From: Clostridia bacterium
GTDB lineage: Bacteria > Bacillota > Clostridia > Oscillospirales > SIG627
Assembly (NCBI GenBank): GCA_017439965.1
Contig: JAFSID010000079.1
Span: 2,035-66,034 of the forward strand
DNA: 64,000 nucleotides
Reading direction: 5' to 3'
In this document: positions 1-64,000 of the stretch, piece after piece
Layout: every line of letters begins with the position of its first letter
Numbering within the stretch: position 1 is the stretch's first letter
Notes under the pieces: model-generated
Told to the model about the DNA's origin: nothing
The model's database searches: none
The model's input: the letters and a program-made list of their open reading frames with translations, nothing else
Program-made: the position numbers and the translations under genes

Positions 1-574
1 ATCTCATAAAAACTACCGTGTCGCTCGGTAGCTTGTTAAAGCCCGGAAGATAGAAGATATCAAGGTCACGAAGATAAACCGAATACCCGTCACGAGCAAA
101 TTCGGGTACTGTATCGAGTATTTCGTCAAGAGGCATCAACACCTTTTGCTCAAGTGCTGTCTTGTAATACTTTTCATCCGCAAGATAAATCATTGAGTCA
201 CCCGCAACAAGCTCAGCGGTAAAACGCTCTGCGGCAACCTCGTCAATCTCACGACTGGTATAGGTTGTCTTGTCAAAGTCCTTAGCCTTCTTTGGATCAA
301 GTACCGTAAGCTCAATATAGTCAATGGTCTTCTTGCCGTCACCGTTATAGTCCTCATTCATAAAGACTCCCGCAGATTCCTGAAGGTGCCCCTGACTTGT
401 AAAGGAAATCGACGCAGTACCTATATAAAGAAAGTTCGCGTCAGGTGATTTCTTTGATAAAATCTGACCGAAGGAAATTCCGAGAAAGAATGCGAAGAAT
501 AGCACGACGATAACGGTGAATTTATTGTGGTACCAAAAGTTTTCTATCCATTGCTTAAAGTTCATTTTATTCAT
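1..574 (-). CDS. hypothetical membrane-anchored protein; C-terminal part lies beyond the window start
   Basis: Absent from the ORF track because the frame stays open to position 1. The reverse-strand ATG is plus-strand CAT at 572-574, with GGGAG 5 nt upstream. Translation starts MNKMNFKQWIENFWYHNKFTVIVVLFFAFFLGISFGQILSKK... It has one N-terminal hydrophobic helix. No family recognised. Confidence 0.5.
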   Translation of the reverse strand, partial: MNKMNFKQWIENFWYHNKFTVIVVLFFAFFLGISFGQILSKKSPDANFLYIGTASISFTSQGHLQESAGVFMNEDYNGDGKKTIDYIELTVLDPKKAKDFDKTTYTSREIDEVAAERFTAELVAGDSMIYLADEKYYKTALEQKVLMPLDEILDTVPEFARDGYSVYLRDLDIFYLPGFNKLPSDTVVFMR

Positions 575-706
575 ATGAATACTCCCGATAAAGTATATTA
601 CGAATAATATTCTACCATATCTTTTTGAATAAATCTATATTATTTTAAAATGTTTTAATATTTTGTTATAATAAGGAAAAATCATCAACTTTTATTAAAA
701 AAGGTG

Positions 707-735
707 TTGAAAAATATATTGCAATATGTTAAAAT
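707..735 (+). promoter_or_regulatory. sigma-A type promoter for the 787-2506 gene pair
   Basis: TTGAAA (707-712), 17-nt spacer, TAAAAT (730-735), about 50 nt upstream of the ATG at 787. Confidence 0.5.
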
Positions 736-786
736 ACACTTGAAATGCGGTGTGTTTAAACAAATTTTTGCACCGTTGGAGGAAAT

Positions 787-1656
787 ATGAAAATTGGTGT
801 AAGCTCTTATTCTTTTGCTCAATATATAAGAGCAGGAAAAATGGATTACTTCTCCGCCATTGAAAAGGCTAAGGAGATGGGCTTTGACGGTATTGAGTTT
901 TCAGGTCTCCCCGCAGACGTTGTGGAGTATGACGACAGAATTGCTTTTGCCGTAAAGCTTCGTGAACACGCCGAAAAGGTAGGCATTGAGATTTCCGCAT
1001 ATCTTACAAGCGGTAATTTCAATCAGCCCGACGAGGAGGCTTTAAAGACGGAAATCGCACGACTCAAGGCTGAGATTGACGTCGCAAAGACTCTCGGTGT
1101 GTCTCTCATGCGTCACGATATTGCATATGCAATTCCCAAGGGAATCCCCTTTAACGCCTTTGTTGATTCTATTGCTCCGTCAATCCGTGAGGTTACCGAA
1201 TACGCAGAAGGCTTCGGTATCAAGACGATGTTCGAAAATCACGGACGAGTAGTTCAGGATTCAGACAGAGTTGAAAAGATTATTGAGGCAGTCGGAAGCC
1301 GTAACTTCGGTCTTCTTATCGATATCGGAAACTTTATGTGTGCTGACCTTGATAACGTTGCGTGCGTTGGCAGACTTGCAAATCTTGCGTTCCACGGTCA
1401 TCTCAAGGATTTTCGCACCTATGAGTATGGAACGAACTATTCGCTTAAGAGCACCTTTAAGACCCGTTGCCAGAACAACCTCAAGGGCTGTGCGGTAGGT
1501 GACGGTGATGCAAGAAGCGCTCAGTGTATGTCCATCCTTAAGGATCAGGGCTACGACGGATATTTGACTCTCGAATACGAAGGTCCCGAGGACTGCATCG
1601 AGGGTATTCAAAAGGGATTAGATTTTTATAGAAAGTGGGAGGCACAAAATGTATAA
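787..1656 (+). CDS. sugar phosphate isomerase/epimerase (xylose isomerase-like TIM barrel family)
   Basis: 289-aa ORF with GGAGG at 778-782. Motifs GFDGIEF, FENH, LIDIGNF, HLKD and TLEYEG are typical of the xylose-isomerase-like/AP-endonuclease-2 TIM barrel fold. Confidence 0.8.
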   Translation: MKIGVSSYSFAQYIRAGKMDYFSAIEKAKEMGFDGIEFSGLPADVVEYDDRIAFAVKLREHAEKVGIEISAYLTSGNFNQPDEEALKTEIARLKAEIDVAKTLGVSLMRHDIAYAIPKGIPFNAFVDSIAPSIREVTEYAEGFGIKTMFENHGRVVQDSDRVEKIIEAVGSRNFGLLIDIGNFMCADLDNVACVGRLANLAFHGHLKDFRTYEYGTNYSLKSTFKTRCQNNLKGCAVGDGDARSAQCMSILKDQGYDGYLTLEYEGPEDCIEGIQKGLDFYRKWEAQNV

Positions 1657-2506
1657 TTTTCCTATTGGTGTATTACTTCAGTCATTTAAGCTTGAAACCT
1701 ATGAGGCAGTAAAGAAGGCTGCAAGCATCGGAGCAAAGGGCTTGCAGATGCACGCGACCTTTGGTCCCTGCGCTTTTAACGAGCTCGTTGGCGACGCAAG
1801 ACGCGAGCTTCTTAATTTCGTAAAGGATAACGGTCTTTGCTTCTCGGCACTCTGCGGTGACTTCGGCAAGGGCTTCTGGCGTCCCGAGCTAAATCCTCAG
1901 CTTATCGAGGATTCCAAGAGAATTATGGATATGGCTCGTGAGATGGAGACCGACGTTGTTACCACTCACATCGGCGTTGTACCCAGCGACCCCAACAACG
2001 ACAGATATAAGATTATGCAGGAGGCTTGCTTTGAGCTTGCTCAGTATGCTGATAATATGGGCGGTCACTTCGCTATCGAGACGGGTCCCGAGACCGCTGA
2101 GGTTCTCGTCGGCTTCCTTGATACACTCGGCTCAACGGGTGTTGCAGTTAACCTTGACCCTGCAAATCTTATGATGGTTAAGCGTGACGATCCCGTTAAG
2201 GCAGTTCACACACTCAAGAAGTATATCGTTCACACTCATGCAAAGGACGGTATCAACCTCAATCCTAACTGCAACGCAGAGGAGATATACGGCATTACCA
2301 TCCGTCACGATGATTGGGATGGCAAGCCTGACTTCAAGGAGGTTCCCCTTGGAACAGGTCAGGTTGATTTCCCTGCATACCTCAAGGCTCTTGATGAGAT
2401 TGGATATAAGGGCTTCCTTACCATTGAGCGTGAATGCGGTGAAGACCCTGCGGCTGATATCGTTATGGCGGCTGACTTCCTCCGTGACACTATTGCGAAA
2501 AACTAA
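1649..2506 (+). CDS. sugar phosphate isomerase/epimerase (xylose isomerase-like TIM barrel family), second paralog
   Basis: 285-aa ORF overlapping the upstream gene by 8 nt. Motifs HIGVVP, AIETGPE, NLDPANL, HAKDG and TIEREC. Confidence 0.8.
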   Translation: MYNFPIGVLLQSFKLETYEAVKKAASIGAKGLQMHATFGPCAFNELVGDARRELLNFVKDNGLCFSALCGDFGKGFWRPELNPQLIEDSKRIMDMAREMETDVVTTHIGVVPSDPNNDRYKIMQEACFELAQYADNMGGHFAIETGPETAEVLVGFLDTLGSTGVAVNLDPANLMMVKRDDPVKAVHTLKKYIVHTHAKDGINLNPNCNAEEIYGITIRHDDWDGKPDFKEVPLGTGQVDFPAYLKALDEIGYKGFLTIERECGEDPAADIVMAADFLRDTIAKN

Positions 2507-2518
2507 TATCTTTGTAAT

Positions 2519-2552
2519 AAAAGCAACCGAAAGGTTGCTTTTATTAATTTTT
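2519..2552 (+). terminator. intrinsic terminator
   Basis: AAAAGCAACC-gaaa-GGTTGCTTTT followed by ATTAATTTTTT, directly after the stop at 2506. Confidence 0.8.
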
Positions 2553-2639
2553 TGCAACAAATTATATACTTCAATTGACAATATCTGTAAAAACGGATAA
2601 AATATAATTGTAGACAGAGCTTGAAAGGAAGTGCTTTAT

Positions 2640-3629
2640 ATGAAAAAATCTACGAAAACTCTGCTTGTTGCAACTGGTGTTCTCGGAGTAATGACTACCG
2701 CCGCAATCGTGGCTTATAATAAAACGAGCAAGGCGCTTATGAAGCTTGCTCTTCACAGAGAGCAGCCCAAGGTTGCAATGAGTGATAAGAGCAAGGAAAT
2801 TCTCACAGGCTCAAAGGAGCTTTCCGAGCTTCTCAATAAAATGATGGAGGCATCCGCAAAGCTTGAGGAGGCTGAATGTGAGACGGTAGAGCTTACCGCA
2901 CACGACGGAATTAAGCTTGTCGGTCATTTCCGTCCCGCACGAGACCCTAAACGAATTATCGTTGCCATGCACGGCTGGAGGTCGGGCTGGAGTATGGACT
3001 TTGGAATGATATCCGACTTCTATTATGAGAACGGATGCTCGGTGCTTTACGCCGAACAGCGCGCTCAGGGTGAGAGTGGGGGAGACTATATGGGCTTCGG
3101 ACTCCTTGAGCGTTACGATTGCTACGATTGGGTCAAGTGGGCTGACGAGCATAACACCTACAAGCTCCCGATTTACCTTGCGGGTATTTCTATGGGCGCA
3201 TCTACCGTGCTTATGACCTCCTCATTCGACCTCCCCGAAAGCGTGTGCGGTATAATGGCTGATTGCGGTTATACCTCACCTCACGACATCTGGAAGCACG
3301 TCGCTGAGAATAATCTTCACATTCCTTACAGCATTTACAGTGGAACGGTCAAGGATTTCTGTGAGAAGAATCTCCAGATAGCGCCCGATGCGTATTCTTG
3401 CCCCGAGGCTCTCAAGACCTGCCGTGTGCCCGTTATATTCGTTCACGGTACGGATGATAAATTCGTACCCGTTGAAATGACTTATGAAAATTATAAGGCT
3501 TGCGCTTCTCCCAAGAAGCTTTTCATCGTACCGGGTGCAGAGCACGGAACGAGCTATCTCGTTGACAAGGAAGGCTACGAGGAGGCTATGCTTGAATTCT
3601 GGCAGGATAACGACGGAGTAATTATCTGA
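2640..3629 (+). CDS. membrane-anchored alpha/beta hydrolase
   Basis: The track ORF begins at GTG 2631. ATG 2640 (MKKSTKTLL...) sits 8 nt after AAGGAAG and is preferred. N-terminal TM helix, HGWRSGW oxyanion-type segment, nucleophile elbow GISMGAS, and a late HGTDD/AEHG acid/His region. Confidence 0.8.
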   Translation: MKKSTKTLLVATGVLGVMTTAAIVAYNKTSKALMKLALHREQPKVAMSDKSKEILTGSKELSELLNKMMEASAKLEEAECETVELTAHDGIKLVGHFRPARDPKRIIVAMHGWRSGWSMDFGMISDFYYENGCSVLYAEQRAQGESGGDYMGFGLLERYDCYDWVKWADEHNTYKLPIYLAGISMGASTVLMTSSFDLPESVCGIMADCGYTSPHDIWKHVAENNLHIPYSIYSGTVKDFCEKNLQIAPDAYSCPEALKTCRVPVIFVHGTDDKFVPVEMTYENYKACASPKKLFIVPGAEHGTSYLVDKEGYEEAMLEFWQDNDGVII

Positions 3630-3633
3630 CTTT

Positions 3634-3684
3634 AAAAAAGAAAAGTTGCAAAAAACTCAATCAGAGCTTTTTGCAACTTTTTTT
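3634..3684. terminator. bidirectional intrinsic terminator between convergent genes
   Basis: GTTGCAAAAAACTC-aatca-GAGCTTTTTGCAAC (3645-3677), with an A-run on the left and a T-run on the right. It overlaps the pnuC stop region. Confidence 0.75.
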
Positions 3685-4357
3685 AGGAGCGCTGTCTCTT
3701 TTCCATCCTCTTCCAGTTATAAAAGCCGTATAGGTCGTTTACAAGGAACGCAATAAAGCATACAACGACCGATATATACGACGAGTCCCTGAAGGCTGCA
3801 AGCACCCATAAAACGATAAGAACAACGTCGTTTGTGGCATACGCGAGGGCGTAAAGCGGACTTCTCTTAAAGGTGAGAAATACCGCAAGAAAGCTCGTTG
3901 TTACTGAGAATGTGCTTGGAATCAGGTTTGCCGTGTTGAAGAATTTAAGTATAAAATAGAAGATAAGGGTAACAAGCGCTGTCAGTATCCACATTACCGT
4001 ATAGTCACGGCGCGTGGGCTTGTTTACTTGCACCTCGCTTTTTGAATCACCGTAAGGATGACGAAGCCATTCAACGAGTGACAGCACCGCCATTGGAAGC
4101 GACATACCGACGTAGGTTATCATTTCTCCGTAGTAACGGAAGGTGAGCGAAATATAGCCGTAAAGGAGTGAAAAGACTATCATTAAAGCCTGACCTGTCG
4201 GATTACCCTTTGCGCAGAAGATAAGCGAGGTAACACCGACAAGGGATGCAACGAGTGACAGATACCCCGAATTACCGAAAATGAAAAATGACGATATAAT
4301 AAGTACAACCGAGCACGACCATAAAAGCGTTTCGGCTTTAGTGAAATAACCCTTCAT
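3683..4357 (-). CDS. pnuC: PnuC-family nicotinamide riboside (vitamin) transporter
   Basis: About 224 aa with multiple TM helices. The MKGYFTKAETLLW... start and the C-terminal ...NDLYGFYNWKR resemble the PnuC family. The track start is GTG 4363. ATG at 4355-4357 with GAGG 5 nt upstream is preferred. Confidence 0.7.
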   Translation of the reverse strand: MKGYFTKAETLLWSCSVVLIISSFFIFGNSGYLSLVASLVGVTSLIFCAKGNPTGQALMIVFSLLYGYISLTFRYYGEMITYVGMSLPMAVLSLVEWLRHPYGDSKSEVQVNKPTRRDYTVMWILTALVTLIFYFILKFFNTANLIPSTFSVTTSFLAVFLTFKRSPLYALAYATNDVVLIVLWVLAAFRDSSYISVVVCFIAFLVNDLYGFYNWKRMEKRQRS

Positions 4358-4482
4358 AAGCACCTCAAAAAAAGCACTCGCTCACACGTCTTCAAAGACC
4401 TAACGACGTGCAAACGAATGCTCAAACATTCTCTACCCGGTGGCAGTATAAATATTCTAACATATTACAATTGATTTTGCAA
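4358..4482 (-). promoter_or_regulatory. pnuC promoter plus ~90-nt leader with terminator/antiterminator alternative (attenuator or riboswitch candidate)
   Basis: Reverse strand reads TTGCAA (4477-4482), 17 nt, TAGAAT (4454-4459). The leader contains AGCATTCG-tttg-CACGTC-loop-GACGTG-tgag-CGAGTGCT (plus 4373-4422) followed by a 6-7 nt T-run and then the GAGGTG RBS. A competing hairpin GAATG-tttgag-CATTC (plus 4416-4431) uses the 5' arm of the terminator. Confidence 0.5.
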
Positions 4483-4544
4483 TAGGTATTTACAAAAACC
4501 TTGTTTTGTATTATAATTCAAATATTAAATTATGGTGGTATCAT

Positions 4545-5360
4545 ATGAAGTATTTACAGAATCTGCATACACATTCAACCTATTGCGACGGTAAGGATAC
4601 CCTTCGTGAAATGCTTGATACGGCAATCGAAAAGGGCTTTGAGTCAATCGGCTTTTCGGGGCATTCTCCTGTCCCGTTTCCTTCGATTTACGCAATGTCA
4701 AGTGAAGGGGAAAGGGAATACAAGAAGGAGATAGAGACGCTTAAGGAGGAGTATTTCGGAAGACTCGATATTTTTTGCGGAGTAGAGCTTGACTCCTACA
4801 ACGCTTCAGATTTTGAAGGCTACGATTATATAATCGGCTCACATCATTACTTTGAGCGTGACGGTAAAATGATTGGCTTTGACCGTTCCGCAGAAGAGGT
4901 CAGGTCGGTTATCAACGAGTATTTCGAGGGTGACGGTCTCTTGTTTGCCAAGGCGTATTACGAGGATCTTGCGTCACACCTTTGGAAAACGAGTGTTGAC
5001 GTGCTCGGTCATATTGATATAATTACAAAGAATTGCGAAAAAGCCGACCTTTTTGATTGGAGAGGGGATAAGTATCTTTCCTACGTCCTTGAGGCTATTT
5101 CCTCTTTGAAGAACAGAATACAATTTTTTGAGGTCAATACGGGTGCTATCTCAAGAGGATATCGCACAACTCCTTATCCGACGCTTGAAATTATGCGCGA
5201 GCTTAAAGCACAAGGCTACGGTGCCGTTATAAGCTCGGACTGTCACAACAGAGAGTTCCTTGATTGTGGATTTGACCTTGCAAGAGGCCTTCTTATCGAA
5301 GCGGGTTTTAATGAAAAATATATATTGACGAAAAATGGCTTTTGTGCCGTAGCATTATGA
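4545..5360 (+). CDS. PHP-domain phosphatase (histidinol-phosphatase HisJ family)
   Basis: The track ORF begins at TTG 4506. ATG 4545 gives MKYLQNLHTHSTYCDGKDT..., the canonical HisJ/PHP N-terminus (HxH, CDG). Later motifs are GFSGHSP, GHID and NTG. Candidate promoter is TTTACA 4489-4494 / TATAAT 4512-4517. Confidence 0.8.
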   Translation: MKYLQNLHTHSTYCDGKDTLREMLDTAIEKGFESIGFSGHSPVPFPSIYAMSSEGEREYKKEIETLKEEYFGRLDIFCGVELDSYNASDFEGYDYIIGSHHYFERDGKMIGFDRSAEEVRSVINEYFEGDGLLFAKAYYEDLASHLWKTSVDVLGHIDIITKNCEKADLFDWRGDKYLSYVLEAISSLKNRIQFFEVNTGAISRGYRTTPYPTLEIMRELKAQGYGAVISSDCHNREFLDCGFDLARGLLIEAGFNEKYILTKNGFCAVAL

Positions 5361-5367
5361 GGCGTTT

Positions 5368-6453
5368 ATGAATTTTGTTTCTTACATAATGGTTGTCTTT
5401 TCGCTTATTGCGGCAATTGACAGAATATTCGGTAGCAGATTCGGACTGGGCAAGGAGTTTGATAAGGGCTTTATGCTTCTTGGTACGATGTCACTTTCGA
5501 TGATTGGTATGATTGTAATATCTCCGCTGCTTGCCGATCTTTTGAACCCACTTTTTGAAACGGTTTACAACGTATTTGGAGTTGACCCGTCGGTAATTCC
5601 CGCAATATTTTTCGCCAACGATATGGGTGCCGCTCCGTTGTGTGTTGAGGTTGCCAAGGACGCTTCGGTCGGTAGATTCAATGCACTTGTTGTCTCGTCA
5701 ATGATGGGAGCAACGGTTTCATATACGATACCGTTTGCCCTCGGAATTGTTAAAAATAACGTAAAAGAGCTTATGGTCGGAATTCTATGCGGTATCGTTA
5801 CCGTGCCCGTTGGCTGCTTTGTGTCAGGGCTTATGCTTTCAATCCCTCTCTCAACGCTTATAATCAACGTTTTACCGCTTATAATTTTTTCGGTAGTAAT
5901 AGCGCTCGGGCTTTTGTATATACCCGATATATGCGTTAAGATATTCAAGGGCATTGCATATTTTATCAAGGCTCTTATCACGGTTGGACTTGCGCTTGGA
6001 ATATTACGTTTCCTTATAGGAGTGGAGCTTGTCAAAGGGCTTGAAACTATTGAAAACGGAGCAATGGTCTGCTTTAACGCTTCAATCGTTATGAGCGGTG
6101 CATTTCCGCTTATGTATATCATTTCCCGTTTGCTTGATAAACCTCTGTCTGCATTCGCTTCAAAAGTAGGCATCAATAAAACCTCTGCAGTCGGACTTGT
6201 TTCAAACCTCGCAACAAACGCCACTACCTTTCAGATGATGAACGATATGGACTCGAAGGGCGCAATGGTCAATTCCGCATTTGCAGTTTCGGCAGCATTT
6301 ACCTTTGCGGGACACCTTGCATTTACAATGGCATTTGACGATTCGTATATATTGTACGTTATCGTCGGAAAGCTTATTTCCGGTGTTTGCTCGTTGATTG
6401 TTTCATTCCCGATATATAACAGAATATTCAAAAAAAATAACGCTACGGTTTGA
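5368..6453 (+). CDS. eutH: EutH-like (ethanolamine utilisation protein EutH family) permease
   Basis: 361-aa polytopic membrane protein. The N-terminus ...LIAAIDRIFGSRFGLGKEFDKGFMLLGTMSLSMIGM... parallels E. coli EutH (LIAAVDRI...FEEGFMAMG). Recognised from memory only. Confidence 0.65.
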   Translation: MNFVSYIMVVFSLIAAIDRIFGSRFGLGKEFDKGFMLLGTMSLSMIGMIVISPLLADLLNPLFETVYNVFGVDPSVIPAIFFANDMGAAPLCVEVAKDASVGRFNALVVSSMMGATVSYTIPFALGIVKNNVKELMVGILCGIVTVPVGCFVSGLMLSIPLSTLIINVLPLIIFSVVIALGLLYIPDICVKIFKGIAYFIKALITVGLALGILRFLIGVELVKGLETIENGAMVCFNASIVMSGAFPLMYIISRLLDKPLSAFASKVGINKTSAVGLVSNLATNATTFQMMNDMDSKGAMVNSAFAVSAAFTFAGHLAFTMAFDDSYILYVIVGKLISGVCSLIVSFPIYNRIFKKNNATV

Positions 6454-6469
6454 CCGTAGCGTTATTTTT
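6431..6469. terminator. bidirectional intrinsic terminator
   Basis: AAATAACGCTACGG-tttga-CCGTAGCGTTATTT with an A-run upstream and a T-run downstream. It lies between convergent genes, and the eutH stop codon sits in the loop. Confidence 0.75.
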
Positions 6470-6471
6470 AA

Positions 6472-9400
6472 TCAGTTAGTAATTTCGCCACCCGAGAATC
6501 CGAGGACAATTCTTGCACGAATTGGTGCATTGGTTGTGGCTGATGCAGTATAAGTACCGTTGAAGCTTCCGCTTGGTATTTCAAGGCTTCCGCTGATGCT
6601 TGATACCTCGGTGATGGTTTGATCTGCGTGATGCACGTGTGCTTTGCGGGTTGCAGGATCAAACTCAAGGTATTCACTACCCTTTAGTGTCGTGTTGAAG
6701 GTTATCGAGTTGTTACCAACGGTAACGGTAGGATTCTTAACCTCTGCTTCAACCTGCTTGTAAGCGTAGATTGAGCTTATCTGCGCATTTTTTGCGGTTT
6801 CACCGCAGGTACGGATTGTGATGTTTTCAATGTAATTGTACAGAGGAACGACACGGTAGGTTGAATATTGCATTCCTGAGGTCTTAACACCGTCAAATAC
6901 GTACTTGTGGAAATCATAATCACCGTTGTCGGCATCTACGATTACCATTTCACGCCAGCCCTCGAAGTTGAGGTCGATGAAGTGGTCGATTCTACCGCCC
7001 GTCTCACCCGAAACTACACCGCCGAGAAGAGATATCAGGAGTGCGTCTCCGTCACGACCCGTGCCCTTTACCTTGAACTTGTAAACCATATTTTCAAGAA
7101 GGTTAAGACCGATAGACTGTGTAAGCTTCTGCTCGGAGAGAGGCGTATTTTCGTCGAAGGTTGCAAGAAGCAGCTCGTTTTCGGAAAGGGTAGACCATCT
7201 GCCCTCAATACGAATATACGGCTCTTGAGTCTTGAAGGGGTTGTTTCCGTTGAATGCGGTGTTATCCTTCCAGTTACCTACGTTGCTCTTTGCATAGTAC
7301 ATTTCGAGGAAGGCGTATTCACCGGGAGCCTTTTCGATAATCTTGAATTCGCCGCCCTTGTCAATCTTGTCCATAACCTTCTGTCTTGTAGCCTCGGTGA
7401 AATATCCCGACTTGCGAATGCGACTGTAAAATTCGTAATATTTCATATTTGCATACATTTCGGGATTTGCATCTATTTCCTTGGGGTCAAAGCTTCCGTA
7501 AACGTTTGACATATTGTAAGCGACCGCTGTTGAGCCGATATAGTCAAGGTCATCCTCGAACATAGTCTTGTGGAGGGTGTTTCTCATACCTCCCATAGGT
7601 GCGGAGTCAGGGAAGAATGCCGTCCATCCGAGAGTGGATACCATATTGCTTCGTTCACTTTCAAGGTTTATGAGTCTATGCTCGTTAATAAACGCCTTGA
7701 TACCTCTGGTTGCAGTATCCCACGCTCCGACTCGTCCTCTTACGTTCCAGGTTTGAGGTGCACTCGATGAAAACTCGATGATTGGGTCGTTATTGCACTG
7801 TGAGAGAATTCTGTGAATGAACATTTGGAAATAGTAGTAATGGTCCGTCGTATAAGCGGTTGCACCGTCGTGCTTGTTAAGACCGTCAATAGCGTCGATG
7901 TAGAGCATCTTGAATCTGCCGTCGTTGTAGGTCTGTGCGGTAAGGTCGGCAATGTGATAGAAAAGCTCCGAGCCAATCTTGGGAGCAAATCTATTGAAGT
8001 ATCCCGAAAGGTGATAAATCTTCGTGCCGTCTTGGTGCTTCTGTGGCTTTGTACCGCATTGTGCGCGCTTACACTTGATAAATCCGTCGGGAGTACCTGC
8101 ACCTACAAGTATGATCTCGTCATCTATCATAATATAACGGCTGTTTCGGTAGAAGAAGGATTTCGTCATATCAAAGCCTGACGCATCCTCGTTGGTCTTG
8201 ATGCTTTCCTTAGTCTTTGTAAGATTGCCTCTGAGAGTGTATACGTCGGGCATTGTTTCAAGCTGCCTTGTCCACTTGGGGTTGGCAAGTATTCCTACGG
8301 CATCGTAATCAATATAGAATGCGTAGGTGTGAAGACTGAGAATTATTCCGTTTTCCTCGGCAAGCTTACCGACGGTGTCTCCAAATTCCTTTGCTGTACC
8401 CGTTTCAAGAGATGCAAAGTAATAGTCACCGGGACGGTAGCCCTGAGGACCGAAAAGAATATCAATCTGGTCAATGTCAAACTCCTTGGCATACTTTACA
8501 ACGTTCACCATATTGTCGTAGGTCGCGTCGTAAAGCATTGCATAGTCACCCGAAACGTCGGCGTTAACACGGCTGAAAGGACCGCCTGTTACGTTGGCAA
8601 GACCCTTTGAACGATCAATGGTGTTGGAAAGCTTTTGCAGACACTCAGCGTTTTCAGCGTAGGTGGAAAGTGCAAAGCCGTGCTTTGAGCCGATGGTGCC
8701 CCAATCGTACTTTGTGAGCACGGTTGCGTAGGATGAGTTGGAAGCACCCATACCGCTCATATGTGTAAGCACGTTTGCCGTCATTGCCATTGAGCCGAGA
8801 CGGTAGGATTCGGGAGTGAAAAGCATTTCAAGATTTGTTGACAGATTTGCAAAGGTTACACTTTCGTAGGTCTTGGGTACAGAGGAATCAAGCTCGAATG
8901 CCATAAAGTCATCGTGAACGTAGGCAAGCATATAAATGACGTCTCCCGTCTTGAAGGTCACCTTGATTCTGTTTCCTTCAAGCGTGATGCTTGTGGGGGA
9001 TACCTTGGCACCGCCCGAGAGAGACAGATAAATAAATTGAGGATTTTTGGTTTCTGTATTTACGTCCTGACCGTTTTCAAGGTTAATGATTTCCGTAACC
9101 TTACCGTTTTTCTTGTTGACCGAGAGCTTCATTCTCTTGTTCTTGAAAATAAGATTTGCACCCTCATCGGATACACCGTCAAGTGTTGCGGTATAGGAGT
9201 TTTTCGTTGATACGTTGGAGTTGGATGCCATAAGGATGTTTAACTTTGCCCAGTGTGTGCCAATGTCAACAAAGGTGTTTTCAAGCTTGTCTGCAAGCAC
9301 TGTCTCGTCATTTACAACAAGGTTAAGAAGTCTGTTAACAACTGTTACAACCTCTGCTCTCGTTATTGTGTTATCGGGACGGAAGGTGGCATCCTCATAG

Positions 9401-10929
9401 CCGTTTACAAGACCCGAGCTTGCCGCCGCGATAATTGAATTGTAGTAGAAGTGATTCTTCGGTACGTCTGCAAATTCTATAATCTCGTCACTCTCTGCAA
9501 GGTTTGAGGCAAGATATGCAAGCTCAACGAATTCCGCTCTCGTTATAGGCTCGTTAGGCTTATAAGTGGTGTTCTTGTTGCGGAAGAAGAAGCCGCACTG
9601 GTCGAGGTATGCAACAGCATTGTAGAACCAGTCGCCCATCTTGACGTCTTCAAAGCGCGTCACGTATCCGTCGGGAATGGTCTGTGTATTGAGGAGGAGT
9701 CTTGCAAAAATCGTACAAGCCTCGGCCCTCGTCATATTAGCGTTAGGACGGAAGGTGTTGCCCTCATATCCGAGGATGTAGGACTTGTTTGCGCCGTTTT
9801 GCTGAAGAGCGATAGTGGGAAGTCCGTCAACGGTCGTAGGCTCGGTAAGTGTGCCGATGCTGTCGAGGGTCACCGATACCTCACTTGAATCAATATATCC
9901 GAGGGTGGGGGAGAAGTATCTGAAGCTTAAGGTCTTGTTATCCTCGGAAACCTTGGTCATCAGCATAAAGGGACCTTCCTTTTGGTCGATTCCCGCGCTG
10001 CTTGCCATAATTGCCGCCGTGTTATAGCCTGCTTCATTCGTGAGCTTTTTTGTTAAAATAGTATTTACGGGCGTTGCGTTCGTGGAGATGATTGCAAGGA
10101 TGTTGTTGTGCTTTGAAAATGCGTATTGCCACATAGCCTCACCGTCGCGTGGCTTGTCTATGTTTGATATAGTGTAGCCCTTCAGACGCGAGGTGCCGAC
10201 GAGCTTGATACCGCCTTCATTCCAGTCCCACATCGTGTACATCTCGCCCGAAGGGTCAAGGAAGGAGGGGGTATAAACGATAGCGTACTTGTCGGTGTGA
10301 TTAGAAAGCGTTTCATTAAACCAATCGAGCACCGACTGTCTCGGACATACTTCAAGCTGAAATACAATGTATTTAATATCATTGTTTTTGATTACCGTAT
10401 AGTAGTTGGCATCGTCGTATTTTGAATAGACGGTATCCTCGTGAAAGATATCGGCAGGAGCAAAGTAGGTTGATATACTGCTGTCACGACCTCTTGCAGA
10501 GCCGTTGCCGTAGTACTCAACGATGTCGTAGCCGAAACCGTAAGGAATTGCCGTATCGGTCAAAAGCTCGGTCATAGACTGAATACTGTTCCACTCTGCA
10601 TTCCATTCCTTATCGTTCTGGTGAAGCAGAATAAGGTCGTCCATAGTCTTTCCGCCGTTCGTTATTACGTCCTTGTAGGTATGCTTGGAAAGATTGGTAA
10701 GCCTTCCGAGGAAGGAAACGTATTTGATATTGTATTCGTCGGCATTCTCTACAATTGTGTATATTGCCTCCTCAAAGCGTTCTGTACCAACGTGCTTGTA
10801 GAGAGTGTGGAAGCTTGTCAAAAGAAATTCGTTGTCCTTTGCCCAGTCCTCCGTATTTGCCGATACACCGAGAGATAACGCCGTTATCATCACAAGCGTT
10901 AAAATAAGCGCGGTTAATATTTTTTTCAT
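6472..10929 (-). CDS. very large secreted cell-surface protein with three internal SLH repeats (paralog A)
   Basis: 1485 aa. Signal peptide MKKILTALILTLVMITALSLGVSA. Three SLH-type repeats lie mid-protein (YILGYEGNTFRPNANMTRAEACTIFARLL; FEDVKMGDWFYNAVAYL...ITRAEFVELAY; FADVPKNHFYYNSIIAAASSGLVNGYEDATFRPDNTITRAEVVTVVNRLL), encoded around 9320-9785. The ~350-aa N-terminal and ~900-aa C-terminal regions are not recognised. Confidence 0.85.
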   Translation of the reverse strand: MKKILTALILTLVMITALSLGVSANTEDWAKDNEFLLTSFHTLYKHVGTERFEEAIYTIVENADEYNIKYVSFLGRLTNLSKHTYKDVITNGGKTMDDLILLHQNDKEWNAEWNSIQSMTELLTDTAIPYGFGYDIVEYYGNGSARGRDSSISTYFAPADIFHEDTVYSKYDDANYYTVIKNNDIKYIVFQLEVCPRQSVLDWFNETLSNHTDKYAIVYTPSFLDPSGEMYTMWDWNEGGIKLVGTSRLKGYTISNIDKPRDGEAMWQYAFSKHNNILAIISTNATPVNTILTKKLTNEAGYNTAAIMASSAGIDQKEGPFMLMTKVSEDNKTLSFRYFSPTLGYIDSSEVSVTLDSIGTLTEPTTVDGLPTIALQQNGANKSYILGYEGNTFRPNANMTRAEACTIFARLLLNTQTIPDGYVTRFEDVKMGDWFYNAVAYLDQCGFFFRNKNTTYKPNEPITRAEFVELAYLASNLAESDEIIEFADVPKNHFYYNSIIAAASSGLVNGYEDATFRPDNTITRAEVVTVVNRLLNLVVNDETVLADKLENTFVDIGTHWAKLNILMASNSNVSTKNSYTATLDGVSDEGANLIFKNKRMKLSVNKKNGKVTEIINLENGQDVNTETKNPQFIYLSLSGGAKVSPTSITLEGNRIKVTFKTGDVIYMLAYVHDDFMAFELDSSVPKTYESVTFANLSTNLEMLFTPESYRLGSMAMTANVLTHMSGMGASNSSYATVLTKYDWGTIGSKHGFALSTYAENAECLQKLSNTIDRSKGLANVTGGPFSRVNADVSGDYAMLYDATYDNMVNVVKYAKEFDIDQIDILFGPQGYRPGDYYFASLETGTAKEFGDTVGKLAEENGIILSLHTYAFYIDYDAVGILANPKWTRQLETMPDVYTLRGNLTKTKESIKTNEDASGFDMTKSFFYRNSRYIMIDDEIILVGAGTPDGFIKCKRAQCGTKPQKHQDGTKIYHLSGYFNRFAPKIGSELFYHIADLTAQTYNDGRFKMLYIDAIDGLNKHDGATAYTTDHYYYFQMFIHRILSQCNNDPIIEFSSSAPQTWNVRGRVGAWDTATRGIKAFINEHRLINLESERSNMVSTLGWTAFFPDSAPMGGMRNTLHKTMFEDDLDYIGSTAVAYNMSNVYGSFDPKEIDANPEMYANMKYYEFYSRIRKSGYFTEATRQKVMDKIDKGGEFKIIEKAPGEYAFLEMYYAKSNVGNWKDNTAFNGNNPFKTQEPYIRIEGRWSTLSENELLLATFDENTPLSEQKLTQSIGLNLLENMVYKFKVKGTGRDGDALLISLLGGVVSGETGGRIDHFIDLNFEGWREMVIVDADNGDYDFHKYVFDGVKTSGMQYSTYRVVPLYNYIENITIRTCGETAKNAQISSIYAYKQVEAEVKNPTVTVGNNSITFNTTLKGSEYLEFDPATRKAHVHHADQTITEVSSISGSLEIPSGSFNGTYTASATTNAPIRARIVLGFSGGEITN

Positions 10930-10962
10930 CGTTTCCTCCTGAAAATATAAATATTCAATTAT

Positions 10963-10991
10963 ATTATACTTCCTGTATCAACGCTTGTCAA
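10963..10991 (-). promoter_or_regulatory. consensus sigma-A promoter of SLH paralog A
   Basis: Reverse strand reads TTGACA (10986-10991), 17 nt, TATAAT (10963-10968). AGGAGG RBS precedes the ATG at 10929. Confidence 0.65.
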
Positions 10992-11057
10992 TTAAATATC
11001 AACTGAATAATGGGAGATACAAACTGTTATTTTAGATATGATTTTCCTGTATCTTAC

Positions 11058-11100
11058 AAAAAAGTGGCTGTAAAAAGCTCAGTCAGAGCTTTTTACAGCC
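11058..11100 (-). terminator. intrinsic terminator of SLH paralog B
   Basis: Perfect 15-bp stem GGCTGTAAAAAGCTC / GAGCTTTTTACAGCC (11066-11100). On the reverse strand it is followed by TTTTTT (plus A-run 11058-11063). Confidence 0.8.
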
Positions 11101-11111
11101 AATAAAAGCAA

Positions 11112-14100
11112 TCAGTTTGTAATTTCAATTCCGGAGAAGCCGAAGACAACCTTTGCACGAACGGGTGCATCAGTCTCTGCGGTTGCGGTGTACGTACCGT
11201 TGAAGCTTCCTGTGGGTATCTCAAGCTTACCCGAATAGGTGATTTCGGTCACACTTTGGTCAGCCTTGGTAAGATACGCCTTGCGTGTTACGGGATCGAA
11301 CTCGATAAAGTCACTTCCTTGAAGTGTTGCGTTAAAGGTGATTGAGGAATTACCAACGGTAATGGTGGGATTCTTGACGGGCGCTTCTGTCTGTAAGTAG
11401 CCCTTGATAGGAGTGATATAAGCGTTGCCCGCGGTTGCACCGCAAAGTCTTACGGTTACCTTGTTGATATGCTTGTAACCGGGGACGGTACGGTAGGTTG
11501 AATACTGCATACCCGTTGTGTTGATGCCGTCAAAGGTGTACTTGTCGGTATCGTATTCGGCGTTGTCTGAGTCAAGAATTACGAAGTCACGCCAGCCCGT
11601 GAAGTTGAGGTCGATAAAGTGGTCGATACGTCCGCCCGACTCACCTGCGGTAAGCGCACCTGTGAGTGAAATGAGCATTGCGTCTCCTTCGTTGCCCGTA
11701 CCCTTGACCTTGAACTTCATAACCATATTATTATCCATCTTAACTGAGGTAACACGACCAAGAGTCTGATTTGAGAGAGGCTTGTCCTCCTCAAAGCCCG
11801 AGATTACAACCTCGTTTTCGGAGAGGGTTGACCAACGTCCTTCGATTCGGATAAAGGGCTCCTGAGTCTTGAAGGGGTTCTTGCCCGTGAAGGAGGTGTC
11901 GTTGAGTACGTTACCTACGTTGTACTTGCTGTAATACATTTCAAGAAATGCGTACTCGCCCTTGGATTTCTCAATTATTTTGAATTCTCCACCGTGGTCA
12001 ATAACCTTCTGCTTTGCCTCAGCAGTAAAGTACTCGGATTTACGGATTGTGTTGTAATATGCGTAGTATTCAAGGTTGCTCTGATACTGAGGATTTTTGT
12101 CTACCGACGACGCATTAAAGGAGTAGAGAACGTTACCCATATTATAGAGTACCGCAAGAGTACCCATATAATCGATGTCGTCACGGAAGAGGGTCTTTTC
12201 GATTGTGTTTCTCATACCCGAGGTCGCAGAGGAGTCGGGGAAGAAGTGGAACCAACCGATGTTAGTTGTGAAGTTGTACTGCGCATCTCTGAGGTTTACG
12301 TCAAGGTGTGCCTTAACGAACTGCTTATAGCCACGAGTGGGAGTATCCCAAGCGCCCATTCGTCCTCTTACGTTCCACATCTGCGGAGCGGAAGCCGAGA
12401 ACTCAATGATCGGGTCGTCGTGACAGCCCTGAAGTATTCTCTGGGTGTAGGTCTGATAATAATATTTGGTATCGTTTGCGTTGTTGGTATGATGACCGAT
12501 ACCGTCGATAGCGTCAAGATAAATCATCGAGAAGCCACCGTCGTTGTAGGTCTGCGCCGTAAGGTCTGCCATATGGTAGAAAAGCTCAGAGCCCATAACG
12601 GGTGAGAATCTTGAGAAGTATCCCGAGAGGTGATATATCTTCGTACCGTCTGTGTGCTTCTGCGGTTTTGTACCGCACTGCGCACGCTTAACGTTGATAA
12701 AGCCCTCCGTCGTACCCTGACCGACGTAAATGATTTCCTCGTCAATCAGAATGTAACGGCTGTTTTTATAGAAGAAGGTCTCGGTAGTATCAAAATTCGT
12801 TGCATCCTCGTTGGTCTTGATGTTTACCTTCGTCTTTGTAAGGTTACCTCTGAGAGTGTATACGTCGGGCATTCTTTCAAGCTGTTGCTGCCACTTGGGA
12901 TTTGCGGTAATGCCCGTTGCATTGTAGTCGATGTAGTAAGCGTAAACGTGGAGACCGAGAAGGATTCCGTTGTCCTCTGCAAGCTTACCAATCGTCTGAC
13001 CGAATTCCTTTGCTGTGCCGTTAGGCATAGTGGGGAAGTAGAAGTCACCCTGACGGAAGGAGCTTGTATTGTTGTGGTGAATATCGATCTGGTTGATATT
13101 GAACTGCTTTGCCTTTTCGATAACCGCCTTCATATTCTCTTCGGTAGCGTTGGTGATAAGGATATAGTCACCCGCGGTGTCCTTATTGAGATAGGTGAAG
13201 GGACCGCCCGTCGTGTTAGCAAGACCTTTCTTGCGGTCGATTGCGTTTGCAACGAGTCTGAGGCAGTCGTCATTTTCCTCAAGCGTTGAAAGTGCAAAGC
13301 CGTGCTTAGAGCCAATCGTACCTGCCGCGTACTTCGTATAAACGGTAGCGTAGGTGGAGTTAGAGTAGCCCATACCCTTGTCAACGGTAAACACGTTAGC
13401 CGTCATAGCCATCGTACCGAGACGGTAGGAGTCGGGATCGGTAAGCATTTCAAGGCTTGTTGAAAGGTTGGCAAAGGTGATGCTTTCGTAGGATACAGGC
13501 ACCTGAGAATCAAGCTCAAACGCCATATAGTCGTCGTGAATGTCGGCTATAAGATATACGACGTCACCCGATTTGAAGGTAACCTTTATTCTGTTGCCCT
13601 CAATAACCATTTCCCTGGGAACTGACTTCGTTCCACCCGGATTGGAAAGATAAACGAACTGAGGGTTCTTCGTATCACCCTTAATGCTCTGTCCGTTGGC
13701 AAGGTTGATGATATCGTCAACCTGACCGTTTCTCTTGTTAACGGTAATCTTTATTCTCTTATTCTGGAAAACGATGTTGTTACCGGCCTCGGAAACACCG
13801 TTGAGGGTAGCCGAGTAGGAGCTTTTCGTTGATACGTTGGAGTTTGCCGCCATAAGTACGTTGAGCCTTGCCCAGTGGGAGCCGATATCAACGAAATTGT
13901 TTTCAAGCTTTTCGGGAATAACTGTATCTGCGGATACTGCGAGGTTTAAAAGACGGTTGATAACCGTTACGACCTCGGCACGCGTGATAGTATTGTCGGG
14001 ACGGAAGGTATTGTCCTCATATCCGTTTACAAGACTTGTTGAGGCTGCCGCAACGATTGAATTATAATAGAAGTGATCCTTGGGAACGTCGGTGAAGGAA

Positions 14101-15554
14101 ACCGTTGCGGTGCCCTCTCCGAGATTTGAGGCGAGGTACGCAAGGTCAACGAATTCAGCTCTCGTTATAGGCTGATTGGGCTTGTAGACGGTATTCTTGT
14201 TGCGGAAGAAGAAACCGCTCTGGTCAAGGTATGCTACCGCATTGTAGAACCAATCTCCCGCTTTAACGTCCTCAAAGCGAGTAACGTATCCGTCGGGAAT
14301 GGTCTGAGTGCCGAGAAGGAGTCTTGCAAAAATCGTACAAGCCTCAGCTCTCGTCATATTTGCGTTAGGACGGAAGGTGTTACCCTCGTAGCCTAAAATG
14401 TACGCGCTGTTAGTACCGTTGGGCTGACGGGTGATAGTGGGAAGACCGTCAATGGTAAGAGGCTCGGTAAGAGCTGCAATTTTATCAAGCGTTACCGTAA
14501 CCTCACTGTCTGCAACGTAGCCTGTTTCGGGCGCAAAGAAGCGGAAGGAAAGAGTCTTGTTATCCTCCGAAATTTTCGTCATAACCGTAAAGGGACCCGT
14601 TGCCTTGTCAATGACCGAGGTGTTAGCCTGAACGGAAACCGTTTCATAGCCATTGGGATTTGTAAGCTTTTTGACGTTGATCTTGGGGCTTGCAATGTTA
14701 GAGGAAGAGAAAACCGCAAGAATGTTATCGTGCTTTGAGAATGCGTATTCCCAAAGGGCTTCACCGTCACGTGGCTGACCGACGTGTGCAAGAGATACAC
14801 CTGCCACACGTGAGGTTTTACCCTTGATGTCTATGCCACCCTTAGACCAATCCCACATAGTGTAAAGCTCACCGCTCGGCTGCATAAACGAGGGTGTGTA
14901 TACTATTGCGTACTTGTCGGTGTGCTTTGCAAGGGTATCGTTAAACCAGTCAAGCACTGCTTCTCTCGGGAATATTTCGAGCTGGAAGATTATGTATTTC
15001 GTACCGTTGTTTGAAATGATTGAATAGTAGTTTGCATCGTCGTATGCCGAGAAAATAACTCCCTCGGGAAAGATTTCAATCGGCTGGAAGTAAACGAACT
15101 GACTGCTGTCTCTCTGACGTGCGGTACCGTTGGAGTAAATATCCGATACGTCGTAGCCCAGACCGTAGGGAATACCCATATCGGTCAAGAGTTCCGTCAT
15201 ATTCTTGAGAGCCTGCCACTGAGCGTTCCATTCCGCATCGTTCTGATGGAGTGTTACAAGCTCGTCAACCGACTTCTTCTGCTCGGTAACAACTGAACGG
15301 TAGGTATGTACGGAGGGTCTTGTGAGCTTTCCGAGGAAGGATATATACTTGATATTATACGCCTCTGCATTCTCACCGAGCGTATAAATTGCCTCCTCAA
15401 AGCTGGGCTTGTCTACGTGGTTGTCAAGGGTATGGAAGCTTGCGAGTATGAACTCGTTGTCCTTTGCCCAATCCTCCTTTGCAGCAAACGCATATACGCC
15501 AAGCGTTGCCACCAAAAGAACTGCAACCAGAAGTGACGTGAAAATTCTTTTCAT
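11112..15554 (-). CDS. very large secreted cell-surface protein with three internal SLH repeats (paralog B)
   Basis: 1480 aa, collinear with paralog A along its whole length and roughly two-thirds identical by eye. Signal peptide MKRIFTSLLVAVLLVATLGVYAFA. The SLH triplet is encoded around 13930-14400. Confidence 0.85.
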   Translation of the reverse strand: MKRIFTSLLVAVLLVATLGVYAFAAKEDWAKDNEFILASFHTLDNHVDKPSFEEAIYTLGENAEAYNIKYISFLGKLTRPSVHTYRSVVTEQKKSVDELVTLHQNDAEWNAQWQALKNMTELLTDMGIPYGLGYDVSDIYSNGTARQRDSSQFVYFQPIEIFPEGVIFSAYDDANYYSIISNNGTKYIIFQLEIFPREAVLDWFNDTLAKHTDKYAIVYTPSFMQPSGELYTMWDWSKGGIDIKGKTSRVAGVSLAHVGQPRDGEALWEYAFSKHDNILAVFSSSNIASPKINVKKLTNPNGYETVSVQANTSVIDKATGPFTVMTKISEDNKTLSFRFFAPETGYVADSEVTVTLDKIAALTEPLTIDGLPTITRQPNGTNSAYILGYEGNTFRPNANMTRAEACTIFARLLLGTQTIPDGYVTRFEDVKAGDWFYNAVAYLDQSGFFFRNKNTVYKPNQPITRAEFVDLAYLASNLGEGTATVSFTDVPKDHFYYNSIVAAASTSLVNGYEDNTFRPDNTITRAEVVTVINRLLNLAVSADTVIPEKLENNFVDIGSHWARLNVLMAANSNVSTKSSYSATLNGVSEAGNNIVFQNKRIKITVNKRNGQVDDIINLANGQSIKGDTKNPQFVYLSNPGGTKSVPREMVIEGNRIKVTFKSGDVVYLIADIHDDYMAFELDSQVPVSYESITFANLSTSLEMLTDPDSYRLGTMAMTANVFTVDKGMGYSNSTYATVYTKYAAGTIGSKHGFALSTLEENDDCLRLVANAIDRKKGLANTTGGPFTYLNKDTAGDYILITNATEENMKAVIEKAKQFNINQIDIHHNNTSSFRQGDFYFPTMPNGTAKEFGQTIGKLAEDNGILLGLHVYAYYIDYNATGITANPKWQQQLERMPDVYTLRGNLTKTKVNIKTNEDATNFDTTETFFYKNSRYILIDEEIIYVGQGTTEGFINVKRAQCGTKPQKHTDGTKIYHLSGYFSRFSPVMGSELFYHMADLTAQTYNDGGFSMIYLDAIDGIGHHTNNANDTKYYYQTYTQRILQGCHDDPIIEFSASAPQMWNVRGRMGAWDTPTRGYKQFVKAHLDVNLRDAQYNFTTNIGWFHFFPDSSATSGMRNTIEKTLFRDDIDYMGTLAVLYNMGNVLYSFNASSVDKNPQYQSNLEYYAYYNTIRKSEYFTAEAKQKVIDHGGEFKIIEKSKGEYAFLEMYYSKYNVGNVLNDTSFTGKNPFKTQEPFIRIEGRWSTLSENEVVISGFEEDKPLSNQTLGRVTSVKMDNNMVMKFKVKGTGNEGDAMLISLTGALTAGESGGRIDHFIDLNFTGWRDFVILDSDNAEYDTDKYTFDGINTTGMQYSTYRTVPGYKHINKVTVRLCGATAGNAYITPIKGYLQTEAPVKNPTITVGNSSITFNATLQGSDFIEFDPVTRKAYLTKADQSVTEITYSGKLEIPTGSFNGTYTATAETDAPVRAKVVFGFSGIEITN

Positions 15555-15595
15555 TTTGCTTCTCCTTATTGTAGTAAATTTTATTATCTTAAATA

Positions 15596-15624
15596 ATTAT
15601 ACGGCTTATAAAAAACATTGTCAA
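15596..15624 (-). promoter_or_regulatory. consensus sigma-A promoter of SLH paralog B
   Basis: Reverse strand reads TTGACA (15619-15624), 17 nt, TATAAT (15596-15601). AAGGAG RBS precedes the ATG at 15554. Confidence 0.65.
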
Positions 15625-15663
15625 TGGGAATAAATTCCCGTTTTATGTATTATTGAGTAACGG

Positions 15664-16518
15664 TTAAAAGGTAACTGTACGGGTCTTTGTCTGTCTCTCG
15701 TTGGGTAAAAGAGTCATAATGGCAGCCTTTTCGGTAATATCCGAGCCTGCGTCAAAGTAGTCGGAAAGTCCGCACCAGGGCTCAAGACAGATGAATTTTG
15801 CGCCTACCTTCGTCCATATCATAAAGTAGTCGAAGCCGTCAAATCCGATTTCGATAGTGTCGCCCGTATCTCTGTTTTTAAGCCACGCCTTTCTTGACTT
15901 GAGATTCAAGAATGCAAGAGTGTCAAGCTCAAAGAATTCCTCCTTAAGCTGAAGCTCGGTGGTATTTTTTCCAAAATTCATAAGCTCGTGACCGAGCACG
16001 GGACCGACGAGAAGATTTGAGTCAAGGTCCTCGGGCTGCTCAAAAATAACGCTGTATGAATTAACTCCCTCGGGACAGCTGTACGCATCGTGTCCGCCGA
16101 GAGAATAGTACATATTTTCCTCTCCCGTGTTCTTGGTGTCGTATGTAATCGAGAGCGTTGAGCCGTTTATAGAATACTTTACTCTGAACTCAAAGTGGAA
16201 GGGATAGCACTTGAGTGTCTCCTCGCTTGAGCGGAGAAGGAAGGTTGCCGAGGTCTCGGTCTTTTCTTCAACCTCAAAGAGACTCGTACGGGCAAAGCCG
16301 TGACGGGTGAGGGAATAGCTTTCTCCCTTGTAGGTGTAGGTGTCGTTGTTGAGTCCTCCGCAAATCGGGAAGAGAGTAGGCGCGTGCTTTGCCCAAACCT
16401 CTGGGTCTGCCTGCCATATCTTTTCAACCCCGTTCTTTATAACGCTTGTCATTTCAGCGCCGAGAGAGGTGACTGATACCTTGATTATTCCGTTTGATAA
16501 TACTACTTGCTCTGCCAT
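15664..16518 (-). CDS. aldose 1-epimerase family protein (LacX/galactose mutarotase-like)
   Basis: 284 aa. Motifs LFPICGGL, YSLTRHGFAR and a later GGHDAY-type segment are typical of the small aldose-epimerase family. Confidence 0.75.
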   Translation of the reverse strand: MAEQVVLSNGIIKVSVTSLGAEMTSVIKNGVEKIWQADPEVWAKHAPTLFPICGGLNNDTYTYKGESYSLTRHGFARTSLFEVEEKTETSATFLLRSSEETLKCYPFHFEFRVKYSINGSTLSITYDTKNTGEENMYYSLGGHDAYSCPEGVNSYSVIFEQPEDLDSNLLVGPVLGHELMNFGKNTTELQLKEEFFELDTLAFLNLKSRKAWLKNRDTGDTIEIGFDGFDYFMIWTKVGAKFICLEPWCGLSDYFDAGSDITEKAAIMTLLPNERQTKTRTVTF

Positions 16519-16726
16519 TTTGGTTTTCCTTTCATTTTTCGTTGATACAATTGATATAATTATACATTATTTTTTCAAAAAAATCAAATTATTTGTGTAA
16601 ATTGTTGCTATTATAAGTGTAGCATTATTTTTTTGGTTTGTATATAGTCAAATTTGCTAACTGTTTGCACTTTTCTGCTATTGACAAAGAAGCTTAAAAC
16701 TGTTAAAGTATTTGTGAGGTGATTTT

Positions 16727-17518
16727 ATGCTGTCCTTTGATTATTTACATATAAACAGTTGTGGGTATCAAGACCTATACGGTATTGATACGGGTAGCTT
16801 CCGTCCGAGAGGCAGAGCAGATTATCATTTGCTTTATATTACCGAGGGTGTTTGCTTTGTCAATTTTAACGGAAAAATCGTTGAGGTAAAAGCGGGCTGC
16901 ATTTTACTTTTTCTGCCGTATGAAATTCAGGATTACCGTTTTAAAGCCGAAATACGCTCACGCTCATATTACATCCATTTTGACGGAGCGGTATGTCCTG
17001 AGCTTTTTAACGATTTTACCGAGAGGCTTTATTACGTCGGTAAGAACAATCATCTTGAAGCCCTCTTTAGCTCTATGACCGAGGAATACCGTGTGAAGCT
17101 CTTGGCATGGGAATCGGCTTGTCAAGGGTATCTGCTCAATATTATTTCTGCCGTTAAGCGTGAGATAAATATGATAACCTCAAAAACGGGCGAGGCATCC
17201 TGTGATATGATTTCAAGAATATGCAGGGAAATGCACTCAAGCTACGCTAAAAACGTCTCCGTTCCCGAGTACGCCTCAATGTGTAATCTAAGCGAAAGCC
17301 GTTTTTCTCATTTGTTTAAAATCAATACGGGCGTCAGTCCCGTAAGATATATTCTCAATATCCGTATTGAAAAGGCTTGTGACCTGCTCGAAAATACCGA
17401 TTTGTCAATTGCCTCTATATCAGAGCTTACGGGTATGCAGAGTCAACACTATTTAAGCCGTATCTTTAAAAAGTATATCGGTATGTCACCAAGCGATTAC
17501 CGTAAAAAATTTCAGTAA
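16727..17518 (+). CDS. AraC family transcriptional regulator
   Basis: 263 aa. N-terminal cupin-like sensor domain and a C-terminal double HTH (...SESRFSHLFKINTGVSPVRYILNIRIEKACDLLENTDLSIASISELTGMQSQHYLSRIFKKYIGMSPSDYRK). Confidence 0.85.
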   Translation: MLSFDYLHINSCGYQDLYGIDTGSFRPRGRADYHLLYITEGVCFVNFNGKIVEVKAGCILLFLPYEIQDYRFKAEIRSRSYYIHFDGAVCPELFNDFTERLYYVGKNNHLEALFSSMTEEYRVKLLAWESACQGYLLNIISAVKREINMITSKTGEASCDMISRICREMHSSYAKNVSVPEYASMCNLSESRFSHLFKINTGVSPVRYILNIRIEKACDLLENTDLSIASISELTGMQSQHYLSRIFKKYIGMSPSDYRKKFQ

Positions 17519-17564
17519 GCGACAGATTTTAGGACGGATTTATTCTATCTTTTTAAAAAAACAC

Positions 17565-17596
17565 TTGACAATATATATATATATATATAATATAAT
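17565..17596 (+). promoter_or_regulatory. promoter of the TasA-like gene with a dinucleotide repeat as spacer
   Basis: TTGACA (17565-17570), then AT x9 plus AA (17571-17590), then TATAAT (17591-17596). The spacer is 20 nt as sequenced. Confidence 0.5.
17571..17588 (+). repeat. (AT)9 microsatellite
   Basis: Read directly: atatatatatatatatat at 17571-17588. Confidence 0.95.
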
Positions 17597-17682
17597 GGTA
17601 AAAGGGAACAGCTTTCTGTATGGAAATTACGGTATGTGGGTATCCGTTTTTCAATAATATTTATTCTAAAAGGAGAAAAACA

Positions 17683-19050
17683 ATGAAAAGAAGCACAAAG
17701 CATTCACTCATTATGAGCGCACTTTCCCTTCTTCTCTGTGCATCGATGCTTATCGGCACTACGTTTGCGTGGTTTACCGACAGCGTTACAAGCACGGGAA
17801 ACATCATCAAGTCGGGTACTCTTGACGTATCGCTCGAATATATCGAGGATGCAAAGACCGACCCGCAGACCGCGGCAGATACCGCATGGAAGGATGCATC
17901 CGAGGGTGCAATCTTCAATTATTCAAACTGGGAGCCCGGCTTTGTCCAGACTCGTCACATCAAGATTGAAAACGAGGGTACCCTCGCTCTCAAGTACAAG
18001 GTTAACGTTATTCCTACCGGTGAGACCGAGCAGGACGGCGTAAGACTTTCCGACGTTATCGACGTTTATTACCTCGATCCCGGTAAGGCTATAAACGAGC
18101 GTACCGACCTTGATACTCTCACTCCCGCAGGAACTCTTACCCAGATGCTTGCAGGTCTTGGTACCTCGGGCACGGGAACTCTTAAGGAGGGCGAAAAGGT
18201 TGTTCTTACTATCGCACTTAAGATGCAGGAGAGCGCAGGCAACGAGTATCAGAACAAGAAGCTCGGCGACGAATTTGCAGTTCAGCTTCTCGCAACTCAG
18301 GTTGAGCACGAGGACGACAGCTTCGACGATACGTATGACAAGGATTCCGAATACGGTGCTGTCGAGTATAATTCAAAGCCTTGGTATGATGTTGGTACAG
18401 TGACTGATGACGTTCTCATTACCTCGGGCACGGTTGAGGAGTATGCTGAGATAAATCACGCAAAAGGTGACCTCACCATAAAGAATGTGACCTTTAAGAA
18501 CGGTCTCACCATTTATAAGAACAACACCGACACAAACGGCACCGTAATTCTTGAAAATTGTACTATTATGCTTAACGACGGTACGGGAGATCCAGAATTC
18601 CCCGGTCGTACTCAGCATAAAGCAGGCTATGGCTTGAATCTCAACCTTGTAAACGGCTCAAAGCTTGACCTTGTATTCAAGAAGTGTACCTTTACCGCAC
18701 CTGACGGTTACACCTACACGGGTTCAAACAGCTATAACGTTTACATCGGAGGCGGATATAGTGCAAACAGCATAAGCTTCGAGGGCTGTAACTTTGAAGG
18801 TTCGGGCAAGCACGGTATAGGTTGTTCCTCGGAGGGAGCAAGCGCTTATTACACTCTCAGTGTAAAGGGCTGTAACTTTAAGGATTGGAACAACGATCCC
18901 ACAATCACAAATGGTGCGGCTATCCGAGGAAATCTTCCCGCTTCAGACTTTAATGCAGATATTACCATCAGCGGAAACACCTTCGGTAACAGCAACGGAA
19001 GTACCCAGACGACCGTCGCAATTGATAGCTGGACGGGTGAATGGAACTAA
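17683..19050 (+). CDS. secreted TasA/camelysin-like (peptidase M73 fold) protein fused to a beta-helix-like C-terminal domain
   Basis: Preferred start is ATG 17683, 7 nt after AGGAG 17671-17675 (the track ORF starts at 17620). The signal region KRSTKHSLIMSALSLLLCASMLIGTTFAWFTDSVTSTGNIIKSGTLDV matches the SipW-cognate TasA/CalY signature (AxFxD...GTLD). Later motifs NWEPGF...IENEGTLALKY and NKKLGDEFAVQLLATQ parallel TasA. The C-terminal half has repeated TIKNVTF/LENCTI/FKKCTF/FEGCNF/VKGCNF/ISGNTF segments. Confidence 0.7.
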   Translation: MKRSTKHSLIMSALSLLLCASMLIGTTFAWFTDSVTSTGNIIKSGTLDVSLEYIEDAKTDPQTAADTAWKDASEGAIFNYSNWEPGFVQTRHIKIENEGTLALKYKVNVIPTGETEQDGVRLSDVIDVYYLDPGKAINERTDLDTLTPAGTLTQMLAGLGTSGTGTLKEGEKVVLTIALKMQESAGNEYQNKKLGDEFAVQLLATQVEHEDDSFDDTYDKDSEYGAVEYNSKPWYDVGTVTDDVLITSGTVEEYAEINHAKGDLTIKNVTFKNGLTIYKNNTDTNGTVILENCTIMLNDGTGDPEFPGRTQHKAGYGLNLNLVNGSKLDLVFKKCTFTAPDGYTYTGSNSYNVYIGGGYSANSISFEGCNFEGSGKHGIGCSSEGASAYYTLSVKGCNFKDWNNDPTITNGAAIRGNLPASDFNADITISGNTFGNSNGSTQTTVAIDSWTGEWN

Positions 19051-19102
19051 TACGGAAGCTGTGAAATGCATAAAGCCCCGTACTATCAATAATATTTGAA
19101 AG

Positions 19103-19145
19103 AAACGGTTGTAAAAGCCTTTGTGCTTTTATAGCCGTTTTTTAG
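19103..19145 (+). terminator. intrinsic terminator
   Basis: 15-bp stem including two G-U pairs, AACGGTTGTAAAAGC / GCTTTTATAGCCGTT (19104-19139), followed by a T-run. Confidence 0.75.
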
Positions 19146-19183
19146 CTTCAAATCAATGTTTTTTCAAAAATCGACAAAATATA

Positions 19184-19212
19184 TTGACAATGCATTAATT
19201 ATTTGTTAATAT
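19184..19212 (+). promoter_or_regulatory. sigma-A promoter preceding the lysine riboswitch
   Basis: TTGACA (19184-19189), 17 nt, TAATAT (19207-19212). Confidence 0.6.
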
Positions 19213-19237
19213 ATAGGTAATCAGATACCGCAAGGTA

Positions 19238-19470
19238 TTGGGTTGATAGAGGCGCAGAAGACAAGAGTATCAGCTTTTATACGCAAAGGAGCTTTGGCTG
19301 AGAAAGGGGATTCTGCCGAAATTCCGTCGGTGTCCTTTAACCGCTCGGAGTTGGTTTGCCGTAAAATATACGGCAGACTGTCACAATTATTTGTGGAGTG
19401 CTATCATTCGGATGCGAAAAGAATTTTTGTGTCGTGAGTGTTAGCCACCACGACACATTTTATTTTTTAA
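19238..19470 (+). promoter_or_regulatory. lysine riboswitch (L-box) with expression-platform terminator
   Basis: The conserved L-box blocks appear in canonical order: AGAGGCGC (19248-19255), GAGAAAGGGGA..TGCCGAA, GTCGGTG, CGGAGTTGG, GACTGTCAC and TGTGGAGTGCTATC. They are followed by GTGTCGTG-12 nt-CACGACAC (19429-19456) plus a T-run, then AAGGAG and the ATG at 19484. The 64-aa track ORF 19243-19437 is this RNA. Confidence 0.85.
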
Positions 19471-19483
19471 GGAGAAACAGACT

Positions 19484-21145
19484 ATGTCAAAAACCAGCAA
19501 AATCGTTCTTGCAATAGCGGCAGTAGTCATCGTGGCTCTTCTCGTTGTAGCATGCGTTACCGAGGGAGCTATGGGCACGGTTGACTGTCCCGACTGTACC
19601 GCTGAGACTGCTGCAGAGTGTGAAACCTGTGGCGGAGAGGGTGCCGTAAGAGGTACCTGGTGGGCTCTTATCCCTCCGTTTATCGCAATTGCTCTCGCGC
19701 TTATCACTAAAGAGGCTTACAGCTCTCTGTTTATCGGTATCGTTGTCGGCGGTATTCTTTCCGCAAACTTCTCGTTTGCAGGTGCGGTAGACAGCATCAT
19801 CAATACGGGTCTTATCGACGCAGTATCGGGCACCGCAGGTATCTTCGTATTCCTCGTTGAGCTCGGTATCATCGTTGCCCTCGTTAACAAGTCGGGTGGC
19901 TCTCAGGCATTCGGCAACTGGGCAAGGGCTCACGTTAAGGGTAGAGTCGGCGCGCAGATTGCCACCTTCATCCTCGGCATACTTATCTTTATCGACGACT
20001 ATTTCAACTGTCTTACCGTTGGCTCGGTTATGCGTCCCGTAACCGATAAGGCTAAAATATCCCGCGCAAAGCTCGCATACCTTATCGACGCTACCGCAGC
20101 ACCTATCTGTATGATTGCTCCCATCTCCTCCTGGGCTGCCGCAGTTTCCAGCTATGCACCCGAGGGAGTAAGCGGAATCAAAATGTTTATTCAGGCAATT
20201 CCCTACAACTTCTATTCACTTCTTACCTTCGTATTCGTAATCGGTCTTACCGTTATGAAGTTCGACTTCGGTCCTATGAAGAAGGCTGAGCTTGCGGCTC
20301 TTAAGGCTGATATCGAGGCAGGCGCTGAGGGTGACTCCAAGAGCAACGGAAGTCTTTGGGATCTCGTATTCCCCATAATCATTCTTATCGTTGCATCCGT
20401 TATCGGTCTTCTCTACGTCGGTGGCTTCTTCGGTGTTGATATCTGGGGCGGTACCGAGTGTGCAGGAAGCATCGTTGACGCTTTCGGTAATACCGACGCA
20501 ACCGTTGGTCTTCCCTGGGGCGGTCTTATCTCTCTCGTGCTTATCATCGCTTACCTTCTCGTTCGCCGTGTTATCAACTTCAAGACCGCTATGGAATGTG
20601 TTCCTCAGGGCTTTATCGCGATGGTTCCCGCAATCCTCATCCTTACCTTCGCAACCGCTCTTAAGAATATGACGGGCGTTCTCGGTACCAAGTACTTCGT
20701 AGGTGATCTTATGATGGGCTCTGCCGAGGCTCTCAATATGTTCCTCCCCGCAGTTATCTTCATCGTTGCTTGTATTCTCGCATTTGCAACGGGTACCTCT
20801 TGGGGAACCTTCGGTATCCTTATCCCCATCGTTCTTGCAATCTTCCCCGCAGGAAGCGTTCTCGGTACTATCGGTATGTCCGCTTGTCTTGCAGGTGCTG
20901 TTTGCGGTGACCATTGCTCACCCATTTCGGATACCACCATTATGTCCAGCGCAGGTGCAGAGTGCAACCACGTTGAGCACGTTAACACTCAGCTTCCCTA
21001 CGCAATTACCGTTGCCGCAATCTCCTTCGTGTGCTACATCCTCGCAGGCTTCATACAGAATCCTTGGATCATGCTCGCAATCGGTGCGGTTCTTACCATT
21101 GGCACTCTCTTCGTTATGAAGAGCGTATCCAATAAGAAGGCGTAA
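19484..21145 (+). CDS. Na+/H+ antiporter NhaC-family transporter (probable lysine-related transporter) with N-terminal Cys-rich extension
   Basis: 553-aa polytopic protein. WWALIPPFIAIALALITKEAYSSLFIGIVVGG is typical of the NhaC-family N-terminus. Preceded by an L-box. Confidence 0.8.
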   Translation: MSKTSKIVLAIAAVVIVALLVVACVTEGAMGTVDCPDCTAETAAECETCGGEGAVRGTWWALIPPFIAIALALITKEAYSSLFIGIVVGGILSANFSFAGAVDSIINTGLIDAVSGTAGIFVFLVELGIIVALVNKSGGSQAFGNWARAHVKGRVGAQIATFILGILIFIDDYFNCLTVGSVMRPVTDKAKISRAKLAYLIDATAAPICMIAPISSWAAAVSSYAPEGVSGIKMFIQAIPYNFYSLLTFVFVIGLTVMKFDFGPMKKAELAALKADIEAGAEGDSKSNGSLWDLVFPIIILIVASVIGLLYVGGFFGVDIWGGTECAGSIVDAFGNTDATVGLPWGGLISLVLIIAYLLVRRVINFKTAMECVPQGFIAMVPAILILTFATALKNMTGVLGTKYFVGDLMMGSAEALNMFLPAVIFIVACILAFATGTSWGTFGILIPIVLAIFPAGSVLGTIGMSACLAGAVCGDHCSPISDTTIMSSAGAECNHVEHVNTQLPYAITVAAISFVCYILAGFIQNPWIMLAIGAVLTIGTLFVMKSVSNKKA

Positions 21146-21162
21146 GCTTTTTGCAAAAAATC

Positions 21163-21193
21163 TCCCGTGCTTGAAAAAGCACGGGATTTTTTT
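21163..21193 (+). terminator. intrinsic terminator
   Basis: TCCCGTGCTT-gaaa-AAGCACGGGA followed by TTTTTTT. Confidence 0.85.
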
Positions 21194-21287
21194 ATGCGAA
21201 AAACTTGCTTTTTTTAAAAAAGAGAGTATAATAATAAAGATATAATGCCGATATTATTATTTTCGGCAAAAAGGAGGGATAAGGAAA

Positions 21288-22814
21288 ATGGTAACAAGAG
21301 TTTCAACCATGGCACTTTACGGGCTTGACGGCTTTGAGGTAACGGTTGAATGTAACTCGGAGCAGGGAATACCCGAAATAACCGTTATAGGTCTGCCCGA
21401 TGCCTCCGTCAAGGAGTCTGTTGACCGTATCAGGTCTGCGGCGGAGAATAACAAGCTTAAGGTATTCAGAAACCGTATTACCGTAAATTTAGCACCTGCC
21501 GACAAAAAGAAAACGGGTGCGTATTTTGACCTGCCTATCCTTCTTTCAATGCTCAAGCATCAGGACTCTCTCAAGGAGCTTGATACAGACGACGCTTGCT
21601 TTATCGGAGAGCTTTCCTTGACGGGTGAGCTTCGCTCGATTGAGGGCGCGCTTGCAATGTGTCTCACTGCAAAGAGGGTAGGCAAGAAGCGTATTTTCTT
21701 ACCCCTTCAAAACGTAGGAGAGGCGTCGGTCGTCGAGGGAATTGAGATTTACGGAATGCGAAGCCTTGGTGAGCTTTTAAAGCACCTCAAGGGAGAGGAG
21801 ATAAAGCTCCCCACATCATCCGAGAAAGTTTCGCCCGACTCAATTCATCCCGAGGTGGATTTTGCCGACATAAAGGGTCAGGAGATGGCAAAAAGAGCCC
21901 TTGAAATAGCGGCTGTCGGCTCTCATAACGTTTTGCTTATAGGTCCTCCGGGCGCGGGAAAGAGTATGCTTTCAAAGGCTCTTGCAGGAATACTTCCCGA
22001 TATGACTCTTGAGGAAATGATAGAGACCACGAACATACATTCTATAAGCGGAATGCTTCCCGAGGGCAAGAATCTTATAACGGGACGGCCCGTCCGAAGC
22101 CCTCATCACACCGTGTCGAATATCGGTATGATAGGCGGAGGTGTGACTCCTCATCCGGGTGAGGTCACCCTTGCGCATAACGGCGTTTTATTCCTTGACG
22201 AATTTCCCGAATTTGACAAAAAGACGCTTGAGGTACTCCGTCAGCCCGTTGAGGACGGACGGATAACCGTTACGAGAACGGGCTACAAGCTTACCTATCC
22301 CAGCCGTTTTATGCTGGTGGCGGCAATGAATCCCTGCCCCTGCGGATATTTCGGCTCAACTCAAAGGCTGTGCACCTGCACCGAGGGTCAGGTCCACCGC
22401 TACGTTTCAAAAATATCGGGACCTCTGCTTGACAGAATAGATATACAGATCGAGGTCCCCGCAATAAGCTACGACGAGATGTCAAATCCCGAAAGGGCGG
22501 AAAGCTCGGCAGAGGTCAAGGCGCGTGTCAACGAGGCTCGCGCATTCCGCCGTCAGCGTATTGAGAAGCTTGGCATCCCGTACGGCTCGGCTGATGCCGA
22601 CAAAAAAGAAAACTGCGCCTTATCACCCGAGGCTGAGGAGGTCTTGAAAAGAGCCTTCGAGACTCTCTCACTTTCGGCAAGAGGCTTTATGAGAACGGTT
22701 TCGGTTGCAAGAACCATTGCCGACCTTGACAAAAGCGAAAGCGTTATGCCCGTACACGTATACGAGGCTATCAGACTTCGACAGCTTGATAGAAAATATT
22801 TTTCAAACACCTGA
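21288..22814 (+). CDS. comM: Mg-chelatase-like AAA+ protein YifB/ComM
   Basis: 508 aa. Motifs FADIKGQEMAKRALEIAAVGSHNVLLIGPPGAGKSML, GVLFLDEFPEF and LLDRIDIQIEV. Strong RBS AAGGAGGG. Confidence 0.9.
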   Translation: MVTRVSTMALYGLDGFEVTVECNSEQGIPEITVIGLPDASVKESVDRIRSAAENNKLKVFRNRITVNLAPADKKKTGAYFDLPILLSMLKHQDSLKELDTDDACFIGELSLTGELRSIEGALAMCLTAKRVGKKRIFLPLQNVGEASVVEGIEIYGMRSLGELLKHLKGEEIKLPTSSEKVSPDSIHPEVDFADIKGQEMAKRALEIAAVGSHNVLLIGPPGAGKSMLSKALAGILPDMTLEEMIETTNIHSISGMLPEGKNLITGRPVRSPHHTVSNIGMIGGGVTPHPGEVTLAHNGVLFLDEFPEFDKKTLEVLRQPVEDGRITVTRTGYKLTYPSRFMLVAAMNPCPCGYFGSTQRLCTCTEGQVHRYVSKISGPLLDRIDIQIEVPAISYDEMSNPERAESSAEVKARVNEARAFRRQRIEKLGIPYGSADADKKENCALSPEAEEVLKRAFETLSLSARGFMRTVSVARTIADLDKSESVMPVHVYEAIRLRQLDRKYFSNT

Positions 22815-22872
22815 AAAAATAAAGGGTTTTTGAAAGTTTCCGCGTATATTACTTATAGAAGGGAGGAATACT

Positions 22873-24636
22873 ATGGCATTACCGCAGGCTTTTTTGCAGG
22901 AGCTTAAGGCAAGGTGCAATATCGAGGATATCATCTCACAGCACGTTCAGCTCAAGCGCGCAGGCTCAAACCTCGTCGGCTGCTGTCCGTTTCACAGTGA
23001 GCGTACTCCTTCCTTTACGGTATTTACGGGGCGGGAGAACTTTTACTGCTTCGGCTGCGGTGCGGGCGGAGACGTTATAACCTTCGTAATGAAGATGCAG
23101 AACGTCGATTATATTACAGCCGTTACATATCTTGCGGACCGCGTAGGTCTCAAGGTGCCCGAGGACAATTTCTTCCGTCAGGAAAAGAAGGTTGACCGTA
23201 ACCGCTTTTTTGAAATGAATAAATGCGCCGCAAAATTTTTCCATAACGCGCTTATGGCACCCGAAAACCGAGAGGCTTACGAGTATATAACGGGCAGAGG
23301 GCTTACTCCTCTCACTCTACGTCGCTTCGGAATCGGATATGCGGACGATTCCCAGGACAGTCTCAAGGGATACCTTATGTCTCAGGGCTACTCCAAGGAG
23401 GAAATAAGGGAAGGCTTTCTCGCAGGCGTTTCGCAGAAAACGGGTAAGCTTTTCGATATGTTCCGAAACAGAATAATATTTCCGATATTCGACCTGTCGG
23501 GCAACGTGATTGCCTTCGGCGGACGAATAATAGGCAACGGTGAGCCAAAGTATCTCAACTCATCGGACACTCCCGTGTTCAAGAAGAGCCGTAATCTTTA
23601 CGCACTTGAGCGCGCAAAAAACAACCCCGAGTCAACCCTCATTCTCTGCGAGGGCTATATGGACGTCGTGGCACTGCATCAGGCGGGCTTTACGAATGCG
23701 GTGGCAACGCTTGGTACGGCGATAACCCCAGACCAGGCGCGTATAATGTCACGCTACGCTTCAACCGTATACATATCCTACGATTCGGATAACGCGGGAC
23801 AGAGAGCGGCAAAGAAGGCAATCGACCTTCTGACTCAGGTAGGTATAAACGTCAAGGTCATTCGCGTTGAGGACGCTAAGGACCCTGACGAGTATATAAA
23901 AAAATTCGGCAAGAGCTCCTTTGAGAAGCTTCTTGCAAAATCAAACGGTCACATTGATTATACTCTTTCAAATATCGAGGCAAAATATTCTATGGCAATT
24001 CCCGAGGAAAAGCTTCGCTACGTTCAGGAATGCTGTGATATGCTTGCGAAAATTTACAGCAGTGTTGAAAGAGAGATATATATTCAAAAGATATGTGAGA
24101 AGTCGGGCGTTGACCCGAGCGTTATAAGAAATGAGGTAGAGAAAAAACAAAAGAAAGCAAAGCACAGTGCGGAAAAGGAGCGTATCAAGACCGATATCCA
24201 GCGTGAGATCGGTTGGGGAGACAGAATAATGGCTGACTCCTCAAAAAATCTTGCTACCGCCAAAAAGGAGGAAAACCTTCTCGGAATACTCCTTATGCGT
24301 GCAGAATATCTGAAGGACGAAAGGCTTTCGGCTATTCTGTGCGAAAAAATCTTCCAATGCGAGTTTACTAAAAGGGTATACACAAGGCTTATTGAGACGG
24401 CTGACACCCTTCCGTTTGACCTGTCGCTTCTCGGCGAATACTTTGACCCCGATGAAATGGGGCGTATTATGAAATTCGTTATGAACAGAGAGCGACTTGA
24501 AAACAACTCAATCGAGGTGGCACTTGAGCTTGCAAGGGCGCTTGAGAAAATTGCCTCGGAGACGGTTGAGGATGGAGACGGAAGTGACGATTCCTTCCTG
24601 AAGAGCCTTGAAAAAATAAAGCAAAGTAAAAAATAG
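22873..24636 (+). CDS. dnaG: DNA primase
   Basis: 587 aa. Zinc ribbon [15 protein letters not shown]...[17 protein letters not shown]-polymerase core (RIIFPI, FGGR, KYLNS) and TOPRIM ([19 protein letters not shown]). Confidence 0.95.
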
Positions 24637-24683
24637 ACCCTATATCACGGCAAAATAAAGTTGAAACTGAAAGGAAAGATGTT

Positions 24684-25811
24684 ATGGCACAGGATAAGAA
24701 AAACAGCCCATCCACCTCGGAAAAAGACAACGTTAATGAATTGGCCGAAAAACTCAAAAAGAAGGGTACAGTTACAAGCGACGAGCTTCTTGACGTAATT
24801 GAGTCAACGGGCTTGTCGGATGAAGAAACCGAAAGACTTTACGCAAGACTTGATGCACTCGGAGTCGAGGTGACCATCGTTGCCGACCTTATCGACGATA
24901 TGCCCGACCCCGACGAGCTTGAGGAGGAGATTGCAACCTACGATACTCCCGAGGAGATGGAGAGTCTTCTGACGGGAGAGGGACTTCCCATTGAGGACCA
25001 CGTTAAGATGTACCTCAAGGATATAGGACGCGTTAAGCTTCTTTCAAGCGATGAGGAGGTAGAGATTGCCAAGAGGATTGCCGAGGGGGATACCGAGGCA
25101 AGAAATCTTCTCGTTGAGGCAAATCTGCGACTCGTCGTAAGCATCGCCAAAAGATATATAGGACGCGGTATGGGCTTTCTTGATTTGATTCAGGAGGGCA
25201 ACGCAGGTCTTATAAAGGCGGTGGAAAAATTCGATTATACCAAGGGATATAAGTTTTCAACCTATGCGACCTGGTGGATAAGACAGGCTATAACCCGTGC
25301 TCTTGCCGACCAGTCGCGTACCATAAGAATACCCGTACATATGGTTGAGACAATGCACTAGATACAGAGATTTTCACGACAGATACTTCAGGAAAAGGGA
25401 CACGATGCCTCTCCCGAGGAAATAGCCGAGCTTTCGGGTATGCCTCTTGACAAGGTGCGTGAAATACTCCAGATGGCTCAGGAGCCCATTTCCATCGACA
25501 GCCCCGTGGGTGAGGACGATGAGAGCAGTATCGGTGAGTTTATCGCCGACGAGGCTTCTCCCGAGCCTGACGAGATAGTCGGTGAGACAATGCTCCACGA
25601 GCAGCTCTGTGAGGTCTTAAAAACACTCACTCCGCGTGAGGAAAGCGTAATTAAAATGCGATTCGGACTTGACGACGGCGTTCAGAGGACTCTTGAGGAG
25701 GTTGGACGTGAGTTCAATATTACCCGTGAGAGAATCCGTCAGATAGAGGCAAAGGCTCTCCGCAAGCTCCGTCATCCGACGCGCATTTCAAAATTTAAAG
25801 GATTCAGATAA
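24684..25811 (+). pseudogene. sigma-70 (RpoD/SigA-like) paralog interrupted by one in-frame TAG at 25359-25361
   Basis: Track ORFs 24684-25361 and 25440-25811 are in the same frame (offset 756 nt). The sequence between them also translates cleanly (IQRFSRQILQEKGHDASPEEIAELSG). TAG replaces the Lys codon seen in the downstream paralog ([10 protein letters not shown] versus VETMH*IQRF). Regions 1.2-4.2 are otherwise intact. Confidence 0.8.
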
Positions 25812-25841
25812 AAGACAAGGACATCGAGAAAGGCAAAGGCT

Positions 25842-26975
25842 ATGGCAAACACTAACGAAGAAATGAAACAGGACGCACTTTTTTCAAAGCCCGAGATAGT
25901 TGAGCTTTTGAAAAAAGTAAAACAGAAAAGCTCACTCAATTCTGATGAGATATCCGAGCTGATATTATCACTTGACGTTGAGCTTGACGCCGACCAGTAC
26001 GAAAAGCTTTACGATAAGCTTGAGGCGATAGGCGTCGGTCTGGCGGGTAATTTCGCTGACAACGACGAAATGAGCGAGATTGAGGCAGAGGTGGAAAGCT
26101 TCGGCACTCCCGAGGAAATGGAAAACGCTCTTGCAATAGAGGGTCTTGCCATTGAGGACCACGTGAGAATGTACCTCAAGGAGATTGGTAAGGTACCCCT
26201 TCTTACCGCCGAGAGAGAGGCGGAGCTTGCTCAGAGAATAAGAGAGGGCGACGATTATGCGAAGCAGCAGCTCGTCGAGGCAAACCTCAGACTCGTTGTA
26301 AGCATTGCGAAAAGATATATGGGACGAGGACTTTTCTTCCTCGACCTCATTCAAGAGGGTAACCTCGGTCTTATGAAGGCGGCAGATAAGTTCGACTTCG
26401 AAAAGGGCTATAAATTTTCAACCTACGCAACCTGGTGGATAAGGCAGGCGGTAACCCGTGCAATTGCCGACCAGGCGCGTACCATAAGAATCCCCGTTCA
26501 TATGGTGGAGACCATACACAAGGTGCAGAGAGTATCCCGACAGATACTTCAGGAGAGAGGACACGATGCCTCGGCTGAGGAAATTGCCGAGATGATAAAT
26601 ATGCCTATTGATAAGGTGCGTGACATTCTCAAGGCTGCTCAGGAGCCCGTATCACTTGAAACTCCCATAGGTGAGGAGGAGGACAGCCACCTCGGAGACT
26701 TCATTCCCGACGACGAAGCGCCCGCTCCTGCGGATGCCGCAAGCTATACTCTTCTCCGTGAACAGCTTGCCGAGGTGCTTCACACTCTCACTCCGCGTGA
26801 GGAGAGCGTATTGAAGCTCCGCTTTGGACTTGAGGACGGACAGATGAGGACTCTTGAGGAGGTAGGCAAGGAATTTAATATTACTCGAGAAAGGATTAGA
26901 CAGATAGAGGCAAAGGCTCTCCGCAAGCTTCGTCATCCCAGCCGCTCAAAGAAGCTTCGTGACTATCTGGATTGA
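25842..26975 (+). CDS. rpoD: RNA polymerase primary-type sigma-70 factor
   Basis: 377 aa. Region 2 is [35 protein letters not shown]. Region 3 is present. Region 4.2 is [29 protein letters not shown]. Confidence 0.9.
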
Positions 26976-26979
26976 TAAT

Positions 26980-27678
26980 ATGGCAACAGTTGTAGTGCTC
27001 TGCGCAATGGACCGTGAGCTGAAAAAATTTATAGATACCTATTACGCTATTCGCGTTAATCCCGAAGAAAAGGTATACCACACGGAAATCGGCGGACATA
27101 ACGTTATTTCCGCGGTCTGCGGAATAGGCAAGGTCAATTCCGCAATGACCACTCAGAAGCTTATTGATAGGTTTTCGCCCGACTACGTTATAAACTGCGG
27201 AATTGCAGGCGGTCTTGATAAGAGTCTTTCGGTGCTTGATACGGTTATCGTTGAGAGCGCACAGTATCACGACTTCCATCCGCTCTCGCTTCTTGAGGAG
27301 GATGAGAGACTCAGAACGTCCGTCTTTAAGTGCGACGGGAAGCTCGTCTCTCTTGCGCTTGAGGTTTGTGAAGGGCTCAAGAAGGATGGACGTCTTGGCA
27401 ATTACATAAAGGGCAAGGTCGCAAGCGGTGACTGCTTCGTCGAGAGTGACGAGGTCAGCCGTCGTTTAAGAGACGAGCTCGGTGCCTCCTGCGTTGAAAT
27501 GGAGGGAGCGTCGATAGCTCAGGTCTGTCTTGTGAACGGGATACCCTTCCTCATTATCCGCTCCATTTCAGACTTTGCGGATAACTCTGCCGAGATGAGC
27601 TACGATACCTTTGCTGACCGCGCTTCGTATCAGTCAGTTGAGGTGCTTGGAGCATTAATTGAGAAAATATCCCGTTAA
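26980..27678 (+). CDS. mtnN: 5'-methylthioadenosine/S-adenosylhomocysteine nucleosidase
   Basis: Preferred start is ATG 26980 (MATVVVLCAMDREL...), just after the rpoD stop. Motifs GIGKVNSAMTTQKLI, VEMEGASIAQV and IRSISDFAD. Confidence 0.85.
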   Translation: MATVVVLCAMDRELKKFIDTYYAIRVNPEEKVYHTEIGGHNVISAVCGIGKVNSAMTTQKLIDRFSPDYVINCGIAGGLDKSLSVLDTVIVESAQYHDFHPLSLLEEDERLRTSVFKCDGKLVSLALEVCEGLKKDGRLGNYIKGKVASGDCFVESDEVSRRLRDELGASCVEMEGASIAQVCLVNGIPFLIIRSISDFADNSAEMSYDTFADRASYQSVEVLGALIEKISR

Positions 27679-27821
27679 AATTGTGAGAATTGATAAAAAA
27701 ATAGCTTGAAATTGGATATTTTCTCACTTGACATAATGCTTATGTTAGTGTAAAATAAATATGTTTATGATAAGATACAGTCAGTATGCTGTATATTCCC
27801 TGTTTTCAAGGAGGAAAAACA

Positions 27822-29933
27822 ATGAGCAAAAGATTAGTCGCTTTACTGTTGCTTCTCGTGATGGCAATGAGCCTCGTGCTCACTTCCTGCTCGTCACTTG
27901 ATGAGGATTACGAGGAGGAAACCTCAACGGTAAAAGAAATCACACTTAGCTTCCACGGTGTAAAGGGAGAGGGCACGACGGATGCCGCTATCGAAGCCGT
28001 TGAGGCAAAGATCAACGAGTACACACAAAAGAATTACAAGACCACCATCGATCTTATATTCTTCGACGAGGACGAATATGACGAGGAGATGGCAAAGGTT
28101 TATGAGAAGCTCGAGGCTCAGAGAGAGCGTGACGAGCTTGCCGAAGAGGCAGCGAGCGCTGCCGCTAAGGTAGCAAGAGAAGCTGCAAAGCAGCTTTCTA
28201 TCGATGACCAGAAGGAAAAGAAGAGAGCGCAGAGAGCTTACGAAAAGTGGGCTGAGGCTAACGTCGTTGAGGACGAGACCTCGGTTGAGATGGAGGACGA
28301 CGTTGTTCTCGACATCTTCCTTATGCGCGGCTTTGACGATTACCTTGCAGCAACCGAGGAGGAGAAGCTTGCTGACCTTTCCTCGTACGCCAACGGTACA
28401 TATAAGCTTATTCACAAGTATACCAGCCCCATCGTTATCCAGTCTGCAAAGAGAGGCGGAATGCTTTACGGAGTACCCTCCAACAAGCTCCTTGCCACCG
28501 AGGATAACGAGGCTTATTACTACGCTGTAAGAACCGACCTTCTTGAAAAGTACAACATCAAGATTGAAGAGGACGAGATTCCCGTTCTTGACGCTAAGTT
28601 CAACGGCTTCTTCCAGGAGGTTAAGGCTAACGAGTCCTGCGAGGTCATTCTTGCGCCTCCCACGGCTATCCAGAACTTCGACTTCTATCTTGACGATATG
28701 GATAAGTATCCTCTCTACGGAACACGTTCCAACGAGATGTACGCTACCACCTCCACAAACCTTGAGTTTACCTACAAGGTTCTCGACATCAACGTGCTTG
28801 ATGCAGGTGCGGCATCCGCTCACTACAAGAAGATGTCCAATTACAGAAACCTCGGCTACTTTGCACCCGACGGAGCAACCGTTGAAAATACCGACTTCGC
28901 GCTCGGCGTATTCCACGGCACTCTTGCTGACGTAAAGAAGCAGCTCGGCTCCAAGGTTGACGATTACAGCTACTTTACCTACAAGTGTGCAAGAACCACC
29001 AACGACGTTGTATTTGAAAATCTTCTCGTTGTATCGGCTGACTGTAAGTATCCCGACCGTGCGTTCCAGATTATTTCAGCACTTCACACCGTTCCCGAGC
29101 TTCGTGACCTTATAACCTTCGGTATTAAGGACGTTAACTATATGGTTAACGAGGACGGCAAGACCATCAAGATGCTCAACAACGAGTATAATATCGGCTT
29201 TGAGACCTACGGCAACTCTCTCATCGGTTACATTCCCGAGGAGCTTGGTATTGATTATCAGGTAGAGTCCGCAAAGAAGAACTCAGAGGTTAAGGTAAGC
29301 GCATATCTCGGATATGCTCCCGAGCTTGAGGATCCCGATATCGACGCACTCGAAAAGGTTAACGAGATAGGCAGAAAGTATCAGGATATGCTTATGCGCG
29401 GTGTTGAAAACGTTGACGAGACCGTTAATCAGGCTATGATTGAAATGGGTAAGAACGAGAACGTTCTCGGCGTATATCCCGATGAAGAGGCAGATGAGGA
29501 GGATTATTCTCCCGCATATCAGCTCGTTCTCGAGGCTATCAACAGTGACTACTCAAGCTACATAACCAACAGACCTCCGGATAAGCAGGTTCCCAATAAC
29601 GACTTCCTTTCCAAAGAGGAGCAGGACAGACTTGACGCTATCGAGCGTGCAAGAGAAGAAATCATCATCAAGGCTGCTGAGGCACTCGAAGAGGGTCAGG
29701 TAATCGACCGCGAGACTGGTGATATTACTATTGAGGAAACGGGCGAGTTCGTAAAGAACGCTTTTGAAGAGGCAGAGAGACTTGCCGCAGAGGCTGAGCA
29801 GAACGAGACCGAGGCTCCCGTTGAAGAAGCTCCTGCCGATGCAGAGACTCCCGTTGAAGAAGCTCCTGCCGATGCAGAGACTCCCGTTGAAGAAGCTCCT
29901 GCTGACGCAGAGGCTCCCGTTGAGGCTGAATAA
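27822..29933 (+). CDS. large lipoprotein, putative extracellular solute-binding-like protein with coiled-coil insert and C-terminal acidic repeats
   Basis: Preferred start is ATG 27822, 7 nt after AGGAGG. Signal plus lipobox MSKRLVALLLLLVMAMSLVLTSC. Segments such as MLYGVPSNKLL and YYAVRTDLLEKYNI resemble large LplA/LipO-type binding proteins (memory-based). A charged helical insert lies at about aa 95-165. Confidence 0.6.
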   Translation: MSKRLVALLLLLVMAMSLVLTSCSSLDEDYEEETSTVKEITLSFHGVKGEGTTDAAIEAVEAKINEYTQKNYKTTIDLIFFDEDEYDEEMAKVYEKLEAQRERDELAEEAASAAAKVAREAAKQLSIDDQKEKKRAQRAYEKWAEANVVEDETSVEMEDDVVLDIFLMRGFDDYLAATEEEKLADLSSYANGTYKLIHKYTSPIVIQSAKRGGMLYGVPSNKLLATEDNEAYYYAVRTDLLEKYNIKIEEDEIPVLDAKFNGFFQEVKANESCEVILAPPTAIQNFDFYLDDMDKYPLYGTRSNEMYATTSTNLEFTYKVLDINVLDAGAASAHYKKMSNYRNLGYFAPDGATVENTDFALGVFHGTLADVKKQLGSKVDDYSYFTYKCARTTNDVVFENLLVVSADCKYPDRAFQIISALHTVPELRDLITFGIKDVNYMVNEDGKTIKMLNNEYNIGFETYGNSLIGYIPEELGIDYQVESAKKNSEVKVSAYLGYAPELEDPDIDALEKVNEIGRKYQDMLMRGVENVDETVNQAMIEMGKNENVLGVYPDEEADEEDYSPAYQLVLEAINSDYSSYITNRPPDKQVPNNDFLSKEEQDRLDAIERAREEIIIKAAEALEEGQVIDRETGDITIEETGEFVKNAFEEAERLAAEAEQNETEAPVEEAPADAETPVEEAPADAETPVEEAPADAEAPVEAE
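29811..29930 (+). repeat. 33-nt tandem coding repeat (3 full units plus a partial one)
   Basis: Units at 29811-29843, 29844-29876 and 29877-29909, with a partial unit at 29910-29930. Each encodes E(A/T)PVEEAPADA. The units differ by only a few bases. Confidence 0.95.
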
Positions 29934-30019
29934 GTCATAATAATGAACAAAAAATGTCGGGTACCGCACCTGCGGTGCCCGATATCCTTGCTAAATTTTC
30001 AAAAAAAGTAAAAAAAGAC

Positions 30020-30049
30020 TTGACAACGCATATGAAAATACTGTATAAT
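30020..30049 (+). promoter_or_regulatory. sigma-A promoter for rpmH-rnpA
   Basis: TTGACA (30020-30025), 18 nt, TATAAT (30044-30049). Confidence 0.6.
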
Positions 30050-30109
30050 AATATGCGACGAAATTTCACGGTGGTAAAAACCGCTTAGAATTATAAAGGA
30101 GGTGTAGAT

Positions 30110-30244
30110 ATGCTTAGAACATACCAGCCTAAGAAGAGACAGAGAAAAATGGAGCACGGCTTCCGCAAGAGAATGGCTACCGCTAACGGTAGAAAGGTCC
30201 TTAAGCGCCGTCGTGCAAAGGGAAGAGCTCGCCTCACCTATTAA
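30110..30244 (+). CDS. rpmH: 50S ribosomal protein L34
   Basis: Below the track size cut-off. AAGGAGG RBS precedes the ATG at 30110. The translation is [44 protein letters not shown] (44 aa), a canonical L34. Confidence 0.95.
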
Positions 30245-30365
30245 TAGGCGACGAGTGATAGAATTGCTGAGCAATTGATAAACCGCCGTTGGATGACCTG
30301 AGCCAGAATTTTAGTATGCGGGGTGCATCCGTCGGGGGTTTTTCCTTTTTAACGGTTAAAATTTA

Positions 30366-30734
30366 ATGAAAAAGATTTACACAATTAAACAAAATTCGGT
30401 ATTTACCCGTATTTATTCAAAAGGGAAGAGCTGTGTTTTGCCTACCGTGGTTGTGTACGTCAGAAAAAATCCGAGGCTTTCTCACTCGGAGCTTGGCATT
30501 ACCGTTGCCAAAAAGCTTGGCGGTGCGGTACAGCGTAACCGTGCAAGGAGACTCATTCGTGAATCGTGGAGGCTTATTGCCCGTGAAAACGAAGGGCTTC
30601 TTGACCTTCCGTATTACGTTGTAGTCGTTGCCCGTAGCCGTTGCTTTAGAAAAAATATGAAAATGCAGACTGTTAAGCGTGATTTGACGAGCGGACTTGA
30701 AACGCTCGGCTTAATCGAGGATAAAGGGGAATAA
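30366..30734 (+). CDS. rnpA: ribonuclease P protein component
   Basis: 122 aa, basic, with the RNR motif [13 protein letters not shown]. Conserved position after rpmH. Confidence 0.9.
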
Positions 30735-30943
30735 TGAAGTATATTTTTATTTTCTTGATACGCTTTTACCGTAAATTTATTTCGCCTCTTTTCCCACCAA
30801 CCTGCCGTTTCACTCCCACCTGCTCACAGTATGCTCTTGAGGCTTTTGAAAAGCACGGCTGTATAAAAGGACTGTTTTTGACAGTGTGGAGAATACTCCG
30901 TTGCAATCCGTTTTGCAAGGGTGGTCATGATCCCGTTCCCTAA
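30734..30943 (+). CDS. yidD: membrane protein insertion efficiency factor YidD
   Basis: 69 aa. [26 protein letters not shown]...RILRCNPF is the YidD signature. Overlaps the rnpA stop by 1 nt. Confidence 0.9.
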
Positions 30944-30964
30944 AAAGAAGGAGATAATTCAATA

Positions 30965-32095
30965 ATGTTTGATTTTATTAACGTAGCATTCGGATGGCTT
31001 ATGAAGTGGTGTTATATCCTCGTTGAGAAGCTTGGCTTCGGAGGATATGCTCTGGCACTTCTTTTGTTTGCCTTTATTTGTCAGCTCATTTTGTTTCCCT
31101 TTGGTATTAAACAGCAGAAAAATTCTCAGAAGCAGGCGAGTCTTCGTCCCAAGGAGAATATAATACGTCGCCGTTACAACGGCAGAACCGACCGTAACTC
31201 TCAGATGAAGATGAACGAGGAGATTCAGAATCTCTATCAGGAGGAGCACTTCAGCCCCTTATCAGGCTGTCTCCCTCTTCTCATTCAGCTTCCCATTCTC
31301 TTCTCACTTTTTTACGTTATCCGCGAGCCTCTCACTTATATTTCGGGACTTGACGCAAGCCTCGTTCTCAACATCAACAACTACGTTGCAGACCTCGGAA
31401 TTGAAGGCTTTACAGTGCTTGAGGCTCTTCCTAAGAATTTCAGCGAAATTTCGCTCCTTAACTATATCAATTCGAATCTGCCCGCTCTTACGACTGAGTT
31501 TCCCGAGCTTGCAGATGCCTTGATACCCAACTTCCAGTTCACCCGTTTTATCGATCTGTCCCTCAAGCCCGATGCATTCTTCAATAAGACTGCAAGCTGG
31601 CACATTATGCTTATTCCTATCGCAACCTTTGCTTCGGCTTATTTCGGACAGAAGCTTACCCGTCGCTTCACTTATCAGGCGCCCTCAGCTGAGTCTGCCT
31701 CCTCAATGAAGCTTATGAACGTAATGATGCCCTTGTTCTCGGCATACCTTGCATTCATCTGGGAAGCGTCAATGGGTCTTTACTGGACCTATCGCAGCAT
31801 ACTTTCCTTCCTTCAGCAGATGCTTCTCAGCAAGCTTTTCCCCATTCCTACCTTTACGGATGAGGAGCTTCGCGCTCAGGAGAAGGAATATCTCGCAAAG
31901 CTTAAGGGCAAGAGCGCCAATAAGTCCAAGCCCGTAACAGACGTTCCGGGCAGAAAGTCTCTCATTTTCGATGATGACGACGAGGATGGCGAGATGCCCG
32001 CTTATCAGGAACACAGCATCGTCGCAGAGGATTCAGAGACGGCACACGGCTCGTCTCTCATTGACAAAGCTCCTCTCAAGGACGATGAAGAATAA
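30965..32095 (+). CDS. yidC: YidC/Oxa1 family membrane protein insertase
   Basis: 376 aa. GCLPLLIQLPILFSLFYVI and later TM helices fit the family. Acidic C-terminal tail. Conserved synteny. Confidence 0.9.
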   Translation: MFDFINVAFGWLMKWCYILVEKLGFGGYALALLLFAFICQLILFPFGIKQQKNSQKQASLRPKENIIRRRYNGRTDRNSQMKMNEEIQNLYQEEHFSPLSGCLPLLIQLPILFSLFYVIREPLTYISGLDASLVLNINNYVADLGIEGFTVLEALPKNFSEISLLNYINSNLPALTTEFPELADALIPNFQFTRFIDLSLKPDAFFNKTASWHIMLIPIATFASAYFGQKLTRRFTYQAPSAESASSMKLMNVMMPLFSAYLAFIWEASMGLYWTYRSILSFLQQMLLSKLFPIPTFTDEELRAQEKEYLAKLKGKSANKSKPVTDVPGRKSLIFDDDDEDGEMPAYQEHSIVAEDSETAHGSSLIDKAPLKDDEE

Positions 32096-32924
32096 ACAGG
32101 AGGACATTCCCTTGGCAAAAGTTTTAACCTTTACTGCAAAGTCTGTTGATGAAGCACTGGCAAACGCATCGGCAGAGCTTGGCATCCCTGCTGAAGAGCT
32201 TCGCTACGAGGTAACTTGTGAAGCAAAGAAGGGACTTTTCGGTCTCGGCTCTCAGGATGCTCAAATCCGTGTAAGCGTTGAGGAAAACCCCGACGAGCTT
32301 GCACTTGAGTTTGTCAGAACCATTCTTAAGAATTTCGACCTTTCCGACGAAACGCTCAAAATGGAGGAGATTGACTCCAAGGAGGTCAAGATTACCGTTG
32401 AGGGTGACGATATGGGACTTATCATCGGTCATCACGGAGAGATTCTCGAATCCATTCAGTATCTCACAAACCTCGCCGCAAACAAGGGGCGTGACGGCTA
32501 CCGTCGTTACACGGTCGATATTGAAAACTACCGCTCTCGCCGTGAGGAAGCTCTTCGCCGTCTGGCACAGAAGACCGCCGCTCGTGCAAAGAGACAGGGC
32601 AGAAACGTTACTCTCGAGCCTATGAGCGCTAACGAGAGACGTATCATTCACTCCGAGGTGCAGAATATTGAGGGCGTTACTACCTTCTCTATCGGCTCGG
32701 GTGATCAGCGTAAGGTCGTAGTATCTCCCGAAAATAAGAAGGAGAGACAGCCCAAGCGTAACAATGCGGACAAGCCCCGTCAGGCTTCTCCCGCAAAGTC
32801 GAAGCTTCCCTCGGATATTCCCACCACCTATGCAGGCGGCGGTGTATCCAAGCAGCCCGTTGTAAAGGCTAAGAGCATCGAGGAGCTCGGTCTTGCCGAT
32901 CCCGACGACAGCGATATTTATTAA
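32085..32924 (+). CDS. jag: Jag/KhpB RNA-binding protein (Jag_N-KH-R3H)
   Basis: Preferred start is ATG 32085 (MKNKQEDIPLAKVLTFTAKSVDEAL...), overlapping the yidC end. KH-like segment IIGHHGEILESIQYL and R3H segment LEPMSANERRIIHSEV. Confidence 0.85.
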   Translation: MKNKQEDIPLAKVLTFTAKSVDEALANASAELGIPAEELRYEVTCEAKKGLFGLGSQDAQIRVSVEENPDELALEFVRTILKNFDLSDETLKMEEIDSKEVKITVEGDDMGLIIGHHGEILESIQYLTNLAANKGRDGYRRYTVDIENYRSRREEALRRLAQKTAARAKRQGRNVTLEPMSANERRIIHSEVQNIEGVTTFSIGSGDQRKVVVSPENKKERQPKRNNADKPRQASPAKSKLPSDIPTTYAGGGVSKQPVVKAKSIEELGLADPDDSDIY

Positions 32925-32991
32925 AAACGGTACAAGGGTGTACATTCAAGGCTAATCGCCCTGAAGTACATCCTTGTTTTTTGGAGTTAAA

Positions 32992-34377
32992 ATGTTAAAC
33001 GATATGATTGCCGCCATCTCGACTCCCATCGGAAAGGGTGGCGTTGCGCTTATTCGTGTATCGGGCAACGGCTGTCACACAGCCGTTGAGAAAATCTTTT
33101 TCCCGATATCAAAAAAGAGGCTTACCGATTATTCACCTCGCTTTGCGGTATACGGTGAGATAAGAGACGCGCGGTCACTTATTGATACCGCCATCGTCAC
33201 ACGCTTTTCATCCCCTCATTCCTTCACGGGCGAGGATATGGTGGAAATCTCCTGTCACGGAGGCTACGTCGTTTCATCTATGGTGCTTGAAGCGGTGCTG
33301 TCTCTCGGAATCCGAATGGCAGAGGCAGGTGAGTTTACAAGGCGCGCCTTTATCAACGATAAGCTTTCACTTACCGAGGCGGAGGCAATAGGCGACGTTT
33401 TATCCGCCGTCAGCCGTGAGGGTGTACGTCTTTCAAGCTCGCAGGCATCGGGCGTGTTATCCGCTCGTATGAAGGAGATAACAGACAAGCTTACCTCCCT
33501 TATTTCCTCAATTTACGCATATATAGACTATCCCGACGAGGACCTTGAGGACGTTGACGACGAGACTCTCGGTATCACTCTTGACGGCTTGATAGGGGAG
33601 TGTGAGACCCTTCTTTCCACCTATCGAGCAGGCAATGCGATTACCCACGGAATACCTACGGTTATCGTCGGCAAGCCCAACGTCGGAAAATCCTCTCTCT
33701 TTAATTCGCTTATCCGTGAGGACAGGGCAATCGTTACCGATATCCCCGGTACGACCCGTGATATGCTTGAGTATACTGCCGACGTGAAGGGCGTGACTCT
33801 CCGTCTTACAGATACTGCGGGACTGCGTGAGTCAACCGAGGATGCGATTGAGGAAATGGGAATGAATATTGCAAGAGCAAGACTGTTCTCTCCCGAGACC
33901 TCGCTCGTTTTGGCTCTGTTTGATTTGTCAAGAGAACTTGACGGGGACGATGAAAGGCTTATTGAGGCTCTTGAGGGCGTTACCGACAAGACGGTCATTC
34001 CCGTTTATACAAAATGTGACCTTGAGACCCGTCTTGACGTTGATGCGGTTGAAGGGGCACTCGGAAAGGGCGTTACGGTTTCAAGCCGTGACGGGCAGGG
34101 GCTTGAAGCACTTGAGGAAAGAATTTTTTCAGCCTTTATCGGAGAGGAGCTTCCTCAGCCCGAGTCACCGATGCTTACGGGGGTCAGACAGCGCTCGGTG
34201 GTTGAGCGTGGACTTGACGGCTTGAGACAAGCCAAAGCGGAGCTTGAAACGGGCTTTAAGGATATGACGGGTATGACTCTTGAGTCCGCTCTTGCATCAC
34301 TTTTGGAGGTGGACGCAAGAGGTGTCGGAGAGCATATAGTAGATGAGATTTTTTCAAAATTTTGTGTCGGAAAATAG
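32992..34377 (+). CDS. mnmE: tRNA modification GTPase MnmE
   Basis: Preferred start is ATG 32992 (MLNDMIAAISTPIGKGGVALIRVSG) after GGAG. G-domain motifs GKPNVGKSSLFN and DTAGLR. C-terminal motif FCVGK. Confidence 0.95.
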   Translation: MLNDMIAAISTPIGKGGVALIRVSGNGCHTAVEKIFFPISKKRLTDYSPRFAVYGEIRDARSLIDTAIVTRFSSPHSFTGEDMVEISCHGGYVVSSMVLEAVLSLGIRMAEAGEFTRRAFINDKLSLTEAEAIGDVLSAVSREGVRLSSSQASGVLSARMKEITDKLTSLISSIYAYIDYPDEDLEDVDDETLGITLDGLIGECETLLSTYRAGNAITHGIPTVIVGKPNVGKSSLFNSLIREDRAIVTDIPGTTRDMLEYTADVKGVTLRLTDTAGLRESTEDAIEEMGMNIARARLFSPETSLVLALFDLSRELDGDDERLIEALEGVTDKTVIPVYTKCDLETRLDVDAVEGALGKGVTVSSRDGQGLEALEERIFSAFIGEELPQPESPMLTGVRQRSVVERGLDGLRQAKAELETGFKDMTGMTLESALASLLEVDARGVGEHIVDEIFSKFCVGK

Positions 34378-34394
34378 AACGAAGGAATTTATAA

Positions 34395-36278
34395 ATGACA
34401 GAAGCTACAACTTTTAATGCAGGTGACGTTCAGGTCGCTGTAGTCGGTGCGGGTCACGCAGGTATTGAAGCGGCTCTTGCATCGGCAAGAATGGGATGCT
34501 CGACGGCGCTCTTTACTTTAAGCCTTGATACCGTCGGAAATATGCCCTGCAATCCGTCGATTGGCGGTACGGGTAAGGGACATCTCGTTTTTGAAATAGA
34601 CGCTCTCGGCGGTGAAATGGGAAGGGCGGCAGACCGTGTTTGTATGCAGAGCCGTATGCTTAATCTCGGCAAGGGTCCTGCGGTACATTCTCTTCGTCAG
34701 CAGGCTGACCGCCGTGCCTATCAGACCCTTATGAAAAAAACGCTTGAGTCAACCGATAATCTCCGTCTCATTCAAGCGGAAATATGTAAAATAGAAAGAT
34801 GCGGTGAAAGGCTTTCGGTTACCACCCGTTACGGCGCCGTATGGACGGCTGACGCGGTCATCGTGTCAACGGGTACCTATCTCGACTCGCGTATCATCGT
34901 GGGAGAGGTCAGCTTTTCGGCAGGTCCCGATAATACCTCGTCGGCAACCTATCTCTCAAAATCCCTTGAGGAGCTTGGAGTTAAGCTTTTGAGATTCAAG
35001 ACGGGTACTCCCGCGAGAATACACGCAGACTCGATCGACTATGAAAAGACTGAAATTCAGCTTGGCGACAAGCCTCCAGTATGCTTCTCCTATCATACCG
35101 ATAAGGAGGAGTTTGAGTCGCGTGAGCAGTTGCCCTGCTATACCGTTTATACCAACGAAAACACCCATAATATAATAAAAAATAATCTTCACCGTTCTCC
35201 TCTTTACTCGGGAAATATCCGAGGAATCGGACCGAGATACTGTCCGAGCATTGAGGATAAGGTGGTACGCTTCTCCGACAAGGAAAGGCATCAGCTCTTT
35301 CTTGAGCCTATGGGAAGGGATACCGACGAGGTCTACGTTCAGGGACTCAGCTCTTCGCTTCCCGAGGACGTTCAGCTTGACATACTTCACTCAATAAAGG
35401 GGCTTGAAAACGCTCGCGTTATGCGTACCGCGTACGCTATCGAATACGACCTTGCCGACCCGACTCAGCTTTATCCGACCCTTGAGTTTAAGGATATCCC
35501 GGGCCTTTACGGTGCAGGTCAGTTCAACGGTACGTCGGGCTATGAGGAGGCGGCGGCTCAAGGACTTATCGCGGGCATTAACGCCGCACTCAAAATTCAG
35601 GGAAGAGAGCCTCTCGTTCTCACCCGTGCCTCCTCTTATATAGGCACGCTCATTGACGACCTTGTGACCAAGGGTACGAACGAGCCTTACAGAATAATGA
35701 CCTCACGCTGTGAGTACAGATTGGTGCTCCGTCAGGATAACGCCGACCGCAGACTTATCGAATACGGTCGAATGGCAGGTCTTATAGACGACGAAAGATA
35801 CGAGGCAAAGCAGAGGCTTTTTGAGGAGATAGACCGAGAGGTTGCAAGGTGCGAGACCACCTTCCTGCCTCCGAGCGAGGCGCTTATTGAAATACTTCGT
35901 GAAAAGGGCTCGACTCCCGTTTCGACAGGCGTACGCCTTGCCGACCTGATACGCCGTCCCGAGCTTTGCTACGAGGACCTTGAGGCAGTTGACCCGACCC
36001 GTCCTAAGCTCTCACCCGAGGTCTTTTCAAGGGCTCAGGTGGAGATAAAATACGCAGGCTATATAAAGAAGCAGGAGCTTGAGATAGAGGCGTTCAAGCG
36101 CCTTGAAAACAAGAAGCTTCCGCCTGATTTCGACTATACCGAAATAAAGGGAATAAGGCTTGAGGCTTGCCAGAAGCTTAACGCCATTCACCCCTTGAAT
36201 ATCGGTCAGGCATCGAGAATTTCGGGTATAAGTCCCGCAGACGTTTCGGTGCTCTTAATCTATTTCAATATGAAATAA
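34395..36278 (+). CDS. mnmG: tRNA uridine 5-carboxymethylaminomethyl modification enzyme MnmG
   Basis: 627 aa. Motifs [26 protein letters not shown] and [16 protein letters not shown]. Confidence 0.95.
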
Positions 36279-36287
36279 CGGTGTGAA

Positions 36288-37064
36288 ATGAATAAGGTAT
36301 CAAAAATTTTATCCTCGGTAAAGGAGATGCCCGTAAGCGAAGAGGCTCGTCTTGAGCGCTTTGAGTGGCTTGCGGGACATATTGCCGAGGAGAATAAAAA
36401 GGTTAATATCACCTCTATTACAGACGAGGTGGGAATTGCTACCAAGCATTTTGCGGACTCTCTGTCTCTTCTGAGACTGGAGGAGGTCGCAAGGGAAAAC
36501 ATCCGACTTGCCGATATCGGCTGCGGAGGAGGCTTCCCGGGGCTTCCCATAAAAATGATGCGTGACGATATCGACGTCACGATGCTTGACAGCACCGAGA
36601 AGAAAATCAAATACGTTGAGTCTACCGCAAGGCTTTTGGGACTTGAGAAAATCAACTGTATTGCAGGCAGAGCGGAGGAGGTAGGTGCTGTTGACACGCC
36701 TTTGCGCGAGAGCTTTGATATAGTTACCTCCCGTGCGGTAGCAAGACTTTCCGTGCTTTCCGAGATATGTTTGCCGTTTGTAAAGGTGGGCGGATATTTC
36801 ATCGCAATGAAGGCGGCATCCGCCGACGAGGAGCTTGAGGAGGCTAAAAACGGCTTTTCAAAGCTTGGTGGAAGGCTGATGAGATGCGTTGACGTGCCCT
36901 TTACCTTTGAGGGACTTGACGCCGACACCTTCAGTGACGAGGAGCTTTCACGTCTTGAGGAGTTTTCCTCGGCAAAGCGTGTGCTTATCGTGGTTAAAAA
37001 GGTAAAGCCCACACCCGAGCAATACCCGAGAGCGTGGGCAAGAATTATTAAAAAGCCTCTTTGA
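36288..37064 (+). CDS. rsmG: 16S rRNA (guanine527-N7)-methyltransferase RsmG
   Basis: 258 aa. Motifs NITSITDEVGIATKHFADSL and the SAM site DIGCGGGFPGLPI. Conserved position after mnmG. Confidence 0.9.
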   Translation: MNKVSKILSSVKEMPVSEEARLERFEWLAGHIAEENKKVNITSITDEVGIATKHFADSLSLLRLEEVARENIRLADIGCGGGFPGLPIKMMRDDIDVTMLDSTEKKIKYVESTARLLGLEKINCIAGRAEEVGAVDTPLRESFDIVTSRAVARLSVLSEICLPFVKVGGYFIAMKAASADEELEEAKNGFSKLGGRLMRCVDVPFTFEGLDADTFSDEELSRLEEFSSAKRVLIVVKKVKPTPEQYPRAWARIIKKPL

Positions 37065-37076
37065 TAAGGAGGGCGT

Positions 37077-38138
37077 ATGATTTACGACGTTGTTGTTGTC
37101 GGTGCGGGACCCGCTGGCTCGACCTTTGCAAGAGTAGTTGCGAGCGGTGGCTACAAGGTGCTTTTGATTGACGGACAGAATCCCGAAAAGCCCAAGCCCT
37201 GCGGTGGACTCTTAGCGCCCGACGCTCAAAAGCTTTTTGCTCGCTTTGACTTTACTCTTCCCAAGGAGGTGCTTGCCGACCCTCAGATATTTTCCGTTAA
37301 GACGGCAGACCTCGTGACACGTAGGGTCAGATATTATCCGAGATACTATCTTAATATGGACAGATACCGCTTCGACGATTTTCTTCTGTCACTCGTCCCC
37401 AACAGCGTTGAGGTCGTGAAGGGAAGGGTAGAGCGGGCTGAAAGACGGGAGGACGGCTTCAGGCTTGCCTTAAGCGTTAACGGTGAGGAGAGAGTCGTCA
37501 GTGCCAAGAGAATAGTAGGCGCCGACGGTGCCTCGTCGATTGTCAGACGCACGTTTTTCTCTCGCGCTATGATGCAGTACGTATCCATTCAGGAAAGCTA
37601 TCCCGCAGGAGAGAAGAATCCCTTTTATTCCTGCATTTTTGACAGTGAGACGAGTGAGTCTTGCTCCTGGATGCTTTTTAAGGGAGACGTGATGATTTAC
37701 GGAGGAGCGTTTTTACCTAACGGATGCCGTGAGGCGTTTGAAAAGCAGAGGGGAAGAGTTGCGGACTTTTTCGGCGTTGACCTTTCAAGCCCCGTTTCCC
37801 GTGAGGCGTGTCTCGTGATGCGTCCGAGAAAATGGCGCGATTTCGTGACGGGCAGTGACGGCGTGTGGCTTATCGGTGAGGCGGCGGGCTTTATCTCCGC
37901 ATCCTCCTTTGAGGGCATCAGCTCGGCAATTATTTCGGGTACTTATCTTGCCGAGGCTTTCTTGAAAACCGATAAGGATAAGCGTATCAGCCGAATATAT
38001 TCACGCCTTGCAAGACCCTTGAAAAGAAAGCTTTGGTTTAAAATTATAAAGCATTGGTTTATGTATACACCCCTTGTCCGTCGGCTGATAATGGCGTCGG
38101 GCATAACCTCGATAAAGGTGGAGGAAAAGAAAAAATGA
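37077..38138 (+). CDS. FAD-dependent oxidoreductase (geranylgeranyl reductase/FixC-like family)
   Basis: 353 aa. Dinucleotide fold YDVVVVGAGPAGSTFA, a later GADGASSIVRR segment and a GEAAGF segment. Confidence 0.7.
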   Translation: MIYDVVVVGAGPAGSTFARVVASGGYKVLLIDGQNPEKPKPCGGLLAPDAQKLFARFDFTLPKEVLADPQIFSVKTADLVTRRVRYYPRYYLNMDRYRFDDFLLSLVPNSVEVVKGRVERAERREDGFRLALSVNGEERVVSAKRIVGADGASSIVRRTFFSRAMMQYVSIQESYPAGEKNPFYSCIFDSETSESCSWMLFKGDVMIYGGAFLPNGCREAFEKQRGRVADFFGVDLSSPVSREACLVMRPRKWRDFVTGSDGVWLIGEAAGFISASSFEGISSAIISGTYLAEAFLKTDKDKRISRIYSRLARPLKRKLWFKIIKHWFMYTPLVRRLIMASGITSIKVEEKKK

Positions 38139-39568
38139 AAAGATTTTTAAGCGTTTTACTCGTCTCTTTAACTCTCGTGCTTTCCTTGACGGTGCTTGCT
38201 TCGGCGGAGCGCTACGTTACCGTTATTCTCGACGGAGAGACTCTTGAGTTTGACGTTCAGGCAGAAATTATAAACGGTCGCACTATGGTGCCTCTCCGCA
38301 AAATTTTTGAGTCTATGGGCGCGGAGGTCTCCTGGGACGATACGACCCGTACGGCATTTGCCACGAAGGGTACGCGTACCGTTGAGGCGCAGATAAACAA
38401 CAATCAGATGAAGATCAATTCGGTCACCAAGAGCCTTGATACTCCTCCTATGCTTAAGGGAGGCAGAACGCTCGTTCCCGTCCGCTTCGTTGCGGAGGCT
38501 TACGGCGTGCTTGTGGAGTGGGAGGATGCTACCTCCACCGTAACCCTTACCTCTCCCGAAAAGCAGAGCATTACGGGTATCTGGAACGAGCAGTATAATT
38601 ACGACCTCACGCCTTACATCACCGTGAAGCCCGAGGATTATATCGGTATTCATTATCCCGATTACAAGGTTGAAATATCCGACGAGTCGGTTGCCGAGAG
38701 CCTTATGACTCTCCTTTCGCAAAAGACTGAGCTTGTTGCAACGGAAGAGGCGTGTGACGTTGGTAATACCGTTACCGTTGACTTCAAGGGTAAGCTTGAC
38801 GGAGTGTATTTTGACGGCGGAAGCGCTCAAAACGTTGAGATTCTTCTCGGTCAGGGACAGTATATCCCAGGGTTTGAGGAGGGCATTATCGGTCACCGCG
38901 CGGGTGAAAGCTTTGAAATAAACGTAACCTTCCCTGAAAATTACGGGAACGATTTGAGCGGTAAGGCGGTCGTTTTCGAAATCGTGCTTCATTCGGTTAA
39001 GAAAACCGTTTTTCCCGAGCTTGACGACGCCTTTATAGCCGAAAACACCGAGTATTCAACCATTAATGAGTACCTTGCCGCAGAGAAGCAGAGGCTGGAG
39101 AGCATTTCCAAAATAGAGAATATAAACACCGCAAAGAATGAGATTTATACTCTTATTACCTCAAGAGTCAAGATAAACGGTTACCCCAAGGCTGAATACG
39201 ACGCGTATTATAACGAGTTCTACGCACAGTATGAGAGCCTTGCGAAATCCTACGGAATGGAGCTTGAGACCTTTATTCCCGCTTATACTCAAGTATCCCT
39301 TGAGGAGTTTGACGCATACGCCGTGGATTACGCGAGGTCCAATGTGTCAATGGAGCTTATCTTTATGGCAATTGCCCGTGCAGAGAAGCTTATTGAAAAT
39401 ATTACCGTTGCGGACTACATTCAGTTTATAGACCTGCTTTCCGCACAAAACTCTATGAATCACGAGGACTTTGAAGAAATGTACGGCAAGGATGCCGTGA
39501 TGATGAGTCTTATCATTGAAAAGACTATGGATTATATTTATTCAAAGGGTGTTCCCGTTGAGCAATAA
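38135..39568 (+). CDS. secreted trigger-factor-like FKBP-type peptidyl-prolyl isomerase fused to a copper-amine-oxidase-N-type domain
   Basis: Preferred start is ATG 38135 (ATGA overlap with the upstream stop). Signal peptide MKRFLSVLLVSLTLVLSLTVLASA. Stalk domain VILDGETLEFDVQAEIINGRTMVPLRKIFESMGAEVSWDD. VTVDFKGKLDGVYFDGGSAQNVEILLGQGQYIPGFEEGIIGHRAGESFEINVTFPENY aligns closely with the E. coli trigger factor PPIase domain. A TF C-domain-like helical region follows. Confidence 0.75.
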   Translation: MKRFLSVLLVSLTLVLSLTVLASAERYVTVILDGETLEFDVQAEIINGRTMVPLRKIFESMGAEVSWDDTTRTAFATKGTRTVEAQINNNQMKINSVTKSLDTPPMLKGGRTLVPVRFVAEAYGVLVEWEDATSTVTLTSPEKQSITGIWNEQYNYDLTPYITVKPEDYIGIHYPDYKVEISDESVAESLMTLLSQKTELVATEEACDVGNTVTVDFKGKLDGVYFDGGSAQNVEILLGQGQYIPGFEEGIIGHRAGESFEINVTFPENYGNDLSGKAVVFEIVLHSVKKTVFPELDDAFIAENTEYSTINEYLAAEKQRLESISKIENINTAKNEIYTLITSRVKINGYPKAEYDAYYNEFYAQYESLAKSYGMELETFIPAYTQVSLEEFDAYAVDYARSNVSMELIFMAIARAEKLIENITVADYIQFIDLLSAQNSMNHEDFEEMYGKDAVMMSLIIEKTMDYIYSKGVPVEQ

Positions 39569-39572
39569 AAAG

Positions 39573-39616
39573 GGGCTGTAAAAAAACTTGGTTAGAGTTT
39601 TTTTACAGCCTCTTTT
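39573..39616 (+). terminator. intrinsic terminator
   Basis: GGGCTGTAAAAAAACT / AGTTTTTTTACAGCC long stem followed by TCTTTT. Confidence 0.8.
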
Positions 39617-39850
39617 CAGGAGATAGGAAAAAATGTTCCAGAATGGACAAACCGAAGCCCGTCAGCGTACGAGTGTACGGTAGTGGCGAGGTTTGTTCAG
39701 AGCCAAAAACATATGATTTATTCGAGAAAACTCATTTTTGAGTTTTTACCTTAAACCTTAATATTTATCTGTATTTGTTTTGATAAACAGTCTCATTTGA
39801 TTATGCTTTCTTGTTTTTGGCGGTCTGGACTTTTTTTACATCTCCTTTTT

Positions 39851-40741
39851 TTAGTCTATGTCCTCGACAATCTTTTCGGGAGGATTGTCAAGCATTTCGG
39901 GATTTTTCAGTACCTCACGCATATACTTGAGCGCGGTGGCAAAATAGTGACCGTCGCAGATGCGCTCGTCGGTAACGACGGAAAAGTCGATGTATTTCTT
40001 TTCTACTATCTTTCCTTCACGGGTGAGTGAAAGCCTCGGCGTTTTTTTGCCGAAGGCAATGAAAACGGGTATGTTTCCAAAGTCGTAAAGGTGGTGATAG
40101 ATGGGCGGTATTCCGAGTGAGCCCATCGAGGTTATAAACATTGAGCCGTGGAAGGGAGACAGCTTGATGAGAAATCTCGGCAGAAGTCCGAAATAGTCAA
40201 GCGTTTTGAGAAACCAGACGGTGAATTTCAGGAAAACTCCGGGTATGTAATTGAGCGCTCTCGCCGTCTTGTCGAAAACCGAAACGTCATTTTCAACTCG
40301 GTTTAATTCAAATTGCTCGGCAAACGCCTTGAAAACGTCGTACACGGTGGCACTCGGGTCAAAGTCAACCTTGATGGTGGTGCTTTGAGCGTCAAGCTCC
40401 ATTTTCTTTTTTATGTCGATAACTATCTGTACGTTGTTACGGGCGTATATCTTCTGTCCCGATATAAAACGGTTGATACCCGGATACTGAGAAACGGTGC
40501 GGATGTACGCCGCCATAAATATGTACATCATCCCAAAGCCCTTGAGACCTTCGCCTCTCTTCTTCATAATGTACTCGTCTATCTTGTCGGTTATCTCAAG
40601 CTTATCCTTTATAAGATTTGAGGCTCCGCTCCTGTTGACCATAATATAAGGCGATACGTAATTCATAGGGTCGAGCGTTCTTACACGGTGTCCTTCAAAT
40701 CTGTCACCTAAACGCCATTTTCTCTTAGCGGTATTCTTCAT
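39851..40741 (-). CDS. stand-alone 2-oxoacid dehydrogenase acyltransferase (E2 catalytic domain / CAT-like) family protein
   Basis: 296 aa. The C-terminal segment IDFSVVTDERICDGHYFATALKYMREVLKNPEML aligns with the E2 active-site block (S-x-DHRxxDG...L..P..L). No lipoyl or E3-binding domain. Confidence 0.6.
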   Translation of the reverse strand: MKNTAKRKWRLGDRFEGHRVRTLDPMNYVSPYIMVNRSGASNLIKDKLEITDKIDEYIMKKRGEGLKGFGMMYIFMAAYIRTVSQYPGINRFISGQKIYARNNVQIVIDIKKKMELDAQSTTIKVDFDPSATVYDVFKAFAEQFELNRVENDVSVFDKTARALNYIPGVFLKFTVWFLKTLDYFGLLPRFLIKLSPFHGSMFITSMGSLGIPPIYHHLYDFGNIPVFIAFGKKTPRLSLTREGKIVEKKYIDFSVVTDERICDGHYFATALKYMREVLKNPEMLDNPPEKIVEDID

Positions 40742-40911
40742 TAGGTCACCTCGTTTTTTAAATTACTTTAATATTATACACAATAAGTTAACAAATTGCA
40801 AGAAAAATTTTAATATTTATGTTTTTTTAATATTTATCACTCTTTTTAAGTGCTTGATTTTTTTGGTTATATATAGTATAATATAAAAGATAATATATAA
40901 AGGAATTTGAT

Positions 40912-42792
40912 ATGGTAGCAATAGGATGCAGTAAAATATCACTCTCCTTCGGTGAAAAGACGGTTCTTGACAACGTTTCCTTTTCTCTTGAGGAGGGAGA
41001 CAAGCTTGGCGTTGTCGGTGTAAACGGCGCAGGTAAAACAACTCTTATAAAAATCTTAACGGGTGAGCAGTCCTCCGATTCGGGTGAGGTATTCGTATCG
41101 CAAAAGGCGACTGTCGGATATCTTGACCAGTACGCGACTCTCGATTCGGATAATACCGTTTACGAGGAAATGCTTTCCTCCTTCGATACTCTTCTGAAAA
41201 TGGAGGAGGAGCTTGAGTCACTCTCACTTGACCTCCGTGCAGGAATAGGTAACGTTGCCGATACCACGGATAAATACACGAGACTCTCGGACAGATACCG
41301 TGAGCTTGGAGGCTATGAATTCCGTTCCCGTACCACTGCAATGCTTAAGAAGATGGGCTTTTCGGAGAATATGCACTCCCTTCCCGTAAAAAGCCTTTCG
41401 GGAGGACAGAAGACCTCTTTGGCACTCGTCGGACTTCTGCTTCAGTCTCCGTCCATACTCATTTTGGACGAGCCCACCAACCATCTTGACATTGAGTCAC
41501 TTCGATGGCTTGAAGGATATCTTGCAGGGCAGAATACGACGCTTATCGTAATATCCCACGACAGATATTTTCTTGACAAGGTTACCACTCACACGCTTGA
41601 TATAGAAAACACTCACGCAACGCTCTATAAGGGCAATTATTCAGTCTTTGCCGAAAAGAAGGAGAAGGACCGTGAGATATACCGCAGGCACTGGGAAAAT
41701 CAGCAAAAGGAAATAGCACGGCAGGAGGCGTTTATCGAGCAACAAAGACGCTGGAACCGTGAGAAAAACATTATCGCTGCCGAAAGCAGACTCAAGGCGC
41801 TTGAGCGTATGGAAAAGCTTGACGCTCCCGAAAATCTTCCGACGGGTATAAGCTTTGCCTTCGGTGAGGCGATCCGCTCGTGCAACGACGTTTTGAAGGT
41901 AGAGGAGCTTTCAAAGGCTTTTGACGAAAAGAGACTCTTTTCAAATCTCTCCTTTGAGGTCAAGCGTCAGGACAGATTTTTTGTGCTCGGAAGAAACGGC
42001 TGCGGAAAATCAACGCTTTTAAAAATTCTTGCCGAAAAGCTTTTCGCCGACCGAGGTGAGTTCACCTTCGGCACTAACGTCAAGCTTGGCTATTACGACC
42101 AGGAATATCAGGGGCTTGACCCCAACAACACCGTACTCGACGAGCTGTGGAACGAATACAGCGAAAAGAGTATGACCGAGATTCGCAGTGCTCTGGCGCT
42201 GTTCCGCTTTACCCGTGACGACGTTTTCAAAAAGGTCGAGGTGCTCAGCGGCGGAGAGAAGGCGAGACTCACCCTTGCAAAGCTTATGCTTTCAAAGGTC
42301 AATCTGCTTCTCCTTGACGAGCCTACGAACCACCTTGATATAGCCTCTCGTGAGACCCTTGAGGATGCCGTGGCAAGCTTTCAGGGAACGGTCATTGCCG
42401 TATCTCACGACAGATATTTTATCTCAAAGCTTGCAACGAGAATACTTCATATAGACGGCAATTCGTCGAGAGTTTTCGAGGGCAACTACGAATACTACCT
42501 TGACCGCCTTGAGCCGACGTCGGCTGTGAGCACCACTGCTTCGGACAGCAGTGCGAGAGACAGCTACCGTCAGGAGAAGGAGAAGAAGGCGCGCGAGCGT
42601 AAGCGTGAGCGTGACCTTGCCAAAACCGAGGCGGAGATTGAAGAGACCGAGGCGGAGATTTCCGAGCTCGTTGAAAAAATGAACGGAGAGCTTGCCCGTG
42701 ACTATACCGCCTTGATGGAGGCGGAGGAAAAGAGAAAAACGCTTGAGGAGCACCTTGAAAAGCTTTATGCAAGACTCGAGGAGCTTGAATAA
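40912..42792 (+). CDS. ABC-F family ATPase (ribosome-associated type, no membrane domain)
   Basis: 626 aa. Two cassettes: GVNGAGKTT/LSGGQ/ILILDEPTNHLD and GRNGCGKST/LSGGE/LLLLDEPTNHLD. Inter-domain linker and a charged C-terminal coiled coil. Candidate promoter TTGATT-17-TATAAT lies just upstream with a short leader. Confidence 0.9.
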   Translation: MVAIGCSKISLSFGEKTVLDNVSFSLEEGDKLGVVGVNGAGKTTLIKILTGEQSSDSGEVFVSQKATVGYLDQYATLDSDNTVYEEMLSSFDTLLKMEEELESLSLDLRAGIGNVADTTDKYTRLSDRYRELGGYEFRSRTTAMLKKMGFSENMHSLPVKSLSGGQKTSLALVGLLLQSPSILILDEPTNHLDIESLRWLEGYLAGQNTTLIVISHDRYFLDKVTTHTLDIENTHATLYKGNYSVFAEKKEKDREIYRRHWENQQKEIARQEAFIEQQRRWNREKNIIAAESRLKALERMEKLDAPENLPTGISFAFGEAIRSCNDVLKVEELSKAFDEKRLFSNLSFEVKRQDRFFVLGRNGCGKSTLLKILAEKLFADRGEFTFGTNVKLGYYDQEYQGLDPNNTVLDELWNEYSEKSMTEIRSALALFRFTRDDVFKKVEVLSGGEKARLTLAKLMLSKVNLLLLDEPTNHLDIASRETLEDAVASFQGTVIAVSHDRYFISKLATRILHIDGNSSRVFEGNYEYYLDRLEPTSAVSTTASDSSARDSYRQEKEKKARERKRERDLAKTEAEIEETEAEISELVEKMNGELARDYTALMEAEEKRKTLEEHLEKLYARLEELE

Positions 42793-42935
42793 ATTTACGA
42801 GGAGGACACGGTATGATATCCTGTAACGACGTGTGGCAGACGAGACGTCCTATGCATGACTTGTAGGATGATTGTCTGAAGCCCTATAAAACGTATTTAA
42901 AATAATAAGCTTATATTTGAAAGGAATTAATAAAA

Positions 42936-44123
42936 ATGGCTAAAATCAGAATACCCAAGAGTGAATTTGAACAGAGAATCGTAGAAATCAAGAAGCTTAT
43001 GGAGAGAGATAACCTTGACGCTATCCTCGTTTACGGCGATGAGTACCGCAAGGAAAACCTCCGTTACGTTTCAAACTACTGGCCCATCTTCGAGAGAGGC
43101 GCTATGCTTGTTTCAAGAAACGGTAAGCCCATCACGCTTTGTGCTCCCGAGGGACAGAAGGTTGCTGAGGAAATGAGCGTTTGGGAGGACGTAAGACTTC
43201 TTCCCGACTTCCTTTGCGTAACCGTACCCGACGAGATCGACTATCCTCTCGCTAACTACACCAGCTTCCGCGCACTCGCTGCACAGATTCGTGAAGAGGG
43301 CAAGCTTGAGAGACTCGGTGTCGTAGGCATTGACGCTATGTCCGCATCTCTTCTTAACATCATCACTCAGACCTTCGGCTGTGAAATAGTTGACGCCAAC
43401 GATATCCTCTTTGAGATCCGCCGTGAGAAGAGTGAGAACGAGATTGCTTGTCTTACCGAGGCAGCACGTATTGCAGACTGTGGCTTTAAGGCTCTTATGG
43501 AGGCTGATCTTATCGGTCTTACCGAGGTTGCCGCTGCGGGTATCGCAGAGGGCGCTGCAAGACGCGAGGGTGCTGAGGCAGTTATTTTCACCGTATTCGG
43601 CTCGGGTGACAGAAGTGCTACCATCGTTGGCCGTCCCAGTGATAAGATCATCGAGGACGGAGATATGATCATGTGCGCTCTCGCTATTCAGTACGAGGGC
43701 TACGTTGCAACCTGCGAGGCTCCCTTTGCAGTAGGTAATTACAGCAAGGAGACCGAGCGTGTTATCGACGTTCTTATTCGCGCTAAGGAGGCAGGTCTTC
43801 CTTACCTTAAGGCAGGCGTTCCCATGAACAAGTTCGTTCGTGCGGTGCGTGACTTCTTCCGCGCAGAAGGTCTTTCCGAGTACGACGTATATCCTCCTCT
43901 CCACGGTATCGGCTGTGCTGAGGCAGAGAGCCCCTATCCCAACGAGTCCACCGAGGCAGTGTTCAAGGCAGGTATGACCTGTAACACCGACATCAGCCTT
44001 TTCGGTCTCGCAGGAGGCTCCAACCGTATCGAAGAGGGCTTCGTTGTTACCGAGGACGGTGCAAAGTCCCTTTCTCCATACGTACACGAGTATTGCGAGA
44101 AGTGGCTTGCGGGTAAGAGATAA
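42936..44123 (+). CDS. M24 family metallopeptidase (Xaa-Pro dipeptidase/creatinase-like)
   Basis: 395 aa. Creatinase-type N-domain followed by a pita-bread fold (...MIMCALAIQYEGYVATCE..., PPLHGIGCAEAESP, RIEEGFVVTEDG). Confidence 0.85.
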   Translation: MAKIRIPKSEFEQRIVEIKKLMERDNLDAILVYGDEYRKENLRYVSNYWPIFERGAMLVSRNGKPITLCAPEGQKVAEEMSVWEDVRLLPDFLCVTVPDEIDYPLANYTSFRALAAQIREEGKLERLGVVGIDAMSASLLNIITQTFGCEIVDANDILFEIRREKSENEIACLTEAARIADCGFKALMEADLIGLTEVAAAGIAEGAARREGAEAVIFTVFGSGDRSATIVGRPSDKIIEDGDMIMCALAIQYEGYVATCEAPFAVGNYSKETERVIDVLIRAKEAGLPYLKAGVPMNKFVRAVRDFFRAEGLSEYDVYPPLHGIGCAEAESPYPNESTEAVFKAGMTCNTDISLFGLAGGSNRIEEGFVVTEDGAKSLSPYVHEYCEKWLAGKR

Positions 44124-45166
44124 TGAACACCGTTATTAACACGGTTACGGGGGCTGTCAGTATTGACAGCCTCACCACCGTTTTACCTCACGAGCATCTG
44201 CTCATAAACCTCGGAAATCAGTACAGCGGTAAAAAGGTTTACGGGGTTGACGGAGAAAACGACAAGGTTTCTCTTGAAAACCTCGGACTTCTTCGCCGTG
44301 ACTGTTATATTCTCCGTGATAACCTTTTGCTCGATTCCACCGAGACCGCGACCGACGAGGTGCTTTGGTTCAAGCGTGCGGGCGGCGGTGCAATAGTTGA
44401 CGTAACTCCCTGCGGAGTCGGACGTGACGTCAAGGCTCTTCGTGAGATAAGTCTCAAGACGGGCGTACAGATTATTGCGGGTACGGCTCTTTATACGCAC
44501 GACGCGATTCCCGAGTATCTTGAGAAAATGAGCGTTGAGGAGCTTGCCGATTTCTTCGTATCCGAGCTTTGCGAGGGTATTGAGGGAACGGATATCAAGG
44601 CAGGCGTTATCGGTGAGATAGGAACCTCCACCGAGATATATCCCGTTGAGGAAAGGGCACTGCGTGCCGCTGCTCTTGCAAATCTCAAGACGGGCGCTCC
44701 CATTCTTATACACACTTATCCCTGGGGCAAGCTTGGTCTCAAGGCGCTTGACATAATTGCGGAGTACGGCGTTGATATGAGATCGGTGTGCATCTGTCAC
44801 GTTGACGTAAAATTCGACGTTGATTACATCAAGGCGATTATGGACAGAGGCGCGTGGGTAGAGTTTGACGATTTCGGCAAGGAATTTTATATAGTAACAA
44901 AGCCGGGTGAGTTTGCGGGAGGTGCATTTGCATCCGACGTTGAGAGGGTCAGAATGCTCGACCGACTCTGCCGTGACGGTTACGCTGACAGAATACTTGC
45001 TTCCAACGATATCTGTCTCAAGATGCTTCTTCATAAGCACGGTGGCTTCGGCTACGACCATATGCTTTCAAATATCCGTCCTATGATGGAGTGTGAGGGA
45101 ATGTGCGAGGAGCATATTTCACAAATCATTGACAAGAATCCCATTGAATTTTTAAAGGGAAGATAA
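44123..45166 (+). CDS. phosphotriesterase-homology (PTE/Php) family amidohydrolase
   Basis: 347 aa. Metal ligand pattern LPHEHLLINL, GVIGEIG, ILIHT, CICHVD and FDDFG. Start overlaps the upstream stop (TAATG). Confidence 0.85.
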   Translation: MNTVINTVTGAVSIDSLTTVLPHEHLLINLGNQYSGKKVYGVDGENDKVSLENLGLLRRDCYILRDNLLLDSTETATDEVLWFKRAGGGAIVDVTPCGVGRDVKALREISLKTGVQIIAGTALYTHDAIPEYLEKMSVEELADFFVSELCEGIEGTDIKAGVIGEIGTSTEIYPVEERALRAAALANLKTGAPILIHTYPWGKLGLKALDIIAEYGVDMRSVCICHVDVKFDVDYIKAIMDRGAWVEFDDFGKEFYIVTKPGEFAGGAFASDVERVRMLDRLCRDGYADRILASNDICLKMLLHKHGGFGYDHMLSNIRPMMECEGMCEEHISQIIDKNPIEFLKGR

Positions 45167-45167
45167 A

Positions 45168-45890
45168 GTGATAAGACTTGATAAATATATTGCGTCGGCA
45201 CTTACGCTGACTCGCAAGGAGGCTCATACAGTCATCCGTCAGGGAAGAGTCACGGTTGACTCCAAGCCCGTGCGTGATATCGGCTTTAAGCTTGACGAGA
45301 CCTCGTCAACAGTCGTATGTGACGGCGTGGCGTTGACCTTTCAGAAGTTCCGCTATTATATAATGAACAAGCCTGCGGGCTATATTACCTCCACCGAGGA
45401 GGAGCGTGAGCCGACGGTTATGGACCTGCTTCCCGAGAGGCTTCTCAAAATGAATCTCTTTCCCGTCGGACGTCTTGACAAGGACACGGAGGGCTTGCTT
45501 CTTCTGACCGACAACGGAGTGCTGGCTCACCGTATGCTTTCTCCCAAGCATCACGTTGACAAGACCTATTACCTTGAAAGCGATATTCCTATGACGGACG
45601 ATGACGCTGACGCCTTTTTGAAGGGGGTTGACATCGGCGAGAAGAATATCACGCTTCCCGCAAGGCTCGTTATCGACTCGGAGGATAACCGCCGAGGTCA
45701 TATAACTCTTTGCGAGGGCAAGTTTCATCAGATAAAGCGTATGCTCAACGCGGTAGGCAAAAACGTGACCTATCTTGAAAGAGTGGCGTTTGCCTCGCTT
45801 ACTTTGCCGTCAGAGCTTGAAAGGGGAGAGGTGAGAGAGCTTACTCCCGAGGAGATCGAGACGCTGGAAAATTTCAACAAGTCGGAATAA
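45168..45890 (+). CDS. rsuA: pseudouridine synthase, RsuA/RluB family (S4 domain plus catalytic domain)
   Basis: 240 aa, GTG start 8 nt after AAAGGGAAG. S4 domain IRLDKYIASALTLTRKEAHTVIRQGRVTV. Catalytic motif GRLDKDTEGLLLLTDNG. Also FHQIKRM. Confidence 0.85.
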   Translation: MIRLDKYIASALTLTRKEAHTVIRQGRVTVDSKPVRDIGFKLDETSSTVVCDGVALTFQKFRYYIMNKPAGYITSTEEEREPTVMDLLPERLLKMNLFPVGRLDKDTEGLLLLTDNGVLAHRMLSPKHHVDKTYYLESDIPMTDDDADAFLKGVDIGEKNITLPARLVIDSEDNRRGHITLCEGKFHQIKRMLNAVGKNVTYLERVAFASLTLPSELERGEVRELTPEEIETLENFNKSE

Positions 45891-45946
45891 AAATAAAAAC
45901 GGTCGCATAAACTCTACCAAAGAAATATGCTTTGGGGAGTGAAAAA

Positions 45947-46432
45947 ATGTTTATCTATTCCGTGAAGGCGTCAAGCCTTAAATATCTTGCGGTGATGGTG
46001 CTTTGCGCAGTTGCCGTTGTGTCCTGCGTGCTTCTTGTTCCCGATAACGTTTCCGAGGCTTATACCGTCGGAGCGGTCGAAAGGAAAAAGGGAGACTTCA
46101 AAAACGTAAAGACCAACGAGGACAGAGTTGCCTTTCTCGAGAGCTACGGCTGGGAAATTGACCCGAATGCCGTTGAGATCTGTGAGGTCATAATTCCGTC
46201 CGAGTTTGACAAGGTTTACGAGGAGTACAACGCCATTCAGAAGGACGAGGGACTCAATCTTGAAAAATACGCGGGAAAGAGCGTTAAGCGGTATACCTAC
46301 ACCGTGAAGAATTACGGTGCGGATACTACGGTTTTGGCAAATCTTCTGATTTACAAAAACAAGGTCATCGGCGGAGATATTTCTTCCAGTGACCCTAACG
46401 GCTTTACTCACGGCTTTACCGCGGTTGGATAA
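45947..46432 (+). CDS. hypothetical membrane-anchored protein (possibly DUF4830-like)
   Basis: Preferred start is ATG 45947 after GGGGAG. One N-terminal TM helix (LKYLAVMVLCAVAVVSCVLLV) followed by a ~120-aa soluble domain. The family name is from memory only. Confidence 0.55.
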   Translation: MFIYSVKASSLKYLAVMVLCAVAVVSCVLLVPDNVSEAYTVGAVERKKGDFKNVKTNEDRVAFLESYGWEIDPNAVEICEVIIPSEFDKVYEEYNAIQKDEGLNLEKYAGKSVKRYTYTVKNYGADTTVLANLLIYKNKVIGGDISSSDPNGFTHGFTAVG

Positions 46433-46610
46433 AGAATTTGTTTTCGGGGCATAATGCTTTTACACGTCTGCCCCGAAATATGAGGCTATATTCATTTATC
46501 TTCGGTGCGTTGCTCGGAGGTGCCTGCGCGGGTATCCTGATATACGCATTCAACACGTTTTTATCATTGCCTTAAGAGTCCCGAAAAAGCTCGGGACTCT
46601 TATTTTTTTG

Positions 46611-46639
46611 TTGACCTTGGCCGTTTGGTGTGGTAGAAT
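46611..46639 (+). promoter_or_regulatory. sigma-A promoter for rnhA-mnmA
   Basis: TTGACC (46611-46616), 17 nt, TAGAAT (46634-46639). Confidence 0.6.
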
Positions 46640-46672
46640 ATATACAGTATTAAAAAAGGCAGGATTGAATTT

Positions 46673-47110
46673 TTGAAAAGGGTTATGATTTACACCGACG
46701 GTGCTTGCAGCGGAAATCCGGGTCCGGGTGGCTGGGGAGCGATTCTCGTCTATAACGGCCGTGAGCGTGAGCTTTCGGGCGGTGAGGCAAGCACGACTAA
46801 CAACAGAATGGAGCTTATGGCGGCGATAACCGCCCTTGAGACACTTAAGGAGCCGTGTGAGGTGGTTTTGACGAGCGACTCAAAATATCTCGTTGACGCC
46901 GTTGAAAAGGGCTGGCTTGAGAGCTGGCGTAAAAAGGGCTGGAAAAAGTCGGACGGTAAGATGGCTCTCAATATAGATTTGTGGGAGAGAATACTCGTTC
47001 AGCTTGAAAGACACAAGATAGAATTCGTCTGGATAAAGGGACACGCAGGTTATGAGTACAACGAGCGGTGCGATGCTCTTGCGGTAGCCGAGAGGGAAAA
47101 GTATGTGTAA
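46673..47110 (+). CDS. rnhA: ribonuclease HI
   Basis: 145 aa. Motifs [40 protein letters not shown] and [15 protein letters not shown]. The start is uncertain between TTG 46673 and ATG 46685. Confidence 0.9.
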
Positions 47111-48146
47111 GAGAATACTTGTCGGAATGTCGGGCGGAATTGACAGCACCTGGGCGGTCAAAAGGCTTATTGAAGAGGGATGGGCGGTTGAAGGCGCGGT
47201 ACTCGATATGCATCCGTCCTCACCCGTTGAGCAGGCAAGACTTGCCGCACACTCACTTGGTATACCTCTTCACGTGATAGACTGTCGCAAGCGCTTCAAG
47301 GAGGCAGTCGAGGACTATTTCGTCAGCGAATACGCCAACGGAAGAACGCCTAATCCGTGCGTTATGTGTAACAGCGAGGTCAAGATAAGGCTTCTTGCGG
47401 ATACTGCGAGAGGGCTTGGCATAGATAGAATATCAACGGGTCATTACGTCAGGATAGTTAAAAATGCTAAGACGGGCAGATTTGAAATGTATTCTGCCGA
47501 GGATAAGAAAAAGGACCAGAGCTATTTTCTCTGGAGAGTGTCTCAGGAGGATTGGGCAATGTTTCATTCGACTCTTGAGAATGCCGAGAAGGAAAGCGTG
47601 AAAAGGGAGCTTGACGAGGGAGAAATATCTCACGACGGTAAGGAAAGTCAGGAGATATGCTTTATTCCCGACGGCTTCAGGACACAGTTTTTGCGAGAGC
47701 GTATGAGCGAGGAGGAAAGGCTTCGCTCGTTTACCGAGGGGGATTTTGTGACCCTTGACGGTAAGACGGTTGGAAGGCATAACGGCCTTGCCAATTATAC
47801 GCTCGGTCAACGAAAGGGACTCGGCATTGCTCTCGGAAGACCTGCGTACGTTTTAAGGCTTGACGGAGCTACAAACCGAGTGACCGTTGGCTTTGAGGAG
47901 GACAACGTCTGTCACGGCTTTACTGTGAGCGGAGTGCACTTCGTGTCACTTGAGGCTTTCGAGGGGGATATTGAGTGCCTCGTGCGTGTAAGACACCGCG
48001 GTATATTGCGTGAGGCAACCGCTACCGTGGTAGGTGACAGGTGTACCGTAAGCCTGAAAAGCCCTGAAAAATCGGTATCCTCGGGGCAATCTGCTGTTTT
48101 TTACGATGATTACGGCAGGGTTCTGTTCGGAGGAGTAATTGACTGA
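47103..48146 (+). CDS. mnmA: tRNA 2-thiouridine(34) synthase MnmA
   Basis: 347 aa. PP-loop [17 protein letters not shown] and DQSYFL. Overlaps rnhA by 8 nt. Confidence 0.9.
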
Positions 48147-48235
48147 GTAAATAACAGTTTTTTAAGCCAGAGTGAAAAATATCAAAGCTTGAATTTGTGT
48201 ATTTTGCACAAAAAATCGGCATAAAAAATAGTATG

Positions 48236-48283
48236 AAAAAAGCCTCGGATTTTCTGTAAAAGGTCAAAATTCGAGGCTTTGTT
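48236..48283 (+). terminator. probable intrinsic terminator after mnmA
   Basis: AGCCTCGGATTTT / AAAATTCGAGGCT, a 13-bp stem with one G-U pair and a 12-nt loop (48241-48278), followed by TTGTT. Confidence 0.55.
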
Positions 48284-48531
48284 ATAAAGTTTTGCTCATA
48301 ATTAGCCTATTTTTAAACTTTATAATTTTGATGAAATATAATCCTTAAAAAAGGCTTTAAAATAAGGTGATTTTGAATTTTTTTAAAAACGAAAATATAT
48401 TATTATTCAACAATTTGTGCACTTTTTTTTAATATAAATTTTACAACCTCGAAAAAACTTAAAATTCTTGTTGAACGGGCGTCGGGTTCTTGTTAAAACA
48501 ACTATAAGAGAGTATGAAAATATAGTCATAC

Positions 48532-48560
48532 TTGACAAAAGAGCCCGTTTATGATATGAT
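48532..48560 (+). promoter_or_regulatory. sigma-A promoter of the 48.7-61.0 kb operon
   Basis: TTGACA (48532-48537), 17 nt, TATGAT (48555-48560). This leaves a ~170-nt leader before the ATG at 48735. Confidence 0.6.
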
Positions 48561-48734
48561 TATTCAGTAAAATTATTCATAATGGGTTTCGCTGGCAACG
48601 TCACTTTAAGAATGCATTTCTGTCAAATTGAACAAATGCCGAAAATCATCGAAAAACCTTGTGTTTTTCGGTTTCTTATGTGCGTGCGCGCGAAATACTC
48701 TTGTGATAGACAAAACCTCAGGAGGGAAAAGTTA

Positions 48735-51700
48735 ATGAGAAAGTCGCTATTTTCGAGATCTCTTGCGTTCTTATTGGCTGTTGTTGTACTTGCGTCCACA
48801 ATGGTATTCGTACCTGTTTCCGCTGCAAGTAAGGCAAGCGCCGAAGAGCTTGAGGAGATCAAGACTTTGCTGAATGCTACTACCTACGACGAGTATTTGG
48901 CAGAGAATGAACAGGTAGGTAAGGGCACCGATAACGTCGTTATCACCGTTGCCGACTATTTACCTGACCAATCTACCGCTAATGCGGAGCTGTATACTGC
49001 TGAGACACTTGAGAGTGTTCTCCGTGAAAAGTATACCGACATTCAGGAAATCACCGAATCTATGACCGAGAACGTTGCAGGCAAGACCGAACAGCACAAC
49101 GTCTTCAACGCTCAGTACGTAGAGGATATGGTTGCTGATGCCGTTGCAGGCATGGAGGGTTACGAGAACGTAATCTATTTGTCTGATGTCGGATATGCGA
49201 CTTTCGGCTTTGAAATAAAGGACGAGGGTCTTTACAACGTTGAAATCGACTATATGTCCACCGAGCCTACCTCGAACAATATTGAGAGAGGTCTTATGAT
49301 TGACGGTCTTTATCCTTTCAAGGAGTCCCGTTCAATCGGCTTCCTCGGTTACTGGGTAGACGAGTACGACACAAGATTTGACGACGATGCAAGAGAGGCC
49401 TTGAGCCTCGGCTATACCTCGACCATTCTTGAGCAGTACGGATTCCTCCGTGATATCAACAACAACGAGGTTAAGCCCGTTAAGGCTGCACGTCCCACCT
49501 GGGAGACCCGTTTCGTATACGATTCCACGGGCTATTATAACAGCCCCTTACAGTACCATCTCACAGAGGGTGAGCATACTCTCGCAGTAAACGGTGTTTC
49601 GGGTAGCATGGTTATCCGCTCCATCCGAGTATACGCTGCAGACGAGGCTCCCACCTACGATGAGGTCGTAGCAGAGTATGAGGCAAATGGCTACAAGTCT
49701 GCTTCCGCTGATTCCGTAATCAAGATTCAGGCAGAGTATCCCAGTGCAACCTCAGACTCCTCAATCTACGCTCTTAACGACCGTACCTCCGCTATCAACG
49801 AGCCACAGGATGCGACCATCGTATACCTCAACTCGATAGGCGGCTCAAAGTGGCAGTCCTACGGTCAGTGGATTGAGTGGCAGATCGAAGTACCCGAGTC
49901 GGGTCTTTACGAGATTGCTACCCGCTTCAAGCAGGACACCATGGCAGGTATGTACGTTACCAGAAAGCTTCTTATCGACGGCGAGCTTCCCTTTAAGGAG
50001 GCAGGTGAGATAACCTTCAATTACGGCTCCAACTGGCAGTCTCAGGCTATCGGCTCTGTAGTTGAAAAGACTACTAAGAACTGGCTTGGCAAGGAAAAAA
50101 TTGAGAAGGAAATAGTTCCTTATCAGTTCTATCTTGAGGAGGGTGTACACACCATCCGCGTTGAAGTAGTTCTCGGTGATATGGCTGACATTCTCCGTCA
50201 GGTTTCCGAGCTTATGGCGGCAATCAACAGCTACTACCTCAAGATACTTATGGTAACGGGTACTAACCCCGACGAATACCGTGACTACGGCTTCACCACT
50301 ATTATGCCCGACGTTATGAACGGTCTCGTTGAAGGCTCCGAGGTGCTTTACAGCATTTCCGCAGAGCTCGAGCGAGTAACCGGTCAAAAGGGTGAGGACT
50401 CGGTACTCCTTGATAAGATTGCACTTCTTCTCGAGCGTATGGGCTCGGATAACGACGAGGTAGCTCCCAACCTTGCTTCCCTTAAGGATAACATAGGTCA
50501 GCTCGGTAACTGGATATCCTCATCCCGTTCACAGCCCCTGACACTTGACTACATACAGATAATGCCAGTTGACACGGCAACTCTTCCCGAGGCTAACGCA
50601 AATATCTGGCAGAGCCTCTGGCACGAGCTTAAGTCGTTCCTTATGAGCTTTGTCAGTGACTATAACAACCTCGGCGCACTCGATATTACCGAGGCTTCCT
50701 CCGATCCCGTTGAGGTTTGGATGACCGCAGGTCGTGACCAGGCACAGATTATCCGTTCAATGCTTACCAAGTTTACCGCGGACACAGGTGTTCCCGTAAA
50801 CCTCAAGCTTGTTGCGGCAGGCTCCCTCCTTCCCGCGACCCTTTCAAATACAGGTCCTGACGTATCCATTCAGAACGCTGCGGCAGACTGTATCAACTAC
50901 GCAATCCGTAATGCAGTTCTTCCTATTAATGATATGGAGGGCTTCGAGGAGGTTAAGGCACGCTTTGCCGAGACCGCAATGATTCCTCTCAGCCTCCACG
51001 ATAAGACCTACGGTATCCCCGAGACCCAGACCTTCCAGATGCTCTTCGTTCGTCTTGACGTATTCGCAGAGCTCGGTATGGAGATACCTGAGACGTGGGA
51101 AGACCTTTACAACCTCCTTCCCGTACTTCAGAGTAACAATCTTGAGGCAGGCTTCCCCACACAGCAGGCAGGCTTGACCCTCCTTATGTATCAGAGAGAC
51201 GAGCCTATGTACAAGGATCCTCTCACTCCCGAGCAGATGGTTGCGGCAGGCTTCAAGGCAGAGGATGCTCCTCTTACCGGCGGTATGCAGATCAACCTCG
51301 ACTCCAACACCTCGCTCGACTGCTTCAAGCAGATGTGCGATATGTTTACCATGTACGGCTTCCCGATTACCTACGACTTTGCAAACCGTTTCAGAACGGG
51401 TGAGATGCCCATCGCGGTTGCAGATTACACAGCATATAACCAGCTTACCATATTCGCTCCCGAAATCAGCGGTCTCTGGAAGCTTACGACACTTCCCGGC
51501 ACTGCTAAGTACGCTCAGGACGAGTACGGCGATTATATCTTCGACGAGGACGGAAACAGAGTTGTTGAAGAAATCAACTACAATGCAGTTTCCACCGTTA
51601 CCGGCGTTATGATGATGAGAGGCGCTAAGGGTGACGAGGAAAGATCCTGGGAGTTTATGAAGTGGTGGACCGACAAGGAGCCCCAGAGTGAGTACGGTAA

Positions 51701-52025
51701 CGAGCTCGTTGCCCTCCTCGGTGCATCCGGTCAGTACGCTACCGCAAACCTCGAAGCGCTTGCTGAACAGCCCTGGAGCTCAGAGGTTATGGCTGCACTT
51801 CAGGATCAGTTCCGCAACCTTGCAGTTACTCCCGAAATGCCCGGTGGATATATCCTTACCCGTTATATCCAGTTCGCATTCCTTGCTGCATACAACGAAA
51901 ATGCTAACCCCGTTGAAGAGCTTCTCGGATACATTGATTCGATTAACAGCGAGCTTTCAAGAAAGAGACAGGAATTTGACCTTCCCATTCTTGAAGACTT
52001 TGAGAATGTCGATATTAATAAGTAA
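48735..52025 (+). CDS. giant extracellular solute-binding protein (family-1 SBP core) with two N-terminal CBM-like beta-sandwich modules
   Basis: Preferred start is ATG 48735, 8 nt after GGAGGG (the track ORF begins at 48582). Signal/anchor MRKSLFSRSLAFLLAVVVLASTMVFVPVSAASKA. Two similar modules (GLYNVEIDYMS...MVIRSIRVYA and GLYEIATRFKQ...VHTIRVEVV). SBP core motifs VEVWMTAGRDQAQI, DKTYGIPETQTFQMLFVRLDVF and ETWEDLYNL. Confidence 0.8.
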   Translation: MRKSLFSRSLAFLLAVVVLASTMVFVPVSAASKASAEELEEIKTLLNATTYDEYLAENEQVGKGTDNVVITVADYLPDQSTANAELYTAETLESVLREKYTDIQEITESMTENVAGKTEQHNVFNAQYVEDMVADAVAGMEGYENVIYLSDVGYATFGFEIKDEGLYNVEIDYMSTEPTSNNIERGLMIDGLYPFKESRSIGFLGYWVDEYDTRFDDDAREALSLGYTSTILEQYGFLRDINNNEVKPVKAARPTWETRFVYDSTGYYNSPLQYHLTEGEHTLAVNGVSGSMVIRSIRVYAADEAPTYDEVVAEYEANGYKSASADSVIKIQAEYPSATSDSSIYALNDRTSAINEPQDATIVYLNSIGGSKWQSYGQWIEWQIEVPESGLYEIATRFKQDTMAGMYVTRKLLIDGELPFKEAGEITFNYGSNWQSQAIGSVVEKTTKNWLGKEKIEKEIVPYQFYLEEGVHTIRVEVVLGDMADILRQVSELMAAINSYYLKILMVTGTNPDEYRDYGFTTIMPDVMNGLVEGSEVLYSISAELERVTGQKGEDSVLLDKIALLLERMGSDNDEVAPNLASLKDNIGQLGNWISSSRSQPLTLDYIQIMPVDTATLPEANANIWQSLWHELKSFLMSFVSDYNNLGALDITEASSDPVEVWMTAGRDQAQIIRSMLTKFTADTGVPVNLKLVAAGSLLPATLSNTGPDVSIQNAAADCINYAIRNAVLPINDMEGFEEVKARFAETAMIPLSLHDKTYGIPETQTFQMLFVRLDVFAELGMEIPETWEDLYNLLPVLQSNNLEAGFPTQQAGLTLLMYQRDEPMYKDPLTPEQMVAAGFKAEDAPLTGGMQINLDSNTSLDCFKQMCDMFTMYGFPITYDFANRFRTGEMPIAVADYTAYNQLTIFAPEISGLWKLTTLPGTAKYAQDEYGDYIFDEDGNRVVEEINYNAVSTVTGVMMMRGAKGDEERSWEFMKWWTDKEPQSEYGNELVALLGASGQYATANLEALAEQPWSSEVMAALQDQFRNLAVTPEMPGGYILTRYIQFAFLAAYNENANPVEELLGYIDSINSELSRKRQEFDLPILEDFENVDINK

Positions 52026-52063
52026 TCCGCAGCAAAAAAATATAATTAAAGGAGAAAAATGCT

Positions 52064-53017
52064 ATGGCAAAAATTAAGTCTGCGGAAGCCAAGACTCAGG
52101 TCGACATCCACAAGATGAGCAAAGCGGCATATACCTGGAGAGAAATGAAGAAGTACAAAACAGGCTACTTCCTCCTCGCTCCCTTCTATATCCTCTTTAC
52201 GATATTTATCATACTTCCCGTATTACTTTCAGTATTCTTCAGCTTTACGATATTCAATATGCTTGAGCCACCTGAATTCGTATTTATGCAGAACTACGTT
52301 CGTCTCTTCCTTGATGACGATATCTTCCTTCTTGCGATTAAGAACACTCTTATCTTCGCAGGTATCACGGGTCCCGTTTCCTACCTGCTCTCACTTCTTT
52401 TCGCATGGTTTATCAATGAGCTTTCCCCCAGAGTAAGAAAGTTCGTAACCCTCGTATTCTACGCACCCAGTATTTCGGGTAACGTCTACATTATCTGGAC
52501 GATACTCTTCTCGGGTGACCAGTACGGTCTTGTAAACGGTTTCCTTATTGATATAGGCCTCATTAACTCGCCTATTCAGTTCTTCACAAACCCCACTTAC
52601 ATTATGCCTCTGGTTATCGTAGTTGCTCTTTGGACGTCACTCGGTACCTCCTTCCTTTCTCTTATTGCGGGCTTCCAGGTCGTTGACAGAACGCTTTATG
52701 AGGCAGCCGCAATCGACGGTGTTAAGAATCGTTGGCAGGAGCTTTGGAGCGTAACCCTTCCTACTATGCGTCCTCAGCTTATGTTCGCAGCGGTTATGTC
52801 CATCACGGGTGCATTCGGCTTCGGCGCTATCATCACCGCGCTTTGCGGATTCCCCAGCCCCGAGTACTGTGCACACACTATTATGCATCACCTTCAGGAT
52901 TACGGTAACACCCGTTTCGAGATGGGTTATGCATCTGCAATCGCAACTCTCTTGTTCTTTATGCAGATCGGTGCTAACGCATTGATCAGAAATCTCTTGT
53001 CAAAGGTAGGTAAGTGA
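52064..53017 (+). CDS. carbohydrate ABC transporter permease (MalF/LplB-like)
   Basis: 317 aa, 6 TM helices. EAA loop LYEAAAIDGVKNRWQELWSVTLPTMRP. Confidence 0.9.
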   Translation: MAKIKSAEAKTQVDIHKMSKAAYTWREMKKYKTGYFLLAPFYILFTIFIILPVLLSVFFSFTIFNMLEPPEFVFMQNYVRLFLDDDIFLLAIKNTLIFAGITGPVSYLLSLLFAWFINELSPRVRKFVTLVFYAPSISGNVYIIWTILFSGDQYGLVNGFLIDIGLINSPIQFFTNPTYIMPLVIVVALWTSLGTSFLSLIAGFQVVDRTLYEAAAIDGVKNRWQELWSVTLPTMRPQLMFAAVMSITGAFGFGAIITALCGFPSPEYCAHTIMHHLQDYGNTRFEMGYASAIATLLFFMQIGANALIRNLLSKVGK

Positions 53018-53018
53018 T

Positions 53019-53891
53019 ATGGCGAAGCTTAGAATTAAAAAGTCAACACATGCGCTCAACCGATCCCTTGCAGGAGACATGAGCGTTACCGGTATACTTG
53101 TTATATTCGGTATATTTATGGCATTCCCGATGGTTTACTCCGTCGTACAGTCCTTAAAGCCCTTGAACGAGCTTTGGATGTTCCCCCCTCGTTTCTATGT
53201 TGTTAACCCCACGTTCCAGAACTTTTCCGATTTGTTCTACCTGATGTCAACGTCATGGGTACCCTTCTCAAGATACATATTTAATACGATATTTATCTCA
53301 GTCTGCGGTACGTTCGGAAACGTTATGCTCGCATCCTTTGCAGCATACGCAATCGCAAAGATTAAGTTCCCCGGACGTAAGACGCTGTTCTCAATCATCG
53401 TATACTCCCTTATGTTTAACTCTACCGTAACCTCTATCACAAACTTCTTGACTATGTCAATGCTCGGTTGGGTTGATACATATCTTTCAATCATCGTTCC
53501 CGCAATTGCAAGCCCGATGGGTCTTTACCTTATGAAGCAGTTTATGGATACCTCCGTTCCCGACTCAGTTCTTGAGTCTGCACGTCTTGACGGTGCATCC
53601 GAATGGAAGATTCTCTGGACTCTCGTAATGCCCATGGTTAAGCCCGCTTGGATGACCCTTATCATCTTCTCCTTCCAGGGACTCTGGAATCAGGGTGCTT
53701 CGGTTTACATCTTCTCCGAGCAGCTCAAGACCTTCCCCTATGCGATAAGCCAGATTATGACGGGCGGTATCGCAAGAGCAGGTGCTTCTGCGGCTTCCGC
53801 GGTTATCACCATGATTGTTCCTATCGTAGTATTCGTATTATCACAGAGCCAGGTTATCCAGACGATGTCCTCGTCGGGTATGAAGGACTAA
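53019..53891 (+). CDS. carbohydrate ABC transporter permease (MalG/LplC-like)
   Basis: 290 aa. EAA loop VLESARLDGASEWKILWTLVMPMVKP. The start is 1 nt after the upstream stop. Confidence 0.9.
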   Translation: MAKLRIKKSTHALNRSLAGDMSVTGILVIFGIFMAFPMVYSVVQSLKPLNELWMFPPRFYVVNPTFQNFSDLFYLMSTSWVPFSRYIFNTIFISVCGTFGNVMLASFAAYAIAKIKFPGRKTLFSIIVYSLMFNSTVTSITNFLTMSMLGWVDTYLSIIVPAIASPMGLYLMKQFMDTSVPDSVLESARLDGASEWKILWTLVMPMVKPAWMTLIIFSFQGLWNQGASVYIFSEQLKTFPYAISQIMTGGIARAGASAASAVITMIVPIVVFVLSQSQVIQTMSSSGMKD

Positions 53892-53909
53892 GAAGGGGAG
53901 GAGTACAAA

Positions 53910-56048
53910 ATGAAATTTACAAAAATATCTTTCGTTGCCCTCTGCCTTGCACTTCTTTTCACACTCAGTGCTCTCGCAGCAGTTCCTTACGCAACGTACA
54001 CCTATGATATCGACGGAAACCTCGCGCTTTCTCCCGATGCATACGTTCCCGACACTCTTATTGACTCAGACGACCTTCTCCTCGGCACAGCGCTCAGCAG
54101 TGCAAAGGACCTCTTCGTTGACAGCCACGAGAACGTTTACATCGTCGATACCAAAAACAACAGAATTCTCGTATGTGACTCGGACTTCAAGGTTCAGTTC
54201 TCTATCGGTCAGTTCTTTAACCAGAACGGCATTATGGACTCCCTTGCCGAGCCCCAGGGCGTATTCGTAAACGAGCTTGAAATCTTTGCGGCAGACACCG
54301 AAAACAACCGTATCGTTGTATTCGACCGTTTCACAGGTGAGTTCAAGCGTATCATCGAGCAGCCCAGATCAGACGTATTCCCCGAGGGAAGCGTTTATAA
54401 GCCCGTAGCGGTAGCGGTTGATACCGCAGGTAGAATTTACGTTGTATCCTCTACCACCACCTACGGTGTTATCTCCATGAACTCCGACGGAACTTTCCTC
54501 GGCTTCCTTGGAGCACAGAAGGTTACTCCTTCTGCCTTTGATATCTTCTGGCGTAACTTCCAGACAAAAGCACAGAGAGAGCAGTCACTCCAGTACGTTC
54601 CTACCGAGTATAACAACATCACGATTGACGCCGACGGCTTTATCTACGTTACGACGTCAACCATTGACGCAGGCTCACAGCAGAGCGCAATCGATACCAA
54701 GAGCAAGTCTGCCGATTACGCTCCCGTTAAGAAGCTTAACCCCAAGGGTGACGACGTTATGAGCCGTAACGGCTTCTATCCTCCCTCCGGTGAGGTTAAG
54801 GTACAGACCGAGGGTCTCGGTGCTGATTCCGATATCACGGGTCCCTCCAAGATTATCGACGTAGCACTCGGTCCCTGCGGAATGTGGTCTATCATCGACG
54901 AAAAGAGAAGTAAGGTCTTTACCTACGACGAGGACGGTAATCTCCTTTATATCTTCGGTGATAAGGGCTCACAGCTCGGTAACATTGCCAACATTCAGTC
55001 GGTAGTTTACAAGGGCACGGATATGCTTATCCTTGATAAGTCCAACGATACCATTACAATTTATAAGCGTACCGAGTACGGAGACACTCTTGCAGCGGCT
55101 CTCAAGAATACTCAGGACAGACTTTACGACCAGGCGGTTGTTCACTGGCAGGAGATCCTCCAGAAGAACTCCAACTTCGATATGGCTTACATCGGTATAG
55201 GTGATAGCCTTTACCGTCAGGGCGATTACGATGAAGCAATGGAAATGTACCAGATGGCATACGCCGTTGAGGACTATTCCAACTCCTTCAAGCAGATTCG
55301 TAAGAACTGGATGGAAAAGTGGATCATCCTCGTCCCCATCGTAGTAATCGCATTCTTCGTTCTCGTTACCAAGTTCTTCAAGTATGCAAACAAGGTTAAC
55401 GTTGCAGGACAGAAGATGAAGGAAAAGAGAAGCTTCAAGGAAACCTTCCTTTACGCCTTCCATATCATCTTCCATCCGTTCGACGGCTTCTGGGATATGA
55501 AGCACGAAAAACGAGGAAGCATGACAGCGGCTCTTACCGTTGTAGCAATTACCATCCTTTCGTTTATTTATAAGTCTGCGGGTACCGCATACATCTTCAA
55601 CCCCGATTCTCAGGGCGTCAGCTACGTTGGAGAAATTCTCGGCGTACTGCTTCCCTACATAGTTTGGGGTATCGCAAACTGGTGTCTTACCACACTGTTC
55701 GACGGTGAAGGTAGAATGAGAGATATCTTTATGGCAACGGGCTATGCAATGCTTCCCATACCCATGATGATTATCCCCACCACCATTTGTTCAAACTTCC
55801 TGCTTCTCGAGGAAGGCTCGATCCTTACCATGATCAACATCATCGGTTACATCTGGGCAGGCTTCCTTATCTTCTTTGCAATGCAGGTAATTCACGACTT
55901 TACACTCGGCAAGAATACTATAATGTGTATAGCAACGATCGTCGGTATGGCATTTATTATGTTCCTTGGCGTCCTCTTCTCAGGACTTCTCGGAAAGATC
56001 GTATCGTTCGTTTACAACATTTACGTCGAGCTCTCGTACAGAATGTAG
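53910..56048 (+). CDS. secreted NHL-repeat beta-propeller - TPR-like - Yip1-domain polytopic membrane fusion protein
   Basis: 712 aa. Signal peptide MKFTKISFVALCLALLFTLSALAA. NHL-type blades (ENVYIVDTKNNRILVCD, IFAADTENNRIVVFD, GRIYVVSS, GFIYVTTS...). TPR-like segment AYIGIGDSLYRQGDYDEAMEMYQMA. One TM helix, then a Yip1-like module (IIFHPFDGFWDMK plus about 5 TM helices). Confidence 0.75.
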   Translation: MKFTKISFVALCLALLFTLSALAAVPYATYTYDIDGNLALSPDAYVPDTLIDSDDLLLGTALSSAKDLFVDSHENVYIVDTKNNRILVCDSDFKVQFSIGQFFNQNGIMDSLAEPQGVFVNELEIFAADTENNRIVVFDRFTGEFKRIIEQPRSDVFPEGSVYKPVAVAVDTAGRIYVVSSTTTYGVISMNSDGTFLGFLGAQKVTPSAFDIFWRNFQTKAQREQSLQYVPTEYNNITIDADGFIYVTTSTIDAGSQQSAIDTKSKSADYAPVKKLNPKGDDVMSRNGFYPPSGEVKVQTEGLGADSDITGPSKIIDVALGPCGMWSIIDEKRSKVFTYDEDGNLLYIFGDKGSQLGNIANIQSVVYKGTDMLILDKSNDTITIYKRTEYGDTLAAALKNTQDRLYDQAVVHWQEILQKNSNFDMAYIGIGDSLYRQGDYDEAMEMYQMAYAVEDYSNSFKQIRKNWMEKWIILVPIVVIAFFVLVTKFFKYANKVNVAGQKMKEKRSFKETFLYAFHIIFHPFDGFWDMKHEKRGSMTAALTVVAITILSFIYKSAGTAYIFNPDSQGVSYVGEILGVLLPYIVWGIANWCLTTLFDGEGRMRDIFMATGYAMLPIPMMIIPTTICSNFLLLEEGSILTMINIIGYIWAGFLIFFAMQVIHDFTLGKNTIMCIATIVGMAFIMFLGVLFSGLLGKIVSFVYNIYVELSYRM

Positions 56049-56066
56049 AATAGGAGGAAAAGTAAA

Positions 56067-58958
56067 ATGAATATGAAAAAGCTCATATCACTCACACTTG
56101 CGCTTATCATGTGTGTGGGCGTTCTCACATCACTTCTTGCCCTTCCTGTTTATGCAGACGAGACTGAGACCGCAACAACCGAAACAACAACCACCGAGAC
56201 GACCGAAGGAGGAGAAGGGGAGACAACAACTACTCCCGCCACCTCCAACAATACGACTCTCTCGGAGGATTACACGACCAAGCAGTATCTTACGGTTGAC
56301 GATAAGCTCGCAACTATGGAGGTTGTTTATTCCAACCACGGTTACGACCTTTACTACCACGCCGAGACAGGTGAGGTAGCCGTTAAGAATACAGCTACCG
56401 GTCAGGTGCTTTCCACCAACCCCTATGACATTTACCACGCTAATAACAAGGCTACCGAAAAGGAAAAGCTTTTAAGCCAGATTATCGTTAACTACGTTGA
56501 CAACGGCGAAGAGAAGCAGATGAACTCCTACGCTTCTGCGGCGCTTCTCTCTCAGATCAAGAAGTTCGATATCCGTAACGGTATACGAGTTGAGTATACC
56601 ATCGGTAAGTCCAGCGCAAAGAGAACCATTCCCTTTATGATTTCCAAGGAGCGCTTCGAGACTATGATTCTCCAGCCCGTCCTTGAGTCAGGCGATACGG
56701 ATGCTTACGGAAAGCTCAAGAGCTACTACGTGCTCCGTGACCCCAACGATCCTTCTCTTACCGAAAACGAGAGACAGACGCTTTACAACACGCTTCCCGC
56801 TACCCGTACGGTCGGTGCTATCTACGTAATGGAGTCCACCGTTGCAGAGGTTGAGCGTGAGCTTAATATGTTTGAAAAGTGGATTCTCTCCTACACCAAG
56901 TACACCTACGACGACGTTCTTAAGGACCACGAGCAGACAAGCTACACCGGAGCAACCAAGACTCCTGCGGTGTTCAGAATGGCGCTTGAGTATTATCTTA
57001 CCGAGGACGGTCTTGAAGTAAGACTTCCCGCCAGCGGTATCCGTTACGACTCGGCTCTCTATTCTCTTACAAACATCCAGATTCTTCCTTTCTTCGGCGC
57101 ATATTCTCAGTCTGAGCAGGGCTTCGTTCTTCTCCCCGACGGTTCGGGTACACTCGTTAGATTTGAGGACTCCTCCGAGTCAAGCGCTACCACCATCACC
57201 TCCAGCCTTTACGGTGCTGACTATTCCTTCTATACGCAGAGCGTAGTTGCTAACATGCAGCCCTGGACTCTTCCCGTATTCGGTATGGTTGAAAACACCA
57301 AGGTAATTACTGAGGTTTGGAACGAGGTTGCGGTTGACGACGGACAGGGCGGTACCATCACCGTTCTCGAACGAAGTGAGGTTGAGTCCTACGAGCCCAA
57401 GGGCTTCCTTGCAGTAGTTACCGAGGGTGACTCTATGATGAGCCTCTCCACTGCATCGGGCGGTCTTCTCAACAAGTATTTCACAGCATTCCCCATTGCA
57501 ACTCCACGTCCCAAGGACACCTATCCTCTTGACGGTATCTCTGTATCGGGCGGAACTGCAACCTGGACCGTAGAGTCACAGAAAAAGTACACGGGCAGCT
57601 ACCGTATCAAGTATTTTATGCTTAACGGTGAAGAAGAGGCTACCTATGTAAATATGGCTAACGTTTACCGTAGCTACCTCGAAAAAACTCAGAATCTCAA
57701 GAAGCTTGAGGCTGACGGAGATGACATTGAGCTTTTCCTTGAAACCTTCGGCGCAATTGATACTACCGAGCGTCGCTTCGGTGTACCCGTTGACGTAAAG
57801 AAGGACCTCACCTCCTTTGAGAATGCAAGGGTTATGATTGACGAGCTTGCAGGCTTCGGAATCAATAACATCTCTCTCAAGTACAGAGGCTGGGCAAACG
57901 GCGGTCTTGATGCTACCGCTCCCACGAAGTTCAAGGTTGAAAAGGTGCTTGGCGGTAAGGACGGCTTGCTCGACCTCATCGAGTACGCTAACTCCAAAAA
58001 CGTCACCGTATTCCCCGACTTTGATTACACCTACATTAACACCTATTCCTCGGGCGACAAGTTCAGCCCCAAGAATGACACCTCCAAGACCGTTGATGAC
58101 CGTGCCGCAATACACAGAACCTACGACCCCGTATTCCAGACCTTCCTCGACGATAATATGCTTCTCATCTCTCCCAACAAGATTTTAGGCTTCTGGAGAG
58201 GCATCAGCGAGAAGTTTGCAGAGCTTGGCACGGGTGCCGTATCCTTCGCAACTCTCGGCTCCGAGCTTAACTCCGATCACAACAAGGACGATTCTCTTAA
58301 CCGTGAAAACGTTAAGGAAAGAATCACTGAGTTTCTTGCTGAGGTTAAGGATGAGGGCTTTGAGGTAATGGTTGAGCAGGGTAACTCCTACACCATTCAG
58401 TATGCGGACAGCATTCTCAACGTTCCGCTTGACGCCAGCGGAAGATACGTAGCAAGTGAATCCGTTCCCTTCTTCGGACTCGTATATCACGGCTACAAGA
58501 ACTTTGCAGGTGACGCTATCAACCTTGCAGGTGACTATACCTACAGCGTTCTTAAGACTATTGAAAACGGTGCAGCACCTTACTTCATCCTTTCGTATCA
58601 GAATGCTAACGCTCTTAAGACCAGCGAAACCTACAGCAAATATTACTCCATCCGTTACGATATCTGGAAGGCAGACCTCGTTGAGACCTATCAGACTCTT
58701 GATATGGTACTCGCGCCCGTCAAGAATTCCGTAATCGTAGGACACGACTTCATCACGTCCCGTCAGGTACTGGTTACCTATGACAACGGAACAACCTTCA
58801 ACATTGATTACAGCACCAACGTGCTCATCGTAAACAATGGTGAAACCGAATACACAATCGACTTTGAATCCGCAACCGTAGTAGAGAATGAAACCGAGTA
58901 TTCCATCAGCGAATACCTTGCAAAAGCAGGTTACACTCCCTATGCGGAGAATAACTGA
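56067..58958 (+). CDS. large secreted protein of unknown function (possibly DUF5696-like) with Thr/Glu-rich linker
   Basis: 963 aa. Signal peptide MNMKKLISLTLALIMCVGVLTSLLALPVYA, followed by ETETATTETTTTETTEGGEGETTTTPATS. No catalytic motif recognised. The family name is recalled from annotations of similar loci and is unverified. Confidence 0.6.
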   Translation: MNMKKLISLTLALIMCVGVLTSLLALPVYADETETATTETTTTETTEGGEGETTTTPATSNNTTLSEDYTTKQYLTVDDKLATMEVVYSNHGYDLYYHAETGEVAVKNTATGQVLSTNPYDIYHANNKATEKEKLLSQIIVNYVDNGEEKQMNSYASAALLSQIKKFDIRNGIRVEYTIGKSSAKRTIPFMISKERFETMILQPVLESGDTDAYGKLKSYYVLRDPNDPSLTENERQTLYNTLPATRTVGAIYVMESTVAEVERELNMFEKWILSYTKYTYDDVLKDHEQTSYTGATKTPAVFRMALEYYLTEDGLEVRLPASGIRYDSALYSLTNIQILPFFGAYSQSEQGFVLLPDGSGTLVRFEDSSESSATTITSSLYGADYSFYTQSVVANMQPWTLPVFGMVENTKVITEVWNEVAVDDGQGGTITVLERSEVESYEPKGFLAVVTEGDSMMSLSTASGGLLNKYFTAFPIATPRPKDTYPLDGISVSGGTATWTVESQKKYTGSYRIKYFMLNGEEEATYVNMANVYRSYLEKTQNLKKLEADGDDIELFLETFGAIDTTERRFGVPVDVKKDLTSFENARVMIDELAGFGINNISLKYRGWANGGLDATAPTKFKVEKVLGGKDGLLDLIEYANSKNVTVFPDFDYTYINTYSSGDKFSPKNDTSKTVDDRAAIHRTYDPVFQTFLDDNMLLISPNKILGFWRGISEKFAELGTGAVSFATLGSELNSDHNKDDSLNRENVKERITEFLAEVKDEGFEVMVEQGNSYTIQYADSILNVPLDASGRYVASESVPFFGLVYHGYKNFAGDAINLAGDYTYSVLKTIENGAAPYFILSYQNANALKTSETYSKYYSIRYDIWKADLVETYQTLDMVLAPVKNSVIVGHDFITSRQVLVTYDNGTTFNIDYSTNVLIVNNGETEYTIDFESATVVENETEYSISEYLAKAGYTPYAENN

Positions 58959-58975
58959 GAAAGGGAGGTAATAAA

Positions 58976-59956
58976 ATGAACGCAACTAAAGCAGACGTAA
59001 AGGTCAAGCCTCAGGCAGCTAAAAAGAAGAAGCCTGCATCACTTGACAAGAAGAAGGCTCATGCGGGCTGGTTCTTCGTACTTCCCTTCGTAGTAATTTT
59101 CGTAGCCGTTTACATTCCGATTATCATAAACTCCATAACCTTCTCCTTCAACGAGCTGGAAATTCAGCAGATGGGTGGTTACGAGCTTATCTTCATCGGT
59201 ATGGACAACTACACCGAAGCGCTCTTCGTTGACTCGGGCTTCGTTCCCACGCTTGTCAGCGGTATGAGACAGCTTATTCTTGACATTCCCGCAATCGTTA
59301 TATTCTCGCTCTTTATGGCTATCCTTCTTAACGAAAAGATGGTCGGCAGAACGGTATTCCGTGCGATATTCTTTATCCCCGTTATTCTTTCGACGGGTAT
59401 TATCGATACTCTTGACCAGTCCAACTCCATGATGAACTATATGCAGAACGCAGGTGAGGAAATGGGCGGTGAGGGTGGCCAGGCTACCGCAAACGAGATT
59501 ATCTCGGCGATTGATATTCAGAAGCTCTTCCAGAATATGAAGATAGGTCAAGGACTTGTAGATTACGTTGTTAACATCGTTAACGACATTTACAACGTCG
59601 TAAACCGTTCAGGTGTACAGATGCTTATCTTCCTCTCGGGTCTTCAGTCTATCAACCCTGCTATCTACGAATCCTGTAAGATAGACGGCGCATCCGCTTG
59701 GGAAACCTTCTGGAAGATAACCTTCCCGATGATAAGCCCGATGATAATGGTTAACACCATTTACACCGTTATCGACTCCTTTACTTCCAAGAGTAATCAG
59801 GTTATGGCGTATATCAGAAACGTATACGACTCAGCCGCAAACGGTCAGGTGCTTGCATCTGCGATGAGCTGGATGTACTTCCTCGTGGTTATTCTTCTTA
59901 TAGCAATAGTCGCAGGACTTCTCTCGATGTACATCTTCTACCAGAGAAGAGATTAA
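58976..59956 (+). CDS. carbohydrate ABC transporter permease (second pair, MalF-like)
   Basis: 326 aa. EAA loop IYESCKIDGASAWETFWKITFPMISP. RBS GGGAGG. Confidence 0.9.
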   Translation: MNATKADVKVKPQAAKKKKPASLDKKKAHAGWFFVLPFVVIFVAVYIPIIINSITFSFNELEIQQMGGYELIFIGMDNYTEALFVDSGFVPTLVSGMRQLILDIPAIVIFSLFMAILLNEKMVGRTVFRAIFFIPVILSTGIIDTLDQSNSMMNYMQNAGEEMGGEGGQATANEIISAIDIQKLFQNMKIGQGLVDYVVNIVNDIYNVVNRSGVQMLIFLSGLQSINPAIYESCKIDGASAWETFWKITFPMISPMIMVNTIYTVIDSFTSKSNQVMAYIRNVYDSAANGQVLASAMSWMYFLVVILLIAIVAGLLSMYIFYQRRD

Positions 59957-59974
59957 GGAAAGGAGGATATAACA

Positions 59975-61006
59975 ATGGACGCACCCAAAATACTTAAAGA
60001 TTCAAAAAACAAAATACGCGTTGACTTTGAGCGTACAAGCCTTGCGGAAAGATTGAAGGCTAAATACCTTTCAACCGCATTTCTTGGCAAGGTAATCTGG
60101 AAAATATTCAGACTTGTACTTCTTGTCGGTATTGCTTATATTATCCTCTTCCCCTTCTTTACGAAGATTGCGGGCTCCTTTATGAGCCGCGAGGACCTTG
60201 TTGACGTTACCGTTCGACTCATTCCCAGATATCCCACCCTTGATACCTACAAGTACATTATCAAGGAAAACTCATACTTCCAGGCGTTTATCAACACCTT
60301 CCTGCTCTCACTTATGTGTGCGGCAGTACAGACCTTTATCTGTGCAATCGTTGGTTACGGTCTTGCGAAGTTTAAGTTCAAGGGTAATAAGCTCGTGTTT
60401 GCAGCGGTTATCTTCACTATGATCGTACCTCACGAGACCATTAAGCTCTCAATGTATATGAACTTCAAGTTCTTCGACGTATTCGGACTTTACGGAATGC
60501 TCAACGATGCACTCCACTTCTCCGAAACGGGAAGCATTGACCTTATCAACTCTTACTGGCCCATGCTTATCCTCTCACTCGGCGGTATCGCCTTTAAGAA
60601 CGGTCTTTACATCTTTATGATGAGACAGTTCTTCAAGGGAGTTCCCGATGAGCTTGAAGAGGCAGCATACATCGACGGTGAGAGCACCTTCGGAACCTTC
60701 TTTAAGATTATTCTTCCCATCTCCATCCCCATGATGATTACGATTTTCATCTTCGCATTCTCATGGCAGTGGACGGATAACTTCTACACAGACCTGTTCT
60801 TCACACAGTCGGGCGCACTTATGATGCCTCGAATCATAACAGTTCCCCCCAGCCTTTCGGATGATTCCTTTGCGGCTCAGGGACTTTATGAGTCCTGTAT
60901 CGAGAACACCTGCGGTCTTCTCGTTATCCTTCCCCTTATCCTGTTCTACTCATACCTCCAGAGATATCTCATCCAAGGTATCGAGCGTTCGGGTATCGTT
61001 GGTTAA
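59975..61006 (+). CDS. carbohydrate ABC transporter permease (second pair, MalG-like, N-terminally extended)
   Basis: 343 aa. EAA loop LEEAAYIDGESTFGTFFKIILPISIP. RBS AAGGAGG. Confidence 0.9.
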   Translation: MDAPKILKDSKNKIRVDFERTSLAERLKAKYLSTAFLGKVIWKIFRLVLLVGIAYIILFPFFTKIAGSFMSREDLVDVTVRLIPRYPTLDTYKYIIKENSYFQAFINTFLLSLMCAAVQTFICAIVGYGLAKFKFKGNKLVFAAVIFTMIVPHETIKLSMYMNFKFFDVFGLYGMLNDALHFSETGSIDLINSYWPMLILSLGGIAFKNGLYIFMMRQFFKGVPDELEEAAYIDGESTFGTFFKIILPISIPMMITIFIFAFSWQWTDNFYTDLFFTQSGALMMPRIITVPPSLSDDSFAAQGLYESCIENTCGLLVILPLILFYSYLQRYLIQGIERSGIVG

Positions 61007-61022
61007 TCCAAAGAAGCTTTAT

Positions 61023-61052
61023 AAAAGCCTCCGCTGTTTGCGGAGGCTTTTT
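61023..61052 (+). terminator. intrinsic terminator ending the operon
   Basis: GCCTCCGC-tgttt-GCGGAGGC flanked by AAAA and TTTTT. Confidence 0.85.
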
Positions 61053-61358
61053 GCTTGTATACTAATGAATTGCATTTAGATTAAGATAGGTGAGAATTGC
61101 CGACGGCTACAACTTGTAAAAAAGGAAAGATAATATATAAAATTCATACTTTTGTGCGTATAAAAAGCTCCTGACTTATTGTATAATTATAACGCAATAT
61201 AATTATTTATAGGTTATATATAAGTCGATGCCGTTACAAAAAGCAGATTAAGCCTACTGTCTTTTTGAATATTTGAGGTTTCACCACTGCTTATTGGTAA
61301 TATTGCACAATCTTATCTGTGCAAATAAACGAATTTGATACAAATTGAAATAATTCCA

Positions 61359-61387
61359 TTGACTTTAATAAATAACGGGTATATAAT
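61359..61387 (+). promoter_or_regulatory. sigma-A promoter of the 61443 gene
   Basis: TTGACT (61359-61364), 17 nt, TATAAT (61382-61387). Confidence 0.6.
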
Positions 61388-61442
61388 TATATTATCCAAA
61401 GGTGTCAGTATCACCTTGAATATTTTATAGGAGGAAAAAACT

Positions 61443-64000
61443 ATGCAAAAATCATTCACAAGCCGTATACTTACAGTGCTTCTCGTTGCAGTAATGCTCG
61501 TTTGCGCACTCTGTATTGCGGCAACGGCAGAGGATCTGACGTTTGACCTTACAACGTATGCAGATACCGCTGCCGTAAGAGCAGAATGGACTGTATCCTA
61601 TCCCGCAGGTCTTAGCGGAAGCGCCAGCGTTTCCAAGAGCGAAGGCCGTGTTGGTATGTTTGAGTCCATCACCAAGAATGAAGCTGCTGTAAACAACGAG
61701 CTTCATATGACCTGGAATATCCCCGTGGAGAAGCAGTTCAAAATCAAGGATTTTGGCGGCTTCGAGTTTCAGAGAAGAAGCTCAAACGGAGCTACACTTC
61801 TCAATAACTACGGCACCGAGTATAAGTTCGTATTCACAATGGATGACGGACAGACTCTTACCCGTACGTTCCCTTGGTATGATACAGTTCTTGGCTACAC
61901 TGCCGCTGCTTGTGTTGTCACAGACGACGGCTTCCAGACTGCAGTAGCAGGACTTGAGGGCGATCCTACGGTCGTTTCTATTGCATTTTATCCCTATTCA
62001 TCCCACCCCGATTATTATCTTTTGAGACCTACCGATATTAAAAAGCCTGCTGTTGAAGATGACCCTGCAACCGAGGACGTTGACGAGACTCAGGCTGCTC
62101 AGGCAGGTACTGACCAATACAATCAGCTTTATTATCTCAGCTTTATTGATACCGCTGAAATGCCCACGGGTCTTGCAGGCGTTATTGATAGCTGGGACGG
62201 AACAGAGGCTGATACTCACGACGGTAAGATTACGGGTCTTGATTCAGCTAAGACCTATAAGTATGCTCCCGTTCACGCTCTTGACGCTGATTTCGTAACC
62301 GTTACGGGTGCAACTGAAATCACCGGTCTCGTGGGCGGTGTATACGAGGTTTGCGCTTCCGAGGAAGGTAAGCCTGACAGTGATACCGTTATCGTAATCG
62401 TTCCCAAGGCAACTCAGGGCTCTTATGATAACAATCTCAATAATACTGCTGCCAATCTTAAGCAAATGAAATCTCCCGTACCCGTTAGCGGATACTGGAC
62501 AAACCCCGAGCGTGCGTCCGTTGCATCTGCAAAGTACGTTGCAACCTTTTATTCAAAGACAATGATTGCAGGTCTTTATTCGGGCTACTCGAATCACCTT
62601 GCTCTCACCGACAAGGCTGCCGAGTATTACAGACGCAACGTTCCCGTGATGGAATATGCATTTACTCCCGAACAGCAGTTCGACGTTGATACGGGCTACT
62701 TTAAGTTCGGCGCGTATATGAATACAACTCATTATCCCTGGAACGGCATCGTTGACATCGCAGAGCATCCCATTACTGCAGCTCTCTATATCTACGTTAA
62801 CGGCGATATGGAAAATCCCGCTGTAAGATACTTTGAGTTCAACCAGTTTGTTTCGGTATCCTACGTAAACGTTGACCTTTCGGAAGAATTTGACGGCTAC
62901 GTTACTTCTATCAAGTACGTTCAGTTCTACGACATTCCCGATAAGTCTCTTTATACAGCCACCTCAGCAGGTGACGGATATCACTTCGTAGCAGGTATCA
63001 CCACAGTTCCTTTCGGTCCTTCCACCTTTGCTCCCGAGGCAGGTACCGAGAATGACGGAAGCTTTGCTATTACGGGTCTTGACGAAACCAAGGAGTACCT
63101 CTTCTCAACTGATAACAGTACATGGCAGACCATCACGGGTGTTTCAAAGGTAAAAGACCTTACTGTCGGTACTTATTACATTCAGGAGCAGGCTTCTCTT
63201 GGTGTTTCGAAGTCTGAGGTATTTACCGTTGAAATCAAGGGCGCAGTTGAATTTGTAGGCGAGCCTGTTCTTGACGGTAAGGTTATCAAGGGTCTTGACG
63301 CTGACACTCAGTATGAGCTTGCATCCATTGGTTATAACGGCGCTTCCGAATGGACCAAGCTTGAGGCTGGCATAACCGAGACCGCAGAGCTTGACTTTGG
63401 TCTCTACGGAATCCGTGTTGAAGCCGCAGACGGTTATTTTGCAAGCGCTACACAGTACGTGCTTGTTTCAGGCTCTGAAAAGTACGGCTCTATCGCGTAC
63501 AACAAGTACGACGCCTCAAGAGGCTGGGTAGCAGGCTACTGGACCTCGGGTGTCGGTAGCGGATTTACTACGTTTGGCGCTGACAGAGTATTCGCAGGCG
63601 GTGAAAAGACCAGCTACGAAACAAGACTTAATATGACATACAGATACGTTCTTGAGGCTGGTGAGATCCGTCCCATCAACGCTATTGCAGATATGGACTT
63701 CTACTATGCTTGCGGTAACGGTAATCCTTGGGTTTCTACCAACTTTACTGCTCGCTTCCGTTTCCACGTAGCAGGCGGTGACGTTGATTATTACGACGTA
63801 TTCGTTAATCACTCCTTTAATAAGGTTGCGGTTGTATCGCCTTCCGCAGCTATTCCCTTTGACGCTAAGGGCTATCTCACCGCAATTGAGATTCATCCCG
63901 TATGGGACGTAATTGGCTCAACCGAGCTTAACGGAAAGGTTCCCGCACCCTATCCCATTTTCTGTCTCAAGGCATATGATGCGGATTCCGAAATTACTGA
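61443..64000 (+). CDS. large modular secreted protein, unknown function; 3' end beyond the window
   Basis: Absent from the ORF track because no stop is reached. AGGAGG lies 8 nt before the ATG at 61443. I translated the frame by eye to position 64000 without a stop (more than 850 codons). Signal peptide MQKSFTSRILTVLLVAVMLVCALCIAATA. Short modules recur: KITGLDSAKTYKY, FAITGLDETKEYLF and KVIKGLDADTQYEL. Confidence 0.8.
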   Translation, partial: MQKSFTSRILTVLLVAVMLVCALCIAATAEDLTFDLTTYADTAAVRAEWTVSYPAGLSGSASVSKSEGRVGMFESITKNEAAVNNELHMTWNIPVEKQFKIKDFGGFEFQRRSSNGATLLNNYGTEYKFVFTMDDGQTLTRTFPWYDTVLGYTAAACVVTDDGFQTAVAGLEGDPTVVSIAFYPYSSHPDYYLLRPTDIKKPAVEDDPATEDVDETQAAQAGTDQYNQLYYLSFIDTAEMPTGLAGVIDSWDGTEADTHDGKITGLDSAKTYKYAPVHALDADFVTVTGATEITGLVGGVYEVCASEEGKPDSDTVIVIVPKATQGSYDNNLNNTAANLKQMKSPVPVSGYWTNPERASVASAKYVATFYSKTMIAGLYSGYSNHLALTDKAAEYYRRNVPVMEYAFTPEQQFDVDTGYFKFGAYMNTTHYPWNGIVDIAEHPITAALYIYVNGDMENPAVRYFEFNQFVSVSYVNVDLSEEFDGYVTSIKYVQFYDIPDKSLYTATSAGDGYHFVAGITTVPFGPSTFAPEAGTENDGSFAITGLDETKEYLFSTDNSTWQTITGVSKVKDLTVGTYYIQEQASLGVSKSEVFTVEIKGAVEFVGEPVLDGKVIKGLDADTQYELASIGYNGASEWTKLEAGITETAELDFGLYGIRVEAADGYFASATQYVLVSGSEKYGSIAYNKYDASRGWVAGYWTSGVGSGFTTFGADRVFAGGEKTSYETRLNMTYRYVLEAGEIRPINAIADMDFYYACGNGNPWVSTNFTARFRFHVAGGDVDYYDVFVNHSFNKVAVVSPSAAIPFDAKGYLTAIEIHPVWDVIGSTELNGKVPAPYPIFCLKAYDADSEIT

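Follow-up and report, generated by a model that had tools for sequence, protein, structure and literature searches.

This locus raises the question of what two adjacent genes for secreted proteins, each with three SLH repeats in its middle and a large unassigned region on either side, contribute to the bacterium that carries them. In the window, i.e. the whole 64,000-nt stretch of Clostridia DNA analysed, the two genes lie one behind the other on the reverse strand (Table 1). Our overall reading, which we favour while leaving real room for doubt, is that they encode wall-anchored secreted enzymes in which the C-terminal module is a retaining glycosidase resembling clan GH-D and the N-terminal module is a dead enzyme fold. 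Architecture, folds, conservation, copy number and distribution are results of the analysis; catalysis, the catalytic residues, a split of tasks between two compartments and glycans as substrates are inferred.

Table 1. Features of the paralog pair and of its surroundings (positions in the window).
Feature	Position	Strand	Remark
Terminator-like hairpin and T-run	6430..6469	-	just past paralog 1 stop; faces converging EutH gene
Paralog 1 (P0001), 1485 aa	6472..10929	-	signal peptide, pseudo-phosphoesterase domain, SLH x3, GH-D-like module
Paralog 1, three C-terminal beta modules (aa 1191-1485)	6475..7359	-	structure model
Paralog 1, C-module (beta/alpha)8 barrel (aa ~790-1190)	7360..8562	-	structure model
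Paralog 1, codon of D1071	7717..7719	-	after barrel strand 6; candidate acid/base
Paralog 1, codon of D1012	7894..7896	-	end of barrel strand 4; candidate nucleophile
Paralog 1, C-module N-terminal beta-sandwich (aa 585-757)	8659..9177	-	structure model
Paralog 1, SLH triplet (aa ~383-570)	9220..9783	-	Pfam; TRAE motif in each repeat
Paralog 1, N domain (aa 25-365)	9835..10857	-	metallophosphoesterase fold, metal ligands lost
Paralog 1, Sec-type signal peptide (aa 1-24)	10858..10929	-	by-eye reading
Paralog 1, promoter-like site	10963..10991	-	TTGACA-17-TATAAT, 12/12
Intrinsic terminator of paralog 2	11065..11101	-	between both genes; 16-bp stem, T-run
Paralog 2 (P0002), 1480 aa	11112..15554	-	architecture as paralog 1
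Paralog 2, C module (aa 586-1480)	11115..13799	-	candidate catalytic D1014, D1070
Paralog 2, SLH triplet (aa ~384-571)	13842..14405	-	Pfam and pairwise alignment
Paralog 2, N domain (aa 25-366)	14457..15482	-	alignment
Paralog 2, promoter-like site	15596..15624	-	TTGACA-17-TATAAT, 12/12
Aldose 1-epimerase family gene	15664..16518	-	directly upstream of the pair; own transcription unit
AraC-type regulator	16727..17518	+	divergent; context

The two proteins were collinear in pairwise alignment, with 65% identity, 80% positives and 9 gaps in 1487 columns. Ribosome-binding sites (AGGAGG and AAGGAG) were found 5' of the ATG codons, both N-termini were judged by eye to be of Sec type (MKKILTALILTLVMITALSLGVSA and MKRIFTSLLVAVLLVATLGVYAFA), and the intergenic regions at the pair measured 182 and 109 bp. 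The first-pass annotation had described two collinear secreted paralogs, each with promoter, RBS and signal peptide and separated by a terminator, and all of these elements were recovered. Its further claim of independent high-expression units holds only at the level of motifs, namely the promoter-like sites, which were the only 12/12 matches in the 10.6 kb scanned, and the terminators.

The SLH repeats (PF00395) were unambiguous in Pfam, with E-values of 6.9e-30 and 2.7e-29 and scores of 103 and 101 bits (cut-off 20.8), and the module extended slightly beyond the central position (aa 385-560) first assigned to it. Beyond SLH, Pfam gave no match at E<=1 in either paralog and NCBIfam none outside the SLH part. 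SLH anchoring requires a polysaccharide pyruvyl transferase, and a predicted CsaB-type candidate, which the earlier annotation had suggested looking for, is present in the genome as a PF04230 domain (125.7 bits) in a 735-aa fusion with a GT4 glycosyltransferase, encoded on contig C73 next to an amidase gene. The central triplet would hold the secreted proteins on the wall via the pyruvylated secondary cell-wall polymer. Among the 17 SLH-bearing paralogs of the genome, identity was highest in the SLH part (76%), compared with 42% in the N part and 47-56% in the C part, while synonymous sites were near saturation in all parts, which indicates purifying selection on one common ligand.

For the ~340-aa N-terminal region, an AF2 model (pLDDT 90, pTM 0.90) matched purple acid phosphatase (E 2.8e-9) and Lmo2642 (5.4e-9) in Foldseek, followed at E-values up to 1e-4 by SMPDL3A, GAP50 and Mre11; LpxH and, at up to 7e-4, the B subunits of DNA polymerase delta/zeta were matched as well. 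In the 39-sequence alignment of this region no His was invariant or even 90% conserved, so the dimetal ligands of the DxH/GNH/H/GHxH pattern cannot be conserved, the full set DxH, GDxxD, GNH[DE], H and GHxH is not kept, and the domain is a pseudo-enzyme; SFNG, SFLG, G-x-S, T-x-S and ISS stand at the strand ends in their place. A metallophosphoesterase fold without metal ligands had been proposed only as a weak by-eye call, with which the model, the fold search and the alignment now agree. The fold is common to active purple acid phosphatases (5UQ6), and both the fold and the missing dimetal ligands are common to Plasmodium GAP50 (3TGH) and the DNA polymerase delta/zeta B subunits. The domain differs from metallophosphoesterase-fold proteins in having no sequence relation to them (no match of the Pfam Metallophos profile, PF00149, at E<=1 in the paralogs) and its own invariant residues, i.e. 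R148, E193, W203, D213, the WDW motif at 234-236 and D262. It was found only within this SLH architecture and is probably a binding or scaffold domain, not a phosphatase.

The ~900-aa C-terminal module would be the catalytic part. Its model (pLDDT 91.9, pTM 0.89) was compared with PDB structures using Foldseek, and 49 of the 50 matches listed were GH36, GH129, GH101, GH31, GH97 or GH27 glycosidases, the remaining one being a GH13 amylosucrase. The listed matches had a probability of 1.00 throughout, a best E-value of 7e-11 and 8-11% identity, with global TM-scores of only 0.26-0.44. The best ones (E 7e-11 to 5e-10) were the GH36 enzymes of Lactobacillus brevis (3MI6), L. acidophilus (2XN0), Thermotoga maritima (TmGalA, 1ZY9/5M0X) and Flavonifractor plautii (9AWT); GH129 (Zobellia ZgGH129, 5OPQ/8RZK; NagBb type) and GH101 (EngBF) followed at E 3e-10 to 1e-8. 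The module therefore appears to be built like the alpha-galactosidase superfamily, which comprises GH36, GH27 and GH31 (clan GH-D) together with GH129, GH101 and GH97. The earlier suggestion of TIM-barrel-like stretches ending in beta-sandwich-like modules agrees with the model, and its suggestion of a glycan-active enzyme with the fold found by Foldseek.

At the sequence level no such kinship was detected. Searches with phmmer and a 36-sequence profile gave no match to the flanking regions among all PDB chains, Melibiase, Glyco_hydro_31 and related profiles of Pfam and NCBIfam did not match the C module, and hhalign comparison of the family with the genome's own GH36 and with a GH129-like 963-aa protein within the window returned probabilities of 0.3% and 0.2%. 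The relatives are labelled 'hypothetical' or 'SLH domain-containing', and, as the first-pass annotation had suggested, no characterised member of the family was found. The module shares with GH36 alpha-galactosidases/alpha-galactosaminidase the order of beta-sandwich, (beta/alpha)8 barrel and beta-sandwich, but is only 8-11% identical to them; the paralogs also add a family-specific beta-rich insert of ~95 aa after barrel strand 3 (aa ~890-985, with the invariant E938, R955 and H965), two further C-terminal beta modules, the SLH anchor and the pseudo-phosphoesterase domain. The three C-terminal beta modules are specific to the gut-Clostridia branch; in distant relatives the match is confined to profile positions 1-660. 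The C module most likely belongs to a new, massively expanded glycosidase family.

Two Asp residues stand out in the barrel. Among 148 diverse relatives, taken as representatives clustered at 50% identity, D1012 was kept in 147 and D1071 in 146, and the same pair (D428 and D487 in module numbering) was invariant in the 36 aligned paralogs. According to DSSP, D428 and D487 lie at the C-terminal ends of strands 424-427 and 480-483. In GH36 and the rest of clan GH-D the catalytic Asp residues follow barrel strands 4 and 6, positions for which the two Asp are candidates. The candidate catalytic residues were assigned from the secondary structure of the model together with conservation, not from superposition. 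On this basis the C module is most likely a retaining glycosidase with D1012 as candidate nucleophile and D1071 as candidate acid/base, and the invariant Glu, Arg and His of the strand-3 insert probably shape the substrate pocket. In GH101 and GH129 the catalytic pair is Asp plus Glu. GH129 enzymes and the GH101 endo-alpha-N-acetylgalactosaminidase resemble the present proteins in being large surface enzymes with several modules, made by gut and marine bacteria, but no sequence relation to them was found, and both conserved candidates here are Asp. The same fold could also carry other chemistry, since the matched superfamily includes transglycosylases and lyases, and the C module might be a transglycosylase, an eliminase like alpha-glucan lyase or a phosphorylase. 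The GH31 transglucosylase Agd31B is among the listed Foldseek matches, and the invariant Arg, His and Glu of the insert could bind phosphate, sulfate or carboxylate; yet nothing specific speaks for such a reaction, the matched structures are mostly hydrolases and the Asp pair fits the standard retaining pair, and we consider it unlikely.

The genome of 2.44 Mb contains about 37 genes of this family, which occupy 131 kb or 5.4% of its DNA: 17 secreted SLH forms, 16 intact leaderless forms of ~880 aa, one dockerin form that also bears three Big_3 domains, and other variants. The pair in the window, first described on its own, is two members of this family, which also has leaderless forms, and the finding thereby takes on a different subject. 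The leaderless copies begin exactly at the C-module boundary, a feature that speaks for an enzyme acting on its own and against a structural protein of the wall. Mapping of the family gave 3 to >22 copies per genome in 15/16 same-genus genomes and no match in 400 other genomes of the phylum, with distant 'hypothetical' relatives in Planctomycetes, Verrucomicrobia, Lentisphaerae, Acidobacteria and Armatimonadetes. The relatives of the C module fall into >1,700 clusters at 50% identity, none of them named and none with a structure, and family members elsewhere are fused to partners of CAZyme type, namely CBM11, Laminin_G_3, SGNH esterase or GDPD domains, in keeping with a glycosidase. For every paralog of the genome, separate orthologs occur in other MAGs, and such old, individually conserved paralogs imply many distinct linkage specificities.

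A repertoire of this kind might instead form a non-catalytic, variable surface coat of S-layer or S-layer-associated proteins, with an antigenic or phage-receptor function and with the window pair as the expressed copies. All 17 SLH paralogs are monocistronic with their own promoter-like site and terminator, the 12/12 promoters occur among the SLH copies only in the window pair, where their predicted strength would suit an S-layer gene, the N and C parts have diverged (42-56% identity) around a conserved anchor, and the N domain resembles the structural protein GAP50 in being a dead enzyme fold. These features have to be set against putative active-site residues that are invariant in 36/36 copies and in ~99% of the 148 distant relatives, also in other phyla, against the 16 leaderless, presumably cytoplasmic copies, which cannot be coat, and against old paralogs with 1:1 orthologs across MAGs, which exclude rapid turnover or gene conversion. 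The intergenic regions are moreover too short for an invertible promoter. We thus hold a surface coat to be improbable and retain the reading as enzymes, in which the 17 SLH forms would cleave glycans at the cell surface and the 16 leaderless forms would complete the breakdown of imported fragments in the cytoplasm.

As to the substrates, the gene contexts of the SLH forms are heterogeneous. The leaderless arrays are flanked by two DUF4838 genes, a GH39-like gene, galK and galT on contig C13, by a DUF4838 gene on C62 and by a gene for a GtaA-like six-hairpin protein on C67. The galK/galT neighbourhood was not kept in G003, the only other genome of the genus with readable array flanks, and in a further genome a GH39-like gene was the sole such neighbour seen. 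There is a slight chance that the substrates are envelope glycopolymers of bacteria (teichoic acids, secondary wall polymers or capsules), with an N domain that reads phospho-glycans, either for remodelling the cell's own wall or for scavenging the envelopes of other gut bacteria. In one distant subfamily the fusion partner is a glycerophosphodiester phosphodiesterase domain, the N domain stems from a phosphoesterase fold, the proteins are wall-anchored, many paralogs would suit the diversity of microbial glycans, and a motif from tail-tip proteins of phages and GTAs shows weak similarity to the barrel insert. But all of these links are indirect, the phage-motif matches fall short of significance (E 0.005 and 0.85), a viral fold search gave no match, and the CBM11 fusions and the GH39 and galK/galT neighbours suggest dietary or host glycans instead.

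In thermophilic and cellulolytic Firmicutes, glycoside hydrolases such as xylanases and pullulanases carry an SLH triplet at one end of the protein, and such hydrolases share with the present proteins a secreted catalytic module tethered by three SLH repeats; the dockerin sibling mirrors the SLH/dockerin alternatives of cellulosomal organisms. They differ in that the triplet is here central and beside a dead phosphoesterase domain, and in that the catalytic family is here unclassified and has 17 anchored copies. A wider reading, which as one joint proposal we put forward as tentative and rather doubtful, would have the C module found a new glycoside hydrolase family that reached a single Clostridia genus of the ruminant hindgut, possibly through horizontal transfer, and diversified there into at least 37 wall-anchored and cytoplasmic paralogs of distinct specificities, taking up >5% of the genome. 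The anchored forms would have recruited the dead phosphoesterase fold as a new type of glycan- or phosphoglycan-binding module, and the genus would be a specialist that owes its niche to this single enzyme family.

The family would be invisible to present CAZyme annotation: Pfam and NCBIfam yield only 'SLH domain', and dbCAN is expected to miss it too. The central SLH triplet joined to a pseudo-phosphoesterase is a clean example of a dead enzyme fold reused on the bacterial surface. Once its substrates are identified, the family would count as a new GH family whose relatives occur in the five phylum-level groups listed above, and the family could explain a glycan-degradation step that is missing from gut models. 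With 5% of a 2.4-Mb genome in one unclassified enzyme-like family, it is suggested to be central to the livelihood of the genus in the ruminant/pig hindgut, and it probably serves this small gut bacterium as a major, as yet unstudied toolkit for the degradation of carbohydrates.

In a pairwise alignment the products of the two window genes, P0001 and P0002, match collinearly from end to end, sharing 65% identity with 9 gaps. The first-pass annotation had described two collinear ORFs of about 1480 aa, each with its own perfect promoter, a signal peptide and an SLH triplet between unrecognised flanking regions, and with a terminator between the genes; all of this was confirmed. Only two TTGACA-17-TATAAT sites scoring 12/12 were found in the 10.6 kb scanned, each 60-70 nt 5' of one start codon, and both N-termini were judged by inspection to be Sec-type signal peptides. 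Pfam detected three SLH repeats per protein (E about 1e-29) and no other match at E<=1, while NCBIfam added nothing beyond SLH. When compared with all chains of the PDB by phmmer, neither the N part (aa 1-381) nor the C part (aa 571-1485) gave a match. Phase variation by an invertible promoter was ruled out, since terminator and promoter take up the intergenic regions, which measure only 182 and 109 bp.

Features of the two window genes, the modelled C module, its conserved residues (module numbering counted from P0001 aa 585) and the forms of the family in the assembly
Feature	Position	Strand	Detail
P0001 ORF	6472..10929	-	1485 aa
P0002 ORF	11112..15554	-	1480 aa
TTGACA-17-TATAAT promoter site, P0001	10991-10963	-	consensus scan, 12/12
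TTGACA-17-TATAAT promoter site, P0002	15624-15596	-	consensus scan, 12/12
Terminator between P0002 and P0001	11101-11065	-	16-bp stem
Second hairpin and T-run, 3' of downstream gene P0001	6469-6430	-	terminator-like
C module, beta-sandwich	module residues 1-172		AlphaFold2 model
C module, (beta/alpha)8 barrel	module residues about 205-606		AlphaFold2 model
C module, beta-rich insert, about 95 residues	after barrel strand 3		AlphaFold2 model
C module, three further beta modules	module residues 610-901		AlphaFold2 model
E354	module residue 354		kept in 148/148 representatives
R371	module residue 371		kept in 148/148 representatives
H381	module residue 381		kept in 147/148 representatives
D428	module residue 428		kept in 147/148 representatives
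D487	module residue 487		kept in 146/148 representatives
H500	module residue 500		kept in 144/148 representatives
W518	module residue 518		kept in 144/148 representatives
Full-length form: signal peptide, N domain, SLH, C module			n=17
Leaderless intact form, 857-903 aa, start at module boundary, no signal peptide			n=16
Leaderless copy with single in-frame TAG	contig C62:413-3088 (L009)		n=1
Copy cut by contig end	contig C61		n=1
Signal peptide, N-terminal SLH triplet, partly duplicated C module, 1217 aa	contig C90:10026-13679 (L014:26-3676)		n=1
Signal peptide, C module, Big_3 x3, type I dockerin, 1449 aa	contig C63		n=1

The C module was modelled by AlphaFold2 on P0001 aa 585-1485 using 36 aligned copies of the module (mean pLDDT 91.9, pTM 0.89). 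The model agrees with the earlier suggestion of a region with TIM-barrel-like stretches that ends in beta-sandwich-like modules, as in a glycan-active or adhesive surface enzyme. Among the 50 matches listed by Foldseek against the PDB, 49 were glycosidases of the alpha-galactosidase superfamily and one was a GH13 amylosucrase; those listed include GH36 (3MI6 at 7e-11, TmGalA, 2XN0, 9AWT), GH129 (5OPQ, 8RZK), GH101 (EngBF), GH31, GH97 and GH27, with probability 1.00 throughout and 7-11% identity. The global TM-scores of 0.26-0.44 are modest, as expected for multi-domain proteins. Membership in a known family by sequence was rejected: Pfam and NCBIfam searches of both proteins, divergent paralogs and distant relatives gave only SLH, Big_3, dockerin and accessory modules, together with sub-threshold AP_endonuc_2 TIM-barrel matches. 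A profile of the 36 copies found no PDB chain, and hhalign gave 0.3% probability against the genome's own GH36 (contig C26) and 0.2% against the window's 963-aa GH129-like protein. A viral structure library returned weak beta-sandwich noise only. The barrel insert (window 7975-8260, minus strand; P0001 aa ~890-985) carries the motif IDDEI...R.QCGT...H..G, and has two recurring matches below significance, to Pfam Rcc01698_C in distant relatives (E 0.005) and to the phage tip-attachment J protein 8RK3 in the PDB (E 0.85).

Conservation within the C module, as read from the alignments, suggests an active site. The residues that are invariant in 36/36 copies include H283, Y285, E354, R371, H381, D428, D431, E468, R482, D487, H500 and W518, and seven of these were counted in 148 diverse representatives, one per 50%-identity cluster (see table). 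In the model D428 stands at the end of barrel strand 424-427 and D487 after strand 480-483. In clan GH-D the nucleophile follows strand 4 and the acid/base follows strand 6, and we take D428 and D487 to occupy these positions. D1012 as nucleophile and D1071 as acid/base of P0001 (D1014 and D1070 in P0002) are a tentative catalytic pair, placed by secondary structure and conservation. The family is probably a group of glycan-active enzymes, most likely retaining glycosidases, and a new sequence family of glycosidase-fold enzymes is the best-supported reading. Non-hydrolytic chemistry on the same fold carries the most weight among the alternatives. A non-catalytic, variable surface coat comes second in weight, and is contradicted by the invariant pocket residues and by the copies that have no signal peptide.

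When the C module was searched against the assembly to which the window belongs (106 contigs, 2.44 Mb in all), 38 ORF pieces were matched, which after curation represent about 37 genes spanning 130,965 nt, or 5.4% of the assembly. Most lie in tandem arrays (C13 x7, C16 x5, C46 x3, C77 x3, C94 x3, C62 x3), and since many arrays reach contig ends (C16, C46, C77, C94, C95, C9, C62 and C61), about 37 is a lower bound and the true number is probably higher. The TAG in the interrupted copy may mark a pseudogene or reflect an error of sequencing. In the C90 variant the C module matches the profile in two pieces that overlap (48-388 and 264-899), as might result from rearrangement or partial duplication within the module. 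A terminator hairpin and a promoter-like site of its own, the latter scoring 8-11/12, accompany most copies of the SLH form; only the two window copies score 12/12. The 1449-aa dockerin member lies in a large surface-protein cluster (C63:1-17800; L010, L053, L054) with a 1792-aa Big_3 and dockerin protein, a 913-aa BspA-LRR and Big_3 x5 protein, a 964-aa protein without Pfam match and an SLH protein; the dockerins would imply a cohesin partner.

Mean identity among the 17 SLH forms is 76% in the SLH part, 42% in the N domain and 47-56% in parts of the C module. At four-fold codons the third positions agree at 0.50 in SLH versus 0.42-0.45 elsewhere, near saturation everywhere, and the longest stretch of DNA that two copies share exactly measures 71 nt. 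These values rule out that gene conversion has kept the SLH part alike and indicate old paralogs in which this part was kept by selection. In a tree including 70 database homologues, each own-genome paralog groups with its own orthologues from other MAGs.

The N domain (aa 25-379) was modelled from 39 sequences, 17 from this genome and 22 from other MAGs, with pLDDT 90 and pTM 0.90. Foldseek matched purple acid phosphatases (2.8e-9), Lmo2642, SMPDL3A, GAP50, Mre11, LpxH and the inactive B subunits of DNA polymerases, so that the predicted fold is that of a calcineurin-like metallophosphoesterase. No invariant or near-invariant histidine occurs in the 39-sequence alignment, and the strand ends read SFNG, SFLG, G-x-S, T-x-S and ISS where DxH, GDxxD, GNH[DE], H and GHxH are expected; the dimetal site is therefore gone, and the earlier by-eye call of this fold lacking its metal ligands stands. 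The domain has an invariant set of its own (R148, E193, W203, D213, the MYTMWDW motif and PRDGE). Within the genome it occurs only in the 17 SLH forms, and a profile search of 5.8 billion proteins found it outside this architecture only in truncated same-family copies.

The family is present in 15/16 genomes of the genus, with 3 to at least 22 scored matches each and up to 45 first-look candidates. Genus genomes of 1.2-1.7 Mb have 0-16 matches and those of 2.4-2.6 Mb have 16 to at least 22, with up to 45 candidates (G001-G015); copy number seems to track genome size within the genus, and the family may explain part of the size differences. One of nine genomes from other genera of the same taxonomic family gave a weak match (1e-11), 16 other families of the order gave none, and an even draw of 400 genomes from 278 genera of the phylum gave 0/400 at 1e-10 with only two candidates per genome scored. 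Family-bearing MAGs come from water-buffalo caecum, sheep rectum and roe-deer rectum, further records being labelled only uncultured Oscillospiraceae or Eubacteriales MAGs, and near-identical DNA occurs in gut, pig-gut, manure and faeces metagenome runs. When 1.84 billion cluster representatives were searched exhaustively with the profile, 1,785 clusters matched at E<=1e-3; at 1e-10 there were 945, and at 1e-30 there were 472. Distant clusters match the sandwich-plus-barrel part only (profile positions 1-660), some being fused to CBM11, Laminin_G_3, SGNH esterase or GDPD; where named, they are hypothetical proteins of Planctomycetes, Verrucomicrobia, Lentisphaerae/Victivallales, Acidobacteria, Armatimonadetes, Chloroflexi and Hydrogenedentes. 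The GDPD fusion and the phosphoesterase-fold origin of the N domain suggest possible action on bacterial envelope polymers, a variant of substrate that we rank third among the alternatives.

The gene context of the family is carbohydrate-flavoured and not substrate-specific. The window pair has an aldose 1-epimerase family gene as its immediate upstream neighbour on the same strand, and an AraC regulator is divergent. On C13, two DUF4838 paralogs come before the leaderless array of seven genes, which faces a GH39-like gene, galK and galT; the C62 array adjoins another DUF4838 gene, and the C67 copy adjoins a GtaA-like six-hairpin protein. Other SLH-form neighbours vary (alpha/beta-hydrolase, DUF1015, DHHW, WYL, GH28-like). 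Conserved synteny with galK, galT and DUF4838 was not found in G003, the one other genus genome with readable array flanks for the galK/galT comparison, and G010 has only the GH39-like neighbour, so the galactose link is weak; a further galK-like gene is also present in the window's genome. Three leaderless ~640-aa paralogs adjoin leaderless arrays (C13:25953-29822; C62:8910-10856, L044, L045), with a weak DUF4838 match in 2/3 of them, and may form a second unstudied enzyme family acting with the C-module family. An ORF flanking the seven-gene array (C13:5451-6632) resembles, by eye, a large serine recombinase fragment. Elsewhere in the window, a 225-aa ORF with sigma-70 regions 1.1, 1.2 and 2 only (24684-25361, plus strand) directly precedes a complete 377-aa RpoD-like sigma factor (25842-26975, plus strand), and may have arisen by partial duplication or by the splitting of a sigma gene. 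On contig C73 a 735-aa protein fuses a polysaccharide pyruvyl transferase to a GT4 glycosyltransferase (L043:337-2541) and is followed by an Amidase_3-SH3 gene (cell-wall amidase); the fusion fits an SLH anchor that binds a pyruvylated polymer.

In conclusion, the folds and the SLH anchor are of known kinds. The sequence family is new as judged by Pfam, NCBIfam and the PDB, which have no model or structure for it; a distant member may recently have been classified in CAZy. Also new are the architecture, in which a GH-like module is combined with a centrally placed SLH triplet and a dead phosphoesterase domain, and the extreme, genus-restricted expansion; a literature search on related terms found nothing pertinent. 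The C-module enzymes would be deployed in two places, the SLH forms and the single dockerin form on the wall and the leaderless forms in the cytoplasm. The family appears to have radiated into many old paralogs, each individually conserved, which would imply many specificities.

What the first reader, a model, noticed from the sequence alone, without database searches (positions are those of the whole stretch)
48532..61052. 12.5-kb single operon: giant CBM-fused binding protein, two complete ABC permease pairs, an NHL-TPR-Yip1 membrane protein and a 963-aa secreted unknown, with no ATPase
Seen: one near-consensus promoter (48532-48560) and one strong terminator (61023-61052). Between them lie seven same-strand genes separated by only 1-38 nt, each with its own AGGAGG-type RBS. 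All four membrane subunits carry EAA loops, so there are two full heterodimeric translocators (52064-53891 and 58976-61006). Only one recognisable binding protein is present, and no Walker-A nucleotide-binding gene is found anywhere in the window. The two permease pairs bracket two non-transporter genes. Established: family-1 carbohydrate importers consist of one SBP plus two permeases, and in Firmicutes they often borrow a shared MsmK/MsmX-type ATPase. Inference: the fixed embedding of a surface beta-propeller/Yip1 membrane protein and a large secreted protein between two translocators suggests a dedicated multi-component envelope machine. Possible roles are capture, processing and uptake of a polymeric substrate, or sensing and trafficking of its products, rather than simple sugar import. 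I know of no characterised homolog for the non-transporter parts. From memory, similar gene sets (annotated YIP1 family plus DUF5696) recur in other Firmicutes, which would make this a conserved but unstudied system.
Basis: partly seen in the sequence, partly recalled or inferred. Interest (0 to 1): 0.72.

Follow-up and report, generated by a model that had tools for sequence, protein, structure and literature searches.

The report
Conserved Firmicute glycan-capture ABC cassette
This is a real seven-gene operon, kept in the same order across hundreds of gut, soil and marine Firmicutes. It joins two sugar-type ABC membrane channels to three unstudied surface proteins, one of which I show has the fold of a known family of sugar-cleaving enzymes, so it is most likely an uncharacterised machine for capturing and importing complex carbohydrates.

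Summary
The anatomy is real. Seven co-directional genes (48735-61006) have gaps of 1-38 nt, each with an RBS. They lie between a near-consensus promoter (48532-48560) and a strong terminator (61023-61052). All four permeases have EAA loops, and no importer ATPase is present. One claim is wrong: the window does hold Walker-A genes (ABC-F, MnmE, ComM-like), though none is a transporter ATPase. The same gene order occurs in all 80 genome loci recovered and in 11 further contexts, including cultured Bacilli. This rules out two accidentally adjacent importers. The "963-aa unknown" (DUF5696) is a remote homologue of GH129/GH101 alpha-glycosidases (Foldseek E 3e-24; hhalign 96%), but the canonical catalytic positions are not conserved. 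The giant binding protein carries two CBM6/35-like beta-sandwiches, a helical bundle and a MalE-like domain, and it lacks a lipid anchor. In Bacilli the cassette gains lipoprotein SBPs, AraC-type regulators and variable glycoside hydrolases, as carbohydrate-utilisation loci do. Best reading (0.55): a modular unit for glycan capture, processing and import, powered by a shared MsmX-type ATPase and scaffolded by the NHL-TPR-Yip1 protein. Substrate and chemistry are unknown. It is a new variant of a known kind; no paper in the library mentions DUF5696.

The parts
48532..48560 (+). Sigma-A type promoter (TTGACA, 17 nt, TGnTATGAT)
   Evidence: It scores 11/12 with a TG extension. The -35 block and its upstream flank (ATATnnCATAC-TTGACAAA) are conserved in orthologous loci L002-L010, L081 and L084.
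48561..48734 (+). 5' leader of about 175 nt with a hairpin plus U run at 48648-48672
   Evidence: Read from the sequence and listed by the terminator scan. The first ~25 nt are conserved in relatives whose proteins are 60-70% identical. There is no Rfam match. Its function is unknown.
48735..52025 (+). Giant secreted binding protein (1096 aa). Signal peptide without a lipobox; two CBM6/35-like beta-sandwiches (aa 146-300 and 329-479); four-helix bundle (aa 483-598); MalE-like solute-binding domain (aa 659-1089)
   Evidence: Pfam SBP_bac_8. AF2 model with pLDDT 86.7. The Foldseek best matches are oligosaccharide SBPs with TM 0.7-0.82. A CBM_35 hit sits at threshold in homologue P0142. 112 of 120 homologues have no lipobox.
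52064..53017 (+). Permease P1a (317 aa, UgpA/MalF-like), EAA loop at aa 213
53019..53891 (+). Permease P1b (290 aa, UgpE/MalG-like), EAA loop at aa 186
53910..56048 (+). NHL beta-propeller (aa ~30-390, outside), TPR (aa ~392-460), TM helix (aa 472-490) and Yip1 multi-span membrane domain (aa 518-686)
   Evidence: Pfam Yip1 58.5 bits, NHL and TPR. PDB sequence hits to the PknD, TRIM71 and Brat NHL propellers and to consensus TPRs. Hydropathy. In four Bacilli loci it is split into two genes just after the TM helix.
56067..58958 (+). DUF5696 protein (963 aa): signal peptide, T/E-rich linker, N-terminal beta-sandwich domain (aa ~70-520), (beta/alpha)8 barrel (aa ~527-885) and C-terminal beta-sandwich (aa ~890-946). 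It has a GH129/GH101-like fold
   Evidence: Pfam DUF5696 E 1e-154. AF2 pLDDT 85, pTM 0.80. Foldseek: 5opq E 3e-24, 5wzn E 7e-21, TM 0.67-0.74 normalised to the target. hmmsearch against NagBb E 0.0024. hhalign probability 94.6-96.3%.
58976..59956 (+). Permease P2a (326 aa, MalF-like) with an insert of ~80 aa (aa 145-225) that I take to be extracytoplasmic; EAA variant at aa 232
59975..61006 (+). Permease P2b (343 aa, MalG/GlcU-like), EAA loop at aa 229
61023..61052 (+). Intrinsic terminator (12-bp stem, 5-nt loop, U run)
   Evidence: Sequence. RNA fold dG -22.5 kcal/mol, z -5.16, with 0 of 200 shuffles folding as well.

Best explanation
The seven genes form one transcription unit. It encodes a self-contained envelope module for capturing, processing and importing a complex glycan.

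Three products are exported:
1. A giant binding protein that lacks a lipid anchor. Its two CBM6/35-like modules would hold a polymer, and its MalE-like domain would deliver oligosaccharide to a translocator.
2. A GH129/GH101-fold protein (DUF5696), which would cut or remodel the captured, probably alpha-linked, glycan or glycoconjugate.
3. A membrane protein with an extracellular NHL propeller and TPR stalk fused to a Yip1 domain. I infer that it acts as the membrane scaffold holding the anchor-less proteins over the transporters, by analogy with the Yip1 protein YknW, which modulates assembly of the YknXYZ ABC complex.

Two MalFG-type heterodimeric translocators take up the products. Both would be energised by a shared MsmX/MsmK-type ATPase encoded elsewhere.

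Shown here: operon anatomy, domain identities, folds, export signals, conservation of the gene order, and the carbohydrate-locus context in Bacilli.
Inferred: enzymatic activity, substrate, physical assembly, and which binding protein serves which translocator.
For: Operon anatomy.

Conservation:
- The gene order is identical in 72 complete and 8 contig-truncated genome loci, down to 37% DUF5696 identity.
- It is also found in 11 annotated contexts from Clostridia MAGs and from cultured Gracilibacillus, Lederbergia, Bacillus and Paenibacillus.

Bacilli context:
- The core is preceded by 1-2 ordinary lipoprotein SBPs and flanked by AraC, GntR-LacI or response-regulator regulators.
- Neighbouring glycosidases vary: GH20, GH30, GH76+GH125, GH130+epimerase. 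This is the pattern of Gram-positive carbohydrate-utilisation loci.
- Several genomes carry two paralogous DUF5696 proteins, for example P. spongiae, where both sit in full cassettes.

DUF5696:
- Confident model. The best structural matches are GH129-like DagB and GH129 NagBb, followed by GH101, GH36 and GH13.
- Profile homology to NagBb: E 0.0024, hhalign 94.6-96.3%.

Binding protein: MalE-like domain plus CBM-like modules.

Divergence: the exported proteins diverge about twice as fast as the permeases (median relative score 0.31-0.32 against 0.61-0.70), as expected for substrate-contacting parts. SBP, P1a, P1b and Yip1 scores co-vary (rho 0.66-0.88).

Anchoring: the large SBP lacks a lipobox in 112 of 120 homologues and in 0 of 8 Bacilli loci, whereas 9 of 10 neighbouring small SBPs have one. 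It therefore needs another tether.

Literature precedents:
- A Yip1 protein assembling an ABC complex: PMC4887032.
- Shared ATPases: PMC7658222.
- Shifted catalytic residues within GH129-like enzymes: PMC5698469.
Against: - The residues aligned with the NagBb nucleophile and acid/base are not conserved. Column 733 reads D/E/S/A/Y and column 770 reads D/N/S/E/T. The GH13-like 'HD' motif is an invariant 'HG'.
- Three alignments place the nucleophile at three different positions. Hydrolytic activity is therefore unproven.
- In Clostridia, including this window, the cassette has no regulator, no catabolic enzyme and no second SBP nearby. It sits among housekeeping genes. That is atypical for a nutrient-acquisition locus.
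- One SBP-like protein for two translocators is unexplained.
- No ATPase was identified.
- Internal promoter-like sites exist, for example 55033-55060, so a single transcript is not proven.
Confidence: 0.55

Rival explanations
1. Envelope housekeeping rather than foraging. In Clostridia the cassette would recycle or remodel a polymer of the cell's own surface (secondary cell-wall polysaccharide, S-layer glycan or capsule). The GH129-like protein would trim it and the translocators would salvage the fragments.
For: - In Clostridia the cassette sits next to iscS-nifU-mnmA, RNase H, mfd, pnp, uvrA, lexA or spoVA genes, with no regulator or GH nearby.
- A near-consensus promoter is conserved across distant relatives with no recognisable operator or cre site.
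- The window encodes two ~1480-aa SLH proteins, so this organism probably has an S-layer attached to a secondary cell-wall polymer.
Against: - In Bacilli the same core lies under AraC-type or two-component regulators, next to GH20, GH30, GH76, GH125 or GH130, and some genomes carry more than one copy. That fits exogenous substrates.
- The exported parts diverge fast.
Confidence: 0.2
2. DUF5696 is a catalytically dead GH-fold protein. It would act as a lectin or adaptor, and the system would bind or sense a glycan (or hand it to the transporters) without cleaving it.
For: - The canonical GH129 nucleophile and acid/base columns are variable. The ortholog P0033, in an identical cassette, has Ser and Thr at those positions. 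The 'HD' motif reads 'HG'.
Against: - Many polar residues at the predicted barrel top are invariant or nearly so across Clostridia and Bacilli: D358 in a PDGSG loop, D737, R746, N611, N773, N819, E833. This suggests a preserved active site.
- GH129-like DagB already shows that catalytic residues move within this superfamily and that an N-domain Asp contributes (PMC5698469).
Confidence: 0.15
3. Two ordinary, independent sugar importers that merely lie side by side with two unrelated genes between them.
For: - Each permease pair on its own looks like a standard CUT1-type MalFG heterodimer.
- P2 scores co-vary less with the SBP than P1 scores do.
- Bacilli loci have a second, ordinary SBP.
Against: - The order and orientation of all seven genes are invariant in every locus examined, across two classes of Firmicutes and down to ~26-30% DUF5696 identity.
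- The gaps are 1-38 nt, with no internal terminator of comparable strength.
Confidence: 0.03

Closest known systems
GH129 / GH129-like / GH101 alpha-glycosidases (NagBb of Bifidobacterium bifidum; DagB of Zobellia galactanivorans; EngBF, SpGH101)
   Same: They share the three-domain architecture: N-terminal beta-sandwich, (beta/alpha)8 barrel and C-terminal Ig-like sandwich. Foldseek gives E 3e-24 to 1e-11 with TM 0.67-0.74 against the GH129 targets. They share the motifs GWAxxG, VxH and NGxxPY. In bifidobacteria, GH101 works upstream of an ABC importer (GNB/LNB; its binding protein GltA is among the structural matches of the SBP domain).
   Different: Sequence identity is about 10-12%. A single-sequence search is not significant (E 0.59). 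The NagBb D435/E478 equivalents are not conserved, and the Asp of the 'HD' motif is Gly. There is a large helical insertion in the N-domain. The protein is always embedded between two permease pairs. No activity is known.
CUT1-type (MalEFGK2-like) carbohydrate ABC importers of Firmicutes with a shared MsmX/MsmK ATPase
   Same: MalE-like binding domain, MalF-like plus MalG-like permeases with EAA loops, and no ATPase gene in the operon. Shared 'multitask' ATPases are documented (PMC7658222).
   Different: Two translocators sit in one operon. The binding domain is the C-terminal third of an ~1100-aa protein with CBM-like and helical modules and no lipid anchor. A Yip1 membrane protein and a GH-fold protein are fixed components.
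YknWXYZ of Bacillus subtilis (Yip1-family YknW plus an ABC transporter)
   Same: A bacterial Yip1-domain membrane protein encoded with, and needed for assembly of, an ABC transporter complex (PMC4887032).
   Different: YknYZ is a MacB-type exporter with a membrane-fusion protein. YknW has no extracellular NHL/TPR domain. Here the partners are type I importer permeases.
Bacteroidota Sus-like polysaccharide utilisation systems (comparison from my own knowledge; not tested here)
   Same: The logic of co-encoded surface glycan binder, surface enzyme and dedicated transporter.
   Different: The components are entirely different (TonB-dependent SusC/SusD in an outer membrane against ABC translocators in a single membrane). 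There is no homology.

Membership tests
Pfam DUF5696 (PF18952) | Score above the curated gathering threshold | tested here: met
   516.9 bits against a cut-off of 25.6, E 1e-154.
Glycoside hydrolase family GH129 (NagBb type) | Significant sequence similarity to family members | tested here: inconclusive
   Single sequence: E 0.59. Profile: E 0.0024. hhalign probability 94.6-96.3%. This indicates remote homology, not family-level similarity.
Glycoside hydrolase family GH129 (NagBb type) | Three-domain fold with a central (beta/alpha)8 barrel | tested here: met
   AF2 pLDDT 85. Foldseek gives TM 0.71-0.74 (normalised to the target) against NagBb and 0.67 against DagB.
Glycoside hydrolase family GH129 (NagBb type) | Conserved catalytic Asp nucleophile (D435) and Glu acid/base (E478) | tested here: not met
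   The aligned columns are variable: 733 is D33/E12/S3/A2/Y2 and 770 is D39/N5/S5/E4/T1. Three alignments disagree on the position. 'HD' reads 'HG'.
Glycoside hydrolase family GH129 (NagBb type) | Demonstrated glycosidase activity | not testable with these tools
   This needs biochemistry.
Type I ABC importer, carbohydrate uptake (CUT1) class | Two BPD_transp_1 permeases with EAA loops forming a MalF/MalG-like heterodimer | tested here: met
   Met twice. P1a/P1b and P2a/P2b all match Pfam, and their best NCBIfam matches are the UgpA/MalF and UgpE/MalG/GlcU types. EAA motifs are present.
Type I ABC importer, carbohydrate uptake (CUT1) class | Cognate extracellular solute-binding protein | tested here: met
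   SBP_bac_8 E 5e-14. MalE-like fold, TM up to 0.82. Only one is present for two translocators, and it has no lipid anchor.
Type I ABC importer, carbohydrate uptake (CUT1) class | ABC ATPase (NBD) subunit | tested here: not met
   None in the operon or in the window, where the only ABC ATPase is ABC-F. None is adjacent in 81 related loci. It is presumed to be encoded elsewhere (MsmX type); this could not be checked because the genome is not available.
Yip1 domain family (PF04893) | Score above the gathering threshold and a multi-span membrane domain | tested here: met
   58.5 bits against 28.6, covering aa 518-686. Hydrophobic segments are predicted in this region.
CBM35 / CBM6 carbohydrate-binding modules | Pfam match above threshold, and sugar binding | tested here: inconclusive
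   The window protein gives only a sub-threshold Golvesin_C hit. Homologue P0142 reaches CBM_35 at 28.9 bits against a cut-off of 28. The AF2 model shows two beta-sandwiches. Binding was not tested.

The most novel reading that the evidence does not exclude
The cassette encodes a stable Gram-positive 'utilisome'. In this reading the NHL-TPR-Yip1 protein physically bridges two ABC translocators in the membrane. Through its TPR stalk and propeller it tethers the anchor-less giant binding protein and a GH129-fold enzyme that uses a non-canonical catalytic apparatus. Capture, cleavage and two-channel import of a glycan would then occur in one supercomplex. This would give bacterial Yip1 domains a general role as organisers of ABC transporter assemblies.
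Probability: 0.25. Interest if true: 0.8.

Novelty: new variant of a known kind. Interest (0 to 1): 0.6.

Why it matters
DUF5696 is a large family: 5,957 clusters at 50% identity, of which 3,555 have E<=1e-30. In all 91 distinct loci examined here it comes with the same six partners. The hosts include abundant uncultured rumen and gut Oscillospiraceae-type Clostridia and many cultured Paenibacillus and Bacillus strains, yet no paper in the searched library mentions it.

Assigning it to the GH129/GH101 superfamily gives a concrete biochemical hypothesis. The cultured hosts (Gracilibacillus marinus, Paenibacillus spongiae, P. polysaccharolyticus, Lederbergia citrea) make it directly testable.

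If the scaffold idea holds, it would:
- explain how Gram-positive bacteria retain non-lipidated binding proteins;
- give bacterial Yip1 domains a function;
- define a Firmicute counterpart of Sus-like glycan-harvesting complexes, which is relevant to fibre and host-glycan turnover in guts.

Tried and rejected
- Rfam on 48100-61500 at E<=1: no match, so the leader is not a known riboswitch.
- cre (CcpA) consensus in the window: none found.
- PADLOC defence models for the three non-transporter proteins: none found.
- Literature searches: 'DUF5696' gave 0 papers. 'YIP1 family protein' and Yip1 + ABC + GH gave nothing on this system apart from YknW. The Naumoff/GHL search gave no link.
- Pfam on the N-terminal 620 aa of the binding protein at E<=10: only noise plus a sub-threshold Golvesin_C hit.
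- Foldseek on the whole binding-protein model was dominated by the MalE-like domain.
- Mapping of the NagBb catalytic residues failed. phmmer, hhalign with A1 and hhalign with A4 place D435 opposite S726, opposite E733, and in a gap after T729 respectively.
- 'Two adjacent ordinary importers' is rejected on conservation of gene order.
- A defence system or mobile element is rejected: there are no matches, GC equals the window average (0.477 against 0.470), and the flanks are housekeeping genes.

Full report
**1. Observation**

The region holds seven + strand ORFs:
- 48582/48735-52025
- 52064-53017
- 53019-53891
- 53910-56048
- 56067-58958
- 58976-59956
- 59975-61006

The gaps between them are 38, 1, 18, 18, 17 and 18 nt. 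Each start has a Shine-Dalgarno-like sequence upstream.

The promoter at 48532-48560 (TTGACA, 17 nt, TATGAT, with a TG extension) matches 11 of 12 positions. This is jointly the best match in the 18 kb scanned. Promoter-like hits as a class are no commoner than in shuffled sequence (26 against 23 expected). This site matters because it is conserved in orthologous loci.

The terminator at 61023-61052 was missed by the scanner. It folds into a 12-bp stem at -22.5 kcal/mol, with z -5.2.

Pfam gives the following:
- SBP_bac_8 in gene 1;
- BPD_transp_1 in the four permeases;
- NHL, TPR and Yip1 in gene 4;
- DUF5696 (E 1e-154) in gene 5.

All four permeases have EAA loops.

There are two corrections. 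First, gene 1 almost certainly starts at 48735, where there is an AGGAGGG RBS, a signal peptide follows, and the start is conserved in relatives. This leaves a 175-nt leader. Second, the window does contain Walker-A genes: an ABC-F protein at 40912-42792, MnmE, and a ComM-like ATPase. None of these is an importer ATPase.

**2. The set is a fixed unit**

A scan of one genome per species found at least 578 species with a DUF5696 relative. The 80 best loci were kept. I assigned every ORF in these loci to its best-matching window protein. The order SBP-P1a-P1b-Yip1-DUF5696-P2a-P2b appears on one strand in all of them. The eight incomplete cases are cut by contig ends.

The closest relative is a Clostridia MAG from water-buffalo caecum, at 97% identity. 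Most of the others are Oscillospiraceae-type gut and rumen MAGs.

Flanking genes are variable and housekeeping: iscS, nifU, mnmA, RNase H, mfd, pnp, uvrA, lexA, spoVA. No regulator, glycosidase or ATPase is conserved next to the cassette in Clostridia.

Searches with the binding protein, and with a Gracilibacillus DUF5696, showed the same core in cultured Bacilli. In those genomes:
- One or two ordinary ~450-aa SBPs precede the core.
- In four loci the NHL part and the Yip1 part are separate genes.
- Regulators flank the set (AraC, GntR-LacI, response regulator-AraC).
- Neighbouring enzymes vary: GH20; GH30; GH125 upstream with GH76 downstream; GH130 plus an epimerase.
- Several genomes carry two DUF5696 paralogues. 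In P. spongiae both sit in full cassettes.

This is how Gram-positive carbohydrate-utilisation loci behave.

**3. The 963-aa protein**

An AlphaFold2 model built from 54 homologues is confident, with pLDDT 85 and pTM 0.80. It shows a signal peptide, a disordered T/E-rich linker, a large N-terminal beta-sandwich domain, a (beta/alpha)8 barrel and a C-terminal beta-sandwich.

The best Foldseek matches in the PDB are as follows:

| Target | E-value | TM (normalised to target) |
|---|---|---|
| DagB, GH129-like 3,6-anhydro-D-galactosidase (5opq) | 3e-24 | 0.67 |
| NagBb, GH129 alpha-N-acetylgalactosaminidase (5wzn) | 7e-21 | 0.73 |
| GH101, GH36 and GH13 enzymes | weaker | lower |

Sequence evidence agrees but is weak:
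- phmmer E 0.59;
- profile search E 0.0024;
- hhalign probability 94.6% with the Clostridial profile;
- hhalign probability 96.3% with a profile that adds Bacilli.

The catalytic picture is unresolved. The three alignments put the NagBb nucleophile D435 opposite S726, opposite E733, or in a gap after T729. None of these columns is an invariant acid. The column opposite E478 reads D/N/S/E/T. The GH13-like 'HD' motif is an invariant 'HG'.

Residues conserved across both classes are D358 (in a PDGSG loop of the N-domain), R746, N819 and E833. D737, N611, D651, S726 and N773 are nearly invariant.

The literature shows that catalytic residues already differ between NagBb and DagB, and that an N-domain Asp is essential in DagB (PMC5698469). 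A relocated active site is therefore plausible, but it is not shown.

The family is large: 5,957 clusters at 50% identity, some of them up to ~2,500 aa.

**4. The binding protein**

The AF2 model (pLDDT 86.7) has these parts:
- a signal peptide;
- a helical region;
- two beta-sandwiches (aa 146-300 and 329-479);
- a four-helix bundle (aa 483-598);
- a MalE-like domain (aa 659-1089).

The closest structures to the MalE-like domain are oligosaccharide-binding proteins, with TM 0.7-0.82 (sequence hits).

The sandwiches carry G-x-Y-x-[IL]-x-x-R-[YF] and [IL]-D-G motifs. From my own knowledge these are typical of CBM6/35. One homologue reaches the CBM_35 threshold. 'CBM-fused' is therefore reasonable but unproven.

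The large protein is almost never a lipoprotein: 112 of 120 homologues, and all 8 Bacilli loci, lack a lipobox. By contrast, 9 of 10 neighbouring small SBPs have a canonical lipobox. In a bacterium with a single membrane, an anchor-less binding protein needs another tether.

**5. The Yip1 protein**

It has a signal peptide, an extracellular six-bladed-type NHL propeller, a TPR stalk, one TM helix and then the Yip1 multi-span domain. Its PDB sequence hits include the PknD sensor domain.

The only studied bacterial precedent I found is YknW, a Yip1 protein that modulates assembly of the YknXYZ ABC complex (PMC4887032).

**6. Synthesis**

The most economical reading is a modular glycan capture, processing and import unit:
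- CBM-like modules and the propeller hold a polymer.
- The GH129-fold protein cuts or remodels it.
- The MalE-like domain (plus lipoprotein SBPs in Bacilli) feeds two MalFG-type translocators.
- A shared MsmX-type ATPase powers them (PMC7658222).
- The Yip1 protein organises the assembly and may tether the anchor-less proteins.

Two observations fit this. The exported proteins diverge about twice as fast as the membrane parts. The SBP, P1 and Yip1 scores co-vary (rho 0.66-0.88), while P2 is less coupled to them.

Weak points:
- Catalysis is unproven.
- The substrate is unknown.
- This clade has one SBP for two translocators.
- The Clostridial context is housekeeping and has no regulator. This keeps an envelope-recycling role alive (confidence 0.2).

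A non-catalytic DUF5696 is possible (0.15). Two accidental neighbours is effectively excluded (0.03).

**7. Novelty**

The kind is known: an ABC-based carbohydrate locus with a surface enzyme. The fixed architecture is not described in the searched literature. That architecture comprises two translocators, a giant non-lipidated CBM-SBP, an NHL-TPR-Yip1 protein and a GH129-like DUF. I rate it a new variant of a known kind, with interest 0.6. The step that would raise it is demonstration of a physical supercomplex or of a new glycosidase mechanism.

Noticed in passing
window 48517-48590 and 48640-48680: The promoter flank (AAAATATrGTCATAC before the -35) and the first ~25 nt of the transcript (CAGTAAnAATAyTCAnAnTGGG) are conserved in loci whose proteins are only 60-70% identical. 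The 13-mer CATACTTGACAAA also precedes the cassette in two distant MAGs (L081, L084). In the closest relatives the 175-nt leader holds a hairpin plus U run that looks like an attenuator. There is no Rfam or cre match.
   Followed up: partly
window 24684-25361 and 25842-26975: A 225-aa ORF with only sigma-70 regions 1.1, 1.2 and 2 lies just upstream of a complete 377-aa RpoD-type sigma factor. It looks like a partial duplication or a split or interrupted rpoD.
   Followed up: no
window 6472-10929 and 11112-15554 (- strand): Two tandem paralogous proteins of ~1480 aa whose only Pfam match is to SLH domains near residue 486-528. They are probably S-layer or cell-surface proteins.
   Followed up: no
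window 27786-29933 (+): A 715-aa ORF with no Pfam match at E<=0.01.
   Followed up: no
window 61359-64000 (+): A separate near-consensus promoter (61359-61387, 11/12) is followed by an open frame from 61443 that runs off the window (>852 aa). It has a signal peptide, is rich in A/T/V/G, and has no significant Pfam match. It is not part of the cassette in other genomes.
   Followed up: partly
L082, L087-L092 (Bacilli loci): In Bacilli the cassette has 1-2 extra small lipoprotein SBPs upstream of the giant one. In L082, L089, L090 and L091 the NHL-TPR-TM part and the Yip1 part are separate, slightly overlapping genes, which shows that the fusion is not obligatory.
   Followed up: partly
L002-L081, all seven genes: Across 74 loci, similarity scores of SBP, P1a, P1b and Yip1 co-vary strongly (Spearman 0.66-0.88). 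P2a and P2b co-vary less with them (0.23-0.69). This hints that the giant SBP serves the first translocator and that the second has a different partner.
   Followed up: partly
DUF5696 family (representatives P0361-P0508): Many family members are 1,300-2,500 aa long, with the DUF5696 region at the N-terminus followed by long extra C-terminal regions of unknown content.
   Followed up: no
window 40912-42792 (+): An ABC-F type ATPase (two ABC_tran domains, ABC_tran_Xtn and a C-terminal domain). This is the only ABC ATPase in the window and is not a transporter subunit.
   Followed up: yes
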